Of a stretch of DNA of 64,000 bases, positions 1 through 64,000 are shown one piece after another. The notes under the pieces are model-generated. The model made no database searches. It was not told the origin of the DNA and was given only the letters and a program-made list of their open reading frames with translations. The translations under genes and the position numbers were made by a program. Position 1 is the first letter of the stretch. Each line of letters begins with the position of its first letter. Source of the DNA: Candidatus Omnitrophota bacterium (lineage in GTDB: Bacteria > Omnitrophota > Gorgyraeia > Ghiorseimicrobiales > Ghiorseimicrobiaceae); the NCBI GenBank assembly GCA_030681595.1, contig JAUXSB010000003.1, positions 223,207 through 287,206 of the forward strand, in the 5' to 3' direction.

Positions 1-933
1 GCCTGCATATCAGTGGGAAAACCCGGATAAGGAAGCGTGGTAATATTTACTGGCTTAAATTTATTCCGGCTTGATTTTGTATAGATATAGCCGTCATTTT
101 TTTCTACTGTCACGCCTGCCTCTTCTAATTTATCGATTAACACCGACAAGTGCTGATACACGGCTCCTTTAATAACAATACTGCCTCGAGTAATTATGCT
201 GGCCATGATAAATGTTCCAGCTTCAATCCTATCGGGAATTACTTTATGTTCTGCCCCACCCAAACTCCTTACGCCCTCTATTTCGATATTGGGGCTGCCC
301 TGTCCGGTAATCTTAGCGCCCATCTTGTTTAAAAAATTAGCCAAATCCGCGACCTCCGGCTCACACGCCGCGTTCTCAATTAAAGTCTTTCCTTTTGCCA
401 GGACTGCCGCCATCATCACATTGGCTGTCGCTAAAACGGAGGAGCCAAACTCACCGCCTAAATAAATCGATCCGCCTTTTAAATCTTTGACACTCGCGTT
501 AACGTACCCGCCGGAAACGCTAACCGCCACGTTAAGCCTTTGCAGCCCTTTTAGATGCAGATCTACGGGGCGTACGCCGATAATGCATCCGCCGGGAAGA
601 GAAACGCGCGCTTTCTTTAATCTGCCGACCAAAGGACCCAACACGCAAAATGAAGCACGCATCTTAGAAACAAGATTATAAGGCGCGGTATAACTCTTAA
701 GCTTTTTAGCGCATATCGTAACTTTTCCCTTATCAAATTCTGCCTCTGCCCCTAAAGCGCGTAAAATCTTAAGCATCAAATGCATATCCCGTAAGTCAGG
801 GACATTTTTTATAACACACGGCTCATCGCTAAGCAATGCCGCGGCCATAATAGGAAGAGAGGCGTTTTTAGAGCCACTGATATTTACCTCCCCTTTAAGC
901 CTTGCTCCGCCTTCAATGATTAGTTTGTCCATT
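1..933 (-). CDS. murA: UDP-N-acetylglucosamine 1-carboxyvinyltransferase MurA. Partial: the C-terminus lies beyond the window start.
   Basis: Minus-strand frame read by hand from the ATG at ~931-933. It translates as MDKLIIEGGARLKGEVNISGSKNASLPIMAAALL...GFPTDMQA, a typical MurA N-terminal and central region. The ORF is missing from the ORF track because it has no stop codon inside the window. Confidence 0.85.
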
Positions 934-1004
934 TATCCTCGCTTGGCTTACACGATACCAGTCTCAGTAACCAGTAATTCAGTAAATTTTTGCCTGGTAT
1001 CTGG
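934..1004 (-). promoter_or_regulatory. L3 leader element upstream of murA.
   Basis: AGTAACCAGATACCAG ... ACTGGTTACT / CTGGTATC interleaved inverted repeats. It is homologous to 36706-36786. Confidence 0.45.
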
Positions 1005-1799
1005 TTACTTAAATTTTAAAACAATTATCCTTTCTATAAGATTATAATCTTTAATGGTTTCACTAACCATAAAATTTCCTGATTGCTTAGCGATATTCCC
1101 TATTGCCTCTTTTTGGTTATCGCCCATTTCCATGATTAAATAACCATTTTCCCTTAGGTGCCGGGGCGAATCTTTGATTACCTTTCGGTAAAAATCTAGG
1201 CCATCGCAGCCGCCATCTAAGGCAATCATGGGTTCATATTGCACTTCTTTAGGTAATTTTTTAATCTCATCACTACTAATATACGGGGGATTGGAGACAA
1301 TAATATCGCAGCAGGCAACAGGCAGCAAGCAACAGGCAAAAAAATCTGATTGTAAAAACTTAATTCTGCCGGCGACATTATTTAATTCCGCATTTTCCTG
1401 CGCAATATTTATGGCTTCGAGAGAAATATCTATTGCAATAACTTCTGCCTCCGGTAAAAATTTTGCCAGACTCACGGCAATACATCCGGAACCAGTACCA
1501 ATATCCAATATATTTAAGCTTGCAGCCTGTAGCTTGCAGCCTGTAGCTATTTTTATAGCCGTTTCTACCAAAATCTCTGTCTCGGGACGAGGAATAAACA
1601 CACCCTCCCTCACCATAATCTTTAAGCCCATAAATTCGCTCGAACCTAAAATATATTGCAAAGGCAGGCCGGCAGAGCGTAATTTAAGCACGTCCTTTAA
1701 CCGGGCATAATGCTTAGCGTTTAACAACCCGCCCTTTAGGTATAATTCATGCCGCGGGCAATCCAATAAACTCGTTAGGATTAATTCCGCTTCATTCAT
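1005..1799 (-). CDS. prmC: Release factor glutamine N5-methyltransferase PrmC/HemK.
   Basis: 264-aa protein with a DIGTGSGCIA SAM-binding motif and an NPPY motif. It overlaps prfA by 4 nt, the classic prfA-prmC operon arrangement. Confidence 0.85.
   Translation of the reverse strand: MNEAELILTSLLDCPRHELYLKGGLLNAKHYARLKDVLKLRSAGLPLQYILGSSEFMGLKIMVREGVFIPRPETEILVETAIKIATGCKLQAASLNILDIGTGSGCIAVSLAKFLPEAEVIAIDISLEAINIAQENAELNNVAGRIKFLQSDFFACCLLPVACCDIIVSNPPYISSDEIKKLPKEVQYEPMIALDGGCDGLDFYRKVIKDSPRHLRENGYLIMEMGDNQKEAIGNIAKQSGNFMVSETIKDYNLIERIIVLKFK
1309..1344 (-). repeat. Imperfect direct repeat GCAACAGGCA(n) inside prmC.
   Basis: GCAGGCAACAGGCAGCAAGCAACAGGCAAAAAAA encodes ACCLLPVACC. A second 14-bp x2 repeat (GCTTGCAGCCTGTA) lies at ~1517-1548 in the same gene. 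Confidence 0.8.
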
Positions 1800-2893
1800 A
1801 CTGCCTCGCTTTTTTCTTTATTTTCGCTTTCCTGCAGGACCTTGATAAATTCTTCTATATTCCCGTTTAAAACATCTTCAAGCCTGTATACGGTAAAATT
1901 AATCCTGTGATCAGTAATACGCCTATCCGGAAAATTATAAGTACGTATCTTTTCGGCCCGATCGCCTGTGCCAACCTGCGACCGGCGCTCGGAAGTCATC
2001 TTATTAAATTCTTCCTGTTTTATTTTATCTAAAAGCCGCGCCCTTAAAACACGCATTGCCTTATGTTTATTTTTTAACTGCGAACGCTCATCTTGACAAG
2101 TGACTATCACTCCGCTGGGCAGATGAGTAATTCGCACTGCCGAATCAGTTGTATTGACGCTCTGTCCACCTGCGCCCTTGGAACGATAAACATCAATTTT
2201 TAAATCCTGGGGATTAATAACTAAATCCACCTCTTCCGGCTCAACTAATACGGCAACGGTCACTGTGGAGGTATGAATCCTGCCGGAAGCCTCGGTTACC
2301 GGAACACGCTGGACGCGGTGCACGCCGCTTTCATATTTTAAATTTTTATAGGTGGCCATACCGGAAATGCTAAAGATTATTTCTTTAAATCCTCCGGCAT
2401 CGGTGGGATGGCTAGCCATTACTTCATATTTATAGCCTTTGGCGTCGGCGTATTTCGTATACATCCGGTATAAATTACCGACGAAAAGGCTTGCCTCCTG
2501 GCCGCCCGTGCCGGCGCGGATTTCCATAATAACTTCTTCATGCTTATCCGCGCCTTCTCCGGAAATTAAAGATTTAATCTCTGCGCTTAAAACCGGTATC
2601 TCTTCTCTTAGTTTAGCTATCTCGCTTTTGGCTAAGTCCAAAAAGCTTTCATCGTGCTGCTCAGAAAGAAGGCGCTCCAAACCCTTTAATTCCTCATCCT
2701 TGCTATTAAGAAGCTTGGCCCTCTCAACAATCCTGGAGAGCTTAGAAAGTTCCTTGGCGTAAGCCTGATACTTATTTTTATCGGCAAGGGTTTCCTGCTT
2801 CACCAAAAGCTCTTCCAGCTCTTTATAACGCGACTCTATTTTTTGTAGCTTTTTAAACATTTTCGATGACGACACAAGTTGCAGAGACTCCAA
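1796..2893 (-). CDS. prfA: Peptide chain release factor 1.
   Basis: 365-aa protein with the GGQ motif (RSKGAGGQSVNTTDSAVRITHLP) and RF-1 family sequence. Confidence 0.95.
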   Translation of the reverse strand: MESLQLVSSSKMFKKLQKIESRYKELEELLVKQETLADKNKYQAYAKELSKLSRIVERAKLLNSKDEELKGLERLLSEQHDESFLDLAKSEIAKLREEIPVLSAEIKSLISGEGADKHEEVIMEIRAGTGGQEASLFVGNLYRMYTKYADAKGYKYEVMASHPTDAGGFKEIIFSISGMATYKNLKYESGVHRVQRVPVTEASGRIHTSTVTVAVLVEPEEVDLVINPQDLKIDVYRSKGAGGQSVNTTDSAVRITHLPSGVIVTCQDERSQLKNKHKAMRVLRARLLDKIKQEEFNKMTSERRSQVGTGDRAEKIRTYNFPDRRITDHRINFTVYRLEDVLNGNIEEFIKVLQESENKEKSEAV

Positions 2894-3014
2894 AAGAGAC
2901 GTAACTTGTATGTCGGAATTTAACCCAGCACTTATTTTTACTAAAAATAAGTGCTGAATAAGTTCGGGCAGATAACTTATGTCGCCTTACAAGTTCCATA
3001 AGTTAAACCCTCCC
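2894..3014 (-). promoter_or_regulatory. L1 leader-family element upstream of prfA (box, hairpin 1, GGTTAAATTCC, hairpin 2).
   Basis: Perfect hairpin CAGCACTTATTTTTA/CTAAAAATAAGTGCTG at ~2926-2956. The box CTTATGTCGCCTTACAAGTTCCATAAGTT at ~2975-3005 is homologous to 51447-51482. Confidence 0.5.
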
Positions 3015-3212
3015 TTATTTCTTATATTTCTTCATAAATTTATCGACTCTTCCTGCCGAATCCACAAACTTCTGCTTGCCCGTAAAAAACGGATGGCATT
3101 TAGAGCAAATTTCTACACGGACATTCTGTTTAGTTGAACGAGTATGGATTATCTCCCCGCAAGCACAAATAATCGAAGCCTCCTGATAATTTGGATGAAT
3201 TTTATCTTTCAT
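3015..3212 (-). CDS. rpmE: 50S ribosomal protein L31.
   Basis: Translates as [26 protein letters not shown]...CHPFFTG. The AAGGAGAG RBS sits upstream of the internal ATG. The ORF-track start at 3239 is a GTG extension reaching into the leader. Confidence 0.9.
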
Positions 3213-3407
3213 TTTATTTTCTCTCCTTAATGACGACACGATTTACGGAATGTTAATGAGATAAATCGTATGCCGGAATTAATCCCGCTGAGTGTGCCAA
3301 AATTGTAGACCCTCTGGAATTTCTTTGAAATTCCGAGGACTTAGTCCCGGAAATTCTTCGAATTTCTCGGGGATAGAATTTTGGCACACTCAGCGGAATA
3401 TCCTCAC
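3213..3407 (-). promoter_or_regulatory. L1 leader-family element upstream of rpmE, expanded by nested hairpins.
   Basis: A 20-bp inverted repeat CCGCTGAGTGTGCCAAAATT ... AATTTTGGCACACTCAGCGG (~3286-3400) encloses three internal hairpins. GGGATTAATTCC, a second hairpin and TCATTAAGGAGAG are shared with the rho leader. Confidence 0.5.
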
Positions 3408-4655
3408 TTATTGGTTCATGCTCGCCAAGAACTCTTTATTGTTTTTAGTTTTAGACATCCTGTCAATAAGAAGCTCCATTGCTTCCGCCGAATTCAAATC
3501 ATTCAGCACCTTCCTTAATATCCATATTTTCTGCAAATCATCTCCTTTTATCAACAGCTCCTCTCTTCTTGTATTTGAACGCTTAATATCAATAGCGGGA
3601 TAAATCCTGCGCTGGAATAAATTCCTGTCTAACTGCAGTTCCATGTTGCCGGTCCCTTTAAATTCTTCAAAAATAACTTCATCCATGCGGCTGCCAGTAT
3701 CAACCAAAGCGGTCGCGATAATAGTAAGGCTGCCTCCTTCCTCAACAGCCCGGGCGGCGCCAAAGAAACGCTTAGGTTTATGTAAAGCATTAGAATCTAC
3801 CCCGCCGGATAAAATTTTCCCCGAATGCGGCACTACTGTATTATATGCCCGGGCAAGGCGGGTAATACTGTCCAGTAAAATCACCACATCTTTACCATGT
3901 TCAACAAGCCTCTTTGATTTTTCAAGGACAATCTCGGCAACTTGAACATGGCGCTCTGCCGGCTCATCAAATGTAGAAGAGATAACTTCCCCTTTAACAC
4001 TCCTCTGCATATCGGTAACCTCTTCCGGCCTTTCATCAATAAGCAAAACTATCAAAACTACATCCTGATGATTTTGGGTAATGGAATTGGCAATTTTTTG
4101 TAAAAGCACGGTTTTACCGCTATAGGGTTGTGCCACAATTAAAGCACGCTGCCCCTTGCCTAAGGGAGTAAGCAAATCCATTATACGGGTAGATATCTCT
4201 TCGGGATTAGCCTCAAGAAGAAAACGCTCATGCGGATAAATAGGCGTTAAGTTGTCAAACAATATTTTATCTTTTGTGCTCTCCGGGTTTTCAAAATCAA
4301 CCGCTTCAACTTTTAAAAGCGCGAAATATTTTTCCCCCTCTTTGGGCGGGCGGATCTGCCCGCTTACGGTATCGCCGGTCTTTAAGTCAAATTTTCTTAT
4401 CTGGGATGGCGAAATATAAATATCATCCGGGCAAGGCAGGTAATTATAATTCGGGCTCCTTAAGAATCCAAAACCATCTGGAAGGATTTCCAAAACCCCC
4501 TCCCCGAACATCAGCCCTTCTTTTTCTGCCTGCGCCTGTAAAATTTTGAAAATCAAATCCTGTTTTTTTAAGCCGCTGACGCCGTTAACATTTAAATCCT
4601 TTGCTATTTTGCTCAATTCGGTAATCTTTTTTTCTTTTAAGTTTATGATATCCAT
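3408..4655 (-). CDS. rho: Transcription termination factor Rho.
   Basis: 415-aa protein with an N-terminal RNA-binding domain, a Walker A motif (QPYSGKT) and a RecA-like ATPase core. Confidence 0.95.
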
Positions 4656-4767
4656 CTTTTACCCTCTCCTTAATGAACACATAAGTTACAGAATGAAATG
4701 ATGTAACTTATAAGTGTGAATTAATCCCGCCGAGTGTGTCAAAATTGTAGAATAGAATTTTGACACA
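4656..4767 (-). promoter_or_regulatory. L1 leader-family element upstream of rho, with a candidate -10 TATAAT.
   Basis: In sense orientation: cgTATAATgtgtcaaaattctattctacaattttgacacactcggcGGGATTAATTCac-[hairpin acttataagttaca...tgtaacttatgtgt]-TCATTAAGGAGAGggtaaaagATG. Confidence 0.5.
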
Positions 4768-5382
4768 TTATACGAGGCGGGACAACGACTCCCATACTTT
4801 TTTTACCTCTTTTTCGGTATCCGCCAATGTCTTATTATTATCTATCACGTAATCCGCTATTTTGATTTTTTGCGATAGCGGCAGCTGAAATTTTATACGC
4901 CTTAAAATATCAGCCTTTTTTAAACCAAATTTATCGCCGAGGCGCAAAATCTGTGTGCGCCTATCGGCTTTTACTACTATTAATTTATCCATTGCTTTAT
5001 GCAGGCAAGTTTCAACAAGTAAAGGAGCGTCTAAAATAATTATTTTCCCCGGGATATTTTTTTGCGCACGCCTGACTTCGCTTTTTATTCTTTTTATTAT
5101 TGGCGGGTGAATTATTTTCTGATAATCCGATAATTTTTTTGTATCATTAAATACAATATCTGCGATCTTTTTACGGCTTATTGATTTATCCTTATTTAAT
5201 ACCTGCCGGCCAAATCTTAAAATTATTTTCCTGTATATTCCGCTTTTTCGCGACATGAGTAAACTATGCGCTATGTTGTCTGCGTCAATAATTTTTGCCC
5301 CTAATTTCCTAAAAATACCCGCTACCGTGGTCTTTCCTGTGCCAAACCCGCCAGTAAGGCCGATAATAAGCGCCTTGCGCAT
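4768..5382 (-). CDS. coaE: Dephospho-CoA kinase.
   Basis: 204-aa protein with a GLTGGFGTGKTT P-loop at the N-terminus. It lies immediately downstream of polA. Confidence 0.85.
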   Translation of the reverse strand: MRKALIIGLTGGFGTGKTTVAGIFRKLGAKIIDADNIAHSLLMSRKSGIYRKIILRFGRQVLNKDKSISRKKIADIVFNDTKKLSDYQKIIHPPIIKRIKSEVRRAQKNIPGKIIILDAPLLVETCLHKAMDKLIVVKADRRTQILRLGDKFGLKKADILRRIKFQLPLSQKIKIADYVIDNNKTLADTEKEVKKVWESLSRLV

Positions 5383-5385
5383 AGT

Positions 5386-7956
5386 CTATAGCTCCAGGCT
5401 TTCCATGCTATACCAGCTCTTGCCGTACGCTGCTTCAACTTTTATCGGCACAGAAAGCGATAAAACATTCTCCATATTCCTTACCGCTAGCGTATACAAT
5501 TCCTTAAGTTCATTTTTATCCACGTCAAAAATAAGCTCATCATGAACCTGAAGCATCATTTTTGACTTGAGCAATTTTTTTTTAAGTTCATTATGAATAT
5601 TTACCATCGCCAGCTTTACCATATCGCTGGCGCTTCCCTGAATAGGGGCATTTATTGCCTGGCGCTCCGCAAAACCCCTTAATTGGTTATTAGGGCTGTT
5701 TATTTCTTTTAAATACCTTCTCCTGCCTAAGAGTGTCGCGACAAAACCGTCTTTTTTGGCTTTAGCTATAGTCTCATCAATATATTTTTTTACCCCGGGA
5801 TACCTCAAAAAATACTCATCAATAAACCTTCCCGCGTCTTCATTAGAAATACCCAGGTCTTTACTTAATCCAAAACTGCTCATACCGTAAATTATTCCGA
5901 AGTTTACTCTTTTTGCGGTATCGCGCATCTTTTCACTCACTTTTTCTTCAGCCACGCCAAAAATCAGCGATGCCGTATAGCGGTGCACGTCCTTATCTTC
6001 TTTAAAAGCACGGATTAAATTGGCATCGCCGGATAAATGCGCTAAAATCCTTAACTCTATCTGGGAATAATCACAGGCAAAGAGATAGCTATCCGCTTTT
6101 GAAGGGATAAAGGCAAGGCGTATCCTACGGCCTTCTTCAGTTTTTACCGGGATATTCTGCAAATTAGGATTAGAAGACGACAGCCTCCCCGTCTGGGTAC
6201 CTGTTTGATTAAACGTTGTATGCAGCCTTCCATCAGAAGCATCTATCAAGCCGGGCAAGGCATCTATATATGTAGACTTTAATTTCAGCAACTGCCGGTA
6301 GTCCAAGATTAAAGCCGGAAGGCTATTCATCGCGGCTAATTTCACCAGGACTTCCTCATCAGTAGAAGGCCCTGTTTTCGTTTTCTTAACGATCGGCAAT
6401 TTAAGCTTATCAAACAAAATAAGCCTTAATTGCTTAGGTGAATTAATGTTAAACTTTTTTTCCGAAATTTTATAAATTTCGCCTTCCAATACCGATATGC
6501 GTTTTTCTAGTTCTTCTGATAAAGACGCCAAAATATCTAAATCGATTTTTACGCCTGTCATCTCCATATCGGAAAGGACTTCTGTCAGCGGCATTTCGAT
6601 ATCACGAAATAACTTTTCCTGATTCCTCTCTCTTAGATTTTGCTCAAGCACCTCTTTTAGGCTAAGAATTACGCTTACCATCGGCCCTTTCTCTTTACGC
6701 AGGATATCATCCGCATCTAAATATTCAGACGCCAAGTCCTCTAAATCGTAGGAAGCTTGTGCGGGGTTCAAAATATAGGCGGCAAGCATTAAATCAAAAT
6801 CCAGCCCCGAAAGTTTAATGCCGTATTTAATCAACCCTACCATTGCCTGTTTTAAATTATGCCCTATTTTCTTGATATCCCCGTCACTAAAAATATCATT
6901 AAATTCGGGATAAAACCTATCTTCTACGCAGTAGCTTGTATCGCCCTGATAAAAGTAAATCTTTGGAATTCTCCCTTCAGAAAATTCCGGTAAAAACACT
7001 AGGCGTTTTTCTTTTTTTATCTCCTCGACTATTTTTTTTACTCCTGAGAGCGCATCTAATTTTTTAACGTCCGCTTGCGGCGCGTTAGGCTGCGCTCCTT
7101 TAACCGGCAGGTCCTTAAGCAGGATTTTAAATTCAAGCCTCCTGAAAATCCTATATAAACTATCATAATCAGGGCTTGTCACTTTTAACTTGGCAAAATC
7201 CAGGTTTAAGGGGACTTGTGTATTTAAAGCTACCAATCGCTTGCTTAAAAACAACTTATCCTTTTGTTCCTCTAACATATTCCTTACACGCTGCGGCAGG
7301 ACGCCATCGATATGACTTAATAAATTATCTATATTGCCGTATTTTTTTATTAAATCAACCGCGGTTTTTTCTCCTATGCCCTTGACTCCGGGAATATTAT
7401 CTATTGCGTCTCCGGTTAGAGACAACATATCAGCTATCTGCCCGGCCTCTATGCCAAACCGGTTTATTACGGCCTCCCTATCGATTATCGGAACGCTGTG
7501 GTATGGATTATATACCCTGATATTACCGTTAATTAACTGGAGCATATCTTTATCGGCAGAAACAACAAAAACATCAAAATCATTCTCTGCTTTTGTCGCG
7601 ATAGTAGCAATAATATCGTCCGCCTCAAATCCTTCTTTTTCAAAAATAGAAAACTTATAGGCTGAAATCACCTCTTTGATTATGTTTATTTGGGATACGA
7701 GCTCATCCGGCATATCCGGACGCCCGCCTTTATAATCAACAAATATTTCTTTACGGAAAGTATCCCGGTTGACATCAAAACAGATGGACAGGTAATCCGG
7801 ATTATTCTCTTTGAGAATTTTATTTAAGATATTTAAAAAACCGTAGACTGCGCCTGTAGGCTGTCCGTAAGAAGTAGATAAATTTGCCTTAATAGCAAAA
7901 AAAGCGCGGTAACAGAATGAATTTGCGTCAAAGAGGAATAATTTCGGTTTAGGCAT
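5386..7956 (-). CDS. polA: DNA polymerase I.
   Basis: 856-aa protein with an N-terminal 5'-3' exonuclease domain (FLFDANSFCYRAFFA) and C-terminal family A polymerase motifs (QVHDELIF, RRxAKxxNFGIIYG). Confidence 0.95.
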   Translation of the reverse strand: MPKPKLFLFDANSFCYRAFFAIKANLSTSYGQPTGAVYGFLNILNKILKENNPDYLSICFDVNRDTFRKEIFVDYKGGRPDMPDELVSQINIIKEVISAYKFSIFEKEGFEADDIIATIATKAENDFDVFVVSADKDMLQLINGNIRVYNPYHSVPIIDREAVINRFGIEAGQIADMLSLTGDAIDNIPGVKGIGEKTAVDLIKKYGNIDNLLSHIDGVLPQRVRNMLEEQKDKLFLSKRLVALNTQVPLNLDFAKLKVTSPDYDSLYRIFRRLEFKILLKDLPVKGAQPNAPQADVKKLDALSGVKKIVEEIKKEKRLVFLPEFSEGRIPKIYFYQGDTSYCVEDRFYPEFNDIFSDGDIKKIGHNLKQAMVGLIKYGIKLSGLDFDLMLAAYILNPAQASYDLEDLASEYLDADDILRKEKGPMVSVILSLKEVLEQNLRERNQEKLFRDIEMPLTEVLSDMEMTGVKIDLDILASLSEELEKRISVLEGEIYKISEKKFNINSPKQLRLILFDKLKLPIVKKTKTGPSTDEEVLVKLAAMNSLPALILDYRQLLKLKSTYIDALPGLIDASDGRLHTTFNQTGTQTGRLSSSNPNLQNIPVKTEEGRRIRLAFIPSKADSYLFACDYSQIELRILAHLSGDANLIRAFKEDKDVHRYTASLIFGVAEEKVSEKMRDTAKRVNFGIIYGMSSFGLSKDLGISNEDAGRFIDEYFLRYPGVKKYIDETIAKAKKDGFVATLLGRRRYLKEINSPNNQLRGFAERQAINAPIQGSASDMVKLAMVNIHNELKKKLLKSKMMLQVHDELIFDVDKNELKELYTLAVRNMENVLSLSVPIKVEAAYGKSWYSMESLEL

Positions 7957-8123
7957 AATTTATATTAAAACCAAACAATAAAATCTATTTATCTCGGTCT
8001 TTGAATTAACCATTTGGGCAGCTTAAAGGTCATCCTAGAAGGCAAGTATTTAACATTTGGATAAAATTCGGGTTTAGATATGGGAAATTTTAAGGTTTAA
8101 GATTGGTGCTGATAAATTATTTC

Positions 8124-8750
8124 TTATCTTATTTTTTGGCGGTCCATCTCCAACAACAATTTCTTAGCCTCTTCATCGTAGTTATTCTTTTTAATATAGG
8201 GCTCACTGCTCAGATTTTCGAACTTGTGCTTCATCGCCTCTATTTCATCCGAAAGAAATTCTGCGTCCTGCCTTTTGAGGTCCTCTGTTATTTGCGGATA
8301 AATCTGGCCAATCTGGCGTAAATGCTCTCTCGCTTCTGAGACGCCGCGGGAATGCGGCTGGCCAAAACGCAGCCTTTGTTTCCAGTAGAAAGCCGCTTTT
8401 AAAAAATCGCCCTCTGATTCATACAAAGCGGCTAAATTATAATAGACTTCTTTATAATTAGGGTCTATTTCTAATGCGCGCTGATACATTGCTCTTGCCA
8501 TGCTTTTATTGCCCTTGCGCTCATATAAAACCCCTAAATCGTTATAGGCAATGCTGTAATTGGGGTCTACGGCAATCGCTTTCTCATAACAGGAAAAAGC
8601 GGTTTCATAATCACCGATTCTTTGGGCTTCATAACCTCTTTCCCGATAGAGACGAGCCTCTTCTTTGACGATGCTGGAAAAGGCAAGGGAAGGCAACAAG
8701 ATTGAGAGAAATACTAAGATTAGCTTCTGGGGACTTACACCCTTATTCAT
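8124..8750 (-). CDS. Tetratricopeptide-repeat protein, probably secreted.
   Basis: 208-aa protein with an N-terminal signal peptide and repeated TPR-like 34-residue units (AxxYxxALxxxP). Confidence 0.6.
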   Translation of the reverse strand: MNKGVSPQKLILVFLSILLPSLAFSSIVKEEARLYRERGYEAQRIGDYETAFSCYEKAIAVDPNYSIAYNDLGVLYERKGNKSMARAMYQRALEIDPNYKEVYYNLAALYESEGDFLKAAFYWKQRLRFGQPHSRGVSEAREHLRQIGQIYPQITEDLKRQDAEFLSDEIEAMKHKFENLSSEPYIKKNNYDEEAKKLLLEMDRQKIR

Positions 8751-8854
8751 CTGCTATTTTTAATTGTAGTATATATATGGGATATTTTCAAGATAATTTT
8801 TAAACATAGCCCCGGCAAGAGAAGACACAAGGTAATCTGTCATAAGCCGGCCAA

Positions 8855-11038
8855 TCAGATCAAAGACGGTAAACTAAGTGCTGGATGAGCGGTTTTCTCT
8901 AAATAAGCAAGGAGTTCTTCACTGGTAGTAGCAACGGTTTCATCAGCGATTTTATCCACGAAATCAGGAATACCTATTTCTTCCGAGCGTTTCTTTAACT
9001 TATCCGCCAGCACTTCCTTTAACTCTTTAGGCATCCAGACCAAACGCGCCAGCCCCCCTTCAGAAGATATAAACTTCTTGCTAACAATATAAAGTTTACC
9101 GACGCCTAAAAATCCCGGCGTCTGGACCCCTCCGCCGACAGATCCGGCTAAAGTAGTAAAAGTCATCCCGGAAGGGGTCATTCCGGAATAATCACGGTGC
9201 ACTACCATCACGCCGTTTACTTCCGGAATAATCGCTAAGATGCACTCAAAACATCCGCAAGACGTCTGAGGTGAATCCATAATTGAATACATGCTTACCT
9301 GATTTATTGTTTTATTGGACTTCTGGTTAAAAAAATCATTAACACTCTTCCACTGTCCCAATCTTTCATCTATAGGGCTGGCTTTTTTAATCGGCTGGTT
9401 TGGCCCCGAAGGCATAATCTCATAAGATGCCTTGCCGTCCAGCCAAGAATATGCCCCGCATAAACCTAGCCGCTCCGGAGTTATTACGCAGACATGGTTG
9501 GGGGCAAATGACTGGCAAAGCGTGCAGGAGTAAAAAGTATCCACGCTTTCATCGGTCATTCCCATTAGCCGCTCATCGCGCTCGGCATACGCCTCTTTTG
9601 CCTCGCTAATCAAACGTTCCACATCTTCTTGTTTTGTGTAGAGATTTACGCTCACCTTATCTACTATCGCGCTATATTCTTCATGGAGTTTGGCGTGGAG
9701 AATTGTTCCAATATGTTTTAGGCGGAATCCTTTATTAGCCGCGTCTTGGCTGATGCGAACCCAGTTCATATCGCGCTGGCCTACATGCATTAGCCCCATA
9801 GCGCAGTTAACGTAATGATGAATCTGGCGCTCTAAAATAGGTTCAAAATCCTTCTGCATTTTGCGCCCGGCAACATCTACAATTATTGCCAGCGGCATAG
9901 ACTTAGAACCCTGCGGCAGGTTATCGATATCCGGCCCTATTACTTCTATCTGTCCGTCATTAACTTTATCCAGGCTTGAACTTTTTAGATACTCAAAAGC
10001 AAGCGATGACTTCGAACCAAACTCGGCAAACAGCTGCTCTTTTCTAACACGTTCTCCTTCAAACGCAGCCCCGTATAAAACAGGAATAGGTATACTCGAT
10101 ACTTTTACTTTTACACCACGGACCTCTATGCACCTGGGCACAATTTTTTTATAATCCAACTCTTTAACTAAGGCCTCATAAGTGGTCACACCGGTCGGAT
10201 GGATTTCGGGGATATCCGTGTCAGCAATTACAGGGAAACCCATGTTTATTGCGCCTGCCCCTGTGGCGTATTTTTCATCATCGACTAAACCCAAAGTAAG
10301 GCCAAAAGCAAATACCCTTTCCTTGCAATACAATAAGCACTTCTTGGCATCACCGGGCTTAAGCCCGCCGAAGGTAAGCGCAGACCTTATCGCCCAGTTT
10401 AAAGGATAAATCGCAGAAATTGTATCACGGCCATAAGGAACAATATAGTTATCCCAACCCATCTGCACATCTTCTTCTTTCAACTGGTCGACTATTGAAC
10501 GCCCATTGGTAGATGAACCCACAAAAATTAAAATATTTCTTTCCTGAAGTTGGCGGATTATATCAAGGGCAACCTGGTTACTGGGGGCAGCCCCCAAAAT
10601 TGCGGCGAAACCCGGCATGCGGCCATCTACAAGCTGAATACCCAATGAACGCATAATCGTATCCGTAAAAAAACCATTGCAATCTGGCTGGGGTTCAGTC
10701 CTATAAAGATAACGTATGCCCACGATTATTTCCTCGGCCAATAAAGTGGATATCCCGGCATCTAAGGCATCCCCCAGATAAGGCAGCCAAAGCTTATCCG
10801 AAGGGATATTCTGCGGTAAGAGCTTCTTGGTATATTCGAGAATTCTCTTAGCATCTCCCAATGTCCTTACCTCTGCCGCCAAAAGAGCATTGGCCATGGG
10901 GAAATAAAAGGCGGTTTCCGGAAACTCAACCTTCTGTGACTCCCCCTTATCGGAAATAGCTTTGATTAAATCTTCTTCTGCCTGCCTAACTATTTTTTGT
11001 GCCCCACGAATTACTGCCTGCGCGACTATCCTAGACAT
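8855..11038 (-). CDS. acsB: CO dehydrogenase/acetyl-CoA synthase, acetyl-CoA synthase subunit (AcsB/CdhC).
   Basis: 727-aa protein with a CGCFE motif (Cys-Gly-Cys A-cluster ligands). The length and sequence match AcsB, and it sits in a cluster with metF, folD and fhs. Confidence 0.8.
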   Translation of the reverse strand: MSRIVAQAVIRGAQKIVRQAEEDLIKAISDKGESQKVEFPETAFYFPMANALLAAEVRTLGDAKRILEYTKKLLPQNIPSDKLWLPYLGDALDAGISTLLAEEIIVGIRYLYRTEPQPDCNGFFTDTIMRSLGIQLVDGRMPGFAAILGAAPSNQVALDIIRQLQERNILIFVGSSTNGRSIVDQLKEEDVQMGWDNYIVPYGRDTISAIYPLNWAIRSALTFGGLKPGDAKKCLLYCKERVFAFGLTLGLVDDEKYATGAGAINMGFPVIADTDIPEIHPTGVTTYEALVKELDYKKIVPRCIEVRGVKVKVSSIPIPVLYGAAFEGERVRKEQLFAEFGSKSSLAFEYLKSSSLDKVNDGQIEVIGPDIDNLPQGSKSMPLAIIVDVAGRKMQKDFEPILERQIHHYVNCAMGLMHVGQRDMNWVRISQDAANKGFRLKHIGTILHAKLHEEYSAIVDKVSVNLYTKQEDVERLISEAKEAYAERDERLMGMTDESVDTFYSCTLCQSFAPNHVCVITPERLGLCGAYSWLDGKASYEIMPSGPNQPIKKASPIDERLGQWKSVNDFFNQKSNKTINQVSMYSIMDSPQTSCGCFECILAIIPEVNGVMVVHRDYSGMTPSGMTFTTLAGSVGGGVQTPGFLGVGKLYIVSKKFISSEGGLARLVWMPKELKEVLADKLKKRSEEIGIPDFVDKIADETVATTSEELLAYLEKTAHPALSLPSLI

Positions 11039-11059
11039 AACTTACTCCTCTTATAATAA

Positions 11060-12316
11060 TTATAAATAAATTTTTTCTTCTTTTTTTTTAATTAATTCCG
11101 CGATCTTGGCATAACTTAAGTTCGCGTCCAATAAATCATCCTTTATTTTAGAAATATCAGCCTTTTCTTTAATTAATCTTAAATAAAGACCGCTGTTTCT
11201 AATATCCCCCACCAACAAAGCGCCGATTAACCGGCTGCCTTTCAAAACCAATTTTTTATAAAGATTTTTTTCTCTATCCAGAGAGGAAGCCGCCTCTAAT
11301 TCAGTGTCAAAAGCCCCCATAGAAACAAGCGGAAGGCCGAAAAAGTCAACGGAGTTCATCCCTAGCGAACCGGTATATTTAATATTTTCCCCCGCAATAT
11401 TTAAGCCGGCAATCCTTCCCTGCTCTACCGCGCAGGGCCAAAGCGCATTATTCTCGTATTTATCTGCGGTTAAATCAAATGTCTCGGCCACATCACCTGC
11501 GGCATATATATCATTTACGCTTGTACGCATACTTTCGTCAACCAGAATACCTTTGTCTGTCTTAATATCTGTTTCAGAAATTAATTTAATATTAGGCGCT
11601 ACTCCTTTGCCCACAATCACCAAAGAACAACCTATTGCTTTTCCGCTATCAAGCTTTACCGCCCTTAAATCTCCATTTCCGATAATTTCAGAAATATCCG
11701 TATTCAACATTACTTCAATACCATTCTTCTGAAAACAGTTCAAGAATAATTCTGAAGCCGTCTTATCGGCAATCTGGGATAAAATCCTGCCTGATTTAAC
11801 AATTACTTTTACGTCAAGCTTGCGCTTATTTAAGCCATAAGCTGCCTTTAAACCTATTAACCCGCCGCCCAAAACACAAGAAGTATGCGAAATAGATGCG
11901 ATGGTAATAATTTCTTTTGTGTCTTTAATAGTACGAAAACCGAAGACTCCTCTTTTAGTTACACCTTTTAATTCCTTGGGTATTTTAGGCGATGAGCCAG
12001 TAGCGATAATTAGGCTATCATAACTAATTTGCGATTTATCCTCTAAAATGATTCTTTTCTTCTTGCTATCGACACGCTCTACTTTTTTTTCCAAGAGAAG
12101 CTCAACATTATTGTCTTTATAAAATTTGGCATCGCGGTAAGTTAAATCTTTCTCTGCTACCGTTCCGGATAAATAATTAGAAATTAAACACCGGCAATAG
12201 GCTAAATACGCCTCGTCAGAAATCACCGTGATTTTACTTTCACGGTCTCTTGAACGTATCCCCTCGATTGCCGCAACCCCTGCCGCAGAATTACCGATAA
12301 TAACGATATTTTTCAT
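11060..12316 (-). CDS. FAD/NAD(P)-binding pyridine nucleotide-disulfide oxidoreductase family protein.
   Basis: 418-aa protein with an N-terminal GxGxAG dinucleotide-binding motif (IIGNSAAG) and a second Rossmann motif (VLGGGLIG). It lies between the metV-like gene and acsB. Confidence 0.7.
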   Translation of the reverse strand: MKNIVIIGNSAAGVAAIEGIRSRDRESKITVISDEAYLAYCRCLISNYLSGTVAEKDLTYRDAKFYKDNNVELLLEKKVERVDSKKKRIILEDKSQISYDSLIIATGSSPKIPKELKGVTKRGVFGFRTIKDTKEIITIASISHTSCVLGGGLIGLKAAYGLNKRKLDVKVIVKSGRILSQIADKTASELFLNCFQKNGIEVMLNTDISEIIGNGDLRAVKLDSGKAIGCSLVIVGKGVAPNIKLISETDIKTDKGILVDESMRTSVNDIYAAGDVAETFDLTADKYENNALWPCAVEQGRIAGLNIAGENIKYTGSLGMNSVDFFGLPLVSMGAFDTELEAASSLDREKNLYKKLVLKGSRLIGALLVGDIRNSGLYLRLIKEKADISKIKDDLLDANLSYAKIAELIKKKEEKIYL

Positions 12317-12325
12317 ATTGATTGA

Positions 12326-12811
12326 TTACAGCGATTTTTTACTGGATTTTTTATCCGCCAATATTTTATCATATTCTTCTTCTTCCAGATACATAATTGC
12401 GCCCACAGGGCAGGCCTTAATACAACGCGGCTCATCCACATCCGCGCATAAATCGCATCTTATGGGGATTTTAAGTTTTTTATTATCCCTAATTGCCCCG
12501 TAGGGACAAACCATCACGCACATCCAACAGCCGATACACCTGTCTTTATCATGGATTACCCGTTTTTTATTCTCGTCATAAGTTAACGCCTTGGCAATAC
12601 AGGCATCCACACAAGGATGCGTTTTGCAATGACGGCAGGCAATAGGGAAATTTTTACCTTGCGTTGTTTTAACAATAACGCAGGAGCGCGGTTTTATCTC
12701 TTCGCCAACCGCCTTAAATAAATCCTTTGATGCGCTTTTACCTGTAGCACAGGCAATCTCACAGGATTTACAGGCTAAACACTTAGAAACATCATAGTAT
12801 AATTTTTTCAT
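12326..12811 (-). CDS. 4Fe-4S ferredoxin-domain protein (MetV-like partner of MetF).
   Basis: 161-aa protein with multiple CxxCxxCxxxCP clusters, located immediately downstream of metF. Confidence 0.6.
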   Translation of the reverse strand: MKKLYYDVSKCLACKSCEIACATGKSASKDLFKAVGEEIKPRSCVIVKTTQGKNFPIACRHCKTHPCVDACIAKALTYDENKKRVIHDKDRCIGCWMCVMVCPYGAIRDNKKLKIPIRCDLCADVDEPRCIKACPVGAIMYLEEEEYDKILADKKSSKKSL

Positions 12812-12944
12812 TAATTAAATACCCAATCACCAATTACCAATTACCAAATCCCAATTAATTCCCACATTGTTCAATTTCCAATTTTTTTATATTGGTCATT
12901 GGTAATTTATTTAACATTGGCAATTGGGCATTGATCATTTTTAG
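12812..12944 (-). promoter_or_regulatory. L4 CCAAT/ATTGG-array leader upstream of the metV-like ferredoxin gene.
   Basis: Sense: CCCAATTGCCAATGTTAAATAAATTACCAATGACCAAT...AATTGGAAATTGAACAATGTGGGAATTAATTGGGATTTGGTAATTGGTAATTGGTGATTGGGTATTTAATTA-ATG. Confidence 0.45.
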
Positions 12945-13814
12945 TTACAGCCCTGCCGCATCTAAAACTAAAGACACCTTCTTATCCCAGCCAATAGACA
13001 TTATATGTATGCCTTGGCATAGCGGTTTTAATTCTTTAATCAAACGCGCGGCAATTTCAACGGATTTTGCGGCTTTATCCTTTGCCTCTTCCATTTCTTT
13101 AATTAAGTTATCCGGGACATGCACACCGGCGACATTAGAATTCATAAAACGCGCCATCCCGGCGGATTTTAAAAGCACAATCCCGGCAAATATCGGCACG
13201 CCAAAATCTTTAACTATCGACATAAACCTGGCAAATTTATCTACTTCATAGATTGCCTGTGTCTGAAAAAATTCAGCGCCCGCATCTATCTTCTTCTGCA
13301 TCTTTAAAATCTGCGGCTCAAGCGGCTCAGCCCCCGGATTAACTACCGCGCCCTTAAAAAATTTAGGCAATGTTCCTTGTAGTTTTTTACCTGCCATATC
13401 CACGCCTTGCTCTAAACCCTTGACTGCTTCCAATAACTGCACCGAATCAATATCAAATACGGCCTTTGCCTGCGGATGGTCACCTAAAGAGGGGTGGTCT
13501 CCGGTTAAAAGTAAAAGATTTTCTATGCCTAATGCCGCGGCCGATAAAATATCCGACTGAAGCGCAAGACGATTCCTGTCCCGGCAAGTTACCTGATACA
13601 CCGGCTCAAATCCATGCTGCTTTAATATACCGGAAACTACCAAAGAACCCAGCCGCATAACTGAACTCTGCAAATCAGTAACATTTATCGCATCAACTCT
13701 ATTTTTAATCAGCTCACAGTCTTCTAAAATAGTCTTGGTCTCAATGCCCTTTGGCGGGCCGACCTCATCTGTCACAATAAACTTCTTTGCCAAAACCTTC
13801 TCTTTAAATGTCAT
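12945..13814 (-). CDS. metF: 5,10-methylenetetrahydrofolate reductase.
   Basis: 289-aa protein with the MetF family fold sequence (LLLTGDHP motif region), in Wood-Ljungdahl methyl-branch context. Confidence 0.85.
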   Translation of the reverse strand: MTFKEKVLAKKFIVTDEVGPPKGIETKTILEDCELIKNRVDAINVTDLQSSVMRLGSLVVSGILKQHGFEPVYQVTCRDRNRLALQSDILSAAALGIENLLLLTGDHPSLGDHPQAKAVFDIDSVQLLEAVKGLEQGVDMAGKKLQGTLPKFFKGAVVNPGAEPLEPQILKMQKKIDAGAEFFQTQAIYEVDKFARFMSIVKDFGVPIFAGIVLLKSAGMARFMNSNVAGVHVPDNLIKEMEEAKDKAAKSVEIAARLIKELKPLCQGIHIMSIGWDKKVSLVLDAAGL

Positions 13815-13853
13815 CTTATCCTCTGTTTAATTTTATCTTTTTTAATACATGCT

Positions 13854-14120
13854 AAATGAATCCGGTGAATTTTGGAGCGCCCGCCACACTAATTGTCGGG
13901 CAGGAATTGACGATTTTACCTAGCCTCCCCGGAATACTTTATGGTTTTGATTGAAAGCGCATTAGAAAACTTTTGGCAAATGCCAGCCCGACTTAAGTCT
14001 GGCGGGTCTGCAAAGTGTTACGACGAGTGAATGACGAAACTGACCGAAGGGAATTTCGTCAAATGAACGAATCGTAAACTGTAACAAACGGCAAAAGATT
14101 TCAGCGCCGAAAGCGAAACC
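13854..14120. ncRNA. R1 copy A: structured multicopy intergenic element (5' box, variable region and a core of ~130 nt), upstream of metF.
   Basis: The 5' box AAATGAATCCGGTGAATTTTGGAGC is followed by the core GCATTAGAAA...GATTTCAGCGCC. The core is homologous to copies B and C, with compensatory changes in stems. It also carries an inserted 28-nt palindrome (GCCAGCCCGACTTAAGTCTGGCGGG). Confidence 0.5.
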
Positions 14121-14139
14121 ATAAAGTATTATACCTGCC

Positions 14140-14469
14140 TCACCATTTTCTAAATATAACAAACACTGCCGCAATAATCAATAAAAAACCAACTAAATAA
14201 TTCCATTTAAACCCTTCTTTAAGATAAAAAATTGAGAAAATAGTAAAAATAACTAAAGTTATAACTTCCTGTATGGTTTTAAGCTGTGCGGTAGTAAATT
14301 GATATGAACCGATTCTGTTAGCCGGGACCTGAAAGCAATATTCCATACTGGCAATCAGCCAACTGACTAAAACCGCAATCCAAAGCGGTGAATTTCTATA
14401 TTTTAAATGCCCGTACCAAGCAAAGGTCATAAAGATATTAGATATTGTCAAAAGAATAATGGCCTTCAT
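14140..14469 (-). CDS. Small integral membrane protein (DMT-like / DUF486-like).
   Basis: 109-aa protein with four predicted hydrophobic helices. It overlaps the upstream gene by 4 nt. Confidence 0.4.
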   Translation of the reverse strand: MKAIILLTISNIFMTFAWYGHLKYRNSPLWIAVLVSWLIASMEYCFQVPANRIGSYQFTTAQLKTIQEVITLVIFTIFSIFYLKEGFKWNYLVGFLLIIAAVFVIFRKW

Positions 14470-14990
14470 TTAAAATCTTCAAATGCTTTTTTGATCCTAG
14501 ACAGTACGCTCTCGTCTATTCTAACTTTATATGGAGCTAACGCTCCGGGCACTAACTTTACGTCGTAATATGCAATCTCTAGGATAAATGGCGCGCTTAA
14601 AAAGTAATTCTTTTGAAAATACGGCGAGGTATCTTCATGGGCGCGCTTTTTACGCCGTCCTTCGAATGCGGTTAAATTTTGATATGCCTCTTGGGCCAGT
14701 GTATTATTCGCGTACCTGTTTATTCCAATTTTTACACCTTCAACAATCTTCTTTTTCCGTTCAACCGGCGCTTTTTTACCGGCCTTAAAACCCATAGCCG
14801 TAAACATATTTTTTGCGCCTTCTACTACTTGTTTTTCTTCTTTGGTTAAAACTGGTGGTTCTTCTACAGACAACCCATGATTTTTAAAATGAAGTAGCAA
14901 ATCATCTATGTTTTTAGTTTTTCCGCAGCCTAAAATAAAAAGAAAACCTAAGCTTAATAAAATGCTTATTTTAAAAATATTCTTTAGCAT
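14466..14990 (-). CDS. Hypothetical lipoprotein.
   Basis: 174-aa protein with a signal peptide and lipobox (LGC) and a lysine-rich region. It has no recognisable catalytic motif. Confidence 0.4.
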   Translation of the reverse strand: MLKNIFKISILLSLGFLFILGCGKTKNIDDLLLHFKNHGLSVEEPPVLTKEEKQVVEGAKNMFTAMGFKAGKKAPVERKKKIVEGVKIGINRYANNTLAQEAYQNLTAFEGRRKKRAHEDTSPYFQKNYFLSAPFILEIAYYDVKLVPGALAPYKVRIDESVLSRIKKAFEDFK

Positions 14991-14995
14991 AAATT

Positions 14996-15841
14996 TTATC
15001 GTTGTATTTTCGCCGCTTCAACTAAGTTACGCATTAAAAGTGTTACAGTAAGGGGACCGACGCCGCCGGGGACAGGGGTTATATACGAAGCACGCGCTGA
15101 AGCGCCTTCAAACTCCACATCACCGACAATTTTATCATTGACGCGGTTTATACCCACATCTATAACTATCGCACCTTCTTTTACCCATTCGCCTTTAATG
15201 AGGCCTACGCGTCCAACTGCCACGATTAAAATTTCTGCCTTTCTAACGTGTTCTTCTAATTTTCCGGCCTTGGAAGTTCCGATATGACATACTGTTACGG
15301 TAGCAAATTGCTCAAGTAATAAAAGCGCAAGCGGCTTGCCTACAATTTCGCTGTGCCCTACAACAACTACTTCTTTTCCGTATAAATCTACCCCGCTTGC
15401 CTTAATTAACTCCATACAAGATGCCGCGGTACAGGGCGCTATTTTGGCTTTACCGAATAAAATTTTTCCGATATTTTGCGGATGCATCCCCTCTATATCT
15501 TTTTCGGGTGCGATAAACTGGCTAATTTTCTTATAATCTATCTGTGCCGGAAGCGGCATCTGGATAATTATCCCGTTTACATTTTTATCTGCGTTTAATT
15601 TCTGGATAAATTCGATTAGGCCGCTTTCTGAAATATTTGATTCCAGTTTATGAAACTGGTAATCAATACCTAACGCCTCAGCAGTTTTTTTCTGGGATTT
15701 AACATAGGCCTCGGCTCCGGCATTATCCCCAGCAAGGATACTGGCTAAAACCAGTTTTCTACCCAAGGCTTCGATTTCTTTTTTTATTTCTTCTTTAATT
15801 TTCTCGGCTATCGGTTTTCCTTCTAATAATTTTGCAGGCAT
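14996..15841 (-). CDS. folD: Bifunctional methylene-THF dehydrogenase / methenyl-THF cyclohydrolase.
   Basis: 281-aa protein with FolD family motifs (GKxVVVVGxSxIVGKP, VPGGVGPxT). Confidence 0.95.
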   Translation of the reverse strand: MPAKLLEGKPIAEKIKEEIKKEIEALGRKLVLASILAGDNAGAEAYVKSQKKTAEALGIDYQFHKLESNISESGLIEFIQKLNADKNVNGIIIQMPLPAQIDYKKISQFIAPEKDIEGMHPQNIGKILFGKAKIAPCTAASCMELIKASGVDLYGKEVVVVGHSEIVGKPLALLLLEQFATVTVCHIGTSKAGKLEEHVRKAEILIVAVGRVGLIKGEWVKEGAIVIDVGINRVNDKIVGDVEFEGASARASYITPVPGGVGPLTVTLLMRNLVEAAKIQR

Positions 15842-15898
15842 GCTTACTCCTTGTCAGCAAGACAACACTCGCGCAATTCCGCTTAGCGCGGGGTGTCG
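15842..15898 (-). promoter_or_regulatory. L2 leader repeat immediately upstream of the folD start.
   Basis: Sense: GACACCCCGCGCTAAGCGGAATTGCGCGAGTGTTGTCTTGCTGACAAGGAGTAAGC-ATG. It overlaps the last 6 codons of fchA. Confidence 0.55.
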
Positions 15899-16422
15899 AT
15901 ATTAACCAGCGCCGAATTAAACCCCGCGCTCAAAAGTTCCGCCCCGGCTAAAACATCATTTATCAAATACGTATTGCCCTTCTCTGCCAAAGCCGGACAA
16001 AACTGCAGGGCTTTATAGCAAAGAATAGAAATTTCCTTAACTATCTTTTGGGATTCTTTTTTGGCGGCTGCCTTTATTCTTTTATCACTTGTCCCGGCAT
16101 ATTTAGAATAGACGATAACATCCAAATCCACTAACTCTAAAAATCTCGCTCGAAAACTCTCCGTCTTAGAAAGTATCCGCTTAATTTCTTTTTCGTATTT
16201 TTTATATTTTTCTTTGCCTAATGTGAAATTGGCCACCATCGACAAAAGCGCGCATCCCAAAGCGCCGGAAAGTGCCGCGACACTACCTCCACCGGGAGCA
16301 GGTTTTTTGGCGGCTAAATCATCAAGATATTTTTTAATAGATTGATTTTTATATAACATTTTGTTAGATATATGCTGTGTCATTTGAGCGAATTGCAATT
16401 TTAGCCAAGCACGCACAGGCAT
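15883..16422 (-). CDS. fchA: Methenyl-THF cyclohydrolase / formiminotransferase-cyclodeaminase-type protein (FchA-like).
   Basis: Cyclodeaminase/cyclohydrolase family sequence (KKPAPGGGSVAALSGALG). The true start may be the internal Met (MLYKNQ...) at ~16359. The 3' end overlaps a copy of the L2 leader repeat. Confidence 0.7.
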   Translation of the reverse strand: MPVRAWLKLQFAQMTQHISNKMLYKNQSIKKYLDDLAAKKPAPGGGSVAALSGALGCALLSMVANFTLGKEKYKKYEKEIKRILSKTESFRARFLELVDLDVIVYSKYAGTSDKRIKAAAKKESQKIVKEISILCYKALQFCPALAEKGNTYLINDVLAGAELLSAGFNSALVNIDTPR

Positions 16423-16466
16423 TTTAAGGTATCCCGCTCAAAGAGCGGGACGCCGAGTATGTTTGA

Positions 16467-16494
16467 CCCCACACCCAGTGTACTGGGTGTGGGG
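16467..16494 (-). terminator. Hairpin in the fhs-fchA spacer.
   Basis: CCCCACACCCAGT-GTA-CTGGGTGTGGGG forms a perfect 12-bp stem. A second hairpin, CCCGCTCAAAGAGCGGG, lies at ~16433-16449. Confidence 0.4.
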
Positions 16495-16572
16495 GAATTA
16501 CGCAGGCGCTTAAAATGCCGAGAACTTGGCGTATAAAAATTGCACCTGAACGAAAAGGATACAGCATATATC

Positions 16573-18267
16573 TTACGATAACCCCACTATCTTGCCGTCT
16601 CCATCAATATCTATCTTTGTGCCTGCCGGAATAGAGGGTAACCCCGGCATGGTACGCATATCGCCTAATAAGGCGTATAAAAATCCGGCACCCGCGGATA
16701 CTTTTATTTCGCGGATTGGCACGATGAAATCTTTAGGCCTGCCCTTTAATTCCGGGTCATGCGAAAGCGATAAATGCGTCTTAGCCATACATAAAGGAAG
16801 CTCGTTAAAACCTAATTTATTAAACTCTTCTATCTGCTCTTTAGCAAGCGGCGAAATATTAATATCCTTTGCCCCGTAAATCTTTGTGGCAATCGCATAC
16901 ATCTTCTCTTCAATCGCACTATCTAATTCATAGAGGAACTTAAAATTAGATTTCTTCTTTGAAACCTCAACCACTTTTTCGGCCAATGCCTCGCCGCCTT
17001 TTGAACCCTTAGCGAATAAATCGCTGACAATCGCATCTTCGGCTCCGGCATTTTTGGCAATCTCTTTAATTAAGACGATTTCTTTATCCGTGTCAGAAGA
17101 AAATCTGTTAATCGCCACCACCACCGGGATACCAAAAATCTTAATATTCTCAATCTGTTTTTCTAAGTTTGCGGCACCCTCTCTAATCGCGGGCAAATTC
17201 TCGCGCAATAATCCCTCATCAAGCGGTTTTCCCGGTTTAACCGTAAATTTGCCTGAATGCATTTTTAAAGCGCGTACGGTACAGACTAAAACTGCCGCAT
17301 CAGGCGCCAGGCCGCTTACCCGGCATTTAATATCAAAAAATTTCTCTGCCCCGCAGTCCGCGCCAAAGCCTGCTTCGGTAACCACGAAATCAGAAAGCCT
17401 TACCGCAATTTTATCGGCAATGATTGAGCTATTTCCATGGGCGATATTGGCAAAAGGCCCGGCATGCACAAAACACGGCGTGTTGTCCAATGTCTGCATT
17501 AAAGTCGGATGTATAGCGTCTTTTAGAAGCGCTGCCATTGAACCGGCAACCTTTAAATCTTCGGTTGTAATATATTTCCCGTCAAAAGTCTTGGCTAACA
17601 CAATTTTTCCGAGGCGGTTGCGTAAGTCCTGTAAATCGCTAGACAGCGCTAAAATTGCCATTATTTCGCTGGCAACAGTAATATCAAAGCCAGTCTCTCT
17701 GGGATAAACCCCGTCTACCTTATCGTCTAAACCAACACTAATCTTGCGTAATGAGCGGTCACTTACATCTAAAACCCTGCGCCAAAAAATGGCTTTAGGA
17801 TCAATATTTAGTTTTTTCCTGAATAAAGCGTTTTCTAAAAAAGCGGCGCATAAATTATGCGCCAATCCCACAGCATGCACATCACCGGTTAAATGCAGGT
17901 TAAAATCTTCCATCGGCACTACCTGCGAATATCCGCCGCCGGCAGCCCCGCCTTTTATACCAAAGACAGGGCCAAGAGACGGCTGCCTAATGCAAGTAAT
18001 AGTTTTTTTACCGATTCTATTTAACGCCATTGACAGGCCAATAGTAGTTACGGTTTTACCCTCACCCAAAGGCGTAGGCGTCATTGCCGTAACTAAAATA
18101 TACTTTGCCTGCTTTTTTGACTTTAACTTTTTTAACACAGACGGCAAAACTTTTGCTTTGTGCTTACCGTATAGCTCTAAATCAGCCTCTTTAATCCCGA
18201 TAGAGGCGGCTATTTTTTGTATAGGTTTTAATTTTGCGGCTTGAGCTATTTCGATATCTGAAAGCAT
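16573..18267 (-). CDS. fhs: Formate--tetrahydrofolate ligase.
   Basis: 564-aa protein that matches the Fhs family over its full length (TPTPLGEGKTTTTIGL P-loop). Confidence 0.95.
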   Translation of the reverse strand: MLSDIEIAQAAKLKPIQKIAASIGIKEADLELYGKHKAKVLPSVLKKLKSKKQAKYILVTAMTPTPLGEGKTVTTIGLSMALNRIGKKTITCIRQPSLGPVFGIKGGAAGGGYSQVVPMEDFNLHLTGDVHAVGLAHNLCAAFLENALFRKKLNIDPKAIFWRRVLDVSDRSLRKISVGLDDKVDGVYPRETGFDITVASEIMAILALSSDLQDLRNRLGKIVLAKTFDGKYITTEDLKVAGSMAALLKDAIHPTLMQTLDNTPCFVHAGPFANIAHGNSSIIADKIAVRLSDFVVTEAGFGADCGAEKFFDIKCRVSGLAPDAAVLVCTVRALKMHSGKFTVKPGKPLDEGLLRENLPAIREGAANLEKQIENIKIFGIPVVVAINRFSSDTDKEIVLIKEIAKNAGAEDAIVSDLFAKGSKGGEALAEKVVEVSKKKSNFKFLYELDSAIEEKMYAIATKIYGAKDINISPLAKEQIEEFNKLGFNELPLCMAKTHLSLSHDPELKGRPKDFIVPIREIKVSAGAGFLYALLGDMRTMPGLPSIPAGTKIDIDGDGKIVGLS

Positions 18268-18324
18268 GTTTCTCCTTGTCAGTTAGACAACACCCGCGCG
18301 CTTCCGTTTAACGCGGGGTGCCCG
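18268..18324 (-). promoter_or_regulatory. L2 leader repeat immediately upstream of the fhs start.
   Basis: Sense: GGGCACCCCGCGTTAAACGGAAGCGCGCGGGTGTTGTCTAACTGACAAGGAGAAAC-ATG. Confidence 0.55.
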
Positions 18325-18690
18325 TTAATAACTAAACCTTTCGCTTAAAGGGAAGGCGTCAGTAAATAGGTTGATTTTCTTCCCGGAAATAGATACAATA
18401 TCGAATCTCGCGGCTGAATCCATTAAATTTTTAGATTTTAGGTATGAAATGGCGAGGACTGATAGTTTAAATTGTTTATTTTTATCTACTGCCTCGTAAG
18501 GCTGGCCGAAAAAACTAGTCACCCGTGTTTTTACCTCAATGAAGCAGAATACGTTTCTATCTTTTGCTATGATATCTATCTCGCCGAATCTCTTAAGGCG
18601 CCAATTGCGCTCTAAAATTTTATACCCTTTTTTCTTTAAAAAATTAACTGCTTCGTCTTCGCCGGCTTTGCCTAAAGCAATATTATGCAT
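18325..18690 (-). CDS. yraN: YraN family (UPF0102) endonuclease.
   Basis: 121-aa protein with the GExDIIAxD...FxEVKxR motif. Confidence 0.8.
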   Translation of the reverse strand: MHNIALGKAGEDEAVNFLKKKGYKILERNWRLKRFGEIDIIAKDRNVFCFIEVKTRVTSFFGQPYEAVDKNKQFKLSVLAISYLKSKNLMDSAARFDIVSISGKKINLFTDAFPLSERFSY

Positions 18691-19327
18691 TACACATTAA
18701 ACTAACCGGATAAAAACTTCTACGGTGTATCGCTGATACCCCTGCTTTTTTTAGATTCAGAATATGCTCACGGGTTCCATACCCTTTATGCTGCTTAAAT
18801 CCGTATTCAGGGTAAACCTTATCGTATATCTGCATAATACGGTCACGCGTAACCTTTGCTATGATAGATGCACAGGCTATTGATAAAGACTTACTATCCC
18901 CGCCTATAATACACTGGAATTTATAAGGAATATCTAAGGCGATATTTGTACCGTCAATCAGAAAAGATAATCTTTCAACACCTTTAATCTTATGCACACA
19001 GGAATAAATCGCATTTTCCATTGCCAGGCGAGTCGCCCTAAGTATATTCAGCGTATCAATTATTTTCTCGCAAATTATGCCTGTTCCAAAGAACGAATTT
19101 TGCGTTATCTCGTAATAAGCTTTCTCCCTTTGAGACGCAGAAAGAAGCTTAGAGTCATCAATTCTGTTTTTAAATTTTATTTTCTTTAAGACTACCGCCG
19201 CAGCCACCACTGGCCCTGCCAAAGGGCCGCGGCCAGCCTCATCTACGCCGCCGACACATTCAAATCCCTTTTTTAATACAGCCGACTCGTAGCTAAAATT
19301 AGGCATACCAATATACCAGCGTATCAC
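18683..19327 (-). CDS. rnhB: Ribonuclease HII.
   Basis: 214-aa protein with a GVDEAGRGPLAGPVV active-site region. Confidence 0.9.
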   Translation of the reverse strand: MIRWYIGMPNFSYESAVLKKGFECVGGVDEAGRGPLAGPVVAAAVVLKKIKFKNRIDDSKLLSASQREKAYYEITQNSFFGTGIICEKIIDTLNILRATRLAMENAIYSCVHKIKGVERLSFLIDGTNIALDIPYKFQCIIGGDSKSLSIACASIIAKVTRDRIMQIYDKVYPEYGFKQHKGYGTREHILNLKKAGVSAIHRRSFYPVSLMCNA

Positions 19328-19369
19328 CGTCAGGCGCTTTTATATTCCGGCACTTGACAGTTGATACTA

Positions 19370-19699
19370 TTATAAGGTCGCTTTCCTGCCTACTTTCTTG
19401 CGTAAATAATATAATTTTGCGCGCTTTACCTTTACAGAACCGGCAACTTCTATATTCTTTATAGAAGGAGAATGCACTATAAAAACTTTTTCAACTCCCT
19501 CGCCAAAAGATACCTTTCTTACCGTAATAGTCAGGCGCAGGCCGCTGCCTTTTTTGGCAATAACTGTCCCCTCAAAGGGATGAAGCCTGATTTTATCCCC
19601 TTCGGGTATCTTTACGTAAACTTTTACGTGGTCGCCGATATTAATTTTCGGCAAATCGGTTCTTAACTGTGCCTGTTCTAATAATGTGACTTTACTCAT
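19370..19699 (-). CDS. rplS: 50S ribosomal protein L19.
   Basis: 109-aa protein with L19 family sequence. It overlaps trmD by 4 nt. Confidence 0.95.
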
Positions 19700-20496
19700 T
19701 TAATTACTCCTTCCTTATTTTCCGTAGAATTTAAAAGATCCGGCCTTTTTAGGCGCGTAACCTTAAGCGCCTGATATTTACGCCATTCATCGATTTCCTT
19801 ATGATTTCCGGATAAAAGTACTTGGGGAACCTTCCTTCCGCGAAAATCAGCAGGCCGGGTATATTGCGGATACTCTAATAGATTACCCTCAAATGACTCA
19901 AATTTCAAGGAATTTTTATCGCCCAACACTCCCGGTATAAGCCGTGTCACAACATCCACTAAAACCATTGCCGCAACCTCGCCTCCGGTTAAAACATAAT
20001 CACCGATAGAAATTTCACTGTCCGCTAAATTATCCCTTACGCGCTCGTCTATGCCCTCGTAATGCCCGCAGATTAGAACTAGATGTTTATTCTTAGCTAA
20101 TTTTTTGACTAAACCTTGAGTTAAAGTTTTACCTTGGGGACTAAGCAGAATAATTTTTGTGCTTTGCACTTTGCGTTCTGCACTTTGCGCTTTGCGTTTT
20201 TTTGACGCATGACGCATGGCGCATGGCGCATGGCGCAAAATATTTTCTACTGCGCGAAATATTGGCTCTGGGCTCATTACCATGCCGCTTCCGCCGCCAA
20301 AAGGGCGGTCGTCAACTTTTCTGTGTTTATCTAAAGTATAATCTCTTAAGTTGTGAATATGAATTTTTAATTTTCCTTTATTCTGCGCGCGCTTGATAAT
20401 AGATTCATCCAACACGGCTGAAAACATATCGGGAAAAATTGTAATAATATCTATACGCATATTACCTGCAAGGATAGACTTTCCTATTACTCTCAA
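19696..20496 (-). CDS. trmD: tRNA (guanine37-N1)-methyltransferase TrmD.
   Basis: 266-aa protein with the TrmD SPOUT fold sequence. It carries an in-frame insertion of about 25 aa ([24 protein letters not shown]) encoded by heptamer tandem repeats. Confidence 0.9.
20159..20240 (-). repeat. Heptamer tandem repeats inside trmD.
   Basis: (CATGGCG)x3, (CATGCGT)x2 and several CGCAAAG/TGCAAAG units. They are in frame and encode the inserted [24 protein letters not shown] segment. Confidence 0.9.
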
Positions 20497-20505
20497 GGAA
20501 ATGTC

Positions 20506-21075
20506 CTAAGGGGTTTTCTTCATCTGCCACAACAGCCAACTGCCCGAACCTAAACAAATTAACATAAAGATAACGGCCAAACAACGGATAAAAAAACCCA
20601 AAGTAACATCAAGTCCGATTATATTCAGACGGTTTAATAAATAATTCCAGTCGTGCACCACATCTTCCATCCCAAACAACGCTGCCAACGGCAGATTCAT
20701 AGTGCCGGCATCTCCAACGTATCTTGCTACGCCAAAAAGCGCCGTAGCAAGCCACCCGAAGGAAAGCGTCACGGCAAAAAAATCCTCTTGCCGGTAAAAA
20801 TTTATAACTCCGAATAGCGGAGCGAATAATTCAAATAGCGTCCCGCCCAAGATATTAATAAATTGGCCAAAAGGAGAAAAAAGTAAATGCCCCAACTCAT
20901 GTATGCCTAAATTAAGCGGCCCAAGAATATCGCTATAGCCCGGATTAAACAAATGCCGGATAAAAATATATAAAAAACCCAACAGAAGCGGAAAACGCAC
21001 CAGCCAGTTCCTGCCACGGCAGTACTCAACCGCTTCAGAACACAACAATTCTATTGCTTCTTTAATAATCTTCAA
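20506..21075 (-). CDS. Hypothetical polytopic membrane protein with an HELGH motif.
   Basis: 189-aa protein with several hydrophobic helices and a single HExxH-like motif. No family could be assigned. Confidence 0.4.
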   Translation of the reverse strand: MKIIKEAIELLCSEAVEYCRGRNWLVRFPLLLGFLYIFIRHLFNPGYSDILGPLNLGIHELGHLLFSPFGQFINILGGTLFELFAPLFGVINFYRQEDFFAVTLSFGWLATALFGVARYVGDAGTMNLPLAALFGMEDVVHDWNYLLNRLNIIGLDVTLGFFIRCLAVIFMLICLGSGSWLLWQMKKTP

Positions 21076-22234
21076 CCTTCGTTTTGGCTATGCTGTAAGC
21101 GGCAAAAAATTCTTTTTTAAAATCAGAAAACCTGTCTTCGCTGATTGCCGCCCTGGCTTTCTCCATAAGAGAAAGATAAAAATAAATATTATGATACGAA
21201 ACCAGTATCGCCCCTAAAATCTCGCTTGCGTTTAATAGATGCCTTATATACGAGCGCGAATAATCCCTGCAAACAAAACAGTTGCATTCCTCATCTAACG
21301 GCCTTAAATCATTAATGTAAGGGGAATTCCGCACCACAATTTTTCCGCGCCAAGTAAAAACCGTGCCGTTTCTGCCGTATCTTGTAGGCACAACGCAATC
21401 AAACATGTCTACGCCGCAATCTACCGCTGAGATCATATCTTCCGGAGTTCCTACGCCCATTAAATAACGAGGAAATTCTTTAGGTAGGTATTCGCAGGTC
21501 GTTTGTACGATATTATACAACAAATCCTGCGGCTCGCCAACTGAAATTCCGCCTAAAGAATATCCATCAAACCCTATTTTTGCCAATTCTTCCGCGCAAT
21601 ATTTCCTTAAATCCGGATAAGTCGCGCCTTGTACAATACCAAATAATAAATTTCGGGATGCGGGATACGCCAGCCCGACTTCATTCTGGCGGGGGATGCG
21701 GGATTGACTAAGCGCTTCTTTAGAACGCTTTGCCCATTGAATGGTCCGCCTCATCGCTACTTCTGCTTCATCTCTAACGCATGGATAATGCACGCATTCA
21801 TCCAAGGGCATTAAAATATCCGAACCCAGAGTAAGCTGTGTCTCAATTACGCTTTCCGGGGTAAGGGTATGTTTCGAGCCGTCGATATGCGACTGAAATT
21901 CCACTCCCCTATCGGCCACCTTTCTTAATTTTGCCAGGCTAAATACCTGATATCCGCCGGAGTCAGTTAAAATCGGCTTATCCCAGTGCATAAATTTATG
22001 TAAACCCCCGGCATTTTTAATTACCTCTAAGCCCGGGCGCAGGTACAAATGATAAGCGTTGGCAAGGATAATCTGCGCAGAGCACTCTTCCAAGTCGCGG
22101 ACAGTGAGCGCTTTGACTGTGCCCTGTGTGCCTACCGGCATAAAAATCGGCGTATCAATTACGCCATGCGCTGCCTTTAATTTCCCTAGGCGCGCATTTG
22201 AATTCTTATCCTGATGAATTAAGTTAAAAGACAT
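21062..22234 (-). CDS. tgt: Queuine tRNA-ribosyltransferase.
   Basis: 390-aa protein with the Tgt TIM-barrel sequence and zinc-site CxCxxC...H. It contains an in-frame palindromic insertion at ~21655-21705. Confidence 0.9.
   Translation of the reverse strand: MSFNLIHQDKNSNARLGKLKAAHGVIDTPIFMPVGTQGTVKALTVRDLEECSAQIILANAYHLYLRPGLEVIKNAGGLHKFMHWDKPILTDSGGYQVFSLAKLRKVADRGVEFQSHIDGSKHTLTPESVIETQLTLGSDILMPLDECVHYPCVRDEAEVAMRRTIQWAKRSKEALSQSRIPRQNEVGLAYPASRNLLFGIVQGATYPDLRKYCAEELAKIGFDGYSLGGISVGEPQDLLYNIVQTTCEYLPKEFPRYLMGVGTPEDMISAVDCGVDMFDCVVPTRYGRNGTVFTWRGKIVVRNSPYINDLRPLDEECNCFVCRDYSRSYIRHLLNASEILGAILVSYHNIYFYLSLMEKARAAISEDRFSDFKKEFFAAYSIAKTKVEDY
21655..21705 (-). repeat. In-frame mini-palindrome in tgt, flanked by 12-nt direct repeats.
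   Basis: GGGATGCGGGAT-acg-CCAGCCCGACTTCATTCTGGCG-gg-GGGATGCGGGAT. The palindrome is nearly identical to the 28-nt insertion in R1 copy A (~13982-14010). Confidence 0.85.
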
Positions 22235-22241
22235 AGCCCGC

Positions 22242-23051
22242 CTATTTTAATACCCTTTCTAAAAATTCCCTTATCATGGGAACAACCTTATGCTTCAACT
22301 CTATAAATGCTGTGTTGTGTCCGCCGATTATCTCTATTAATTCAGCGTTAGGTGCTACGGAAAAAAGCTCCTTTGCTAATTGATACGGCACGATCTCGTC
22401 ATTTTTAGAATGAAAAAATAATTTTGGGGCTTTTATATTTTTTATCTTAGACAAAGAATCAAAGCTTATCATATAGAGAAACGATGGAATTAACGGGTAT
22501 ACCCGCTTCCCCATAGCCTTGGCAGAAGTAAACGCCCCTTCAATAATCAAGGCGGCGGTGGCATTTTTTGCGGCTAAATCTATAGCCATCGCCGCGCCCA
22601 GAGATTCGCCGAAAAGCACAATTTTCCCGGGGCTGGCTTTACGTATTTCTGTTAAATATTTGTATGCCGCCTCCGTATCCAAATACAGGCCTTTTTCCGA
22701 AGGCTGTCCTTTACTTCTTCCGTATCCGCGGTAATCAAAAATAAATATATCCAGCCCGAGATTGTTAAAGATTAATATTTTTTCCAGGCGATGGCTGATA
22801 TTCCCGCCGTTGCCGTGACAAAATAATAATACCCCCTTGGGAGAATTTGCCGGGATAAACCATCCGGAAATTTGTATGCCGTCTTTTGTTTTAACCCTCA
22901 CATCCTCATAGGCCAAAGCTACATCTTCGGGTGTCGCTTCAATTTCCCTTAAAGGAAAATACACATTTTTTCTTTCCAGGTATCTTAAGAAAAAAAATAA
23001 AAAAATTACCGCCAGTATTAAATTTATTAAAGCCTTTATCATATCTTTCAT
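22242..23051 (-). CDS. Alpha/beta hydrolase family protein.
   Basis: 269-aa protein with an N-terminal TM helix and a GESLG nucleophile elbow. Confidence 0.6.
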   Translation of the reverse strand: MKDMIKALINLILAVIFLFFFLRYLERKNVYFPLREIEATPEDVALAYEDVRVKTKDGIQISGWFIPANSPKGVLLFCHGNGGNISHRLEKILIFNNLGLDIFIFDYRGYGRSKGQPSEKGLYLDTEAAYKYLTEIRKASPGKIVLFGESLGAAMAIDLAAKNATAALIIEGAFTSAKAMGKRVYPLIPSFLYMISFDSLSKIKNIKAPKLFFHSKNDEIVPYQLAKELFSVAPNAELIEIIGGHNTAFIELKHKVVPMIREFLERVLK

Positions 23052-23058
23052 TTAATGC

Positions 23059-23382
23059 TTACTTGTTACTACATAACTTTTCATAATACTCGGCAGGCTT
23101 ACCGTCTTCTAAAGGAAACTCCGCGCAATTTTTTGGCCTAACCTTATAGACCAGGCATTTTTTATCATCCGCCTGAAAAATACACCGGCCGTCTTTAACC
23201 AGTGTTTCATAATTATAACCGGGTGCTGGGTTATCTTTGGGATGGACCAGCCTAAACCATGGCCTCTTAACTTTTGGCGATAAAGCAATAATTTTCCTTG
23301 CTTCCTCCCGGCTTAACTCTACTCCTTCCTGACAACATGAACCTGACTTACAACTAGTGCATTTTTCTAGTAATTTTTCCAT
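23059..23382 (-). CDS. YkgJ-family cysteine-cluster (putative Fe-S/zinc) protein.
   Basis: 107-aa protein with a CxxCxxGSCC motif. Confidence 0.55.
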   Translation of the reverse strand: MEKLLEKCTSCKSGSCCQEGVELSREEARKIIALSPKVKRPWFRLVHPKDNPAPGYNYETLVKDGRCIFQADDKKCLVYKVRPKNCAEFPLEDGKPAEYYEKLCSNK

Positions 23383-23436
23383 TGCCCCCTCACAAAATCA
23401 GCCTGTTCGGCTCTGTTAAAGATTATAACGGTAGGC

Positions 23437-23479
23437 AAAACTAATAGAATTTCGTGTGCGAAGAAGTTCCATTAGTTTT
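23437..23479 (-). terminator. Strong hairpin between queA and the YkgJ-family gene.
   Basis: AAAACTAATAGAATT-[13-nt loop]-AGTTCCATTAGTTTT forms a 14-bp stem. It is followed in sense orientation by a TTATAAT -10-like box at ~23422-23428. Confidence 0.4.
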
Positions 23480-23498
23480 ACGTTTCTCAATAATACCG

Positions 23499-24533
23499 TC
23501 ACACTATCAACATTGCATCACCATAACTGTAAAACCTGTATTTTTCTTTTATTGCTTCGTTATACGCGCTTTTGATAAGCTCGATGCCGGCTCCGACGGA
23601 GTCGGATGCGCCTGCGGCGCAAAAAGCACACACCAGCATAAAAAGCGTACTCTTGGGAAGATGAAAATTAGTCAAGAGGCAATCTACCGCCTTAAATTGA
23701 TACCCGGGATAGATAAATAGATTGGTATAACCTTTATGGGTAGCGGGCAAATCCCCTATTTCCTCAAGCACCCTGCAAGAAGTTGAACCAACAGCAAAAA
23801 CACGCCCCCCCGCCCTCTTTGCCTCGCTTATTTTTTCTATCAACTTCGCTTCAACCTCAAAATACTCTGGCTCCATTTCATGGCTAATAACATCCTCTGC
23901 TTTTACCGGCTTAAAGGTGCCTGTACCGACATGCAAGGTAACATAGTCAACCAATACGCCTTTAGCGCTAACTTTCCCTAGCAATTCTTCGGTAAAATGC
24001 AATCCTGCGGTTGGCGCGGCAATTGAACCGGAAGTTTTTGCAAAAATTGTCTGGTATCTTTCAAAGTCTAAACTTTTTGATTGCCTCTTAATATAAGGCG
24101 GTAGCGGCATTGTCCCAATTTGATAAACTTTATCTATGCCTTCTTGCTCAAAAGCAATTTTCCCTTTTTCAACTATTTTTGCCTTAAAGCCGCCATTATT
24201 ATCATCAAACAAAATCGCCTCGCCTTGTTCAAACTTTTTAGCCGGTTTTACCATCACCGAAAAAATATTACCTTCTCTTTTAAGCAACAAGAATTCTATT
24301 TTTGCACCCGTCTTTTCCCTTACCCCGAATACCCGCGCCGGAAGAACCTTGGTATTATTTAAAATAAGCAGGTCGCCGTTTTCAAAATAATCGGCTATCT
24401 GGAAAAATTTTTTATGCGCAATGCGTTTGGTACGCCTGTCTAAAACCATGAGGCGGCTATCATCGCGCTTATCAAGCGGATACTGGGCAATTAATTCTTT
24501 GGGTAAATTATAATCGAAATCAGAAAGCCACAT
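23499..24533 (-). CDS. queA: S-adenosylmethionine:tRNA ribosyltransferase-isomerase.
   Basis: 344-aa protein with the QueA family N-terminus (DFDYxLPxELIAQxP). Confidence 0.9.
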   Translation of the reverse strand: MWLSDFDYNLPKELIAQYPLDKRDDSRLMVLDRRTKRIAHKKFFQIADYFENGDLLILNNTKVLPARVFGVREKTGAKIEFLLLKREGNIFSVMVKPAKKFEQGEAILFDDNNGGFKAKIVEKGKIAFEQEGIDKVYQIGTMPLPPYIKRQSKSLDFERYQTIFAKTSGSIAAPTAGLHFTEELLGKVSAKGVLVDYVTLHVGTGTFKPVKAEDVISHEMEPEYFEVEAKLIEKISEAKRAGGRVFAVGSTSCRVLEEIGDLPATHKGYTNLFIYPGYQFKAVDCLLTNFHLPKSTLFMLVCAFCAAGASDSVGAGIELIKSAYNEAIKEKYRFYSYGDAMLIV

Positions 24534-25707
24534 TGCCTATTTCCTCTATTTTTGCCCCGGGATAATAGAATTTAAGGATATCCTGATATTTATAGCCTTT
24601 TCTAGAAGCAAAATACGCCCCCCACTGGCACATCCCCACGCCATGGCCCCAGCCGAAACCTTCAAAATATATATTATCTCCGGAAAATGTTAAGTCAAAA
24701 TTTGTGCTGCGGATATCCGTTCCCCCGATTATCTGGCGAAAATCCTTTGCCGAGATGATATGATTAGCGGATTTCGATTTTAACTTTAATTTTTTTACCC
24801 TGCCTGACTTATCCCTGCCCAAAATTTCTATTGCCTCTAAAGAATCAATGCTATATCCGGATTTATTCAATTTATTAATAAGCTCCGAGCGAGATAAAGT
24901 TTTTTGCCATTTGAAATGCTTCGACTTTACGCAAAAATTGCAATCAACTCCTTTAAGCGGGACAAGATTCATATCCCAAAGCTGGGCCGCATCTTCTGTC
25001 TTTCCCCCGCAGGTGGCATGAAAGTATGCCGGAAAGATTTTTCCCTTATAAGTCAAAACCAATCCCTTGGTATGCTCAACAGCAGAATTAGTCCGGTAAC
25101 GCTCGGCGTCTTTACCGCCATACACTTGAGAATAAATATCGCTGGTTACATCGTAATCTTTATCTTTACTCACTTCTTTCTGATAAAGTACGTATGTACG
25201 CGTAGCTACTGCCTGCGCGCAAAGAGCCTCTTTCGGCCAATGATGCGATACCTCATGAAATAAAACCCCCTTGACGTAATCTTCCAAATTTAGACAATTT
25301 ATTACCGAGAAGCTTAGGTCATTTTCTTTTCTTATAATCAGCCCGCCGCGCAAAGGGCGGTTGTTTAAATAAAATAAGGCGCTTTCCGGAAAAATAACTA
25401 TCCTGTTTTCCCTCAAAAGATTATCGCCTATTGTTATACCGTCTATATCCATATATACTTTCGCATTTATGTTTTCCCCTGCCCCTAAGGCGTTTTTTGT
25501 TTTTAAAGATTCTATTTTGTAATTGCCCTTTATATAAAGTTCAAAAGACGGAGCATTTTTTAAAATAAGCACGCGTACATAATTGCCAGTCTCGGATTGG
25601 GCATAAGCAAAAGAAAGGTAGCAAGTAGCAAGTAGCAAGTAGCAAGTAAAAAATAAAAAAATAAATAAGCTGGCGACTGGCGACTGGCGACTGGCGACTG
25701 TTTTCAT
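24520..25707 (-). CDS. SpoIID/LytB domain protein (amidase enhancer), secreted.
   Basis: SpoIID-family C-terminal region. The start was chosen at Met7 (MKTVASRQ...). The signal-peptide coding region contains two arrays of four heptamer repeats. Confidence 0.75.
   Translation of the reverse strand: MKTVASRQSPVASLFIFLFFTCYLLLATCYLSFAYAQSETGNYVRVLILKNAPSFELYIKGNYKIESLKTKNALGAGENINAKVYMDIDGITIGDNLLRENRIVIFPESALFYLNNRPLRGGLIIRKENDLSFSVINCLNLEDYVKGVLFHEVSHHWPKEALCAQAVATRTYVLYQKEVSKDKDYDVTSDIYSQVYGGKDAERYRTNSAVEHTKGLVLTYKGKIFPAYFHATCGGKTEDAAQLWDMNLVPLKGVDCNFCVKSKHFKWQKTLSRSELINKLNKSGYSIDSLEAIEILGRDKSGRVKKLKLKSKSANHIISAKDFRQIIGGTDIRSTNFDLTFSGDNIYFEGFGWGHGVGMCQWGAYFASRKGYKYQDILKFYYPGAKIEEIGNVAF
25617..25700 (-). 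repeat. Two adjacent heptanucleotide tandem arrays inside the SpoIID-like signal-peptide coding region.
   Basis: (AGCAAGT)x4 at ~25617-25648 and (CTGGCGA)x4 at ~25670-25700, separated by an A-rich tract. Confidence 0.9.
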
Positions 25708-25919
25708 CGGCGGGACCATAGCCAAAAAATTATTGAAATGATGATACTGATTAAAATAGATGTGGCGAGAGGAAAATAAAAAGTAAAATCCTTCTTTTGT
25801 ATTAAAATATCTCCGGGAAGTTTTCCCAAAAATGGAATTTTCCCGGCAAAGGTTAATAATAATCCGATGCCGATTAAAACAACGCCGAAAATAATTAAGG
25901 TTTTACCGATTTCTTGCAT
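25704..25919 (-). CDS. DUF2905-like small membrane protein.
   Basis: Two hydrophobic helices. The start was trimmed to the internal Met to reduce overlap with queH. Confidence 0.45.
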   Translation of the reverse strand: MQEIGKTLIIFGVVLIGIGLLLTFAGKIPFLGKLPGDILIQKKDFTFYFPLATSILISIIISIIFWLWSRR

Positions 25920-26437
25920 CTTTCTAATTCCGAATACGCGCATCCGCAATATTTCTGCCTATAAAGATTTGCCCGCTTGGCTCTTTCCTGCGCTTCTCTA
26001 AACCCCGGGCGAAAATCCTCAAAATAAAATTCAATATCTGTATCTTCCGCTACTTTCTCGCCCGTAATTTTAAGCAAATCCTGATCCTGATAGGGGCTGA
26101 CTAAAAGCGTAGTCGAGAAGCTGTCAAAATTATTATCTTTCGCAAACTGTGCTGCCTCTTTTAAACGCATCTGCCAGCAGATGTTACAACGTTGTGGCTT
26201 TTCCGCATCAGCCGCCACTAAATTTAAATAATTATTACAGTCGTTTTTGCCAACGATTAAATCAAACTTAATATCTCTTGAATAATCCTTTAAGGTATTA
26301 AGCCGTGTATCATACTCAGCCAAAGGGCTGATATTAGGATTATAAAATAACCCTGTAACCTTAAAGTGTTTTTTCTTAAGCTGTTCTACGGGATAAATCA
26401 AACACGGCGCACAGCAGGTATGGAGAAGTAGTTTCAT
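25895..26437 (-). CDS. queH: Epoxyqueuosine reductase QueH (DUF208).
   Basis: 180-aa protein with the HTCCAPC N-terminal motif and conserved Cys residues. Confidence 0.8.
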   Translation of the reverse strand: MKLLLHTCCAPCLIYPVEQLKKKHFKVTGLFYNPNISPLAEYDTRLNTLKDYSRDIKFDLIVGKNDCNNYLNLVAADAEKPQRCNICWQMRLKEAAQFAKDNNFDSFSTTLLVSPYQDQDLLKITGEKVAEDTDIEFYFEDFRPGFREAQERAKRANLYRQKYCGCAYSELERCKKSVKP

Positions 26438-26467
26438 ATTTACTATTCTTGAATATTTATTTTCCTG

Positions 26468-26869
26468 TCACTCGTTGCTATTTTCTACGATTCTTTTAAA
26501 AGTAGTAATACTTCCGTTCATTTCTTTTAAAACAAATTTTTCTTTGCTTACCGCCTGGATGGGATTAATATCTTTTTCACCCGCTTCCCCGACAAGAATG
26601 GTATCTTGATTGTATGTCCAAATAAATTCATTATCCTTCACTTCCCATGTTCCGGTTAGTATATCGGGTGATTCCTTGAGAGGACAATACCCCTTCGAAA
26701 TAAATGTTCCATCTAGTTTAATTGTAATAACTGAACGCACGCTCCCTACGGTCGCCTCCCATGTTCCGATAAACATTTCATCGACGCTCTCTATGTTATC
26801 TTGGCAGAAAGACGAAGGCATGAGTAGCGACAATTCCAAGAAAGCAAAAATTAAGATATTCTTTATCAT
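26468..26869 (-). CDS. Hypothetical secreted protein.
   Basis: 133-aa protein with a signal peptide and no recognisable motif. Confidence 0.4.
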   Translation of the reverse strand: MIKNILIFAFLELSLLMPSSFCQDNIESVDEMFIGTWEATVGSVRSVITIKLDGTFISKGYCPLKESPDILTGTWEVKDNEFIWTYNQDTILVGEAGEKDINPIQAVSKEKFVLKEMNGSITTFKRIVENSNE

Positions 26870-26959
26870 GTGACCATTTCTTTAAAAATTTATATTTTAC
26901 ATTCCGCTCATCCCATACACGATAGACGAACTTCGCTTTTTTGTGTTAGATATATTTTA

Positions 26960-27240
26960 AAATGAATCCGGTGATTTTAGAGCTTTTTTTGACGATTTTA
27001 GTAAAACATGCTAATAATTTTTTAGCGGGTGGCGAGGTTTGTGCTTTAAGAAATCCTCCACCTCACAAACTATATATTTTGCTGCGGGATCTGGAAAAGT
27101 GCATTAGAAAGCTTTCGGCAAAAGTGCGCAAGGAATTACGGCGAGTGAATGACGGAACTGACCGAAGGGAATTCCGTCAAATGAACGAGTCGTAAACCGT
27201 AGCGCCCGGCGAAAGATTTCAGCACGTGGACAGTATCCCG
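26960..27240. ncRNA. R1 copy B, located between a hypothetical gene and ruvB.
   Basis: The 5' box AAATGAATCCGGTGATTTTAGAGC lies at ~26960. The core spans 27101-27228: GCATTAGAAAGCTTTCGGCAAAAGTGCGCAAGG...GACGGAACTGACCGAAGGGAATTCCGTC...GATTTCAGCAC. Confidence 0.5.
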
Positions 27241-27254
27241 CAGCAAAGTATATA

Positions 27255-28322
27255 CTAAAACAACTCTTCCTGTTTCTCGTGTTTTATACCGAAATGTTCA
27301 AAGGCTGTCTTTGTGGCGAGGCGGCCACGCGAGGTACGCTTTAAAAATCCAGCTTTTAATAGGTATGGCTCTATTGTATCCACTAAAGTATCTATTTCCT
27401 CGTTTAAACTTGCCGCGAGCGATTCAACCCCGACCGGCCCGCCATTATAAAGTTCAATAATTGTCCTGAGTACCTTACGGTCGTATTCGTCTAAGCCTTT
27501 TTTATCTATGCCTAAAGAGGTAAGCGATTTTTCGGCTATCTCTTTTGTAATAACCTTCGCCCTATCTTTTACCTGCGCGTAATCGCGCACGCGCCGTAAG
27601 AGCCGGTTTGCAATGCGCGGCGTGCCGCGGGAGCGACGGGCAATCTCTAAAGCCGCGTCTTCTTCTACTTTTACGCCTAATAAATCCGCCGAGCGCTTAA
27701 TAATCGTGGCTAAATCCTCGGGCGGATAAAAATCAAAATGATAAAATATGCCAAATCGGGAACGCAGCGCTGAACTTAAAAGCCCGCTTCTGGTGGTAGC
27801 GCCGATTAAGGTAAAACGTTTTAAATTAAATTTTATTGTACGAGCGTAAGGCCCTTTATCTACGATAAAATCAATCTGCGAATTTTCCATTGCCGGATAC
27901 AAAAACTCCTCCACTACTTTAGACATACGGTGTATCTCGTCAATAAAAAGCACATCCCCTGTGTCTAAATTGGTAAGGATGCCGATTAAATCGCCGGCCC
28001 GCTCAATGGCAGGGCCGCTTGTGGCGGTAATCTTTGTGCCCATTTCATGGGCAATAATGTAAGAAAGAGCGGTTTTTCCTAATCCGGGAGGGCCGGATAA
28101 AAATACATGCTCCAGTGGTTCTTTACGTTCTTTAGCGGCAGTGATAGCAATTTTTAAACTTTCAACTATCTCGGCCTGCCCGACAAACTCGCTAAGTCTT
28201 CCCGGCCTAAGCGAAAGGTTTAAAACTATATCTTCCTCAGTCTCCTGCTTTAAAAGCAGTTCCGAAGGAAAAGAGCTATTTTCGGATGTACCTGTAAGTA
28301 TTTTTTTTCTTCCTGTGGGCAT
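27255..28322 (-). CDS. ruvB: Holliday junction branch-migration helicase RuvB.
   Basis: 355-aa AAA+ protein with the [10 protein letters not shown] Walker A motif and RuvB family sequence. Confidence 0.95.
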
Positions 28323-28348
28323 AAAAAATAAAATTACGGGCGAGCCGG

Positions 28349-29086
28349 CTATCTTTGTACCGGGACAGGGACGATATTTTCTTCATTACGGATAAGCTGG
28401 ATTCCGCCGAATAATTCTGACTGCACTATTTTTATTTCCTTAATTTTGATCAGCTCAAGGACCGCCAAGAACGTCGCGACAATCTCTAATTTGTTCTTGG
28501 CCCGGGCAAATAATTCAGAAAGCTCTAATCTCGGCTTTTCAAATAAAAGATGTAGAACCTCGTGGATTTTTTCTTCAACGGTAAACTCATCTTTGATGAC
28601 TTCATAAAATATATCCTTGGGAATATCTTTTAGGGCTTTAGAAAAAGCAGAAATTAATTCAAATAGACTGGCTTCAAAATAAACCTCTCCGGTTTCTTCG
28701 TCTTTTGCCTCAATTCTGCGGGTGAAAACATCCTGGCGTATTTTTTCGCGGCTCCTTAAGTGTTCGGCGGCCTCTTTAAAGCGTTTATACTCCAGGAGCT
28801 TCTCCACTAAATCTATCCTCGGGTCGTCCTGTTCTTCCTCGGCTTCTTCTGTGGGGTCGGGCGGAAGAAGCATCTTGGATTTTATATGCAATAAAGTCGC
28901 GGCAATCACCAAGAATTCGCCGGCGATATCTAAATCTAAAAGTTCCATCAATTCCAAATACTGCATATATTGGTCGGTAACTTCTGTCATGGGAATATCG
29001 TAGATATTAAGCTGGTCTTTTTTTATTAAGTAAAGCAATAAATCCAGCGGCCCTTCAAAAACCTGTAATTTAAGCTTATAGCTCAT
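28349..29086 (-). CDS. scpA: Segregation and condensation protein A.
   Basis: 245-aa protein with ScpA family sequence. Confidence 0.85.
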
Positions 29087-29099
29087 TGGCCCTCGTTTT

Positions 29100-30080
29100 C
29101 TACAAACCCATTGCTTTTTTTACTTCCGCCATTACGATAGAGGTAACTTCCCGCGCTTTATTCTTTCCTCTATCTATTATATCTAAAATTTGCTGTTTGT
29201 CAGATAATAATTTTTTTCTCATTGACTGGATTGGGTTTAAGCGCTCAATTAAAATCGAGGCAAGCCTTTTTTTACACTCAGTACAGCCTATTCCTGCCGC
29301 ACGGCACTGCTTATCCACTTCTGCCTTAACTTCAGGCTTAAACACCGCATAATAGCTATGCACATTACAAATTTCGGGATGCCCCGGGTCAGACAGCTTT
29401 ATACGCGCGGGATCCGTAATCATCGACATAACCTTTTTCTGTATCGCATCCGGCGCATCAGAAAGATAAATGCAGTTACCGTAACTTTTAGACATCTTCC
29501 TTCCGTCTAAGCCTAAAAGGCGCGGAAAAGAAGTTAAAAGTGGCTGGGGAGCAATCAAGACATCCCTTTTATATAAACTATTAAAGCGGCGGGAAATTTC
29601 CCGGGTTAGTTCTAAATGCGGCAACTGGTCTTCTCCCACCGGGACAAATTCACCTTTATAAATCAAGATATCCGCCGCCTGTAAAACCGGATAACCCAAG
29701 AAACCGTAAGTAGTAATGTTTTTTTCCTCTAATTCTTTAAGCTGTTCTTTGTAGGTAGGGCATCTTTCAAGCCAACCCAAAGGGGCCAAACACGAAAGGA
29801 TAATAAACAAATCAAGGTGGGCGTTAACTTCTGACTGAATAAATATTGTGCTTTTTTCGCCTGATACACCGCAAGAAATCCAATCAACGACGTTATCAAT
29901 AATATTCTCTTTAATGGCAGAGGGCAAGGCATATTCGCTCATTAAAGCGTGCCAGTCGGCAACCATGAAAAAACATTCGTATTCTTCCTGGAGTTTCGCC
30001 CAGTTATTCAGCGCGCCGACTAAATGCCCCAAATGGAGTTTTCCTGTCGGGCGCATACCGCTTAAGACGCGTTTTTTCAT
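29100..30080 (-). CDS. trpS: Tryptophan--tRNA ligase.
   Basis: 326-aa class I aminoacyl-tRNA synthetase with HIGH (TGKLHLGH) and KMSKS motifs. Confidence 0.95.
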   Translation of the reverse strand: MKKRVLSGMRPTGKLHLGHLVGALNNWAKLQEEYECFFMVADWHALMSEYALPSAIKENIIDNVVDWISCGVSGEKSTIFIQSEVNAHLDLFIILSCLAPLGWLERCPTYKEQLKELEEKNITTYGFLGYPVLQAADILIYKGEFVPVGEDQLPHLELTREISRRFNSLYKRDVLIAPQPLLTSFPRLLGLDGRKMSKSYGNCIYLSDAPDAIQKKVMSMITDPARIKLSDPGHPEICNVHSYYAVFKPEVKAEVDKQCRAAGIGCTECKKRLASILIERLNPIQSMRKKLLSDKQQILDIIDRGKNKAREVTSIVMAEVKKAMGL

Positions 30081-30097
30081 TATCTCCCTATCAAAAA

Positions 30098-30275
30098 AAT
30101 AATGAAAATCTTTTAAAGCCGCACATTAGAAATTTTTCGGTAAAAGTGCGCAAGGAATTACGGCAACGACCCATCCTTCTCGGATGGGTACCCCGACGGA
30201 ACTGACCGAAGGGAATTCCGTCAAATGAATGAGCCGTAAACCGTAGCGCACGGCGAAAGATTTCAGTGCGGCGGA
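30098..30275. ncRNA. R1 copy C, located between infB and trpS.
   Basis: The 5' box is shortened to AATGAAAATCTTTTAAAGCC. The core spans 30121-30273 and contains an extra 35-nt hairpin insertion (CAACGACCCATCCTTCTCGGATGGGTACCCCGACG). Confidence 0.5.
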
Positions 30276-30291
30276 TAAAGATTTCCATTAT

Positions 30292-32511
30292 TTAAAGCTT
30301 CCTCGCAATCTTTTCTATCTCAAAAACTTCAATTACGTCTCCTACCTGATAATCGGTAAAACCGACGGCGGCCACGCCGCATTCTAAGCCTGCTTCAACT
30401 TCACGCACATCATCTTTGAAACGTTTAAGAGAAGAGAGCTTCCCTTCAAATACCGGCTCGCCGTTTCTTGTTATGCTTACGGTTGAAGAACGCATAATCT
30501 TTCCTTTTTGCACAAAACATCCGGCGATTAGGCCCGACTTGGTCAGGTTAAATACCTGCCGCACCACTAGATTGCCTATAAAAATCTTCTTTAGCTTCGG
30601 CTCAAGCAAGCCCTCGAGCGCTGTCCTTACTTCATTAATAGCTTCATAGATAACGGTATATGTCCTGATATCTATTTCTTCCTGGCGCGCTTTTTCCTTG
30701 GCTGCATCGTCTGCATCAATATGAAAACCGATAATGACTGCACTCGATGCCGCAGCCAAGACTACATCGGATACATTAACATTGCCTATCCCGGTATGAA
30801 TAAATTTAACCTGGACTTCATTCGTAGAGAGCTTACCTAAAGAATCTTGCAAGGCCCCCAAACTTCCCTGTACATCAGTTTTTAAAATAATGTTTAATTC
30901 CTTGATTTTCCCTTCCTTAATTTGGGAAGAGATATCTTCCAGGTTGATTCTTTTTATCTTCGGCTGTATTTTATTAAAGCGCGCTTCATCTTGCTTTTGC
31001 GAAGCGATGTCTCTTGCCTGTTTCTCGTCAGCCACTACATAAAAACGCTCTCCTGCTACCGGAACCCCTGATAAACCGTTTATTTCAACCGGTTTAGCGG
31101 GCGGCGCATGCTCAATGCGCCCGCCTAAATCATCAAACATCGCTTTTATCTTACCGTAAAACTGCCCGCAGATAATTACATCGGAAACATTGAGCGTTCC
31201 GTTCTGTACTAAAATGCTGGCAACTGAGCCCCTGCCTGGGCTTAATTTAGCATCAATAACGACCCCTGAAGCTTGCTTATCAAACTCAGCCTTTAATTCC
31301 AGCATTTCTGCTTCAAGCAAAATCATTTCCAATAGTTCATCAATGCCTTTACCGGTCTTAGCCGAAACCCCCACGGCAATAGTCTTGCCGCCCCAGTCTT
31401 CAGGAGTTAAGTCCGATTCGGAAAGCTGACGCTTGACTTTATCTAAATCGGCCTGCGGTTTATCAATTTTGTTGATAGCTACAATAATAGGGACATTAGC
31501 AGCCCTGGCATGGTCAATAGCTTCTTTAGTCTGGGGCATAAGGCCGTCATCTGCGGCGACCACTAAAACTACTATATCGGTAATATTAGCACCCCTTGCA
31601 CGCATCGCGGTAAAAGCCTCATGGCCGGGCGTGTCTAAAAAAGTAATTTTCCCCTTAGGAAGATTTACTTCATATGCTCCGATATGCTGGGTAATACCTC
31701 CGTGTTCTTTTTCGGCGACCTTGCTTTTTCTTATAGCATCCAAGAGCGAAGTCTTCCCGTGATCAACATGGCCCATAAAAGTAACGACCGGCGCACGCGG
31801 AAGAAGTAAACTCGAGTCCTTTTTCTCCGTATGCTCTTTGATTACCAATTCTTCCGCCGATAGCGCCTTTTTTAGTGCTATACCGAATTTTGCGCTTACC
31901 TTATTTGCCAGCTCTTCGTCCAAAAACTGATTAATATTAACCAATATACCGCTATCCATTAAAGTTTTAATAATCTCTGAGGGCTTGCGGTTTAATTTTA
32001 TGCTTAAATCTTTTACGGTAAGAGGAAACAACGCTTCCAGCTCTTTTATTTCTGCAAGCGGCTTCTCTAGTATCGCCTCTGGAACCACTTTTGGTTCTTT
32101 AATTTTACCGGGCGCTACGGCAACTTTCGAAGCCGGTTCTTTAGCCTTAGGTTCAGCCGCCCTGACATGGGCCTTTCCCTGTTCTTGTTTAGGCAAGGGT
32201 TTAACTTCCGGCTCAAGGCTAGGTTTTAAAACAGCCGGCTTAGAGACAAAAGGCATCGCCTCATGCGCTGGCTTTTTCTTCTTTTCCCCCAAAGATAAAG
32301 TAGGCTTTGCCGGCTCAAGGCTAGGCTTTAACAATTTTACCTGTTCCCCTACGGGCTTTGCCGCCTTTGTCTTCTTGGCTTTGAGAAGAGCAACTTTCGC
32401 TTTTTCTGAAGCTACCTTTTTTATCTTGAGAAACTCAGCACCAACGGATTTTTCTTTTTTAACAGACGCCGCTTTCTTTTTCTCCGCAGACGGCTTAGTG
32501 GTTTTAAGCAT
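30292..32511 (-). CDS. infB: Translation initiation factor IF-2.
   Basis: 739-aa protein with a Lys/Ala-rich N-terminus, a GTPase domain ([12 protein letters not shown]) and the IF-2 C-terminal domains. Confidence 0.95.
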
Positions 32512-32537
32512 ATATTTTTCTCCGATAAGTTATGGAT

Positions 32538-33725
32538 TTATTTATCCATGAGCTTTTTTGCCTCTTTAATAAGTTTTAAAGCGGTTTTCTCTCCCACGCC
32601 TTTTACTTTCATCAAATCTTCCGCTGAAGCCGAAGCAATCGCGCCAACATCTTTAAATCCTGCTTCTTTTAAATTTTCTGCAGTTTTTTCACCCACTCCG
32701 GAAAGCTCCGATAAATCCACGCCGGCTTCTTCCTTTGCTTCTTCCTGCTCTTTTTTAGCTTCTTTGGCTATAGCCGCTTCCTTATGCATAGCCTTTGTAC
32801 GAATATCAATATTGTATCCGGTAAGGCGCGATGCTAAGCGCACGTTTTGCCCGCGCTTGCCTATAGCCAAAGATAATTGGTCATCATCTACGGTTATTCC
32901 GGCAGTTTTATTTGCTTTATCTATTTTCATTTCGGCTATCTTGGCAGGGCTTAATGCTCCGGAAATATAATCACGCGGCTCATCAGACCAACGCACAATG
33001 TCTATCTTTTCATTATGCAGTTCGCTGACAATATTTTTCACGCGCGCCCCCCGCATCCCTACGCAGGCGCCGACGCAATCTATTCTTTCATCTTTAGACC
33101 ATACGGCGATTTTAGTCCGCTCCCCGGAATCGCGCGCAATAGATTTTATCTCAACAATCCCTTCGTAAATCTCGGGAATTTCAATTTCAAAAAGCTTCCT
33201 TACCATATTCGGATGCGCCCGCGAAAGAATAATCTGCGGGCCGCGCGGCTCTTTTTTTACTTCTAAGACGTATGCTTTAATACGGTCACCCTGTTTAAAC
33301 ACATCTCCGGGGCACTGTTCACTATAAGGCAGGAATCCCTCGGCCTTACCCAATAAATCAACAATAATATTTTTTTTCTCAAAACGATAAACTGAACCGC
33401 TGACAATCTCTCCAATCTTTCCCTGGAAATCGGTAAAGATCACTTCTTTTTCTGCTTCGCGTATTTTTTGAATTATGATTTGTTTAGCAGTTTGTGCCGC
33501 GATACGGCCGAATGCCGGAGGATTTACCTCCTTATTATCAACAAAAACTTTTATCTGGCCGTTAGACTTGTCTAACTCTACCCTTACTTCCTGTTCCGGG
33601 CCCACATTAATTACTTTCTTGGCCGCGGATACAAGCGCTGTTTCAACCGCAGAAATCAATACATCCTTTTTAATTCCTCTTTCACGTTCTATATGCTCTA
33701 AAACTGCCAATATTTCCTGACTCAT
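32538..33725 (-). CDS. nusA: Transcription termination/antitermination factor NusA.
   Basis: 395-aa protein with S1 and KH domains and a C-terminal acidic repeat. Confidence 0.95.
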   Translation of the reverse strand: MSQEILAVLEHIERERGIKKDVLISAVETALVSAAKKVINVGPEQEVRVELDKSNGQIKVFVDNKEVNPPAFGRIAAQTAKQIIIQKIREAEKEVIFTDFQGKIGEIVSGSVYRFEKKNIIVDLLGKAEGFLPYSEQCPGDVFKQGDRIKAYVLEVKKEPRGPQIILSRAHPNMVRKLFEIEIPEIYEGIVEIKSIARDSGERTKIAVWSKDERIDCVGACVGMRGARVKNIVSELHNEKIDIVRWSDEPRDYISGALSPAKIAEMKIDKANKTAGITVDDDQLSLAIGKRGQNVRLASRLTGYNIDIRTKAMHKEAAIAKEAKKEQEEAKEEAGVDLSELSGVGEKTAENLKEAGFKDVGAIASASAEDLMKVKGVGEKTALKLIKEAKKLMDK

Positions 33726-33735
33726 TGCTCCCCCT

Positions 33736-34197
33736 TTAAAATATATTCCTTGCTTTATTAATATTACCCAACAATATACTTGCTTTTTCCCCGTTGTCTA
33801 ATTCCAAATCTATTTTCTCTTGATCTGAACCAATAAGGCAACCCGTAAGCTCTAATTTTCCGCATACCGGCCCTCTTAGAAAAACTCTTATTTTGCGGTT
33901 TAAGACACGCAGGAAATCATTTTCTGTTACTAAATTACGGTCAATACCCGGAGAAGAAACTTCTAAATTATAAGGCTCAGCTAATAACGCATTTTTATCT
34001 ACAAAATCCCTGATTTCCCTGTTTAATAGAGTGCAGCCTGCAAGGCTGATACCGCCTTCAGGCATATCAACCAAAAACGTTAAAAAAGTTTCTATCCCTC
34101 TTTGGTATAATTTCATATCTACCAATTCAAAACCTTTTTCCTGAATTAACGGCTCAAATATGTTTCTTAATTGTAAAATTCTTTCTTGCGGATTCAT
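33736..34197 (-). CDS. rimP: Ribosome maturation factor RimP.
   Basis: 153-aa protein at the conserved position upstream of nusA. Confidence 0.85.
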   Translation of the reverse strand: MNPQERILQLRNIFEPLIQEKGFELVDMKLYQRGIETFLTFLVDMPEGGISLAGCTLLNREIRDFVDKNALLAEPYNLEVSSPGIDRNLVTENDFLRVLNRKIRVFLRGPVCGKLELTGCLIGSDQEKIDLELDNGEKASILLGNINKARNIF

Positions 34198-34199
34198 AT

Positions 34200-35459
34200 T
34201 TATAGTTGCTCGAATTTCTTATTAATATATCCGGATGATTTTTTCAGTTGCGGATAAAATGAAGGTTTTGTGCCGGTTAAAATAAGCTCTGCGTTATCCT
34301 TGAAAACATCCCTCGGTAAAGAAAAAATATCGCGCAAGGCGTACTGGTCAGTTTTTTCTTTTCCGACTTCGGTAATATGGGTTATGCGGCGCAGGCCTTC
34401 GGAAGTACGTTCCATATGTACAATTAAATCCGCCGCAGAGATAATTTGGCGCATAATAACTTGACTGGATAAATTTGCCCCGCCCATTAAAGCCATAACT
34501 TCCATCCTGGACATCGCTTCTTCAGGAGCACTAGCATGCAAAGTAGTCATCGAGCCTTCATGGCCAGTATTCATCGCCTGCAGCATATCAAGAACCTCTT
34601 CTCCGCGTATCTCGCCGACAATAATCCTGTCCGGCCGCATATGTAAAGCGTTCCTAAGCAAATCCCGTATAGTTATCCCACCCTTGCCTTCAATATTGGC
34701 AAGCCTTGCCTCCAGGCGCACGACATGAGGCGATAAAGGCCTTAATTCTAAAGTGTCTTCAATAATAATGACACGCTCATTAGCCGGGATATAAGACGAC
34801 AGGACATTTAAAAGCGTTGTTTTTCCGCATGAGGTGCCGCCGGAAACAATAATATTTAACCGTGCAGAAACAGAAGCCTTAAGGAATTCTGCCGCTTCTT
34901 CAGTTAGAGTCTTAAAACCGATAAAATCCTGGATAGAAAAAACCTGATGCGAAAATTTATGTATGCTGATGACCGGCCCGCCTGAAGCCGTGGGAGCAAT
35001 AACTATATTTACCCTGAAACCGTCCTTAAGCCTTGCATCAACATATGTCTCGCTTTCATTAACGCGCCGCCCCAGCGGCGAGAGCATCCTCTCTATTAGT
35101 ATCATCAGTTCACGCTCAGTGCTAAAACGTATATCCGTTAATTCCAATTTACCATTACGCTCTATATATATCTGGCCAGGCCCATTCACCATAATTTCTG
35201 TAATAGATTCATCCGCGATTAAGCCCTCTAATACTCCAAGCCCCAGTATTTCATCTACGACTTCCTCAACAAGCTTCCTCTGATCTTCTGGAGAAAACGC
35301 AATCCCGCGCTCTCTTCTTAAGACAGCATTCGTAACTTCTAATGTCGCCCGGTGCAGCTCATCTTCGATAGCCTTGGAATTCTTCAGGAAAAAACTCGCG
35401 GGAAGGCGGCTATGCAGCTGCTCTTTAATTTTTTCCTTAAGTTTAAATCTTTCATCCAT
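34200..35459 (-). CDS. CpaF/TadA-family type II/IV secretion ATPase.
   Basis: 419-aa protein with a Walker A motif (GGTSCGKTT) and a CpaF-type core. No pilus or secretion partner genes are nearby. Confidence 0.75.
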   Translation of the reverse strand: MDERFKLKEKIKEQLHSRLPASFFLKNSKAIEDELHRATLEVTNAVLRRERGIAFSPEDQRKLVEEVVDEILGLGVLEGLIADESITEIMVNGPGQIYIERNGKLELTDIRFSTERELMILIERMLSPLGRRVNESETYVDARLKDGFRVNIVIAPTASGGPVISIHKFSHQVFSIQDFIGFKTLTEEAAEFLKASVSARLNIIVSGGTSCGKTTLLNVLSSYIPANERVIIIEDTLELRPLSPHVVRLEARLANIEGKGGITIRDLLRNALHMRPDRIIVGEIRGEEVLDMLQAMNTGHEGSMTTLHASAPEEAMSRMEVMALMGGANLSSQVIMRQIISAADLIVHMERTSEGLRRITHITEVGKEKTDQYALRDIFSLPRDVFKDNAELILTGTKPSFYPQLKKSSGYINKKFEQL

Positions 35460-36705
35460 CTCTTACCTCAAGCGTTTTTCTAATTTGTGCCGCGGCCGAA
35501 TCTTTACCGACAGCCACAATAATATTATCTCGGCGCTTTACGATTTCAAGCTTACCTTCATCTAAATTTTTTTCCCCAATAATAATTTTTACTGGTATAC
35601 CGATTAAATCCGCGTCTTTAAATTTTGCACCGGGGCGCTCATCGCGGTCATCCAATAAAACATTAAATTCACCGGATAAATCTTCATAAAGCTTAAACGC
35701 CAGCTCTTTGATCCTAGAATGCTCCATATTTAAAGGGATTATCAGTAAATCATAGGGGCTTACTTCCCGTGGCCATATTATACCATTTTTATCATAATTC
35801 TGCTCGATAATTGCGGCGATTAAACGGCTTACCCCTATACCGTAACAACCCATCACTATCGGCCTTATTTCGCCGCTTTTGCCGGCAAAAACCGCCTCCA
35901 GTGTTTTACTGTATTTTGTGCCTAATTTAAAAATATGGCCTACCTCAATTACGGTTTTTGTTTCTAACTTATTTTTGCAGTTAGGGCAATTCGTTAAGCC
36001 GTCTTCGGCGGTTTTAGCAAAATTGCACCCCGGGCATACTACTACCCTGTCTTCCCCGCTTAAAGCCTCCACCATAAATTCGCAGGATTCGCTGCCACCC
36101 ATTACGCCGCAGTCTGCCTGTGTAGAAAGAAAAGAAAGGCCGCACCTTTTAAATATCGTTTCATATGCAGCAAACATCTTGCGATAATTTTTATCCAAAC
36201 TATTTTCGTCAACATCAAAACTATAAGCATCTTTCATGATGAATTCGCAGGCCCGCATTACTCCAAACCGCGGCCTTAACTCATCGCGGTATTTAGTCTG
36301 AATCTGATAAAGCGTTACCGGTAACTGCCTATAGGAACGCACCTGATTTTTTACCAAATCTGTTATTACCTCTTCGTGGGTTGGGCCTAAACAGAGTTTT
36401 CTGCCGCGGCGGTCAGTGAACCTGATCATCGTCTCGCCCATTTGTTCGTCTCTGCCGGACTTGACCCATAATTCCTGCGGTTGCAGGCCCGGGAGTAAAA
36501 CCTCCTGCGCTCCTGTCTTATCCATTTCCTCGCGGATAATATTCTCGATATTTTTTAAAACTTTAAAGCCCAAAGGCAGATAGGAATACACTCCTGAAAC
36601 GAGCATGCGGATAAGGCTAGCTCTTAACATCAGCTTATGGCTAATGCTTTCTGCGGCCTCAGGCGCCTCCTTTAAAGTATGAATAAAACTTTCTGACCAA
36701 AGCAT
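35452..36705 (-). CDS. proS: Proline--tRNA ligase (short bacterial-type, without the INS editing domain).
   Basis: 417-aa class II core motifs with a CxxC...CxxC zinc-ribbon insert (CPGCNF...CPNCKN). Confidence 0.9.
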   Translation of the reverse strand: MLWSESFIHTLKEAPEAAESISHKLMLRASLIRMLVSGVYSYLPLGFKVLKNIENIIREEMDKTGAQEVLLPGLQPQELWVKSGRDEQMGETMIRFTDRRGRKLCLGPTHEEVITDLVKNQVRSYRQLPVTLYQIQTKYRDELRPRFGVMRACEFIMKDAYSFDVDENSLDKNYRKMFAAYETIFKRCGLSFLSTQADCGVMGGSESCEFMVEALSGEDRVVVCPGCNFAKTAEDGLTNCPNCKNKLETKTVIEVGHIFKLGTKYSKTLEAVFAGKSGEIRPIVMGCYGIGVSRLIAAIIEQNYDKNGIIWPREVSPYDLLIIPLNMEHSRIKELAFKLYEDLSGEFNVLLDDRDERPGAKFKDADLIGIPVKIIIGEKNLDEGKLEIVKRRDNIIVAVGKDSAAAQIRKTLEVRDG

Positions 36706-36786
36706 TTTTCCTCACTACGTTCGGAAGAAACCAGATACCAGTTGCCCGAAACCAGGAAATTCTGGCATCTGGTTACTGGTTTCTGG
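36706..36786 (-). promoter_or_regulatory. L3 leader element upstream of proS.
   Basis: Sense: GAAACCAGTAACCAGATGCCAG...CTGGTTTC...ACTGGTATCTGGTTTC, then GAGG and ATG. Confidence 0.45.
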
Positions 36787-37860
36787 TCACTTTATAAATA
36801 TCTCTTTTAACAACACTTCCACGCATTTATTGGCAGACACCTTTTTTATCGGCTTTCCGTGCTTAAACAATAACCCGTCTTTTTTACCAAAGGCAATACC
36901 TATATCTGCTTCTCTTGCCTCTCCCGGTCCGTTGACGACACAGCCCATAACGGCCACCTTCATTGAGTTAGCGTTTAGCGGATAGCGTTTAGCGGATAGC
37001 CTCTTTTCTAAATTATTAACGATATTTACCAAATTTACTTCGCATCTGCCGCAGGTAGGGCAACTGATAATCTCAGGGCCAAAATTGCGTAAACCTAACG
37101 AGCCCAAAATAACCTTTGCCGCGCTTACTTCGTCTTGGGGCTTTTCCGTAAGCGATACCCTGATAGTATCTCCAATCCCTTCCAATAAAAGCGCCCCCAA
37201 GGCAATGCTTGATTTTATTGCGCCTGCATACGGGCTTCCTGTAGCGGTAAGGCCTAAATGCAAAGGATAATTGGTAAGTTTGGCCATTTTACGATAAGCT
37301 TCTATGGTGTCAAGGATGTTTGAGGCTTTCAATGAAACCACGATATTATAAAAACCAAAACCCTCTAACATCTTTATGTAATCTTGCGCGCTTTTCACCA
37401 TTCTTTCTACACTTGACCCCTGACCCCTGACCCCTGACACTTCTTTTTTTACCGAGCCGGAATTAACTCCGACCCTAATCGGAATTCCGGCTTTTTTTGC
37501 CGCTTCTGCTACAGTTTTAATCTGGCGAGCTTTAAAAATATTTCCCGGGTTTAGTCTTATCTTATCCGCACCGTTTTTTATCGCTAAAAGCGCTAATTTA
37601 TAATCAAAATGAATATCCGCAACTAAAGGAATATTTATTTTACGTTTAATCTTGCTTATCGCCGCGGCCGATTCTTTATCCTTAACGGTAACTCTTATTA
37701 TTTCGCAGCCGGATTTTTCTAGCGACTTTATTTGCCTAACAACCGCGTCAACATCCTTAGTATCGACCTTTACCATTGACTGAATGATGATAGGATTACT
37801 GCCGCCTATCTTCACTCTACCTATTTTTATTTCTCTGGTTTTATGCCTGTCTATCTGCAT
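36787..37860 (-). CDS. ispG: 4-hydroxy-3-methylbut-2-enyl diphosphate synthase.
   Basis: 357-aa GcpE family protein. It carries two in-frame repeat insertions at ~36969-37000 and ~37417-37437. Confidence 0.9.
   Translation of the reverse strand: MQIDRHKTREIKIGRVKIGGSNPIIIQSMVKVDTKDVDAVVRQIKSLEKSGCEIIRVTVKDKESAAAISKIKRKINIPLVADIHFDYKLALLAIKNGADKIRLNPGNIFKARQIKTVAEAAKKAGIPIRVGVNSGSVKKEVSGVRGQGSSVERMVKSAQDYIKMLEGFGFYNIVVSLKASNILDTIEAYRKMAKLTNYPLHLGLTATGSPYAGAIKSSIALGALLLEGIGDTIRVSLTEKPQDEVSAAKVILGSLGLRNFGPEIISCPTCGRCEVNLVNIVNNLEKRLSAKRYPLNANSMKVAVMGCVVNGPGEAREADIGIAFGKKDGLLFKHGKPIKKVSANKCVEVLLKEIFIK
36969..37000 (-). repeat. 14-bp tandem repeat (GCGTTTAGCGGATA)x2 inside ispG, identical to the L5 leader 3'-arm units.
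   Basis: It encodes ...RLSAKRYPLNAN... The same 14-mer pair occurs in the purA leader at 44283-44330. Confidence 0.85.
37417..37437 (-). repeat. (CCCCTGA)x3 heptamer array inside ispG.
   Basis: 21 nt, in frame, encoding a GQGSSV-type low-complexity stretch. Confidence 0.85.
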
Positions 37861-37886
37861 TTTAAATCAATAGTATGATTGCGGAA

Positions 37887-38960
37887 TCATTTAAAAGATT
37901 TAACCCAATTTGCCACATTATCCAAAACAGAAAAATTAATTATATCATTATAAACAGTAAAAACCGCAAGCATTATCAAGAGGCTCATCCCTACGCGGGC
38001 AATTGCTTCTTCGGTGTTTCTCTTTAGAACTCTTCCCCTGATTTTCTCTAAAAATATAAGGGCAAGATGCCCGCCGTCTAATACCGGAAAAGGCAAGAGA
38101 TTAATCACGCTTAAACTTAAACTAAGAATGGCTAAAACATGCAATAGCGGCCCTAACCCCATGCTTGCCGCGCCTGTTGTAATATAATAAATACCTATAG
38201 GCCCGGCGACAGAGCGCTTAAAAGAAACCTTGCCTGTAAACATTAAAGCCAGTGTTTTATAATAAAAAAAAGTGGTTTTTAAATAATCTTTTAAAGCTAC
38301 GGGCAATACGTCTTTTATTCCGTATTTCAAATGCCCCTGTTTTATTCCAATGAGCGATATTTCCTGTTTGCCTTTCATTGTATCAAATTGCTCTATCTTA
38401 GTAGGTATTTGTAGTATTTTACTTTCACCGTTCCTTAATAATGTAATACTTACCGGCGTACCTTTTTTATCTTGTATAAACCCGACCATTTCAATCCAAA
38501 ATTCCACCTTCTTGCCGTCAACGGAAATTACTTTATCCCCGGCTAATACACCGGCGTCAAAAGCCGGATAGCCTTCCATGGTCTTGCCTATCGTAGTGCT
38601 GGAATCAGGAATACCTAAAAGCAGTGCAAAACAAAGGCAGAAAAACCCTAATATATAATTTAAGCCTACCCCGGAAACAATAATCTTTGCGCGATCTTTA
38701 GGTTTCTGCGTTAAATATTCATCTTTTTTTCCTTTGCACTCGCCCCATTCGTCTCCTGCCATTTTAATAAAACCACCTAATGGAAAAACGCATACCTGAT
38801 ATAAAGTATCGCCTTTTTTTATGCTGAACAGCTTTGGCCCGAAGCCTAAAGAAAATTTCTCTACTTTTACGCCTACTTTTCTTGCGGCAATAAAATGCCC
38901 GAACTCATGCACAACAATAAGGATACTTAAAATTATAAGCGGAATTAAGAAAGATAGCAT
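37887..38960 (-). CDS. rseP: RIP site-2 zinc metalloprotease RseP.
   Basis: 357-aa protein with an HEFGH motif in TM1, a PDZ domain and the LDGG motif. Confidence 0.85.
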   Translation of the reverse strand: MLSFLIPLIILSILIVVHEFGHFIAARKVGVKVEKFSLGFGPKLFSIKKGDTLYQVCVFPLGGFIKMAGDEWGECKGKKDEYLTQKPKDRAKIIVSGVGLNYILGFFCLCFALLLGIPDSSTTIGKTMEGYPAFDAGVLAGDKVISVDGKKVEFWIEMVGFIQDKKGTPVSITLLRNGESKILQIPTKIEQFDTMKGKQEISLIGIKQGHLKYGIKDVLPVALKDYLKTTFFYYKTLALMFTGKVSFKRSVAGPIGIYYITTGAASMGLGPLLHVLAILSLSLSVINLLPFPVLDGGHLALIFLEKIRGRVLKRNTEEAIARVGMSLLIMLAVFTVYNDIINFSVLDNVANWVKSFK

Positions 38961-40087
38961 TTTACCTCGTTTCTTGCCCAGGCATCTATTTTTAATATTT
39001 CTTCTAAGCCCGGGTTGCTGACTACCCTATGCCTCTCTAACACCTTTTCAATGATTTTGGCGATCTCGATAAAACTTATCCGCCTATCTAAAAAAGCACA
39101 CACTGCCTCCTCATTAACCGCGTTTAAAACACAAGGGGCACTCCCCTTAGCTAATGAGGCCTCTTTTGCCAACCGCAGGCAAGGAAACTTTTTAAAATCG
39201 GGCTTTGCAAAGGTTAATTTTTTAATCGCGGTAAAATCCAAATTTTTAAAACCGGAATTTATGCGTTCGGGGTAAGTTAAAGCATACTGGATAGGAATAC
39301 GCATATCGGTAACCGCAAGCTGGGCCAAGACAACACCGTCAATAAATTCAACCATGGAATGAATTATCGCCTCCGGATGTATCAATATCTCTATTTCTTC
39401 GGATTTTAAACCGAACAAATACATTGCCTCAATTAATTCCAAGCCTTTATTCATGAGTGTCGCCGAATCGATAGAAATTTTTCTGCCCATCCTCCAACGC
39501 GGATGGTCAAGCGCCTTATCCGGAGTTATCCTTGAGAATCTTTTTTCCGGCATATCTTTTAATGGGCCGCCGGATGCTGTCAGGTATACTTTTTTAAGCG
39601 TTGCCTTATCCTCATTCTTAAGGCATTGGAATATCGCGCTTTGCTCGCTATCTACCGGGATTATCTTAACTTTCTTTTCTTTTGCTTTTTTGACTATTAA
39701 CGGCCCTGCCATCACCAAGGCTTCTTTATTGGCCAAGGCAATTGCCTTGGTTTTCTCTAATGCTTTTAATACCGGTAAGAGTGCCCCGCTTCCGCTTATC
39801 GCCATTACCACTAAATCGCTTTTGTTATCAAGTAAATTTTCTATAGCGCATTCGCCCTTTAAAACTTTAGTTTTTCCTTTGATTTTCTTTTCCAATATCC
39901 TTGCTTTCTCTATATCGCCTATCGCCACATATTCAGGAGAAAATTTATCAATCTGTTTTAACAGTAATTCGGTATTAGAATGCGCGGATAAACCCAACAC
40001 CCTGAATTTATCTTTATTGCGAAAGATTACGTCTAAACTATTTTCCCCGATAGAACCCGTAGAACCTAATATAATAACCTGTTTCAT
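38945..40087 (-). CDS. dxr: 1-deoxy-D-xylulose 5-phosphate reductoisomerase.
   Basis: 380-aa protein with an N-terminal GSTGSIG NADPH motif and Dxr family sequence. Confidence 0.95.
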   Translation of the reverse strand: MKQVIILGSTGSIGENSLDVIFRNKDKFRVLGLSAHSNTELLLKQIDKFSPEYVAIGDIEKARILEKKIKGKTKVLKGECAIENLLDNKSDLVVMAISGSGALLPVLKALEKTKAIALANKEALVMAGPLIVKKAKEKKVKIIPVDSEQSAIFQCLKNEDKATLKKVYLTASGGPLKDMPEKRFSRITPDKALDHPRWRMGRKISIDSATLMNKGLELIEAMYLFGLKSEEIEILIHPEAIIHSMVEFIDGVVLAQLAVTDMRIPIQYALTYPERINSGFKNLDFTAIKKLTFAKPDFKKFPCLRLAKEASLAKGSAPCVLNAVNEEAVCAFLDRRISFIEIAKIIEKVLERHRVVSNPGLEEILKIDAWARNEVKCYLS

Positions 40088-40095
40088 TTAAGCTT

Positions 40096-40902
40096 CTAAA
40101 GCGCCTTATCAATAAATACGCTCATAAGAAAATAAAATACCGGGGCAGTAAAAAGCAGGCTGTCTATAATATCTAAGACTCCGCCCATACCCGGAAAGAT
40201 ATGGCCTGAGTCTTTAATATGACAGTCACGCTTAATCAACGATTCCGAAAGATCGCCCAATTGCCCCAAAATTCCCAAACCTACGCCCAATAAAACCAGA
40301 TGCAAATAAGAAAAACCCGGAATAAATACCTTACTGGCAAGAGCTGCGAGCACCGAAAAAATAATCCCCCCTACCGCCCCTTCGATAGATTTTTGGGGGC
40401 TGATACGTGCAATTAAGCTGTGCCGGCCGTATTTCGTACCGATTAAATATGCCCCGATATCCCCGGACTTGGTGATTAAAAGTAGCGCTGCCACTAACCA
40501 TGCTCCTCCGGGCAAAAGCTTTATTTTAATTAAAAAACTAGAAAACCAGGCTATGTAAAGTATCCCGAATAACGTTGTTGAAACTCCTTCTATAGCGCCT
40601 TTATTCTCACGCCTGGTAAATTGCAGGAGGAAAATTATCAGCAATGCCGCGACAATAAATAATAATTCCCAGCTTTTGGTAAGTTCAAATTTAAAATAAA
40701 TAGAGAGGGGAATAATTAGCCCGATGACAATGCCAAAATATTTGTATATTTGGATGCCTTTTCTTTCGACTAGTGTAAAAAATTCATAAAGCCCGAATAC
40801 GGTAAGAATTATAACCAAAACGGCAAAAACCCAGTTTACCAATATGCTGATAACGCTTAACCCTATTAAAAATAATGCGCTGATTACTCTCTTAACTGTC
40901 AT
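40096..40902 (-). CDS. cdsA: Phosphatidate cytidylyltransferase.
   Basis: 268-aa polytopic membrane protein with the CdsA C-terminal signature. Confidence 0.85.
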   Translation of the reverse strand: MTVKRVISALFLIGLSVISILVNWVFAVLVIILTVFGLYEFFTLVERKGIQIYKYFGIVIGLIIPLSIYFKFELTKSWELLFIVAALLIIFLLQFTRRENKGAIEGVSTTLFGILYIAWFSSFLIKIKLLPGGAWLVAALLLITKSGDIGAYLIGTKYGRHSLIARISPQKSIEGAVGGIIFSVLAALASKVFIPGFSYLHLVLLGVGLGILGQLGDLSESLIKRDCHIKDSGHIFPGMGGVLDIIDSLLFTAPVFYFLMSVFIDKAL

Positions 40903-41621
40903 TTTATCCTTCCGAACCTCCTCTGGCGGCTGCTAAAAATTTCTATAGCCTCTTCTAGATCATTCTTCTTAAAATCAGGCCAGAGCTTATCAGTAAAATA
41001 CAACTCTGAATAAGAAAGCTGCCAAAGCATAAAGTTACTGATACGCTGTTCACCTGAAGTACGGATTAAAAGATCCGGCTCAGGCAGGCTTTTGGTATAA
41101 AGATGGCCCGAGAAATATGCCTCGTTAATTTTCCCGGTATCAAAAGACTTGTCGTTTTTTATTTCTTCGACAATGGACTTTACGGCATTGATTATTTCAA
41201 AACGCCCTCCGTAATCTAGCGCTAAGTTTAAAATAAGCCTCGAATTATCCCGCGTAGATTTTACCGCTTCTTCTATTTCGCGCAGTAGGCGCTTGGGTAT
41301 ACGGTCGCGCCTGCCCATGACATTTAGGCGGATGCCATTTTTTTTTAATTCGCCTAAATTATTTTTCAGGTAATTTTCCAGATACTTCATCAACATATTT
41401 ATTTCGTGTTTAGGCCTGTTCCAATTTTCCGTAGAGAAAGTAAATATAGTAAGTACTTTTATCCCTAATTCATTGGCGGCATTGACTATTTCTTTAACTC
41501 TTTTTACGCCTTCTAAGTGTCCGAAGGTACGCGGGAAACCTCGCGCCCTTGCCCAGCGGCCATTGCCATCCATTATAATCGCTACATGCTGAGGTATCAT
41601 ATAAAAATATGTGATTAACAA
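40899..41621 (-). CDS. uppS: Di-trans,poly-cis-undecaprenyl-diphosphate synthase.
   Basis: 240-aa protein with HVAIIMDGNGRWA and cis-IPPS family motifs. Confidence 0.95.
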   Translation of the reverse strand: MLITYFYMIPQHVAIIMDGNGRWARARGFPRTFGHLEGVKRVKEIVNAANELGIKVLTIFTFSTENWNRPKHEINMLMKYLENYLKNNLGELKKNGIRLNVMGRRDRIPKRLLREIEEAVKSTRDNSRLILNLALDYGGRFEIINAVKSIVEEIKNDKSFDTGKINEAYFSGHLYTKSLPEPDLLIRTSGEQRISNFMLWQLSYSELYFTDKLWPDFKKNDLEEAIEIFSSRQRRFGRIK

Positions 41622-41647
41622 AACGGGGGATTTTTATCCCCCGTTTT
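41620..41647 (-). terminator. Bidirectional rho-independent terminator downstream of the coiled-coil gene.
   Basis: AAAACGGGGGA-TTTTT-ATCCCCCGTTTT forms a perfect 11-bp GC-rich stem flanked by T or A runs on both strands. Confidence 0.7.
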
Positions 41648-41707
41648 AAAGCCTGGTAAATACGCCTTAAAGAATACGCCTGTTTTGCCGCAGGCTGAAT
41701 ATCTTGT

Positions 41708-42115
41708 CTACTTCATTGAACCATCCTGTTTTTTCTGCTTCTGGCGCTCTTTCATTAATGACTCTTTTAAATCTTCCTCAAGGGTTTCTTTAAGCCGGGT
41801 CATTTTCTCTAGTTCTTCTTTTAAGCTGTCGTTGACTAATTGCTCCTGCACCAATGCTTTCTTTGTAGCTTGATTAGCCGTCTTTTCCTCTTCTATCTGG
41901 GAAGCTAATTGCCTGATATTTTCTCGTAAGGCAGACTTTTCTTTTAAAAAATTTGCATTCTGCTCTTCCATCTCTATACGCTTCCTCAGTTCTTCCTGTA
42001 GATTATTTTTATATTTGCCTATTTCGCTGTGTACTCCGATAGCCCAAAAGAAAAATATCAAGCATAATGTACTCACAATCAGAATAATACGATTCTTAAC
42101 TGCATCTTCAATCAT
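41708..42115 (-). CDS. Hypothetical coiled-coil protein with an N-terminal TM anchor.
   Basis: 135-aa protein with one TM helix, then a heptad-rich Glu/Lys/Leu sequence. Confidence 0.4.
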   Translation of the reverse strand: MIEDAVKNRIILIVSTLCLIFFFWAIGVHSEIGKYKNNLQEELRKRIEMEEQNANFLKEKSALRENIRQLASQIEEEKTANQATKKALVQEQLVNDSLKEELEKMTRLKETLEEDLKESLMKERQKQKKQDGSMK

Positions 42116-42146
42116 AGACCCCCCTTGGAATTAATTTATATAAGTC

Positions 42147-42830
42147 CTATTTAAGGTTTTCTTCCTGAAGTAACTCTGTAACGGGCTGAGGCCGCGCAGA
42201 GCCTTCTTCTTTTTTTATCTTGGTTACTTTAGGCAGAATAACAATTTCCACCCTGCGGTTAAGCTGACGCCCTTCTTTAGTATCATTGGAAGCTACCGGG
42301 CGAAACTCTCCATAGCCTATCGCAGAAACTCTCTCTCCGGTGATTTCCGTATTGCTTACCAGATAATGCAAAACGCTTAAGGCGCGTTGAGCGGATAATT
42401 CCCAGTTGGATTTCCAATGCGAGCGCTTAATCTGGACATTATCAGTATGGCCCTCAATACCCACATTTAAATCCGGGACATTTTCACTTAACACTTTCGC
42501 GATTTTATCTAAGCTGTTGAAAGCAGAGCTCCTGACTTCCGCTTTACCGGAGTCAAAAAGGATATCCGCAAGAAAAGTAATCACTAAGCCCTTCTCTGCC
42601 ATTTCTAATTTTACCTGCTTATCGGAAATTTCCTGCTTCAACCTCTCTTCTAAAAGCTTCTTGACATCCTCAAGCTCGCTCAATTGCTTACTCAGCGATT
42701 CGATTTTTTCAACATCCGACTTTCTGCCCTTTTGGAAAATTATTGTGCAACCGGCCAATGTAATTGCCAATACACAAACAAAAAATATTTTTAGCTTCTT
42801 TTCTAGCGCTTTAAGCATCTCTGCCTCCAT
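42147..42830 (-). CDS. OmpA/MotB-domain protein.
   Basis: 227-aa protein with an N-terminal TM helix, a coiled coil and a C-terminal OmpA-like peptidoglycan-binding domain (NRRVEIVIL). Confidence 0.65.
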   Translation of the reverse strand: MEAEMLKALEKKLKIFFVCVLAITLAGCTIIFQKGRKSDVEKIESLSKQLSELEDVKKLLEERLKQEISDKQVKLEMAEKGLVITFLADILFDSGKAEVRSSAFNSLDKIAKVLSENVPDLNVGIEGHTDNVQIKRSHWKSNWELSAQRALSVLHYLVSNTEITGERVSAIGYGEFRPVASNDTKEGRQLNRRVEIVILPKVTKIKKEEGSARPQPVTELLQEENLK

Positions 42831-42877
42831 GATTAAATACCGACGAATATTCTGGTGGGTTGATATAATTACTTTTA

Positions 42878-42905
42878 ACTATATCATAACACCTTAAAAA
42901 GTCAA
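42878..42905 (-). promoter_or_regulatory. Candidate sigma70-type promoter for the OmpA-like gene.
   Basis: Sense: TTGACT-16 nt-TATAGT, about 50 nt upstream of the ATG. Confidence 0.3.
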
Positions 42906-42936
42906 GTAAAGTTTAAAATACCACATATAATATATA

Positions 42937-42958
42937 AAAGGGTACGCTGCCTACCCTG
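42937..42958 (-). terminator. Putative rho-independent terminator downstream of purA.
   Basis: In sense orientation, AGGGTAGGCAGCGTACCCTTTT is a stem followed by a T run. Confidence 0.45.
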
Positions 42959-43013
42959 ACGAGTTATAGCCAATCTATTTGATAAAGCTACCAACCGGCC
43001 TATCCTTCTAGGA

Positions 43014-44282
43014 TTAACGAAAGATTGTCTCTGACCGCGCCGACCCCACAGAAACTATCCTTATTTTTGCCAAAATCAGATCCTCTAGCGCGCATAGGTA
43101 ATTTAAAGCATTTCTGGGAAGCCGGTTAAATTTATGTATCTTGCTTAAATCACTGCACCATCCTTTAAACGTCTTATAAACCGGCTGCGCCCCCGTTAAC
43201 ACTTCAAAATCGTACGGGAAATTACGGAATATTTTACCTTTATATTTATAAGAAACGCAAACCGAGATTTCCTTTAAATTATCCAAAACATCCAGCTTCA
43301 TCATTGCTACCTCGCGCACACCACTTAAACTGGTGGCATATTTTACTAAAACAGCATCAAACCATCCGCACCTTCTGGGCCGGCCGGTTGTCGCGCCGAA
43401 TTCCCTGCCTTTTTCTCTGATAATATCGGATAACTCATCCTTAAATTCGGTAGGGAAAGGGCCCTCTCCTACGCGCGTTGTATAAGCCTTTACCACACCA
43501 ACAACTTTATTTATTGTTTCCGGGGGCATCCCCGATCCGTTGCATATCCCCCCGGCAGTCGTATTAGACGACGTCACAAAAGGGTATGTCCCGAAATCAA
43601 TATCTAAAAATGTTCCTTGTGCGCCCTCGAAAAGAATAGATTTATTTTTTTTGACTACTTCCTGCAATAAAATGGTGGTATTGCAAATATATTTTGAAAT
43701 CCTCTTGCCGTAATCAAAGTATTGATTATAAAGCTGGTCTAAATCAAAACCGGGGTGCTTATATACTTTTTTAAAAATTTCGTTCTTTTCTTTAAGGTTA
43801 TCTTCTAATTTTTCTTTAAATACATTCGGATTGAGCAAATCAACCGCCCTGATCCCGCAACGGGAGATTTTATCGGCGTAACATGGCCCTATCCCGCGGC
43901 CGGTAGTGCCTATACGCTGAGTTCTTTTTGATTCACGCAGCTTGTCTAAAATACGATGATAGGGCATAATAATATGGCAAAGCTCGGATATCTTAAGATT
44001 AGATTTAAGTTTTATTCCGTTTTTATCAAGATATTCCATCTCCGAAAGTAAAGACTCGGGGTCAATCACTACCCCATTTGCAATAACGCAGGTTTTGGCC
44101 TTATGCAGAATTCCCGAAGGAATAAGATGAAAGACAAACTCCCTGTCGCCAACCACAACGGTATGTCCGGCGTTATTGCCGCCCTGAAAACGGACAATAT
44201 AATCTGCTTTTTCGGCCAAGATATCAATAATCTTGCCTTTGCCTTCATCGCCCCATTGTAAACCAACTATGGCTGTATTCAT
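43014..44282 (-). CDS. purA: Adenylosuccinate synthetase.
   Basis: 422-aa protein with QWGDEGKGK and GGNNAGHT motifs. Confidence 0.95.
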   Translation of the reverse strand: MNTAIVGLQWGDEGKGKIIDILAEKADYIVRFQGGNNAGHTVVVGDREFVFHLIPSGILHKAKTCVIANGVVIDPESLLSEMEYLDKNGIKLKSNLKISELCHIIMPYHRILDKLRESKRTQRIGTTGRGIGPCYADKISRCGIRAVDLLNPNVFKEKLEDNLKEKNEIFKKVYKHPGFDLDQLYNQYFDYGKRISKYICNTTILLQEVVKKNKSILFEGAQGTFLDIDFGTYPFVTSSNTTAGGICNGSGMPPETINKVVGVVKAYTTRVGEGPFPTEFKDELSDIIREKGREFGATTGRPRRCGWFDAVLVKYATSLSGVREVAMMKLDVLDNLKEISVCVSYKYKGKIFRNFPYDFEVLTGAQPVYKTFKGWCSDLSKIHKFNRLPRNALNYLCALEDLILAKIRIVSVGSARSETIFR

Positions 44283-44363
44283 ATTTTTATGGTTTAGCGG
44301 ATAGCGTTTAGCGGATAGAAAAATAAATTCGCTATACGCTATACCCTATACGCTCTACGCTAA
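44283..44363 (-). promoter_or_regulatory. L5 inverted 9/14-bp repeat leader upstream of purA.
   Basis: Sense: AATTAGCGTAGAGCGTATAGGGTATAGCGTATAGCG-AATTTATTTTT-CTATCCGCTAAACGCTATCCGCTAAACC...ATG. The 5' arm holds (TAGCG)n and the 3' arm (CGCTA)n. Confidence 0.45.
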
Positions 44364-45605
44364 TTATGGTATCATCGTAAATATCTTACGGGCAGACGCC
44401 GGATATTTAGCGATAAACATAAGTTCAGCTTCAGTCAGCGGTTTCTGGTTATGTACATTGGCATACCTAACCAATTCCAAAACCTCTGTTGCCTCCCGGT
44501 CATCCTTGAATTCTATTTCTAATTTCTCATAGACGTTTCTAAAACCTTTAATGCCGCTGTATTCCCCGGCAGTAATCTTACGCCCCGTTTCAATAATTTC
44601 AGGCTCGCCGCGGCCGAGCTCCTCAAAGTCGTAAAGTTCGTAGTTACGCCTGTCTTTCAGCGCCCCGTCGGCATGAATTCCCGATTCATGCGCAAAGGCA
44701 TTCGATCCTACTCCGGGTTGGTTTATGGGTATCGGTACGCCAAAGGCATAAGACGCATACTTACATATCCGCCAGGTAACTTTTAAATCTATTTTTTCAT
44801 CCAGAAAATATTTATCCTTAAAACCCGTGCCGTATTTTATAGCCAATATTACGCTGACTAAATCGGCATTACCCGCCCTCTCGCCCATACCGTTGACACA
44901 AGTATTAATATAGGCATCGAATCCCGCGTCTAGAACACCCCTCGCACCGCAGATGGAATTGGCTACTACCAACCCCAGGTCATTATGGCAATGTACTTCT
45001 AAGGGCAGCTTTACTTCTTCTGCTAAGGCGCGCATTCTTTCATAAATAGTATAGGGTGTATCGCATCCTAAAGTATCACAGTAACGGATACGGTCGGCAC
45101 CCGCCTTTTTGGCTGCCTTAGAAAACTCCATCAGGTACTCCATACGCGTACGCGAAGCATCTTCGGCATTTACCCCTATTGACTCTGCCCCCAAATCCCT
45201 GGCGCGCTTAACTGCTTCTTTCATCTCGCCGATTACGCTCTTATGATCTAATTTTCCCTTAAATTTATGCATAATCATCTGGTCGGATGTAGAGATGGAA
45301 AGATTAACATGTTTTAGCTTAGGCGTTGATTTAAAAGCGGCCTCCACATCACTAACTGTCGCGCGCAGCCATCCGCCTAAACGTATAGGCTTAAGCACGC
45401 CTATCTTTGCCAGATCCAGGTTAGCATTTAAATAATTCGTTTCGTGGCGGGTAACCGGAAAACCAAATTCTGTCTGAAATACGCCCATTTCATTTAAGTA
45501 CAGGTTTATCATTGTTTTCTGCAACTTAGACAGGCAAATCCTTGAAGTCTGCACTCCATCCCGGTTAGTTACATCAATTATGTGAATTCTGTTTTTTGGT
45601 TTCAT
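44364..45605 (-). CDS. HMGL-like synthase (homocitrate / citramalate / 2-isopropylmalate synthase family).
   Basis: 413-aa protein with a pyruvate carboxyltransferase TIM-barrel (VTNRDGVQ, HxHNDLG). It lacks the LeuA regulatory C-terminal domain. Confidence 0.7.
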   Translation of the reverse strand: MKPKNRIHIIDVTNRDGVQTSRICLSKLQKTMINLYLNEMGVFQTEFGFPVTRHETNYLNANLDLAKIGVLKPIRLGGWLRATVSDVEAAFKSTPKLKHVNLSISTSDQMIMHKFKGKLDHKSVIGEMKEAVKRARDLGAESIGVNAEDASRTRMEYLMEFSKAAKKAGADRIRYCDTLGCDTPYTIYERMRALAEEVKLPLEVHCHNDLGLVVANSICGARGVLDAGFDAYINTCVNGMGERAGNADLVSVILAIKYGTGFKDKYFLDEKIDLKVTWRICKYASYAFGVPIPINQPGVGSNAFAHESGIHADGALKDRRNYELYDFEELGRGEPEIIETGRKITAGEYSGIKGFRNVYEKLEIEFKDDREATEVLELVRYANVHNQKPLTEAELMFIAKYPASARKIFTMIP

Positions 45606-47368
45606 TTGATAAGCCTCTCTAATTCTTCTTTTTTGGGTGTTTTTACTACGCTGAACACTTCCTGATTCTCAATCAAAAACGTCCCGGACGACCTGATTTT
45701 AAGTTCAGAACTTAAACTTATATTTTCCAAGAGCATTTTCTTCCCCGCGGGAGAGAAAATGCACTGCTTTACGGAGTTAACATTTATACCACAGGAATCC
45801 ATACAATAATCCCACCATGTACTCTGGATATTTTTACTACGACAGGAAAAATAGTCCCACCACTTATCCGGATAATTGTTCAGAACACAGGCACTTCTTG
45901 AGTCCTCCTCAAGTTCCGGCAGGCCGTTGGGAGTAATTATTCTATCGCCGTCTATAAGGCCTAAGAAGTGAATCTTAAATTTCAGCTTTTCTTTATCCTT
46001 TAAGAAATCTTTCATCATTTCTAAAAGCGGCTGGGCATTTGCGTCATAGAGGCTGATAAATAAATCCAGGCTGCCTTTGGTCCTTTGCCGGCCTACAAAG
46101 AAAGAAACACCTAACACAGAAGGATCAAGCAGGTATTTATCCCCCTTGACCATTAATACTTTACTGAAATTTGTAAAAGCCGGGCTCTTTTCCACGTCCC
46201 TGCTAAAAATATATGCCGGCAGCATATCAATGCCGAATTTTTTAACTAAATCCGCGCCTTCTTTGGTTTCGTAATCTAAATAGGAAATTTTAAGATTGGC
46301 AAATGTCTGCCCAAGATCTTCAATCCCTTTTGCCACATCGCAGCTGGCGCAGATCTTAGGCTTGATAACAAGAAGCGAAACGGGTTCCGGCTTCTTAAAA
46401 ACACATTTGGCAAAAAGCGTGGCCGGCTTCTCACAAGTCCCTATAAGCGATTTCTGGCGGCAGTTTTTGTCGGAAAAACATTTGGGTAAAATAGCGGAGA
46501 TTTGCGGGTCATCTTTTATTTCCTTGTCGATATTTATATCTTTTATAGTGTGCTTTATAACTTTACCGTTTTCTATTTCTAAATCTACCCTTCCCAGCTT
46601 CCTGCCCTGCCAGGCCGGCCGCAGTATTATCGTATCCTTAACCTTGATTTCCGGGTTAGGGTTATTTGCCAGGCGATGGCCGCAGACTAAAATATCGATC
46701 CCGGGTACACGGTTAATTAAACTTAAATCCTGTTCTTCGCCTAAGTGGCTTAAAACTACAATTATAGCCGCGCCCTCGGCGCGCAGGTTTTTAATACCTT
46801 TTTCCAAAGCTTCTTCCGGGCCAATATATTTTATATTTTCAAGTTTATTTTTTACATCCGGCGTACTCAAAGCCAATATGCCGATTTTAATTCCGCCAAC
46901 TTGTTTTAAAAGAGCGGGCTGCAGGTAATCGTCTTCTATGTTAGAAGAAATAAAGGAAAGGGTTTTTTCTTTCGCCGCGCTTTTTAAAAAATCATCTCCG
47001 AAATTAAACTCTTCATCACCGATAGCAATGGCATCGTACCCCATTATTTTCATCGCCTCTAAATTTATCAGGGTCCTTTTTTTATCTAAATCCACGTTTT
47101 GGGAATATTCATCCAATAGCCCGCCGGCAAATACGCCGCCTGAATCCAGGAGCAAAACATTGGGAGTTTCTTTACGTATCTGTTTAATTTTGGTAGAACG
47201 CGCGGACACTCCCCCGTCAAGGCCCAAAGGGCAATCACAAGAATAAAGCATGGAATGGGTCTCTCCCGTATAAAGGATAGTTATTTTCTTTACATCAGCC
47301 GCTGCAATAGAAACTACCCAAAAAACCGGGATAAAAACAAATAAAACAAATCTTATTTTTTTCATCAT
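45602..47368 (-). CDS. Secreted two-domain protein: a degenerate 5'-nucleotidase/metallophosphatase-like N-terminal domain plus a thioredoxin-like CxxC and Cys/Trp-rich C-terminal domain.
   Basis: 588-aa protein with a signal peptide. 5'-NT-like blocks are present, but the canonical metal ligands are replaced (GETH for DxH, IGDEEFNFG for GNHEFD, LSHLG, CGHRL). A CASC motif and several WWDY...C repeats follow. Confidence 0.4.
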   Translation of the reverse strand: MMKKIRFVLFVFIPVFWVVSIAAADVKKITILYTGETHSMLYSCDCPLGLDGGVSARSTKIKQIRKETPNVLLLDSGGVFAGGLLDEYSQNVDLDKKRTLINLEAMKIMGYDAIAIGDEEFNFGDDFLKSAAKEKTLSFISSNIEDDYLQPALLKQVGGIKIGILALSTPDVKNKLENIKYIGPEEALEKGIKNLRAEGAAIIVVLSHLGEEQDLSLINRVPGIDILVCGHRLANNPNPEIKVKDTIILRPAWQGRKLGRVDLEIENGKVIKHTIKDINIDKEIKDDPQISAILPKCFSDKNCRQKSLIGTCEKPATLFAKCVFKKPEPVSLLVIKPKICASCDVAKGIEDLGQTFANLKISYLDYETKEGADLVKKFGIDMLPAYIFSRDVEKSPAFTNFSKVLMVKGDKYLLDPSVLGVSFFVGRQRTKGSLDLFISLYDANAQPLLEMMKDFLKDKEKLKFKIHFLGLIDGDRIITPNGLPELEEDSRSACVLNNYPDKWWDYFSCRSKNIQSTWWDYCMDSCGINVNSVKQCIFSPAGKKMLLENISLSSELKIRSSGTFLIENQEVFSVVKTPKKEELERLIK

Positions 47369-48537
47369 GACCTCGCGATTAATAGAACCACCCCCAACCC
47401 AAAAAATAAAACTGCCGTAATCAATTTTACCGCCGACAGGTGCCTGCGGGCAGCCTTTTCAAAATGAATTGATGTCAGTCCAAAAAATGCCAACACAAAT
47501 ACCGCTACTAAAGGAAGGATAAACATCAGGTTATAAAGCAAAAGATAAGCCATTGCCTTTATCCTTAAATCCGGAACTTTTAAAATATACGCTATTGTGG
47601 GCAAATATAGCTGTCCGGTACAAAATAACTCTAAAACTGAAACCAGGAATCCACAGGATATACTTGCGGCAATGAAGGCAAACAGCGGCTTATCTTTACC
47701 TTCTTTTCTTATCAGCTCCGCCCTTATTGTGCCCTGTATCTTTCTTTTAATCAAAACCGGAAGCTTTAAAATTATCCTATCCGCATCCTTTGTCTTATTA
47801 TAAATCCAAAAATCATACAAGCTGACTAAACCGACAGCAAAAGCAAATAGCGCGATAAGCCGATAAAATATCTGCGAGAAATAACTAAATACTTCAAGGC
47901 TCCTTAAAGCCTTGAATAATCCCGCGCCGATTAAGAGATAAGTTATATATACGACTATGATAAATAAGCTTCCTATAATAAGCATATCTCTTTTTCTGTA
48001 TCCGGCAAATGATAAAAAAGAAATAAAAAATACCATTACCGTAAAAGCGCATGGATTTACGCCGTCTATAAAACCCACTGATAAGACTGTCAAAGAGCCG
48101 AAACTTAAAAACCTTCTTATAAATGTTTCTTTTGTGGCTGCGATATCCGCGAAAACTTCTACTTTTATAACGGAATTTACGCTATCACTGGTATAGATAT
48201 ATAGCGGCTTTGAAATTTTTCCTTCAAAACCCGTGGTATTAAAGTTAAATGTTACCTCTTGCCGTGCGCCTACGGCAAGCTCGACTTTGCTTTTAGGGCT
48301 AAGCACGGTAAAACAACTGCAGCTTAAGGTCTCAACACTTATCTTAACCGGTAAACTGCTGTGGTTTTCAACAAAGAAACTCTGGGTTAAGGCAGCGCCT
48401 TCCCCTACCTTGCCTAAATCTAACCTGTTATCTTCTAAGGTGGTGGTGATATTTTCCGCAAAAACAAAAGAAAAACTACAGAGAACAAAAAGAATAAAAC
48501 TATAAACTATAAACTGTAAACTGTAAACTTTTTTCAC
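47365..48537 (-). CDS. DUF1573-domain / DsbD-CcdA-family thiol:disulfide interchange membrane protein.
   Basis: 390-aa protein with a signal peptide, a periplasmic beta-rich domain, then 6-8 TM helices with an NPCAF motif typical of CcdA/DsbD. Confidence 0.6.
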   Translation of the reverse strand: MKKVYSLQFIVYSFILFVLCSFSFVFAENITTTLEDNRLDLGKVGEGAALTQSFFVENHSSLPVKISVETLSCSCFTVLSPKSKVELAVGARQEVTFNFNTTGFEGKISKPLYIYTSDSVNSVIKVEVFADIAATKETFIRRFLSFGSLTVLSVGFIDGVNPCAFTVMVFFISFLSFAGYRKRDMLIIGSLFIIVVYITYLLIGAGLFKALRSLEVFSYFSQIFYRLIALFAFAVGLVSLYDFWIYNKTKDADRIILKLPVLIKRKIQGTIRAELIRKEGKDKPLFAFIAASISCGFLVSVLELFCTGQLYLPTIAYILKVPDLRIKAMAYLLLYNLMFILPLVAVFVLAFFGLTSIHFEKAARRHLSAVKLITAVLFFGLGVVLLIARS

Positions 48538-50117
48538 AATTTTATCATCTTTACCGCAGAGATATTCTCTATCTTTTTTATCTGGTTAAGCACGTCTGGC
48601 GAAGGCGCGCTGTCAATATTTAACACACTGATAGCCTTACCTCCGCGCACCTCTCTGCCAAAGGTCATCGCGGCAATATTAATATGCTGTTTACCTAAAA
48701 ACGTACCTAAGCTGCCGATTACCCCCGGCTTATCCAAATTATGTATTAGTAGCATCACTCCTTGGGGAGTTGCCTCAAGGTAGAAATCGTCCAGCTTTAC
48801 GATACGCAATTCTTTATTGGTAAACAAAGTCCCGCTCAAGCGGTGAATATCCTTATCGGTCTTTACTTCCACAGAGATTAAGTTGGTAAATTCTTCCGAT
48901 TGTTCAGACTTTGTTTCATTAAGTTTTACGCCTCTTTCTTTGGCTAAACTTAAGGCGTTCACGAAATTAACCGTATCCTGCAGTATCGGCGCAAGCAGGC
49001 CCTTTACTAAAGCTATTGTCAGGGGCACACAGTCAAGCTTGCTTATTTCTCCGGAGTATTCAACGGTAATATCCGAAAGCCTACCCTCAATAAGCTGCCC
49101 CACAAATAACCCAAGCTTCTCAGATAGGTTTATATAAGGCTTAAGAAGTTTACAGACTTCCGGCTCAAGGCAAGGATAATTTGCCGCGTTACGAATTCCT
49201 CCGCCTAAAAGCGCATCCCGGACCGCTTCGGCGATTTCAACGGCCACGTTTACCTGCGCTTCTTCGGTAGATGCCCCCAAATGTGGCGTAACCACTACAT
49301 TACTTAATTTTACTAATGCGGAATCTTTTGGCGGTTCATTTTCAAATACATCTAATGCCGCCCCTGCCACCTTTTTCGCCTCCAGGGCCTTAAGAAGCGC
49401 TGTTTCATCAACTATCCCGCCCCTAGCGCAATTAATAATACGCACGCCGTCTTTCATCATGGCAAACTCCTTATTCGAAATCATGTGTCTTGTCTCATCG
49501 GTTAAAGGGGTATGCACCGTAATATAATCCGCTTTCTTAAATAAATCCTTTAGTTCCATCAGCTCAATACTCAACTGTTCTGCCTTGCTGCGCGATAAAA
49601 ACGGGTCGCAGGCGACTATTTTCATTCCAAAGGAAAGCGCACGCTTAGCAACTTCGGTGCCTATACGGCCCAATCCGACAATACCAAGAGTCTTTCCGTA
49701 AACTTCTACTCCCATAAACTTAGAACGTTTCCATTCTCCGGATTTAGTAGAGCTGTCCGCTTGCGGAATATTACGCGATAACGCAAGGAGCATGCTTAGC
49801 GTATGTTCACAAGTAGATATCGTATTGCCTCCGGGCGTATTCATTACAATAATACCTTTAGCTGTTGCCGCCGCCAAATCTACGTTATCCAAGCCTACGC
49901 CGGCACGCCCGATAACTTTTAATTTATCGGCGGCGCTGATTATATCCTTGGTTACTTTTGTAGCGCTCCTTACAATAAGAGCATCATAATCTTTAATAAT
50001 TTCTTTTAACGCTTCCGGTTTAAGCTCTGGTTTCACATCTACCTGAAGCTCTTTTTCCGCTTTTAAAATTTTTAACCCTTCTTCGGATAACGGGTCGCTG
50101 ACTAAAATTTTTATCAT
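48534..50117 (-). CDS. serA: D-3-phosphoglycerate dehydrogenase.
   Basis: 527-aa protein with a 2-hydroxyacid dehydrogenase core (GLGRIG) and C-terminal ASB and ACT domains. Confidence 0.9.
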   Translation of the reverse strand: MIKILVSDPLSEEGLKILKAEKELQVDVKPELKPEALKEIIKDYDALIVRSATKVTKDIISAADKLKVIGRAGVGLDNVDLAAATAKGIIVMNTPGGNTISTCEHTLSMLLALSRNIPQADSSTKSGEWKRSKFMGVEVYGKTLGIVGLGRIGTEVAKRALSFGMKIVACDPFLSRSKAEQLSIELMELKDLFKKADYITVHTPLTDETRHMISNKEFAMMKDGVRIINCARGGIVDETALLKALEAKKVAGAALDVFENEPPKDSALVKLSNVVVTPHLGASTEEAQVNVAVEIAEAVRDALLGGGIRNAANYPCLEPEVCKLLKPYINLSEKLGLFVGQLIEGRLSDITVEYSGEISKLDCVPLTIALVKGLLAPILQDTVNFVNALSLAKERGVKLNETKSEQSEEFTNLISVEVKTDKDIHRLSGTLFTNKELRIVKLDDFYLEATPQGVMLLIHNLDKPGVIGSLGTFLGKQHINIAAMTFGREVRGGKAISVLNIDSAPSPDVLNQIKKIENISAVKMIKL

Positions 50118-50138
50118 GGATGACTCCTTTGCTGCAGT

Positions 50139-51281
50139 CTAAGCCTTGCGCGCAAACATTTCTTCCGCGGCTTTTACGCCTGCACCCAGCTCAAACTTAT
50201 GCCCCATCTGTTTTAAAACCTTTTCTAAACAGGATATCCCGATAATAACATCAAACTCTTCAATATAGCCCATATGGGCGACTCTTATGACCCTGCCCCT
50301 TAACTCAGCTTGCCCTCCGGCAATAGTTACACCATAGGTATCGCGCATTGTCTTAACTAATTTTTCTCCGTCTATCCCAGCAGGCACTTTTACCGCGGTA
50401 ACTACATCACTAGAAGCGCTTGGCGCGAACAACTCAAGGCCAAGAGCCTTCACTGCCGCGCGTGTGGCATCCGCCATCTTTTTATGCCTTAAGAAAATTT
50501 TCTCTAGCCCGTCTTCTTTAACCATCTTAAGCGCTTCGCTTAAAGCAACAATCAGGGTAATCGCCGGGGTAAATGGCGTATCGGTTTGAGCCCATGCTTT
50601 CTTAGCCGCTTTTAAACTAAAATAATATTTAGGGCACTTCGAGCTTTCGCTTAATTTTTCGGCCTTGGGGCTTAGAGAGATAAAACCCAAGCCAGGCGGA
50701 AGCATTAAACCTTTCTGCGAGCCAGAAACCACAATATCGCAAAACCAAGCATCAGTCTTTAAATCGATCGCGCCCAACCCGCTGATAGCATCTACCACCA
50801 ATACCGCCTCTGTATCTTTTACCACTTTGCCGATTGCTTCAATATCATTGACTACGCCTGTAGAAGTCTCGCATAAAGTAGTAAATACAGCTTTAATTTT
50901 TGGGTTTGCCTTTAGCCTTTTTTGTATTTCCGAAGGGTCAACAGCCTTTCCCCATTCCACATCAATAACTTCGGCGTTAATACAATAACTCTTACAGATC
51001 TCGGTCCACCGCTCTCCGAATTTACCGCCCTGGATAACTAAAACTGTATCGCCGGGCGAAAGTAAATTTACTACTGCTGCCTCCATAGCCCCTGTCCCGG
51101 ACGAGGCAAGGGTATAGACATCGTTTTTTGTTTGAAACACATACTTTAATCCTTCAGTAGCTTCTTTTAGGATTACCTGAAACTGCGGCGTCCTATGATG
51201 GACTATCGGACGAGCCATCGCAAGGCAAACTTCTGGCGGAAGCGGCGTTGGGCCGGGAGTCAATAGATAATTCTTACGCAT
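50139..51281 (-). CDS. Class V aminotransferase (archaeal-type phosphoserine / serine-pyruvate aminotransferase).
   Basis: 380-aa class V PLP fold protein (SGSQKGLMLPPGLG), adjacent to serA. Confidence 0.8.
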   Translation of the reverse strand: MRKNYLLTPGPTPLPPEVCLAMARPIVHHRTPQFQVILKEATEGLKYVFQTKNDVYTLASSGTGAMEAAVVNLLSPGDTVLVIQGGKFGERWTEICKSYCINAEVIDVEWGKAVDPSEIQKRLKANPKIKAVFTTLCETSTGVVNDIEAIGKVVKDTEAVLVVDAISGLGAIDLKTDAWFCDIVVSGSQKGLMLPPGLGFISLSPKAEKLSESSKCPKYYFSLKAAKKAWAQTDTPFTPAITLIVALSEALKMVKEDGLEKIFLRHKKMADATRAAVKALGLELFAPSASSDVVTAVKVPAGIDGEKLVKTMRDTYGVTIAGGQAELRGRVIRVAHMGYIEEFDVIIGISCLEKVLKQMGHKFELGAGVKAAEEMFARKA

Positions 51282-51489
51282 AGAGCCTCCTCAAATGAAC
51301 AGACAATTTATGGAACACGGAGTGCGAGATAAATTGTAGGACGAAGTCCGTCTGTGAATTTGGCCCAGCACTAATTTATTCAAATACCAACTAAAATTTC
51401 TCAATCCAGCCAGCTCGGAAAATTAGTGCTGGGTAAATTCGGCCATACAACTTATGTCGCTCTACAAGCTCCCTAAGTTGTGGCTTTAC
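51282..51489 (-). promoter_or_regulatory. L1 leader-family element upstream of the class V aminotransferase.
   Basis: The same box (ACTTATGTCGCTCTACAAGCTCCCTAAGTT), hairpin CCCAGCACTAATT...AATTAGTGCTGGG, GGCCAAATTCAC, a second hairpin (ACAGAC...GTCTGT) and the TCATTTGAGGAGG RBS. Confidence 0.5.
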
Positions 51490-52128
51490 TTATTTCGTTG
51501 TAACAATCACTTCATCAATTATGCCGTATTTTTTCGCCTCTTCAGACGACATAAAATAATCGCGGTCAGAGTCTTTTTTTACTTTCTCGACAGATTGTCC
51601 TGTATGTTTGGCTAAAACCTGCTCTATCTTTTCTCTTAGGCGCAATATTTCATTTGCCTGGATAGAAATATCTGCCGCCGCACCCTGCACGCCTCCCCAA
51701 GGCTGATGTATCATAATCCGCGAATTAGGAAGCGCAAAACGTTTACCCTTTGTGCCGGCAGATAACAAAACCGCGCCCATACTTGCGGCCTGCCCCACAC
51801 AATATGTGCATACAACAGGTTTTACAAACTGTATAGTATCATAAATTGCAAGCCCTGCGGTGACAGAACCGCCCGGAGAATTAATGTAAACATTAATTTC
51901 CTTGTTTACATCCTCCATTTGCAGAAAAAGCATCTGGGCGATAACCAAATTTGCTACATTGTCATCTATGGGAGTGCCGATAAAAATAATCCGGTCCTTA
52001 AGCAAGCGGGAGTAGATATCATATGCCCGCTCAAACCCCCTGCTTGTCTGCTCTATAACCATGGGAACCAAAACCTGGCCAACTTCTGGCTCGCGCCTTT
52101 GAGAACTTGTATACATACTTACCCCCAT
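51490..52128 (-). CDS. clpP: ATP-dependent Clp protease proteolytic subunit.
   Basis: 212-aa protein with the ClpP Ser-His-Asp catalytic triad context (GQAASMGA). Confidence 0.95.
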
Positions 52129-52201
52129 TCTAGCGTTTAGCGGTTAGCGTATAGGGTATAGGAAAAATATAAACTAAACGCTATTCGCTATACGCTCTAC
52201 G
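52129..52201 (-). promoter_or_regulatory. L5 leader upstream of clpP.
   Basis: Sense: AATTAGCGTAGAGCGTATAGCGAATAGCG...CTATACGCTAACCGCTAAACGCTAGAATGGGGGTAAGT-ATG. It shares the AATTAGCGTAGAGCGTATAGCG box with the purA leader. Confidence 0.45.
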
Positions 52202-53080
52202 CTAATTTTCTGTCCACTCCGCCTCCCTTAAAAGGAACTCCATTACTTTTGCGGTGTTGTGTTTTTCGTCTAATTTTATGTTTTCTAATTCAGAAACTTT
52301 GTCCAAAATAAAATAAATTTTTAGGTCCTTTATCGCTACTTCACGCAGGCTTCCTTCAACTTCTTTCTTTTTTTCTTCGATTTTTTCCTTAGGCATCCCC
52401 TGCTGCATCAGGCGGTATTCCAAAACATGCAGCCTCTCTTTAAGCTCGCGCTCAATAACAGATACCGGCAACTCGATTTCAGAATTGCCGATAAGAAAGT
52501 CAACTACCTGTACCTCGTGTTTGTTGCGCGCATTTTCCGAAACAGCAAGAAATAATTGGTTCCTGACAATCTCGTGCAGATTAGCTAGTGACGGATAACC
52601 CAAGCTTTTTGCGAGGTTATCATCAATTGCCTCAGCTTTTTTTTCTTTCTTTATGCTTTCCAAGGCTTCCTTAATTTTATCATCGGTTATTTCTACCGGT
52701 TCCCTTTTTATTTTTATGGCTTTATATTTTTTAATCTTTACCTCGGGTTTTACCTCCACTATCGCTTTAAAAGAAAAACTATCCGCTTTTAAATTGACTT
52801 CGCTTATCTGGGGATGGTCAATGACAAAGATGTTTTCCTGTTTGACAGCCTGTTCATATAAGCCTTCTACCAGATATTGGCTCACCAAAGACCTTGCGGT
52901 ATCATGAAATCTCTTTTCTAGTATATCGCGCGGTATTTTTCCCGGCCTAAATCCGGGAACCTTGGATTCCTCATTTATCTGTTTATAAACATCTTCGAAT
53001 TTACGGGCAACTTCGTCCTTGCCCACCCCAACGCTCAATTCCACTTTTGACTTAGCGATTTTTTTTACTGTAACATTCAC
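52202..53080 (-). CDS. tig: Trigger factor (short form, no recognisable FKBP PPIase domain).
   Basis: 292-aa protein with a GTG start. The N-terminal ribosome-binding domain (GFRPGK signature) and the C-terminal arm domain are present. A G9 tract lies immediately upstream of the start. Confidence 0.8.
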   Translation of the reverse strand: MNVTVKKIAKSKVELSVGVGKDEVARKFEDVYKQINEESKVPGFRPGKIPRDILEKRFHDTARSLVSQYLVEGLYEQAVKQENIFVIDHPQISEVNLKADSFSFKAIVEVKPEVKIKKYKAIKIKREPVEITDDKIKEALESIKKEKKAEAIDDNLAKSLGYPSLANLHEIVRNQLFLAVSENARNKHEVQVVDFLIGNSEIELPVSVIERELKERLHVLEYRLMQQGMPKEKIEEKKKEVEGSLREVAIKDLKIYFILDKVSELENIKLDEKHNTAKVMEFLLREAEWTEN

Positions 53081-53266
53081 TTTTAATACCCCCCCCCGAT
53101 GTCAATACAAGTTATATTTTTTAACTCCGCTGGTTAAACACTACGTCTTTAGAGGTATAATTTTACAGGTAATCCCGACTCCTTGCTTAAACAAGCTAAA
53201 ATTATCGTAGAGAATTTTAGCTTAAGCTTCGGAGTGAATTTGTTCCGATTTCTCATCAGGGCAAAT

Positions 53267-53989
53267 TCACATCCTGAACTTCTCCCCTAAATAAACTTCT
53301 TTTGCCCGCGGGTTATTAATTAAATCTTCCGCGGTTCCTGAAATAAGAATACGTCCCTCGGCAATTAAATAAGCCCTGTCGGTTATAGAGAGTGTTTCCC
53401 GAACATTATGATCCGTTAATAATACGCCCATGCCTTTTCTTTTTAGTTCTTTTATAATCTGCTGCGCTTCATTGACTACTATCGGGTCTATGCCGGAAAA
53501 TGGCTCATCCAAAAGGATAAATGAAGGATTAGTAACCAAAGCCCTGGTTATCTCTAACCTCCTGCGCTCGCCGCCCGACAACATGTAAGCCTTTTTCTTA
53601 GCTAGATGAGCAATATTTAACTCATTTAAGAGACTTTTTAATCTAACCTTTCTTTCCCTTGGAGAAAGTTTAAGCGTCTCTAAAATACTCATTATGTTTT
53701 CTTCAACTGTCAACCTCCTGAATATCGACGCCTCCTGCGCAAGATAGCCTATGCCAAAACGAGAGCGCTTATGTATAGGACATTTGGTAATATCTTCCTG
53801 GTCAAAAATAATCTTCCCCTTATCGGGCGCGATTAACCCCACTATCATATAAAAGGTAGTGGTCTTGCCCGCCCCGTTAGGTCCAAGTAAACCTACTATC
53901 TCGGCACGCTTAACTGCGATATCAACGCCGTTTACCACCCGGTGGCCGCCATAGGACTTAACAAGCCCTTTAGTTTCCAAAAGATGCAT
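53267..53989 (-). CDS. lptB: LPS export ABC transporter ATP-binding protein LptB.
   Basis: 240-aa protein with Walker A (GPNGAGKTT), ABC signature (LSGGERRR) and Walker B motifs. Confidence 0.9.
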   Translation of the reverse strand: MHLLETKGLVKSYGGHRVVNGVDIAVKRAEIVGLLGPNGAGKTTTFYMIVGLIAPDKGKIIFDQEDITKCPIHKRSRFGIGYLAQEASIFRRLTVEENIMSILETLKLSPRERKVRLKSLLNELNIAHLAKKKAYMLSGGERRRLEITRALVTNPSFILLDEPFSGIDPIVVNEAQQIIKELKRKGMGVLLTDHNVRETLSITDRAYLIAEGRILISGTAEDLINNPRAKEVYLGEKFRM

Positions 53990-54845
53990 TGATGCCCTCC
54001 GAAGAATAAATCACCAGGCGAGGCCTTCCGGTAAGCACTACTTTTTTATCTTTTGCGGTATAGACCGCTTCCTCGCTATAAGTAGTATTCTCTCCATTTA
54101 TTATTTTTACATGACCCACCGATTCCACCTTTTCAATTGACTTGCCTTTAATATCAAACGATACGGTCATTTTATCCGCATACATTTCTTCCTGTGCATG
54201 CACAACCTTAACATTTTTGTTAAAAACAGCGACTTGCTTTTCGTAGTCGACATTTAACGACCCGTCGCAAGTAATAGTAATCGGCTCTTGCGCTTCTTTC
54301 TTCGGTTGGCCGGAATTTTCTTGTGGAGCAAAAGAAAAATTGGCATCTTTAATATCTACTTTTACATCTTCATTAAGTTTTACTTTTTTTAAGTTCGGCT
54401 CTGCCTCAATGCCGCGGCCTACTGCTTTTAAATTATCCTTTGTGATATCCACGTTATCTTTACTGCTTACCCGTTGAATGTCCTGCTGCCAGTCCAGCGA
54501 ATCAGTAACCAGCTTGGCCCCACTGTCAGAGGTCACCACCACATTATCTTTTAGGTGGACTTTACCGTTAGCTTTATCGTAAACTCCAGAATCGGCAACA
54601 AGGTTGACGTTATCCTGCTCGCCGTAAACCCTGGCTTTTATATCGTTAAGTTTTACCGTATCAGAAAAGATATCCGCGGAATTACCCTTTACTTCCCATG
54701 TTTTCTTGCCTTGTTCGCCAAAACCGGATAGCTCAAAATCAAGGATCTGCTGATTAGAGCTATCCGTGTTCGGCCCTATCGCTTCTTCGGCAGATAAGTT
54801 AAACGCAACAAAAAAACCTAAAATTAAAAATAAGGATATCCTCAT
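53970..54845 (-). CDS. LptA/OstA-like periplasmic protein.
   Basis: 291-aa protein with a signal peptide and an OstA-like beta-jellyroll repeat region. It overlaps lptB. Confidence 0.6.
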   Translation of the reverse strand: MRISLFLILGFFVAFNLSAEEAIGPNTDSSNQQILDFELSGFGEQGKKTWEVKGNSADIFSDTVKLNDIKARVYGEQDNVNLVADSGVYDKANGKVHLKDNVVVTSDSGAKLVTDSLDWQQDIQRVSSKDNVDITKDNLKAVGRGIEAEPNLKKVKLNEDVKVDIKDANFSFAPQENSGQPKKEAQEPITITCDGSLNVDYEKQVAVFNKNVKVVHAQEEMYADKMTVSFDIKGKSIEKVESVGHVKIINGENTTYSEEAVYTAKDKKVVLTGRPRLVIYSSEGINASFGN

Positions 54846-54856
54846 TATTACGCAGC

Positions 54857-55795
54857 TTAAATATCCAGCATTTTGTCTATTGCCTTAATTGCCCTTTTTC
54901 TTATCTCGTCAGGGACTTTTACCACTTCTTTTAAATCCTGCAATGACCAAAGCACCTTTTCTAGGGTTATTTTTTTCATGTTCGGGCATACAGCGAGTTC
55001 TGATGCCGGGTAAAATTTTTTCTCGGGGTTTTCTTTCTTTAAACGGTGGATTATACCGACTTCTGTAGCGACAATAAACTCTTTGCCTTGAGATTCTTTA
55101 GCAAGCCTGCACATCTTGCCGGTAGAAACTACCGCGTCTGCAAGAGCAATTACTTCCGGCGTGCACTCCGGATGTGCCATCACCTTCGCCTTTGGATGCA
55201 GGCGGATTTGCTTTATGATATCTTCGGGCAAGATCTTGACATGTGTAGGGCAATAGCCGTCCCATGAAATAAGCCGCCTGCCTGTTTTTTTAGAGACATA
55301 GTCTGCTAAATACTTATCCGGGATAAAGATAATTTCGCCTGTCCCCGGTAGGGGGCCTGCCCCCGATAGGAGGTCGGCATCTTTTAATTTTAAAACTACG
55401 TCTACGGCATTAGACGAAGTACAACATATATCCACTTCTGCCTTTACCTCTGCTGTAGTATTAACATACCCCACTACCATAGCTTTTGGATTACGTTTTT
55501 TAAGCTCGATTAAATCTTTGGCTGTAATCATATTCGCCATCGGGCATCCTGCGGAAGCATCCGGGATAAGCACCACCTTATCGGGGCATAGGACCGAAGC
55601 GGTTTCAGCCATGAAATACACACCGCAGAAAACGACTACCCCTGCCTTACTTGAGGCGGCGGTACGGGACAGCTCTAAAGAATCACCGGTAAAATCAGCA
55701 ACATCCTGTACTTCAGGCAACTGATAATTATGCGCCAGGATTACCGCATTTCTTTCTTTCTTTAACTGCTGTATCTCTTTTACAATATCCTGCAT
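54857..55795 (-). CDS. nadA: Quinolinate synthase.
   Basis: NadA family protein with a start at MQDIVKEIQ... The ORF-track start at 55822 is a TTG extension into the L2 leader repeat. Confidence 0.9.
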   Translation of the reverse strand: MQDIVKEIQQLKKERNAVILAHNYQLPEVQDVADFTGDSLELSRTAASSKAGVVVFCGVYFMAETASVLCPDKVVLIPDASAGCPMANMITAKDLIELKKRNPKAMVVGYVNTTAEVKAEVDICCTSSNAVDVVLKLKDADLLSGAGPLPGTGEIIFIPDKYLADYVSKKTGRRLISWDGYCPTHVKILPEDIIKQIRLHPKAKVMAHPECTPEVIALADAVVSTGKMCRLAKESQGKEFIVATEVGIIHRLKKENPEKKFYPASELAVCPNMKKITLEKVLWSLQDLKEVVKVPDEIRKRAIKAIDKMLDI

Positions 55796-55852
55796 ATTGT
55801 CAGTTAGACAACACTTGCGCAATACCGCTTAGCGCAAGGTGTCAGTACTAAA
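55796..55852 (-). promoter_or_regulatory. L2 leader repeat immediately upstream of the nadA start.
   Basis: Sense: GACACCTTGCGCTAAGCGGTATTGCGCAAGTGTTGTCTAACTGACAAT-ATG. This copy lacks the AGGAG. Confidence 0.5.
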
Positions 55853-55858
55853 CCGTTC

Positions 55859-56989
55859 CTAATTAATGCTTTCCCTAATGATTCCTCCGCCCAAGACGGT
55901 GTCCTTTTGATAAAAAACTACCGATTGTCCCGGAGTTACTGCCCTCTGAGGCAAACTAAACTCTATCCTTACACTATCCTTATTAATAGGAATAAGGCGG
56001 GATTTTACTTCCCGATGATTATACCTGATTTTAGCGCCAATGGCAATTATTTTTTTAAGTGGTAATCCCATGAGAAAATTAAGGTTATCGGCAATAAGCC
56101 CTTGCGCGCAAGTGTCTTTTTGCCCTCCTAAAACAATCACATTCTTCTTGGCATCTATTTTTACCACATACAAAGGCGCCGCATACCCCCCGCCTAAAGC
56201 CCGGCGTTGCCCGATAGTATAAAAAGGTATGCCCTGATGCTTCCCTATCACTCTGCCGTCTATATGGATAAGCGCACCCGGCACTATCTCTTTACCTATA
56301 CGCCCGGAGATAAAAGAACGATAATCATCATTAGGAATAAAACATATTTCCTGGCTGCCCGGTTTATCCGAAACCGGTAAGTTAAAATTACGGGCGAGCC
56401 GGCGCACCTCTTCTTTGGTATATTTACCGAGAGGGAAAATCAGATACGGCAATACTTCTTTTTTTATAGCATATAAAAAATAAGACTGGTCTTTTTGAGA
56501 ATCCTTGGCTTTCTTTAACAAATACTTATGTTTCAAGCGGTTATAGCAAAGCTTTACGTAATGGCCGGTCGCCAGATAATCACAAGACAACTCCCTTGCT
56601 TTCCTTAAAAGCAGATTAAATTTTAAAAACTGGTTACATTTTACGCACGGATTAGGAGTGCGCCCGGCAAGATATTCACTGCAGAAATTTTTTATTACTT
56701 TATCTTCTAAAACAGTTCCAAAACTAAAAACATAATGCTTAATCCCCAAAGTATTCGCGGTCTTACGCGCGTCTTCAATACCGCTAATCCCGCAACAAGA
56801 GGGCCGTTTTCTATTATCCGCGGCTTCTTCATCAAACAAAGATCCGCCGGAGGCGGATCCGCCTGCGGTGGAAAAACACATAGTCCCGCCGATAACCTCA
56901 TAGCCATCTTTCTGTAATAAAGCGGCGGCAACTGCCGAATCTACTCCGCCACTCATCGCAACCATTACCCGTTTCTTATTATTAGTCAT
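55859..56989 (-). CDS. mnmA: tRNA-specific 2-thiouridylase MnmA.
   Basis: 376-aa protein with a PP-loop (SGGVDS) and the MnmA family catalytic Cys residues. It contains an in-frame palindromic insertion at ~56841-56868. Confidence 0.9.
   Translation of the reverse strand: MTNNKKRVMVAMSGGVDSAVAAALLQKDGYEVIGGTMCFSTAGGSASGGSLFDEEAADNRKRPSCCGISGIEDARKTANTLGIKHYVFSFGTVLEDKVIKNFCSEYLAGRTPNPCVKCNQFLKFNLLLRKARELSCDYLATGHYVKLCYNRLKHKYLLKKAKDSQKDQSYFLYAIKKEVLPYLIFPLGKYTKEEVRRLARNFNLPVSDKPGSQEICFIPNDDYRSFISGRIGKEIVPGALIHIDGRVIGKHQGIPFYTIGQRRALGGGYAAPLYVVKIDAKKNVIVLGGQKDTCAQGLIADNLNFLMGLPLKKIIAIGAKIRYNHREVKSRLIPINKDSVRIEFSLPQRAVTPGQSVVFYQKDTVLGGGIIRESIN
56841..56868 (-). repeat. Perfect 19-nt palindrome GATCCGCCGGAGGCGGATC inside mnmA.
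   Basis: In frame, encoding part of TAGGSASGGSLFDEEAAD in a loop of the PP-loop domain. Confidence 0.8.
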
Positions 56990-57087
56990 TATTCAATGCC
57001 CAATTAACCAATTACCAATTTCCAATAAATGTCCAATTGTTCAATTACCAATTTTAATTTGACATTGGTTATTGGGATTTGTTAATT
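56990..57087 (-). promoter_or_regulatory. L4 CCAAT/ATTGG-array leader upstream of mnmA.
   Basis: Sense: CCCAATAACCAATGTCAAATTAAAATTGGTAATTGAACAATTGGACATTTATTGGAAATTGGTAATTGGTTAATTGGGCATTGAATA-ATG. It is homologous to 12812-12944. Confidence 0.45.
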
Positions 57088-58044
57088 TCAACGAATGTTG
57101 ATAACGTCTCCCGATAAAACCTTCTCAATAAAACCCGTATCCCGCCTGACTAAAAGCGCACCGTCTAAATCAATATCCTGAGCCTCTCCCTGAATAATCT
57201 TATCATGCGACCTTATTTCAATACGCCTGCCTAATATAAAAGATGCCGCTTTCCATTTTTCCAATATCGGTTTAAAGCCGTCTTTTTTCAAGGAAAGGTA
57301 ATTCTCTTCAATTGAACGCAATATTTCTTTTGCCAAATCAATACGGGATACTTCCCTCTTAAGCTCTTCCTTCAAAGACGTGCCTTCCTTAGGCAGAAAA
57401 GACTTGGAAACATTCACATTAACCCCGACTCCGATATTTATAAATTTTATCTTGTCGGCCTCGGCATTCAACTCGGTCAATATTCCTGACAGCTTTTTTC
57501 CACCGGCCATTATATCGTTAGGCCACTTAATTAAAACAGACAGGCCTGTTAATTTCTTTATTGCTTCAGCAATGCTTACGGCGGCCATTAAAGTTACCTT
57601 GGGCGCTTCCTGAGGCAAGAATTCCGGCCGCAGGATAAATGAAAAATATATGCCTTTGTTTTTTGGCGAAAACCAGCTTCTGCCCATCCTGCCGCGGCCT
57701 TTAGTCTGACTCTCCGCAAAAACTACCGTTCCTTCGGGTGAGCCCTTTAGGCCTAAATCAAAGGCAACGTCCATAGTAGAAGTCAGCGTATCGTAATAGA
57801 AAATTTTCTTCCCGATAACCTTAGTGTTAAGGTTATAAGAAACTTCATCCGGCAGGAGCTTATCCGGTATAGTTATGATTTTATACCCCAAATGCGGGAC
57901 AGCTTCAATAACATAACCGCCGGCGCGCAGGTGCGCGATATGCTTCCACACCGCGCTGCGGGAAATTCCCAATTCACGGCTTATCTCTTCGCCGGAGACA
58001 AAACCATCCCGCATCCTTAAAAAATCTAAAACTTGTTTTGCCAT
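57088..58044 (-). CDS. birA: Bifunctional biotin--[acetyl-CoA-carboxylase] ligase / repressor BirA.
   Basis: 318-aa protein with an N-terminal HTH, the GRGRxGRxW motif and a C-terminal SH3-like domain. Confidence 0.85.
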   Translation of the reverse strand: MAKQVLDFLRMRDGFVSGEEISRELGISRSAVWKHIAHLRAGGYVIEAVPHLGYKIITIPDKLLPDEVSYNLNTKVIGKKIFYYDTLTSTMDVAFDLGLKGSPEGTVVFAESQTKGRGRMGRSWFSPKNKGIYFSFILRPEFLPQEAPKVTLMAAVSIAEAIKKLTGLSVLIKWPNDIMAGGKKLSGILTELNAEADKIKFINIGVGVNVNVSKSFLPKEGTSLKEELKREVSRIDLAKEILRSIEENYLSLKKDGFKPILEKWKAASFILGRRIEIRSHDKIIQGEAQDIDLDGALLVRRDTGFIEKVLSGDVINIR

Positions 58045-58056
58045 AATGCCAGAATT

Positions 58057-59220
58057 TTATTTAGGTTCGTAAAGAGGGGACATTCTGCGCAGCTTATCCA
58101 CAATTTTAGGCAGGTGTTCTAAAAGGTAACCGGCATCCGTCTTTCTACTAAAGCGGCCGAGCGTAAGGCGCAATGACCCATGGGCTATTTCATGAGAAAG
58201 CCCTATAGCCAATAACACGTGCGACGGCGAAAGCGAGCTTGAAGTGCAGGCTGAACCGGTAGAGGCAGCAATACCCAATAAATCTAAATTTAAAAGGATA
58301 GATTCACCTTCAATATAAGAAAAGGAAAAATTGACGTTGTTAGGCAGGCGCCTTTCGGCATGCCCGTTTAAGCAGCATTCCGGAATTTTTTCAGAGATTT
58401 CTTTTATTAAGAAATCGCGCAGCTCAGAATGAATTTTTACTTCTTCTTCTAATTTTTTGCCGCATAATTCAACAGCCTTGCCTAAGCCGACGATTCCCGC
58501 TACATTTGAAGTTGACGCCCGCCTGCCACGTTCCTGATCCCCCCCGCGGAGATAAGGCGAAAATTTTGTGCCTTTTTTAATATAAAAGGCACCCACCCCT
58601 TTTGGGCCGTAAAATTTATGCGCCGAAAGCGACAACATATCTATACCTAGGTTTGTTACATTTATCGGAATATGACCCACAGTTTGTACGGCATCCGTAT
58701 GCATATAGACGCCGTTTTCCTTGGCAATTTTGGAAATTTCTTCTATCGGCTCAATACTCCCTATTTCATTATTGGCATGCATTACGGTAATCAGGATAGT
58801 TTCTTTGGTAATAGCTTTTTTTACATCGGCGGGATCAACTAACCCGGTTTTATCTACCTTTAGATAAGTAACTTTATATCCCTGTTTTTCCAAAAACTTG
58901 CACGGTTCAAGTACGGCATGATGCTCAATGCTAGAGGTAATGATATGATTACCTTTGTTTTTAAGCGCGTTGGCTACGCCGAAAATCACCGCGTTATTAG
59001 ACTCTGTCCCCCCGGAGGTAAAAACAACCTCCTCGGCCTTTGCCCCCAGAAAAGACGCCAAGGTTTCGCGGGCTGCCTCCATCCCTTTTCTTGCCTCTTG
59101 GCCAAAAGAATGAATACTTGAGGCATTGCCAAAGATATCCGTAAAATAGGGCTGCATTGCCCTAAGCACTTCCGGGTCAACCGGTGTCGTTGCCGCGTAA
59201 TCTAAGTAAATTCGTTCCAT
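58057..59220 (-). CDS. Cysteine desulfurase (NifS/IscS family).
   Basis: 387-aa class V protein with a PLP-lysine motif (SAHKFYGPKG) and catalytic Cys (SGSACTS). Confidence 0.9.
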   Translation of the reverse strand: MERIYLDYAATTPVDPEVLRAMQPYFTDIFGNASSIHSFGQEARKGMEAARETLASFLGAKAEEVVFTSGGTESNNAVIFGVANALKNKGNHIITSSIEHHAVLEPCKFLEKQGYKVTYLKVDKTGLVDPADVKKAITKETILITVMHANNEIGSIEPIEEISKIAKENGVYMHTDAVQTVGHIPINVTNLGIDMLSLSAHKFYGPKGVGAFYIKKGTKFSPYLRGGDQERGRRASTSNVAGIVGLGKAVELCGKKLEEEVKIHSELRDFLIKEISEKIPECCLNGHAERRLPNNVNFSFSYIEGESILLNLDLLGIAASTGSACTSSSLSPSHVLLAIGLSHEIAHGSLRLTLGRFSRKTDAGYLLEHLPKIVDKLRRMSPLYEPK

Positions 59221-59234
59221 AATAAATTTAATTT

Positions 59235-60050
59235 TTAATTTATCATCTCATTCATACTTCCCGACCTATACCCCTCAAGGTCTAAAGTTACATAATTATA
59301 CCCTAATTTCTTGAATTTGTGAACAATTTTTGTTTTATCAAGCGTTAAGAAATGCCGGATTTCATCTTTAGGCACTTCAATGCGCGCTAAACTGTTATAA
59401 TGCCTGACCCTTACCTGCGAAAATCCCGCTTTTCTTAAAAAATCCTCCGCCTTATTGATACGAGTTAAAGCGTTTTCCGTAATCGCTGATTTATAGGGAA
59501 AACGTGAGGCAAGGCAAGCCAAAGAAGGCTTATTCCAAGTAGAGAGGCCCATTTCTTTAGACAGTGTGCGGATATCTTGCTTAGTCAACTTCGCCTCTTT
59601 TAACGGCGAACGCACATTATGTTTTTCTTTCGCTGTTGCTCCCGGCCGATAGTCTAACCTATCATCGTAATTTGTGCCATCAAGTACGTATTTTATATTA
59701 TGCGCCTTAGCTATTTTCTTTAACCTTGAAAATAACTCGTCTTTACAATAAAAACAGCGGTTTTTGGGATTTTTGGTAAAATGCGGATTATTTAGTTCTT
59801 CGGTGGCAATAACCTGATGTTTTATCTTATGCTTTTTGCAAAAATCCGCTGCCTCTCTTAACTCTGATTTCGTATAGGTGGGGGATGTTGCAATTACCGC
59901 CAAAACATTTCTGCCCAGAACGTCTGATGCGGTCTTAAGTAATAAAGAGCTATCCGCGCCTCCGGAGTAGGCGACCAATACAGACCGCAGCATACGGATT
60001 ATTAATTTTAATTTTTCTAACTTTTCTAAGCAAACACGCATTTTGTCCAA
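59235..60050 (-). CDS. PP-loop ATP-pyrophosphatase family protein (LarE-like / TIGR00268-type sulfur transferase).
   Basis: 271-aa protein with an SGGADS PP-loop and a C-terminal ...LDLEGY tail, adjacent to the cysteine desulfurase. Confidence 0.65.
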   Translation of the reverse strand: MDKMRVCLEKLEKLKLIIRMLRSVLVAYSGGADSSLLLKTASDVLGRNVLAVIATSPTYTKSELREAADFCKKHKIKHQVIATEELNNPHFTKNPKNRCFYCKDELFSRLKKIAKAHNIKYVLDGTNYDDRLDYRPGATAKEKHNVRSPLKEAKLTKQDIRTLSKEMGLSTWNKPSLACLASRFPYKSAITENALTRINKAEDFLRKAGFSQVRVRHYNSLARIEVPKDEIRHFLTLDKTKIVHKFKKLGYNYVTLDLEGYRSGSMNEMIN

Positions 60051-60062
60051 ATGGCTAATGCT

Positions 60063-60386
60063 TTAGTCGTGCATATGCTCGCCTGCGTTAGGATGCGCCT
60101 TCTCTTCCCTTTCTATCTTCTGGATATATTTCTGCGGGTCGCGCTTAAAAGGTATAATGCAGCTAGCACAGCAAAATCTGTATCTTTTGCCTTCATAAAC
60201 ATAACTGGTTGCCAACTCATCTTTAATCTTTTCGCTGGTTACCGGACAGTATTGGTTATTTACATCTATAACATTTGCTTCTTCTGTTTTATTCTGCGCA
60301 CTTTTACTCTGCCCCTCTCGCGAGCAAGAAACAAGAGAAAATATTGCTAAACCTGTTATTGCAAAAATGGCTATTGTTTTAAACAT
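60063..60386 (-). CDS. YHS/TRASH-domain metal-binding lipoprotein.
   Basis: Signal peptide with lipobox (LVSCS), CPVT and CCASC motifs. The start was set at MFKT, which has an AGGAGG RBS. The upstream extension contains a strong hairpin. Confidence 0.6.
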   Translation of the reverse strand: MFKTIAIFAITGLAIFSLVSCSREGQSKSAQNKTEEANVIDVNNQYCPVTSEKIKDELATSYVYEGKRYRFCCASCIIPFKRDPQKYIQKIEREEKAHPNAGEHMHD

Positions 60387-60415
60387 ATCTACCTCCTTTA
60401 TATTGATTGTTGCCC

Positions 60416-60454
60416 TTACCCCATTGTCCACCCCAGAGATGGACAATGGGGTAA
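60416..60454 (-). terminator. Hairpin between the P-type ATPase and the YHS lipoprotein genes.
   Basis: TTACCCCATTGTCCA-CCCCAGAGA-TGGACAATGGGGTAA forms a 12-bp perfect stem. No U tract follows. Confidence 0.4.
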
Positions 60455-60487
60455 ATAACGCATGACGCAACGACCTACGCTATTGGG

Positions 60488-63184
60488 CTAACCTATAAAC
60501 TTTCTTTTCTTATTGGCTATTTTTACTATTTCCATTGCCCAGAGCGGGAAAGAAGAAATAGCGATAACCAAAAACCAGTCAAATAATCCCAAGGGCTCTG
60601 TCTTAAATACTTTTTGTAAAAACGGCATATAGACAACTGCCATCTGCAAAGAAAAGGATACCGCGGTTGCAAAAATTAGTTTCTTATTGGTGAATAGCCC
60701 TATCTTAAATAAAGATTCCGTCATGTTCCGGCAATTAAAAGAGTGAAATAACTGGCTACAGGCAAGGACTATAAAGGCAGCGGTCCTTGCCCGGTCTATG
60801 CCCTCTTTTTCTATAAACAAAACAAAGCTAAATGCAAAAAGGCTGCATATCGCGATAAAAGCGCCTTGGGACATTATTAACAACGCCCTCGGCCTCGTCA
60901 CCACGCCTTCATTTACAGGCCTGGGCGGGCGTTTCATAATATTTGGGTCAACTGGATCAACCCCTAAAGCCAAAGCCGGAAACCCATCAGTCACTAAGTT
61001 TACCCAGAGTATATGAATGGGTAATAACGGTACAGGCAGCCCTATCAAAGACGAGACAAACATTACCAATATCTCTCCGGCATTACAAGACAAAAGGTAA
61101 TGAATAAATTTCTTAATATTATCATAAATACCTCTGCCTTCCTCAACCGCGGACACAATAGAGGCAAAATTATCATCGGTTATTACCATATCGGATACTT
61201 CCTTGGTAACATCTGTACCGGTAATACCCATTGCTACCCCTATATCCGCTTCTTTTACTGCCGGCGCGTCGTTGACACCGTCGCCGGTCATGGCTACAAT
61301 TTCTCCGCGTTTGCGCAGCATACGCACAATCCTTAGTTTATGCTCGGGAGAAACCCGGGCATATACCGAAATTCTTCCTACTTCTTTATAGAGTTCATCG
61401 TCACTTAATTTATCTAACTCCTCGCCGGTAAATGCCAAGGAATCCTCTTTGAAAAGTCCAAGCTCGCGGGCAATAGCCACTGCGGTATTCTTATGGTCTC
61501 CGGTAATCATTACTGTTTTTATGCCGGCATTGACGCAATCGGCGATCGCCCTTTTAACCTCTTCTCTTGGCGGATCGATCATGGCAACCAATCCCATAAA
61601 AGTAAGGCCTTTCTCAACCAGCGCTGCTTCATACTTCTGTCCTCTACTGTCCAAAACCTTACACGCTATCGCCAAAACACGCATCGCGGAATTAGCTAAA
61701 CCGTTGTTTATCCCGAGTATGTTCTCTTTTTCTTCATTGCTTAACTCTTTAAGCAGGCCATTTTTTTCGATATATGAACAATCCTTTAAAAGGACATCGG
61801 GAGCACCTTTGACAAAAGCGATAAGCTTATCTTTATCATTACGGATAATGGTCATTTTTTTGCGCTCAGAATCAAACGGTATTTCATCAATAAAGGGAAA
61901 TTCTTTTTCTTTTGCTTCTTTCCACAAGCCTGCCTTAGCTGCTGCCGTCAAAATAGCGCCTTCGGTCGGGTCTCCGACTATTTTATAGGTTTGGTCATTT
62001 TTAATTAACTGCGCTCCGTTACACAATATGCCGGAAATTAACGCCTTATTTAAATCAGAATAATCCAAGGGATTAATCTTTTTCCCGTTTAGCGAAAACT
62101 CTCCTTTTGGTTCATATCCTATGCCGCTTACTTGAAATAACTCGCCCCCGGCAAAAACTGCCCTGACCGTCATCTCATTCTTTGTTAATGTGCCTGTTTT
62201 GTCTGAACATATAACCGTAGCGCATCCCAAGGTTTCAACTGAGGGCAATTTTCGTATAAGCGCGTTACGTTTAACCATCCTCTGCACGCCCAAAGCCAAA
62301 GAAATCGTCACTACCGCCGGCAAGCCCTCAGGGATAGCCGCTACCGCCAAGCTTACCGCAGTCAAAAACATTTCTAAAATCTCTCTACCCCGGATAACAC
62401 CTAAGATAAAGACTAAACCCACCAAGACAAAACAAAGATAAACAATCCACTTTCCAAACTGTTCTAATTTTTTTTGAAGAGGCGTGGATTCTTGAGCGAT
62501 TTCCTGGATCATCCCGGCAATCTTGCCCAATTCTGTTCGCATGCCCGTTTCAACCACTATTGCCTTTGCCTTACCGCAAGTAACTGAAGTACCCGTATAA
62601 ACCATATTCACCCTGTCTGCTAAAGGCACGTCCTTTTCTTTTAACGAAAGCACGGTTTTTAGAACAGGTACGGATTCTCCGGTAAGAGATGCTTCCTGAA
62701 CATTAAAATTAGAAGTAAGCCAGACAAGGCGGCTATCCGTGGGGATATTGTCGCCAGCTTCTAATTCAATCAAGTCGCCAGGCACTAATTCATAAGAAGC
62801 GATTAATTTATAATGGCCGTCGCGTATTACTTTTGAAGTAGGGCTGGATAACTTTTTTAAGGCGGCCAGGGATTTTTCTGCGCGATACTCCTGAATAAAA
62901 CCTAAAAACGCGTTTAAAATGACAATGGCAACTATTGCGAGGGCATCAATCCATTCTTTTAAAAAACCTGAGACTGACGCAGCTCCGATTAAAACCCAAA
63001 CAATAAAATCTTTAAACTGCTCCAAAAAAATACTAAAAGGAGAACGGCCTTTTGTTTCTTTTAATTGATTTGGCCCAAACTTATCTATTCTTAATTTGGC
63101 TTCGCCAAGCGTAAGGCCTAAGTTTAAATCCGTTGACAGCTCCTCAATAATTTCCTGAACATCCAATTGCCACCATGGTTTCAT
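60488..63184 (-). CDS. Cation-transporting P-type ATPase (type II, Ca2+/Mg2+-like).
   Basis: 898-aa protein with [17 protein letters not shown] and PEGL motifs. Confidence 0.9.
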
Positions 63185-63228
63185 TCTTTATAATACCTTT
63201 CTTTAATTTTAAGGTTAAGCCTTAATTT

Positions 63229-64000
63229 TTAAAGGACTTTCTTTATAGAGGCTTCTTTCCATATCACGTAGAATGTCGGTATGACTATAAGGGCTAAGAT
63301 TACGGCGCTGAAAAGTCCGAATATTATCGGAGCTGTGTAACGCTTAAGGAATTCCGCACCGATCCCTGTCGCCCACATGGCCGGCATTAGGCCTAGTATA
63401 TCGGCCGAACATGTCATCATCGCTGGCCGTAGCGCGCGGGTCGCGCCCTCAAGAGACAGCGCGCGTATATCTAGAGATGATTTTATCTTTCCTTCATTCT
63501 TCCACCGCGCGTAAGCCTCATTCAAGAATATCATCACGAGAGCACATAAAGCTGCGCCTATGCCTACAACCTCAATCATGCCGGCCCATACCGCGATGGA
63601 CATATTAAAACCTAAAAGCTTTATTCCCAAGATCCCCCCAATGGCCGTGAATGGCATAGCGAGCATTATTAGACATGTGGCTATGATAGATTTAAAATTA
63701 AAATGATACAATATAAAAATAAGCAAGAGCGCCATAGGTATGAAAAGCCCTAGTCTTTTTTTCACGCGTTCCATATATTCATACTGACCGCTCCAGGTGA
63801 GCGTATACCCAGGAGCAAGCTTAACTTTCTCTCTAATGACTTTCTTAGCGTCGCGCACATAGCGGCCTATATCGCGGCCGGCCGTATCTACATATACATA
63901 TCCGGAAAGCATACCGTTCTCGTCCCTTATCATAGCAGGCCCGAGCGCAATCTTTATATCCGCCAGTTGCTCTAACGGCACTTGCGCGCCTGACATCGTA
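63229..64000 (-). CDS. CusA/CzcA-family RND efflux permease. Partial: C-terminal part only, the N-terminus lies beyond the window end.
   Basis: Transmembrane C-terminal region typical of heavy-metal efflux RND pumps. The ORF runs off the window end. Confidence 0.8.
   Translation of the reverse strand, partial: TMSGAQVPLEQLADIKIALGPAMIRDENGMLSGYVYVDTAGRDIGRYVRDAKKVIREKVKLAPGYTLTWSGQYEYMERVKKRLGLFIPMALLLIFILYHFNFKSIIATCLIMLAMPFTAIGGILGIKLLGFNMSIAVWAGMIEVVGIGAALCALVMIFLNEAYARWKNEGKIKSSLDIRALSLEGATRALRPAMMTCSADILGLMPAMWATGIGAEFLKRYTAPIIFGLFSAVILALIVIPTFYVIWKEASIKKVL

Follow-up and report, generated by a model that had tools for sequence, protein, structure and literature searches.

Heptanucleotide repeats are known in bacteria and poorly understood, and the usual view is that genes exclude units whose length is not a multiple of three. 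As relayed by two later studies, heptanucleotide units form the commonest class of long simple sequence repeats (SSRs) in prokaryotes and are mostly intergenic, polymerase slippage linked to a polymerase contact of about 7 nt having been proposed as their cause, and SSR units that are not multiples of three are reported to be under-represented in ORFs (Mrazek 2007, via PMC4679880 and PMC4692102). The arrays described here were found in a 64,000-nt stretch of a metagenome-assembled genome (MAG) of Candidatus Omnitrophota (the window, to which all positions refer) and in related loci. They fall within the known heptanucleotide SSRs as a variant form: they share tandem 7-nt units that are over-represented against other unit lengths, and they differ in being typically paired into hairpins, in belonging to sequence families common to loci and species, and in standing in frame in essential genes at conserved hotspots. 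A literature search found no description of such heptamer arrays in Omnitrophota.

Several dispersed heptamer repeats are comparable. STRR heptamers are listed for Calothrix PCC 7601 (cited in PMC4692102), and GGGNATC and GGGGA(T/C)T repeats are described in Xanthomonas and Nostoc (PMC4692102). Like the present arrays, these are dispersed tandem repeats that lie mostly between co-directional ORFs; they are found within about 50 nt of ORF ends and are transcribed (PMC4692102). G-rich heptamer repeats favour four units (G-quadruplex; PMC4692102), whereas the GGGG-containing array of ispG has only three G-runs. The STRRs differ from the present arrays in unit and in host phylum, the units here being CCCCTGA and TAGCGGA/TAGCGTT in Candidatus Omnitrophota. 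In heterocystous cyanobacteria the STRR units are CCCCAGT, TTGGTCA and CAACAGT, the first of which we take to be similar to the window unit CCCCTGA.

TAACTGA direct repeats occur in two to six copies in marine Beggiatoaceae, Cyanobacteria and Bacteroidetes, typically a few nucleotides 5' of start codons, those of essential genes included; a post-transcriptional role has been proposed for them, and their reverse strand translates to the 7-aa repeat LSVISYQ (PMC4679880). That system has one dominant unit per genome, whereas many unit families coexist within a single Omnitrophota genome, and TAACTGA repeats have been described neither as inverted pairs nor as in-frame insertions at conserved sites in housekeeping enzymes. 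No TAACTGA array is present among the 48 TRF rows of the window. As to the start-codon location, only the leader copies at purA and clpP fit; the ispG arrays are internal to the ORF.

Borg tandem repeats, which create intrinsically disordered regions (PMC9879509), resemble the ispG arrays as fast-evolving, perfect repeats that add low-complexity, probably disordered segments. The window unit differs in having 7 nt, so that three units make a frame-neutral step, and its peptide is a three-frame reading of one heptamer. Genic Borg units are generally multiples of 3 nt. Phase-variable contingency loci also carry a non-multiple-of-three unit within an ORF, which could in principle switch the frame, but ispG encodes an essential MEP-pathway enzyme and not a dispensable or surface-related product, and no ON/OFF states were seen among the recovered orthologues. 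Finally, the leader elements of the window share with REP/BIME palindromes that they are imperfect palindromes between co-transcribed genes, dispersed and in sequence families. They differ in arms that are internally tandem with a 7-nt period; moreover, the ispG copies are single arms in coding sequence that form no hairpin, whereas the leader copies do.

The ispG gene and its two arrays

The ispG (GcpE) gene occupies 36787..37860 on the minus strand and encodes an intact protein of 357 aa (3NOY, E=2.8e-99; Pfam PF04551 and PF26540). Its product is HMBPP synthase, an essential Fe-S enzyme of the MEP pathway. An NCBI entry (P0001), likewise of a Candidatus Omnitrophota MAG, matches the protein with 100% identity, and the protein cluster has a single member.

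Two solo arrays are found in the gene, both of which qualify by TRF as head-to-tail tandem copies of a 5-11 nt unit (about three copies or more), the 14-nt period of site 2 being made up of two 7-nt subunits. Site 2 (36969..37000, minus strand) has a period of 14, 2.3 copies and 100% matches (TRF), and consists of two alternating heptamers, TAGCGTT and TAGCGGA on the forward strand; the sense strand reads (CTATCCG)(CTAAACG)(CTATCCG)(CTAAACG)(CTAAC). It codes for R287-N298, RLSAKRYPLNAN, which a sequence-only reading of this DNA had placed near the C-terminal Cys cluster, and it lies indeed between the CPTCGRC motif and the third Cys (MGC). Site 1 (37414..37438, minus strand) is (TGACCCC)x3.6, with period 7 and 100% matches (TRF); its sense strand, (GTCAGGG)x3.6, codes for V141-S149, VSGVRGQGS, and the array has no second occurrence within the window. 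The same reading had reported this array as (CCCCTGA)x3 at about 430 nt from site 2, and a perfect array was found at a distance of about 415-440 nt.

No complementary partner arm was found within the gene for either array. When folding was compared with shuffles, z was +2.1 for site 2 and +0.9 for site 1, which indicates unstructured, single-stranded segments. In an AF2 model with a mean pLDDT of 90.6, both arrays map to low-confidence coil. Site 1 is placed directly after the NSGS strand, which is conserved and lies on the catalytic side of the barrel, with pLDDT <50 at residues 142-145 and an average of 58 for block 141-150; site 2 is modelled as a loop that joins helix 277-289 and strand 301-305, block 291-300 averaging 74. 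On this model, both arrays probably code for a low-complexity, disordered segment.

Some other candidate roles were considered and rejected. A G-quadruplex at site 1 was set aside, as there are three GGGG runs and not four. Long-range pairing between the sites was also discarded, the units being non-complementary in the window and complementary in one orthologue only (L058). An ATG stands 8 nt downstream of the site-2 array, as in the leaders, which would suit an internal translation start; it is treated as a coincidence because most orthologues have no ATG there. AGCGG, the core of the B. subtilis Chi site, is contained in TAGCGGA; this idea was dropped because AGCGG shows no strand skew once the arrays are masked (62 vs 79).

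Comparison with ispG orthologues

About 60 Omnitrophota-type ispG orthologues were compared with 14 outgroup orthologues. In the outgroup IspG (n=14), site 2 measures exactly 27 aa and site 1 holds a conserved LEK..KYG-type motif. In the window, site 2 has 32 aa, i.e., five more than in unrelated IspG, and site 1 overwrites the conserved LEKxILxKYGGVTPEAM motif of unrelated IspG (Aquifex 3NOY and the 14 outgroup loci). The check proposed with the sequence-only reading, whether unrelated IspG proteins have residues at both positions, is therefore divided in outcome: they possess residues at site 1, in the form of the overwritten motif, and lack the extra five residues of site 2. It had been claimed that (CCCCTGA)x3 adds seven residues; against Aquifex 3NOY and the 14 outgroup loci, however, site 1 is longer by only one (18 vs 17 aa), and an excess of 7-8 aa is seen only when the relatives with the shortest segment within Omnitrophota (10-11 aa) are taken for comparison.

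Among the Omnitrophota-type orthologues, the site-1 motif is lost and both loops are altered in all that were recovered (about 60). Site 2 ranges from 28 to 46 aa and has 32-33 aa in most of them, whether an array is visible or not, while the length of site 1 lies anywhere between 10 and at least 25 aa. At site 2, 16 orthologues have arrays with a score of 10 or more, a count that leaves out the window's own array (period 14, counted separately); at site 1, seven loci have such arrays. No frameshifted (OFF) ispG was seen: every Omnitrophota-type ispG recovered reads through both sites without a stop. The variable loop peptides can be read as three-frame translations of heptamers.

The array units at the ispG sites differ between species, those of most species being unrelated to the units of the window. 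In L081, with 70% IspG identity, the same compound array, (CTATACG-CTAAGCG-TTATACG-CTAAACG-CTATACG), stands at the same codons as site 2 of the window, the array region being about 82% conserved by our own count; the CGCTAnn family is also present at this position in L038 and L055. In a register test, the mean Hamming distance between units was 4.44 in register and 5.0-5.5 when shifted, and 15 pairs lay within two mismatches in register against 1-5 when shifted. Part of this likeness may be due not to descent but to a Leu codon that is conserved where the arrays begin. The L081 array, the family members in L038 and L055, the enlarged site 2 in all Omnitrophota-type orthologues and the in-register likeness show the ispG array to be older than this species. 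They give no support to the sequence-only reading's view of site 2 as a fragment of the purA/clpP leader embedded in ispG.

Leader hairpins that share the ispG unit

The purA leader hairpin (44283..44363, minus strand; -26 kcal/mol, z -3.9) occupies the entire spacer between an HMGL-like gene and purA. In mRNA sense it comprises (TAGCGnn-type)x5, an A/U-rich loop, (CTATCCG)(CTAAACG)(CTATCCG)(CTAAACC), 9 nt and the ATG. The longest exact run common to ispG and this leader is 27 nt (36973-36999 = 44292-44318) and lies in the start-proximal arm; the 14-mer pair said earlier to be identical to the arm does match it at 27 of 28 positions, without being a fully identical 28-mer. The exact 14-mer GCGTTTAGCGGATA occurs in the window at 36971, 36985 and 44304, and is therefore repeated outside ispG, so that the reading's second ground for refutation, a 14-mer without copies elsewhere, does not apply. 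With up to two mismatches, eight matches were obtained in the window where 0.82 are expected, the maximum in 100 shuffles being three.

The clpP leader hairpin (52129..52201, minus strand; z -2.3) belongs to the same CGCTAnn/TAGCGnn family. Its proximal arm, (CTATACC)(CTATACG)(CTAACCG)(CTAAACG)CTAGA, adjoins the ATG, and the purA and clpP leaders have their first ~20 nt in common. That one repeat unit serves as non-coding DNA at purA, in a variant form at clpP, and as coding sequence in ispG is thus borne out, far beyond chance. This double use recurs in another genome, L082, where the site-2 unit CTGTAAA equals that of a hairpin just 3' of ispG.

The family also extends across species. A hairpin of the CGCTAnn/TAGCGnn family precedes purA in L027 as well, and the family is found before uppS in L009 and L027; L009, whose IspG is only 62% identical, carries an identical 31-mer at another locus. 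Four leader hairpins end 2-9 nt from the ATG and have no Shine-Dalgarno (SD) sequence, which is present in only 21 of 59 genes. A comparison of the complete window with Rfam 15 produced no match at the gathering threshold, and for 36600-52300 there was none even at E<=1.

Other heptamer arrays in the window

Periods of 7 and 14 predominate in the window and account for 8-10 arrays, most other periods having 0 or 1. The spacer downstream of ispG and upstream of proS contains a heptamer-periodic CCAGnnn/CTGGnnn hairpin (36725..36792, minus strand; -35.8 kcal/mol, z -4.9). Before the ATG of the 12326..12811 gene, a paired (CCAATTA)-type heptamer hairpin (12817..12927, minus strand; z -5.1) ends at a distance of 8 nt, and a second array of the (CCAATTA) family (57000..57037, minus strand) ends just before the ATG of the 55859..56989 gene. 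Paired (GTAGCAA)x4.4 and (CTGGCGA)x4.4 arrays (25618..25700, minus strand) form a hairpin with periodic mismatches (z -2.0) at the 5' edge of a SpoIID-domain ORF, where they may be coding or leader.

Other housekeeping genes of the window carry arrays in frame. In trmD, a complete two-armed hairpin of (GCGCCAU/GCGUCAU)n and (GCAAAGY)n (20156..20237, minus strand; -37.1 kcal/mol, z -4.2) corresponds to aa 87-110, and these 24 aa stand in place of 3 aa in the TrmD of S. aureus; the site is hypervariable across the phylum. In prmC, a heptamer/14-mer array (1308..1338, minus strand) codes for ACCLLPVACC and is a replacement that leaves the length unchanged, while a 14-mer array (1517..1548, minus strand) codes for ATGCKLQAAS at a site 4 aa longer than in T. 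maritima HemK. Arrays were also found in proS at about aa 238 in two species.

Arrays and shared units across the phylum

Period-7 arrays numbered 52 in 808 kb of Omnitrophota loci and 0 in 284 kb of outgroup loci. Among the arrays found in Omnitrophota sequence (n=60), 22 lie in ispG and 26 are intergenic, and the array density of ispG is far above that of other coding DNA.

Within-genome unit sharing is occasional: it was observed in 6 of 68 comparisons, against 41 of 2226 between genomes (p = 0.002). With the window excluded, ispG arrays shared 10-mers with non-ispG arrays of their own genome in 4 of 42 cases and with those of other genomes in 26 of 1727 (OR 6.9, p = 0.005). Between-genome sharing itself is estimated at roughly 100 times the random expectation, and 299 unit pairs were counted against 106 under the null. 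Comparison of the purA leader family with the ispG site-2 family of the same species gave no systematic co-variation. When ispG units were sought within +/-10 kb of ispG, few loci matched, L027 and L052 most clearly, in a search whose short flanks give it low power. Single-linkage clustering of units (<=1 mismatch, any rotation or strand) was abandoned as uninformative because 88 of the 105 arrays chain into one cluster. A metagenome scan with (CGCTANN)x3CGCTA returned, among the matches listed, many high-GC organisms and gave no clean census of the Omnitrophota family.

Probable origin and proposed renewal of the ispG arrays

Omnitrophota genomes are rich in arrays of 7-nt units, mostly inverted pairs between co-directional genes, which fold into long hairpins, several of them ending 2-9 nt before a start codon. 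Where arrays stand in frame in housekeeping genes, they are always in a stop-free orientation, with a net length change that is a multiple of three. The two ispG loops have, as the comparison shows or strongly implies, been landing pads for arrays since early in the phylum, and arrays have been kept there since. The ispG repeats are probably solo heptamer arrays of long standing, which renew themselves and find tolerance in two loops of low model confidence.

Replication slippage would renew such arrays; within a gene, no step other than +/-3 units (21 nt = 7 aa) would survive, so that each cycle of contraction and re-expansion would re-homogenise the array. The differences in loop length between orthologues are indirect evidence of such changes in copy number. 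Now and then, units may be overwritten with those of another array in that genome, through ectopic gene conversion or template switching, which would account for the 27-nt identity with the purA arm and for the shared CTGTAAA unit of L082. For the protein, the arrays would provide no more than 7-aa-periodic, low-complexity spacer loops with no sequence-specific role.

On this account, a whole uncultured phylum has kept in-frame arrays in essential enzymes, at unchanged codons, through long periods of evolution, while the sequence of the units turns over and in some cases equals that of a non-coding hairpin elsewhere in the genome. These arrays offer a natural system for the study of concerted evolution in dispersed microsatellites, and a view of the way in which protein loops arise and are rewritten through the dynamics of non-coding repeats. 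The hairpins adjoining start codons also provide a lead on their role in genomes where many genes have no Shine-Dalgarno sequence.

Alternative explanations

Slippage alone does not account for the inverted-repeat pairs, for the cross-species conservation of families (the 31-mer of L009) or for unit sharing between genomes, nor does neutral tolerance by itself account for the density of arrays in ispG. A broader reading, which we offer as tentative, is that of a phylum-wide system in which sequence-conserved heptamer hairpins stand at translation starts, often in the place of the SD, and their arms are actively copied between loci, by templated conversion or a mobilising activity. Loops of essential enzymes (ispG, trmD, prmC, proS and probably others) would be among the targets of this copying. 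If this is true, a nucleic-acid-level element repeatedly rewrites protein loops at fixed landing pads, and ispG, trmD, prmC and proS may be tied to a shared heptamer-reading RNA-binding factor.

Alternatively, the copies could be functional nucleic-acid elements in their own right, which appears doubtful. A factor that recognises heptamer-periodic CGCTAnn/UAGCGnn would bind the leaders and the copy in ispG mRNA, thereby coupling ispG to purA, clpP and uppS; candidates would be an RNA-binding protein with a 7-nt footprint (cold-shock-type) or the complementary arm of another transcript. The conservation of the family at orthologous places (purA in the window and L027, uppS in L009 and L027), the 31-mer of L009, the position of the four SD-less leader hairpins and the small share of genes with an SD speak for such coupling, and the conservation of the array region between the window and L081 is above expectation for a variable loop. 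There is also a precedent, as the TAACTGA upstream repeats have been proposed to bind S1, Csp or Csr-type proteins, CspB taking one heptamer per protein (PMC4679880). However, ispG does not depend on any one motif at these sites, as the units found there in most other species are unrelated; one genome contains many unit families side by side, the ispG arrays are single-stranded and have no partner, no Rfam family matches, and no candidate factor emerged.

Recent insertion into ispG of a piece of a mobile or duplicated leader element, namely the start-proximal purA/clpP arm, together with a separate recent 21-nt expansion adding seven residues at site 1, is improbable in view of the orthologues: the compound array stands at identical codons in L081, its family is present there in L038 and L055, and site 2 is enlarged in all Omnitrophota-type orthologues, mostly to 32-33 aa, with or without a visible array. 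The exact 27-nt identity with the purA arm and the same alternation of two variants would be expected from such an event, and so would the dispersal of the leader family, whose purA and clpP members begin alike; the whole two-armed hairpin within trmD resembles an inserted element, and site 1 does exceed its shortest relatives by 7-8 aa. Yet the shared block of 28 nt is not a multiple of 3, so that a simple block insertion cannot be in frame, and against the outgroups site 1 is only one residue longer. In what was examined, no target-site duplication and no transposase, RAYT included, came to notice.

Selection at the protein level has less probability still. In this case, IspG would owe to its 7-aa-periodic loops some property peculiar to the lineage, for instance a flexible lid that covers the active site of the TIM barrel, or the docking of a partner close to the Fe-S domain. 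Such selection would explain why the length of site 2 is fairly constant (mostly 32-33 aa) despite sequence turnover, and it suits the predicted place of site 1 directly after the NSGS strand at the catalytic face. On the other hand, the loops have no amino-acid conservation beyond what the DNA periodicity dictates, site 1 varies from 10 to at least 25 aa, model confidence in the loops is low, and the same peptides (SAIRYPLSA) are found in unrelated enzymes.

Repeat mis-assembly in a MAG, where short repeats can confuse assemblers, or a coincidental match is highly improbable, because the reading frame is unbroken across the arrays, the deposited protein (P0001), 100% identical, shows the array to be in the public record already, dozens of MAGs from different studies have arrays at the same codons, and eight matches were observed against 0.82 expected by chance.

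Implications for annotation

The probable origin of the loops from old, self-renewing arrays has a practical side. In Omnitrophota proteins, low-complexity loops with a 7-aa period such as SAIRYPLSA, VKGQGLR and RHAPCAM should be regarded as repeat-derived, and ORF starts are readily over-extended across leader arrays. SAIRYPLSA-type insertions were present in several other housekeeping-type ORFs on metagenome contigs, among the matches listed.

Two heptamer arrays in ispG and their lineage

The ispG gene (36787..37860, minus strand) is a 357-aa ORF. Its product matches the NCBI protein of a Candidatus Omnitrophota MAG (307-kb contig) at 100% identity and can be aligned over its full length with the Aquifex IspG 3NOY (E = 2.8e-99). 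By using Tandem Repeats Finder, two perfect minus-strand arrays were identified within it. The site-1 array (37414-37438) has period 7 with 3.6 copies of TGACCCC, which on the sense strand is (GTCAGGG)x3.6, encoding V141-S149 (VSGVRGQGS). The site-2 array (36969-37000) has period 14 with 2.3 copies, reads (CTATCCG)(CTAAACG)(CTATCCG)(CTAAACG)(CTAAC) and encodes R287-N298, RLSAKRYPLNAN. Both are predicted to lie in low-confidence coil in an AlphaFold2 model built from a 40-sequence alignment (mean pLDDT 90.6): at site 1, pLDDT is under 50 for residues 142-145 and has a mean of 58 over block 141-150; site 2 is modelled as the loop that joins helix 277-289 to strand 301-305 (block 291-300, mean 74). 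The two arrays are solo arms: no complementary partner arm was found for either, and their predicted folding is no more stable than that of shuffled controls (z +2.1 and +0.9).

The arrays are specific to the lineage. Among 80 ispG loci compared with flanks of up to 10 kb per side, 52 period-7 arrays were found in 808 kb of Omnitrophota-type loci vs none in 284 kb of outgroup loci, with "uncultured Planctomycetales" records (60-64% IspG identity) counted with Omnitrophota by similarity only. The sequence-only reading had taken both arrays for insertions relative to IspG of unrelated bacteria, and had credited the site-1 array with seven added residues. This holds for site 2, where the window protein has 32 aa and every outgroup 27, so that 5 residues are gained. 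It fails for site 1, where all 14 outgroup loci (Bacillota, Thermodesulfobacteriota and others) carry a conserved LEK..KYG-type motif (consensus LEKxILxKYGGVTPEAM). The segment from NSGS to the next conserved helix spans 18 aa in the window protein vs 17 aa in 8 of the 14 outgroup loci, those where the segment boundary was found; thus, the array overwrites the motif and lengthens the segment overall by a single residue. Site 1 is longer by 7-8 aa only in comparison with the shortest Omnitrophota relatives (P0008, 11 aa; P0004, 10 aa).

In all Omnitrophota-type orthologues the site-1 motif is gone and site 2 measures 28-46 aa (mostly 32-33). Sixteen of these orthologues, a count that leaves aside the period-14 array of the window, have a site-2 array with a score of 10 or more, and 7 loci have such an array at site 1. 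The units vary by species (CGCTATC, GATTCAC, CTTACCA, AGCCTTC, TTCAATG, AACCACG and others), and because each heptamer is translated in three frames, they account for the odd variable peptides of the IspG alignment, such as LSAIRYPLSA, STIDHRPST, VKGQGLRVKGQ and LNTQYSxLNT. The 60 arrays of the Omnitrophota sequence are distributed as 22 in ispG, 26 intergenic, 7 at ORF edges and 5 inside other genes, which makes the two ispG loops true hotspots. In a single Omnitrophota-type orthologue (L058, match 6998-7978), the units of the two sites, GAAGGCT at site 1 and AGCCTTC at site 2, are exact reverse complements, so that its in-gene arrays could pair over ~430 nt of mRNA.

Leader hairpins and shared units

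Window arrays concentrate at periods 7 and 14 (8-10 arrays), with three at period 21 and 0 or 1 at most others. The usual layout is an inverted array pair in the spacer of co-directional genes, all on the minus strand, which as RNA forms a long hairpin interrupted every 7 nt. Such arrays precede a 4Fe-4S protein gene at 12326 (12817-12927; spacer about 12812-12944), purA (arrays 44290-44362; hairpin 44283-44363), clpP (arrays 52131-52204; hairpin 52129-52201) and a gene at 55859 (array at 57000; hairpin spacer 56990-57087), and occupy an intergenic hairpin region at 36725-36792. Six of the eight intergenic regions folded gave z between -2.0 and -5.1; folding was not significant for the pair 56985-57092 and the unpaired array 48485-48545. 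No Rfam match was found for the window's hairpins or arrays. Those before purA, clpP and the genes at 12326 and 55859 fill the whole spacer and stop 2-9 nt short of the ATG, no Shine-Dalgarno sequence was found before these four genes, and one is recognisable in only 21 of 59 window genes, which together suggest that the hairpins have a part in initiating translation or in processing mRNA. Further minus-strand arrays lie within the first ~36 codons of the longest SpoIID-domain ORF (25618-25700, TTG start) and the first ~13 codons of the longest DUF1573 ORF (48497-48529, GTG start); both ORFs have probably been extended too far upstream, through leader arrays. The N-terminal "LSAARYPL" extension of the TrmD homologue P0124 displays the same effect. 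The ~59 genes of the main chain (window 1-64000) form an unusually long co-directional stretch, with a plus-strand GC skew of -0.157 and strong strand skew of the purine-rich 5-mers GAAGA and AAAGA.

The match between ispG and the purA leader is real. The longest common exact run is 27 nt (36973-36999 = 44292-44318), and exact copies of the 14-mer GCGTTTAGCGGATA lie at 36971, 36985 and, outside ispG, at 44304, with 8 window matches at up to two mismatches vs 0.82 expected (maximum of 3 in 100 shuffles). Coding use at one locus and non-coding use at another, as had been proposed, also recurs: in L082 (74% identity) site 2 reads (CTGTCAA)(CTGTAAA)x2 and the hairpin directly downstream of its ispG consists of CTGTAAA units. 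A common 10-mer was shared by ispG and non-ispG arrays in 6 of 68 same-genome pairs vs 41 of 2226 between-genome pairs (OR 5.2, p = 0.002), and without the window, which had generated the hypothesis, in 4/42 vs 26/1727 (OR 6.9, p = 0.005). Tight coupling to the purA leader itself is disfavoured, since the purA leaders of other species belong to varied families that do not systematically match the ispG arrays of their own genomes.

Sharing between genomes also far exceeds a rough random expectation of ~0.01%, and a composition-matched null yields 106 unit pairs within one mismatch vs the 299 observed. The 31-mer TAGCGTTTAGCGGATAGCGTTTAGCGGATAG recurs unchanged in L009 (14266-14297), outside ispG, in a genome with just 62% IspG identity. 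Hairpins of the commonest unit family, CGCTAT/AGCGGAT, have an orthologous placement: both L027 and the window have one directly before purA, and both L027 and L009 have one directly before uppS (L009 6079-6131; L027 428-468 and 5925-5953). Given the between-genome excess, the 31-mer and this placement, the unit families are not free-drifting microsatellites; either function has conserved them or some copying process has spread them. A functional element, in RNA or DNA, that a putative heptamer-periodic factor recognises would suit families conserved across species and leaders placed at start codons; the varied units of the ispG sites weaken the case, and we judge it unlikely.

Age and proposed renewal of the ispG arrays

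At the same codons, L081 (70% IspG identity) carries (CTATACG)(CTAAGCG)(TTATACG)(CTAAACG)(CTATACG), of the window's compound 14-mer family, and the CGCTAnn family is found there also in L038 and L055. The array therefore predates the window species, and the proposal that a fragment of the purA leader was recently embedded in ispG, the half of the sequence-only interpretation that fails together with the seven-residue gain, is quite improbable; the phylum-wide loop state contradicts it as well. When counted from the upstream anchor, the 19 site-2 consensus units have a mean Hamming distance of 4.44 in register vs 5.0-5.5 shifted, with 15 vs 1-5 pairs within two mismatches, and the arrays start at an about constant codon position between species. 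This likeness, to which a conserved Leu codon may contribute, is consistent with arrays inherited in place and evolving in concert, and these observations argue that the arrays are old. Their near-perfection in many lineages points to ongoing re-homogenisation.

We consider it probable, with moderate confidence, that the repeats are solo heptamer arrays in two ancient, tolerant loops, renewed by slippage, occasionally overwritten and filtered by selection. Slippage in 7-nt register would generate and renew them, each cycle of contraction and re-expansion leaving an array made of a single repeated unit, and other arrays of the same genome may at times overwrite them by ectopic conversion or template switching. 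Selection would retain a stop-free strand and frame neutrality, restricting in-gene survival to steps of three units (21 nt, 7 aa). The encoded peptides would probably be neutral spacers; adaptation at the protein level is more doubtful still than recent insertion, and an artefact is scarcely credible.

In-frame arrays in other genes

In-frame heptamer arrays are not special to ispG. Within trmD (19696..20496), the minus-strand arrays at 20156-20237 form a complete two-armed hairpin, (GCGCCAU/GCGUCAU)n with (GCAAAGY)n (-37 kcal/mol, z -4.2), translated in frame as a 24-aa stretch vs 3 aa in S. aureus TrmD; this site is hypervariable across Omnitrophota, with the (GCGYCAT)n family in several species and no insertion in others. 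Two in-frame 14-mer arrays of prmC (1005..1799), roughly inverted and ~200 nt apart, encode ACCLLPVACC (1308-1338), replacing residues at unchanged length, and ATGCKLQAAS (1517-1548), adding 4 aa just before the GTGSG SAM-binding motif. Arrays with differing units at about residue 238 of ProS, encoded downstream of ispG (L051 1867-1896; L055 2719-2749), make this position a candidate for another conserved landing pad. At the same syntenic position, the window proS (35452-36705) is a short form of 417 aa, the L051 and L055 proteins having 572-577 aa.

Among the matches listed in a scan of metagenomes for (CGCTANN)x3CGCTA, the organisms differ widely in GC content. On the low-GC contigs among them (L088, L126, L151, L158; GC 0.37-0.49), (CGCTATC)n encodes in-frame SAIRYPLSA-type insertions, in ORFs that from their translation we take to be HypF, KdtA, LpxK, KdsB and a TPR/glycosyltransferase-like protein. 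Two adjacent genes of L126 have one such insertion each.

Comparison with known repeats

Two known types of repeat were considered and rejected. A contingency locus is rejected because ispG is an essential gene and all orthologues recovered keep the reading frame. Genic repeats of the Borg type are known for units divisible by 3, and the unit here is 7 nt.

Heptanucleotide units are the commonest long-SSR class of bacteria, with few detailed studies (PMC4692102, PMC4679880); as summarised in the latter, Mrazek (2007) proposed polymerase contact behind 7-nt-register slippage. A literature link between Omnitrophota and heptamer repeats was not found, under a limited coverage in which absence is no proof of novelty. 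The known families, namely cyanobacterial STRR, GGGNATC (Xanthomonas, Nostoc) and TAACTGA (Beggiatoaceae, Cyanobacteria, Bacteroidetes) (PMC4692102, PMC4679880), work at the DNA level like the Omnitrophota arrays, which differ by being paired into hairpins, by the many families together in one genome, by the recurrence of the same families across species, and by being kept in frame at conserved hotspots of essential genes.
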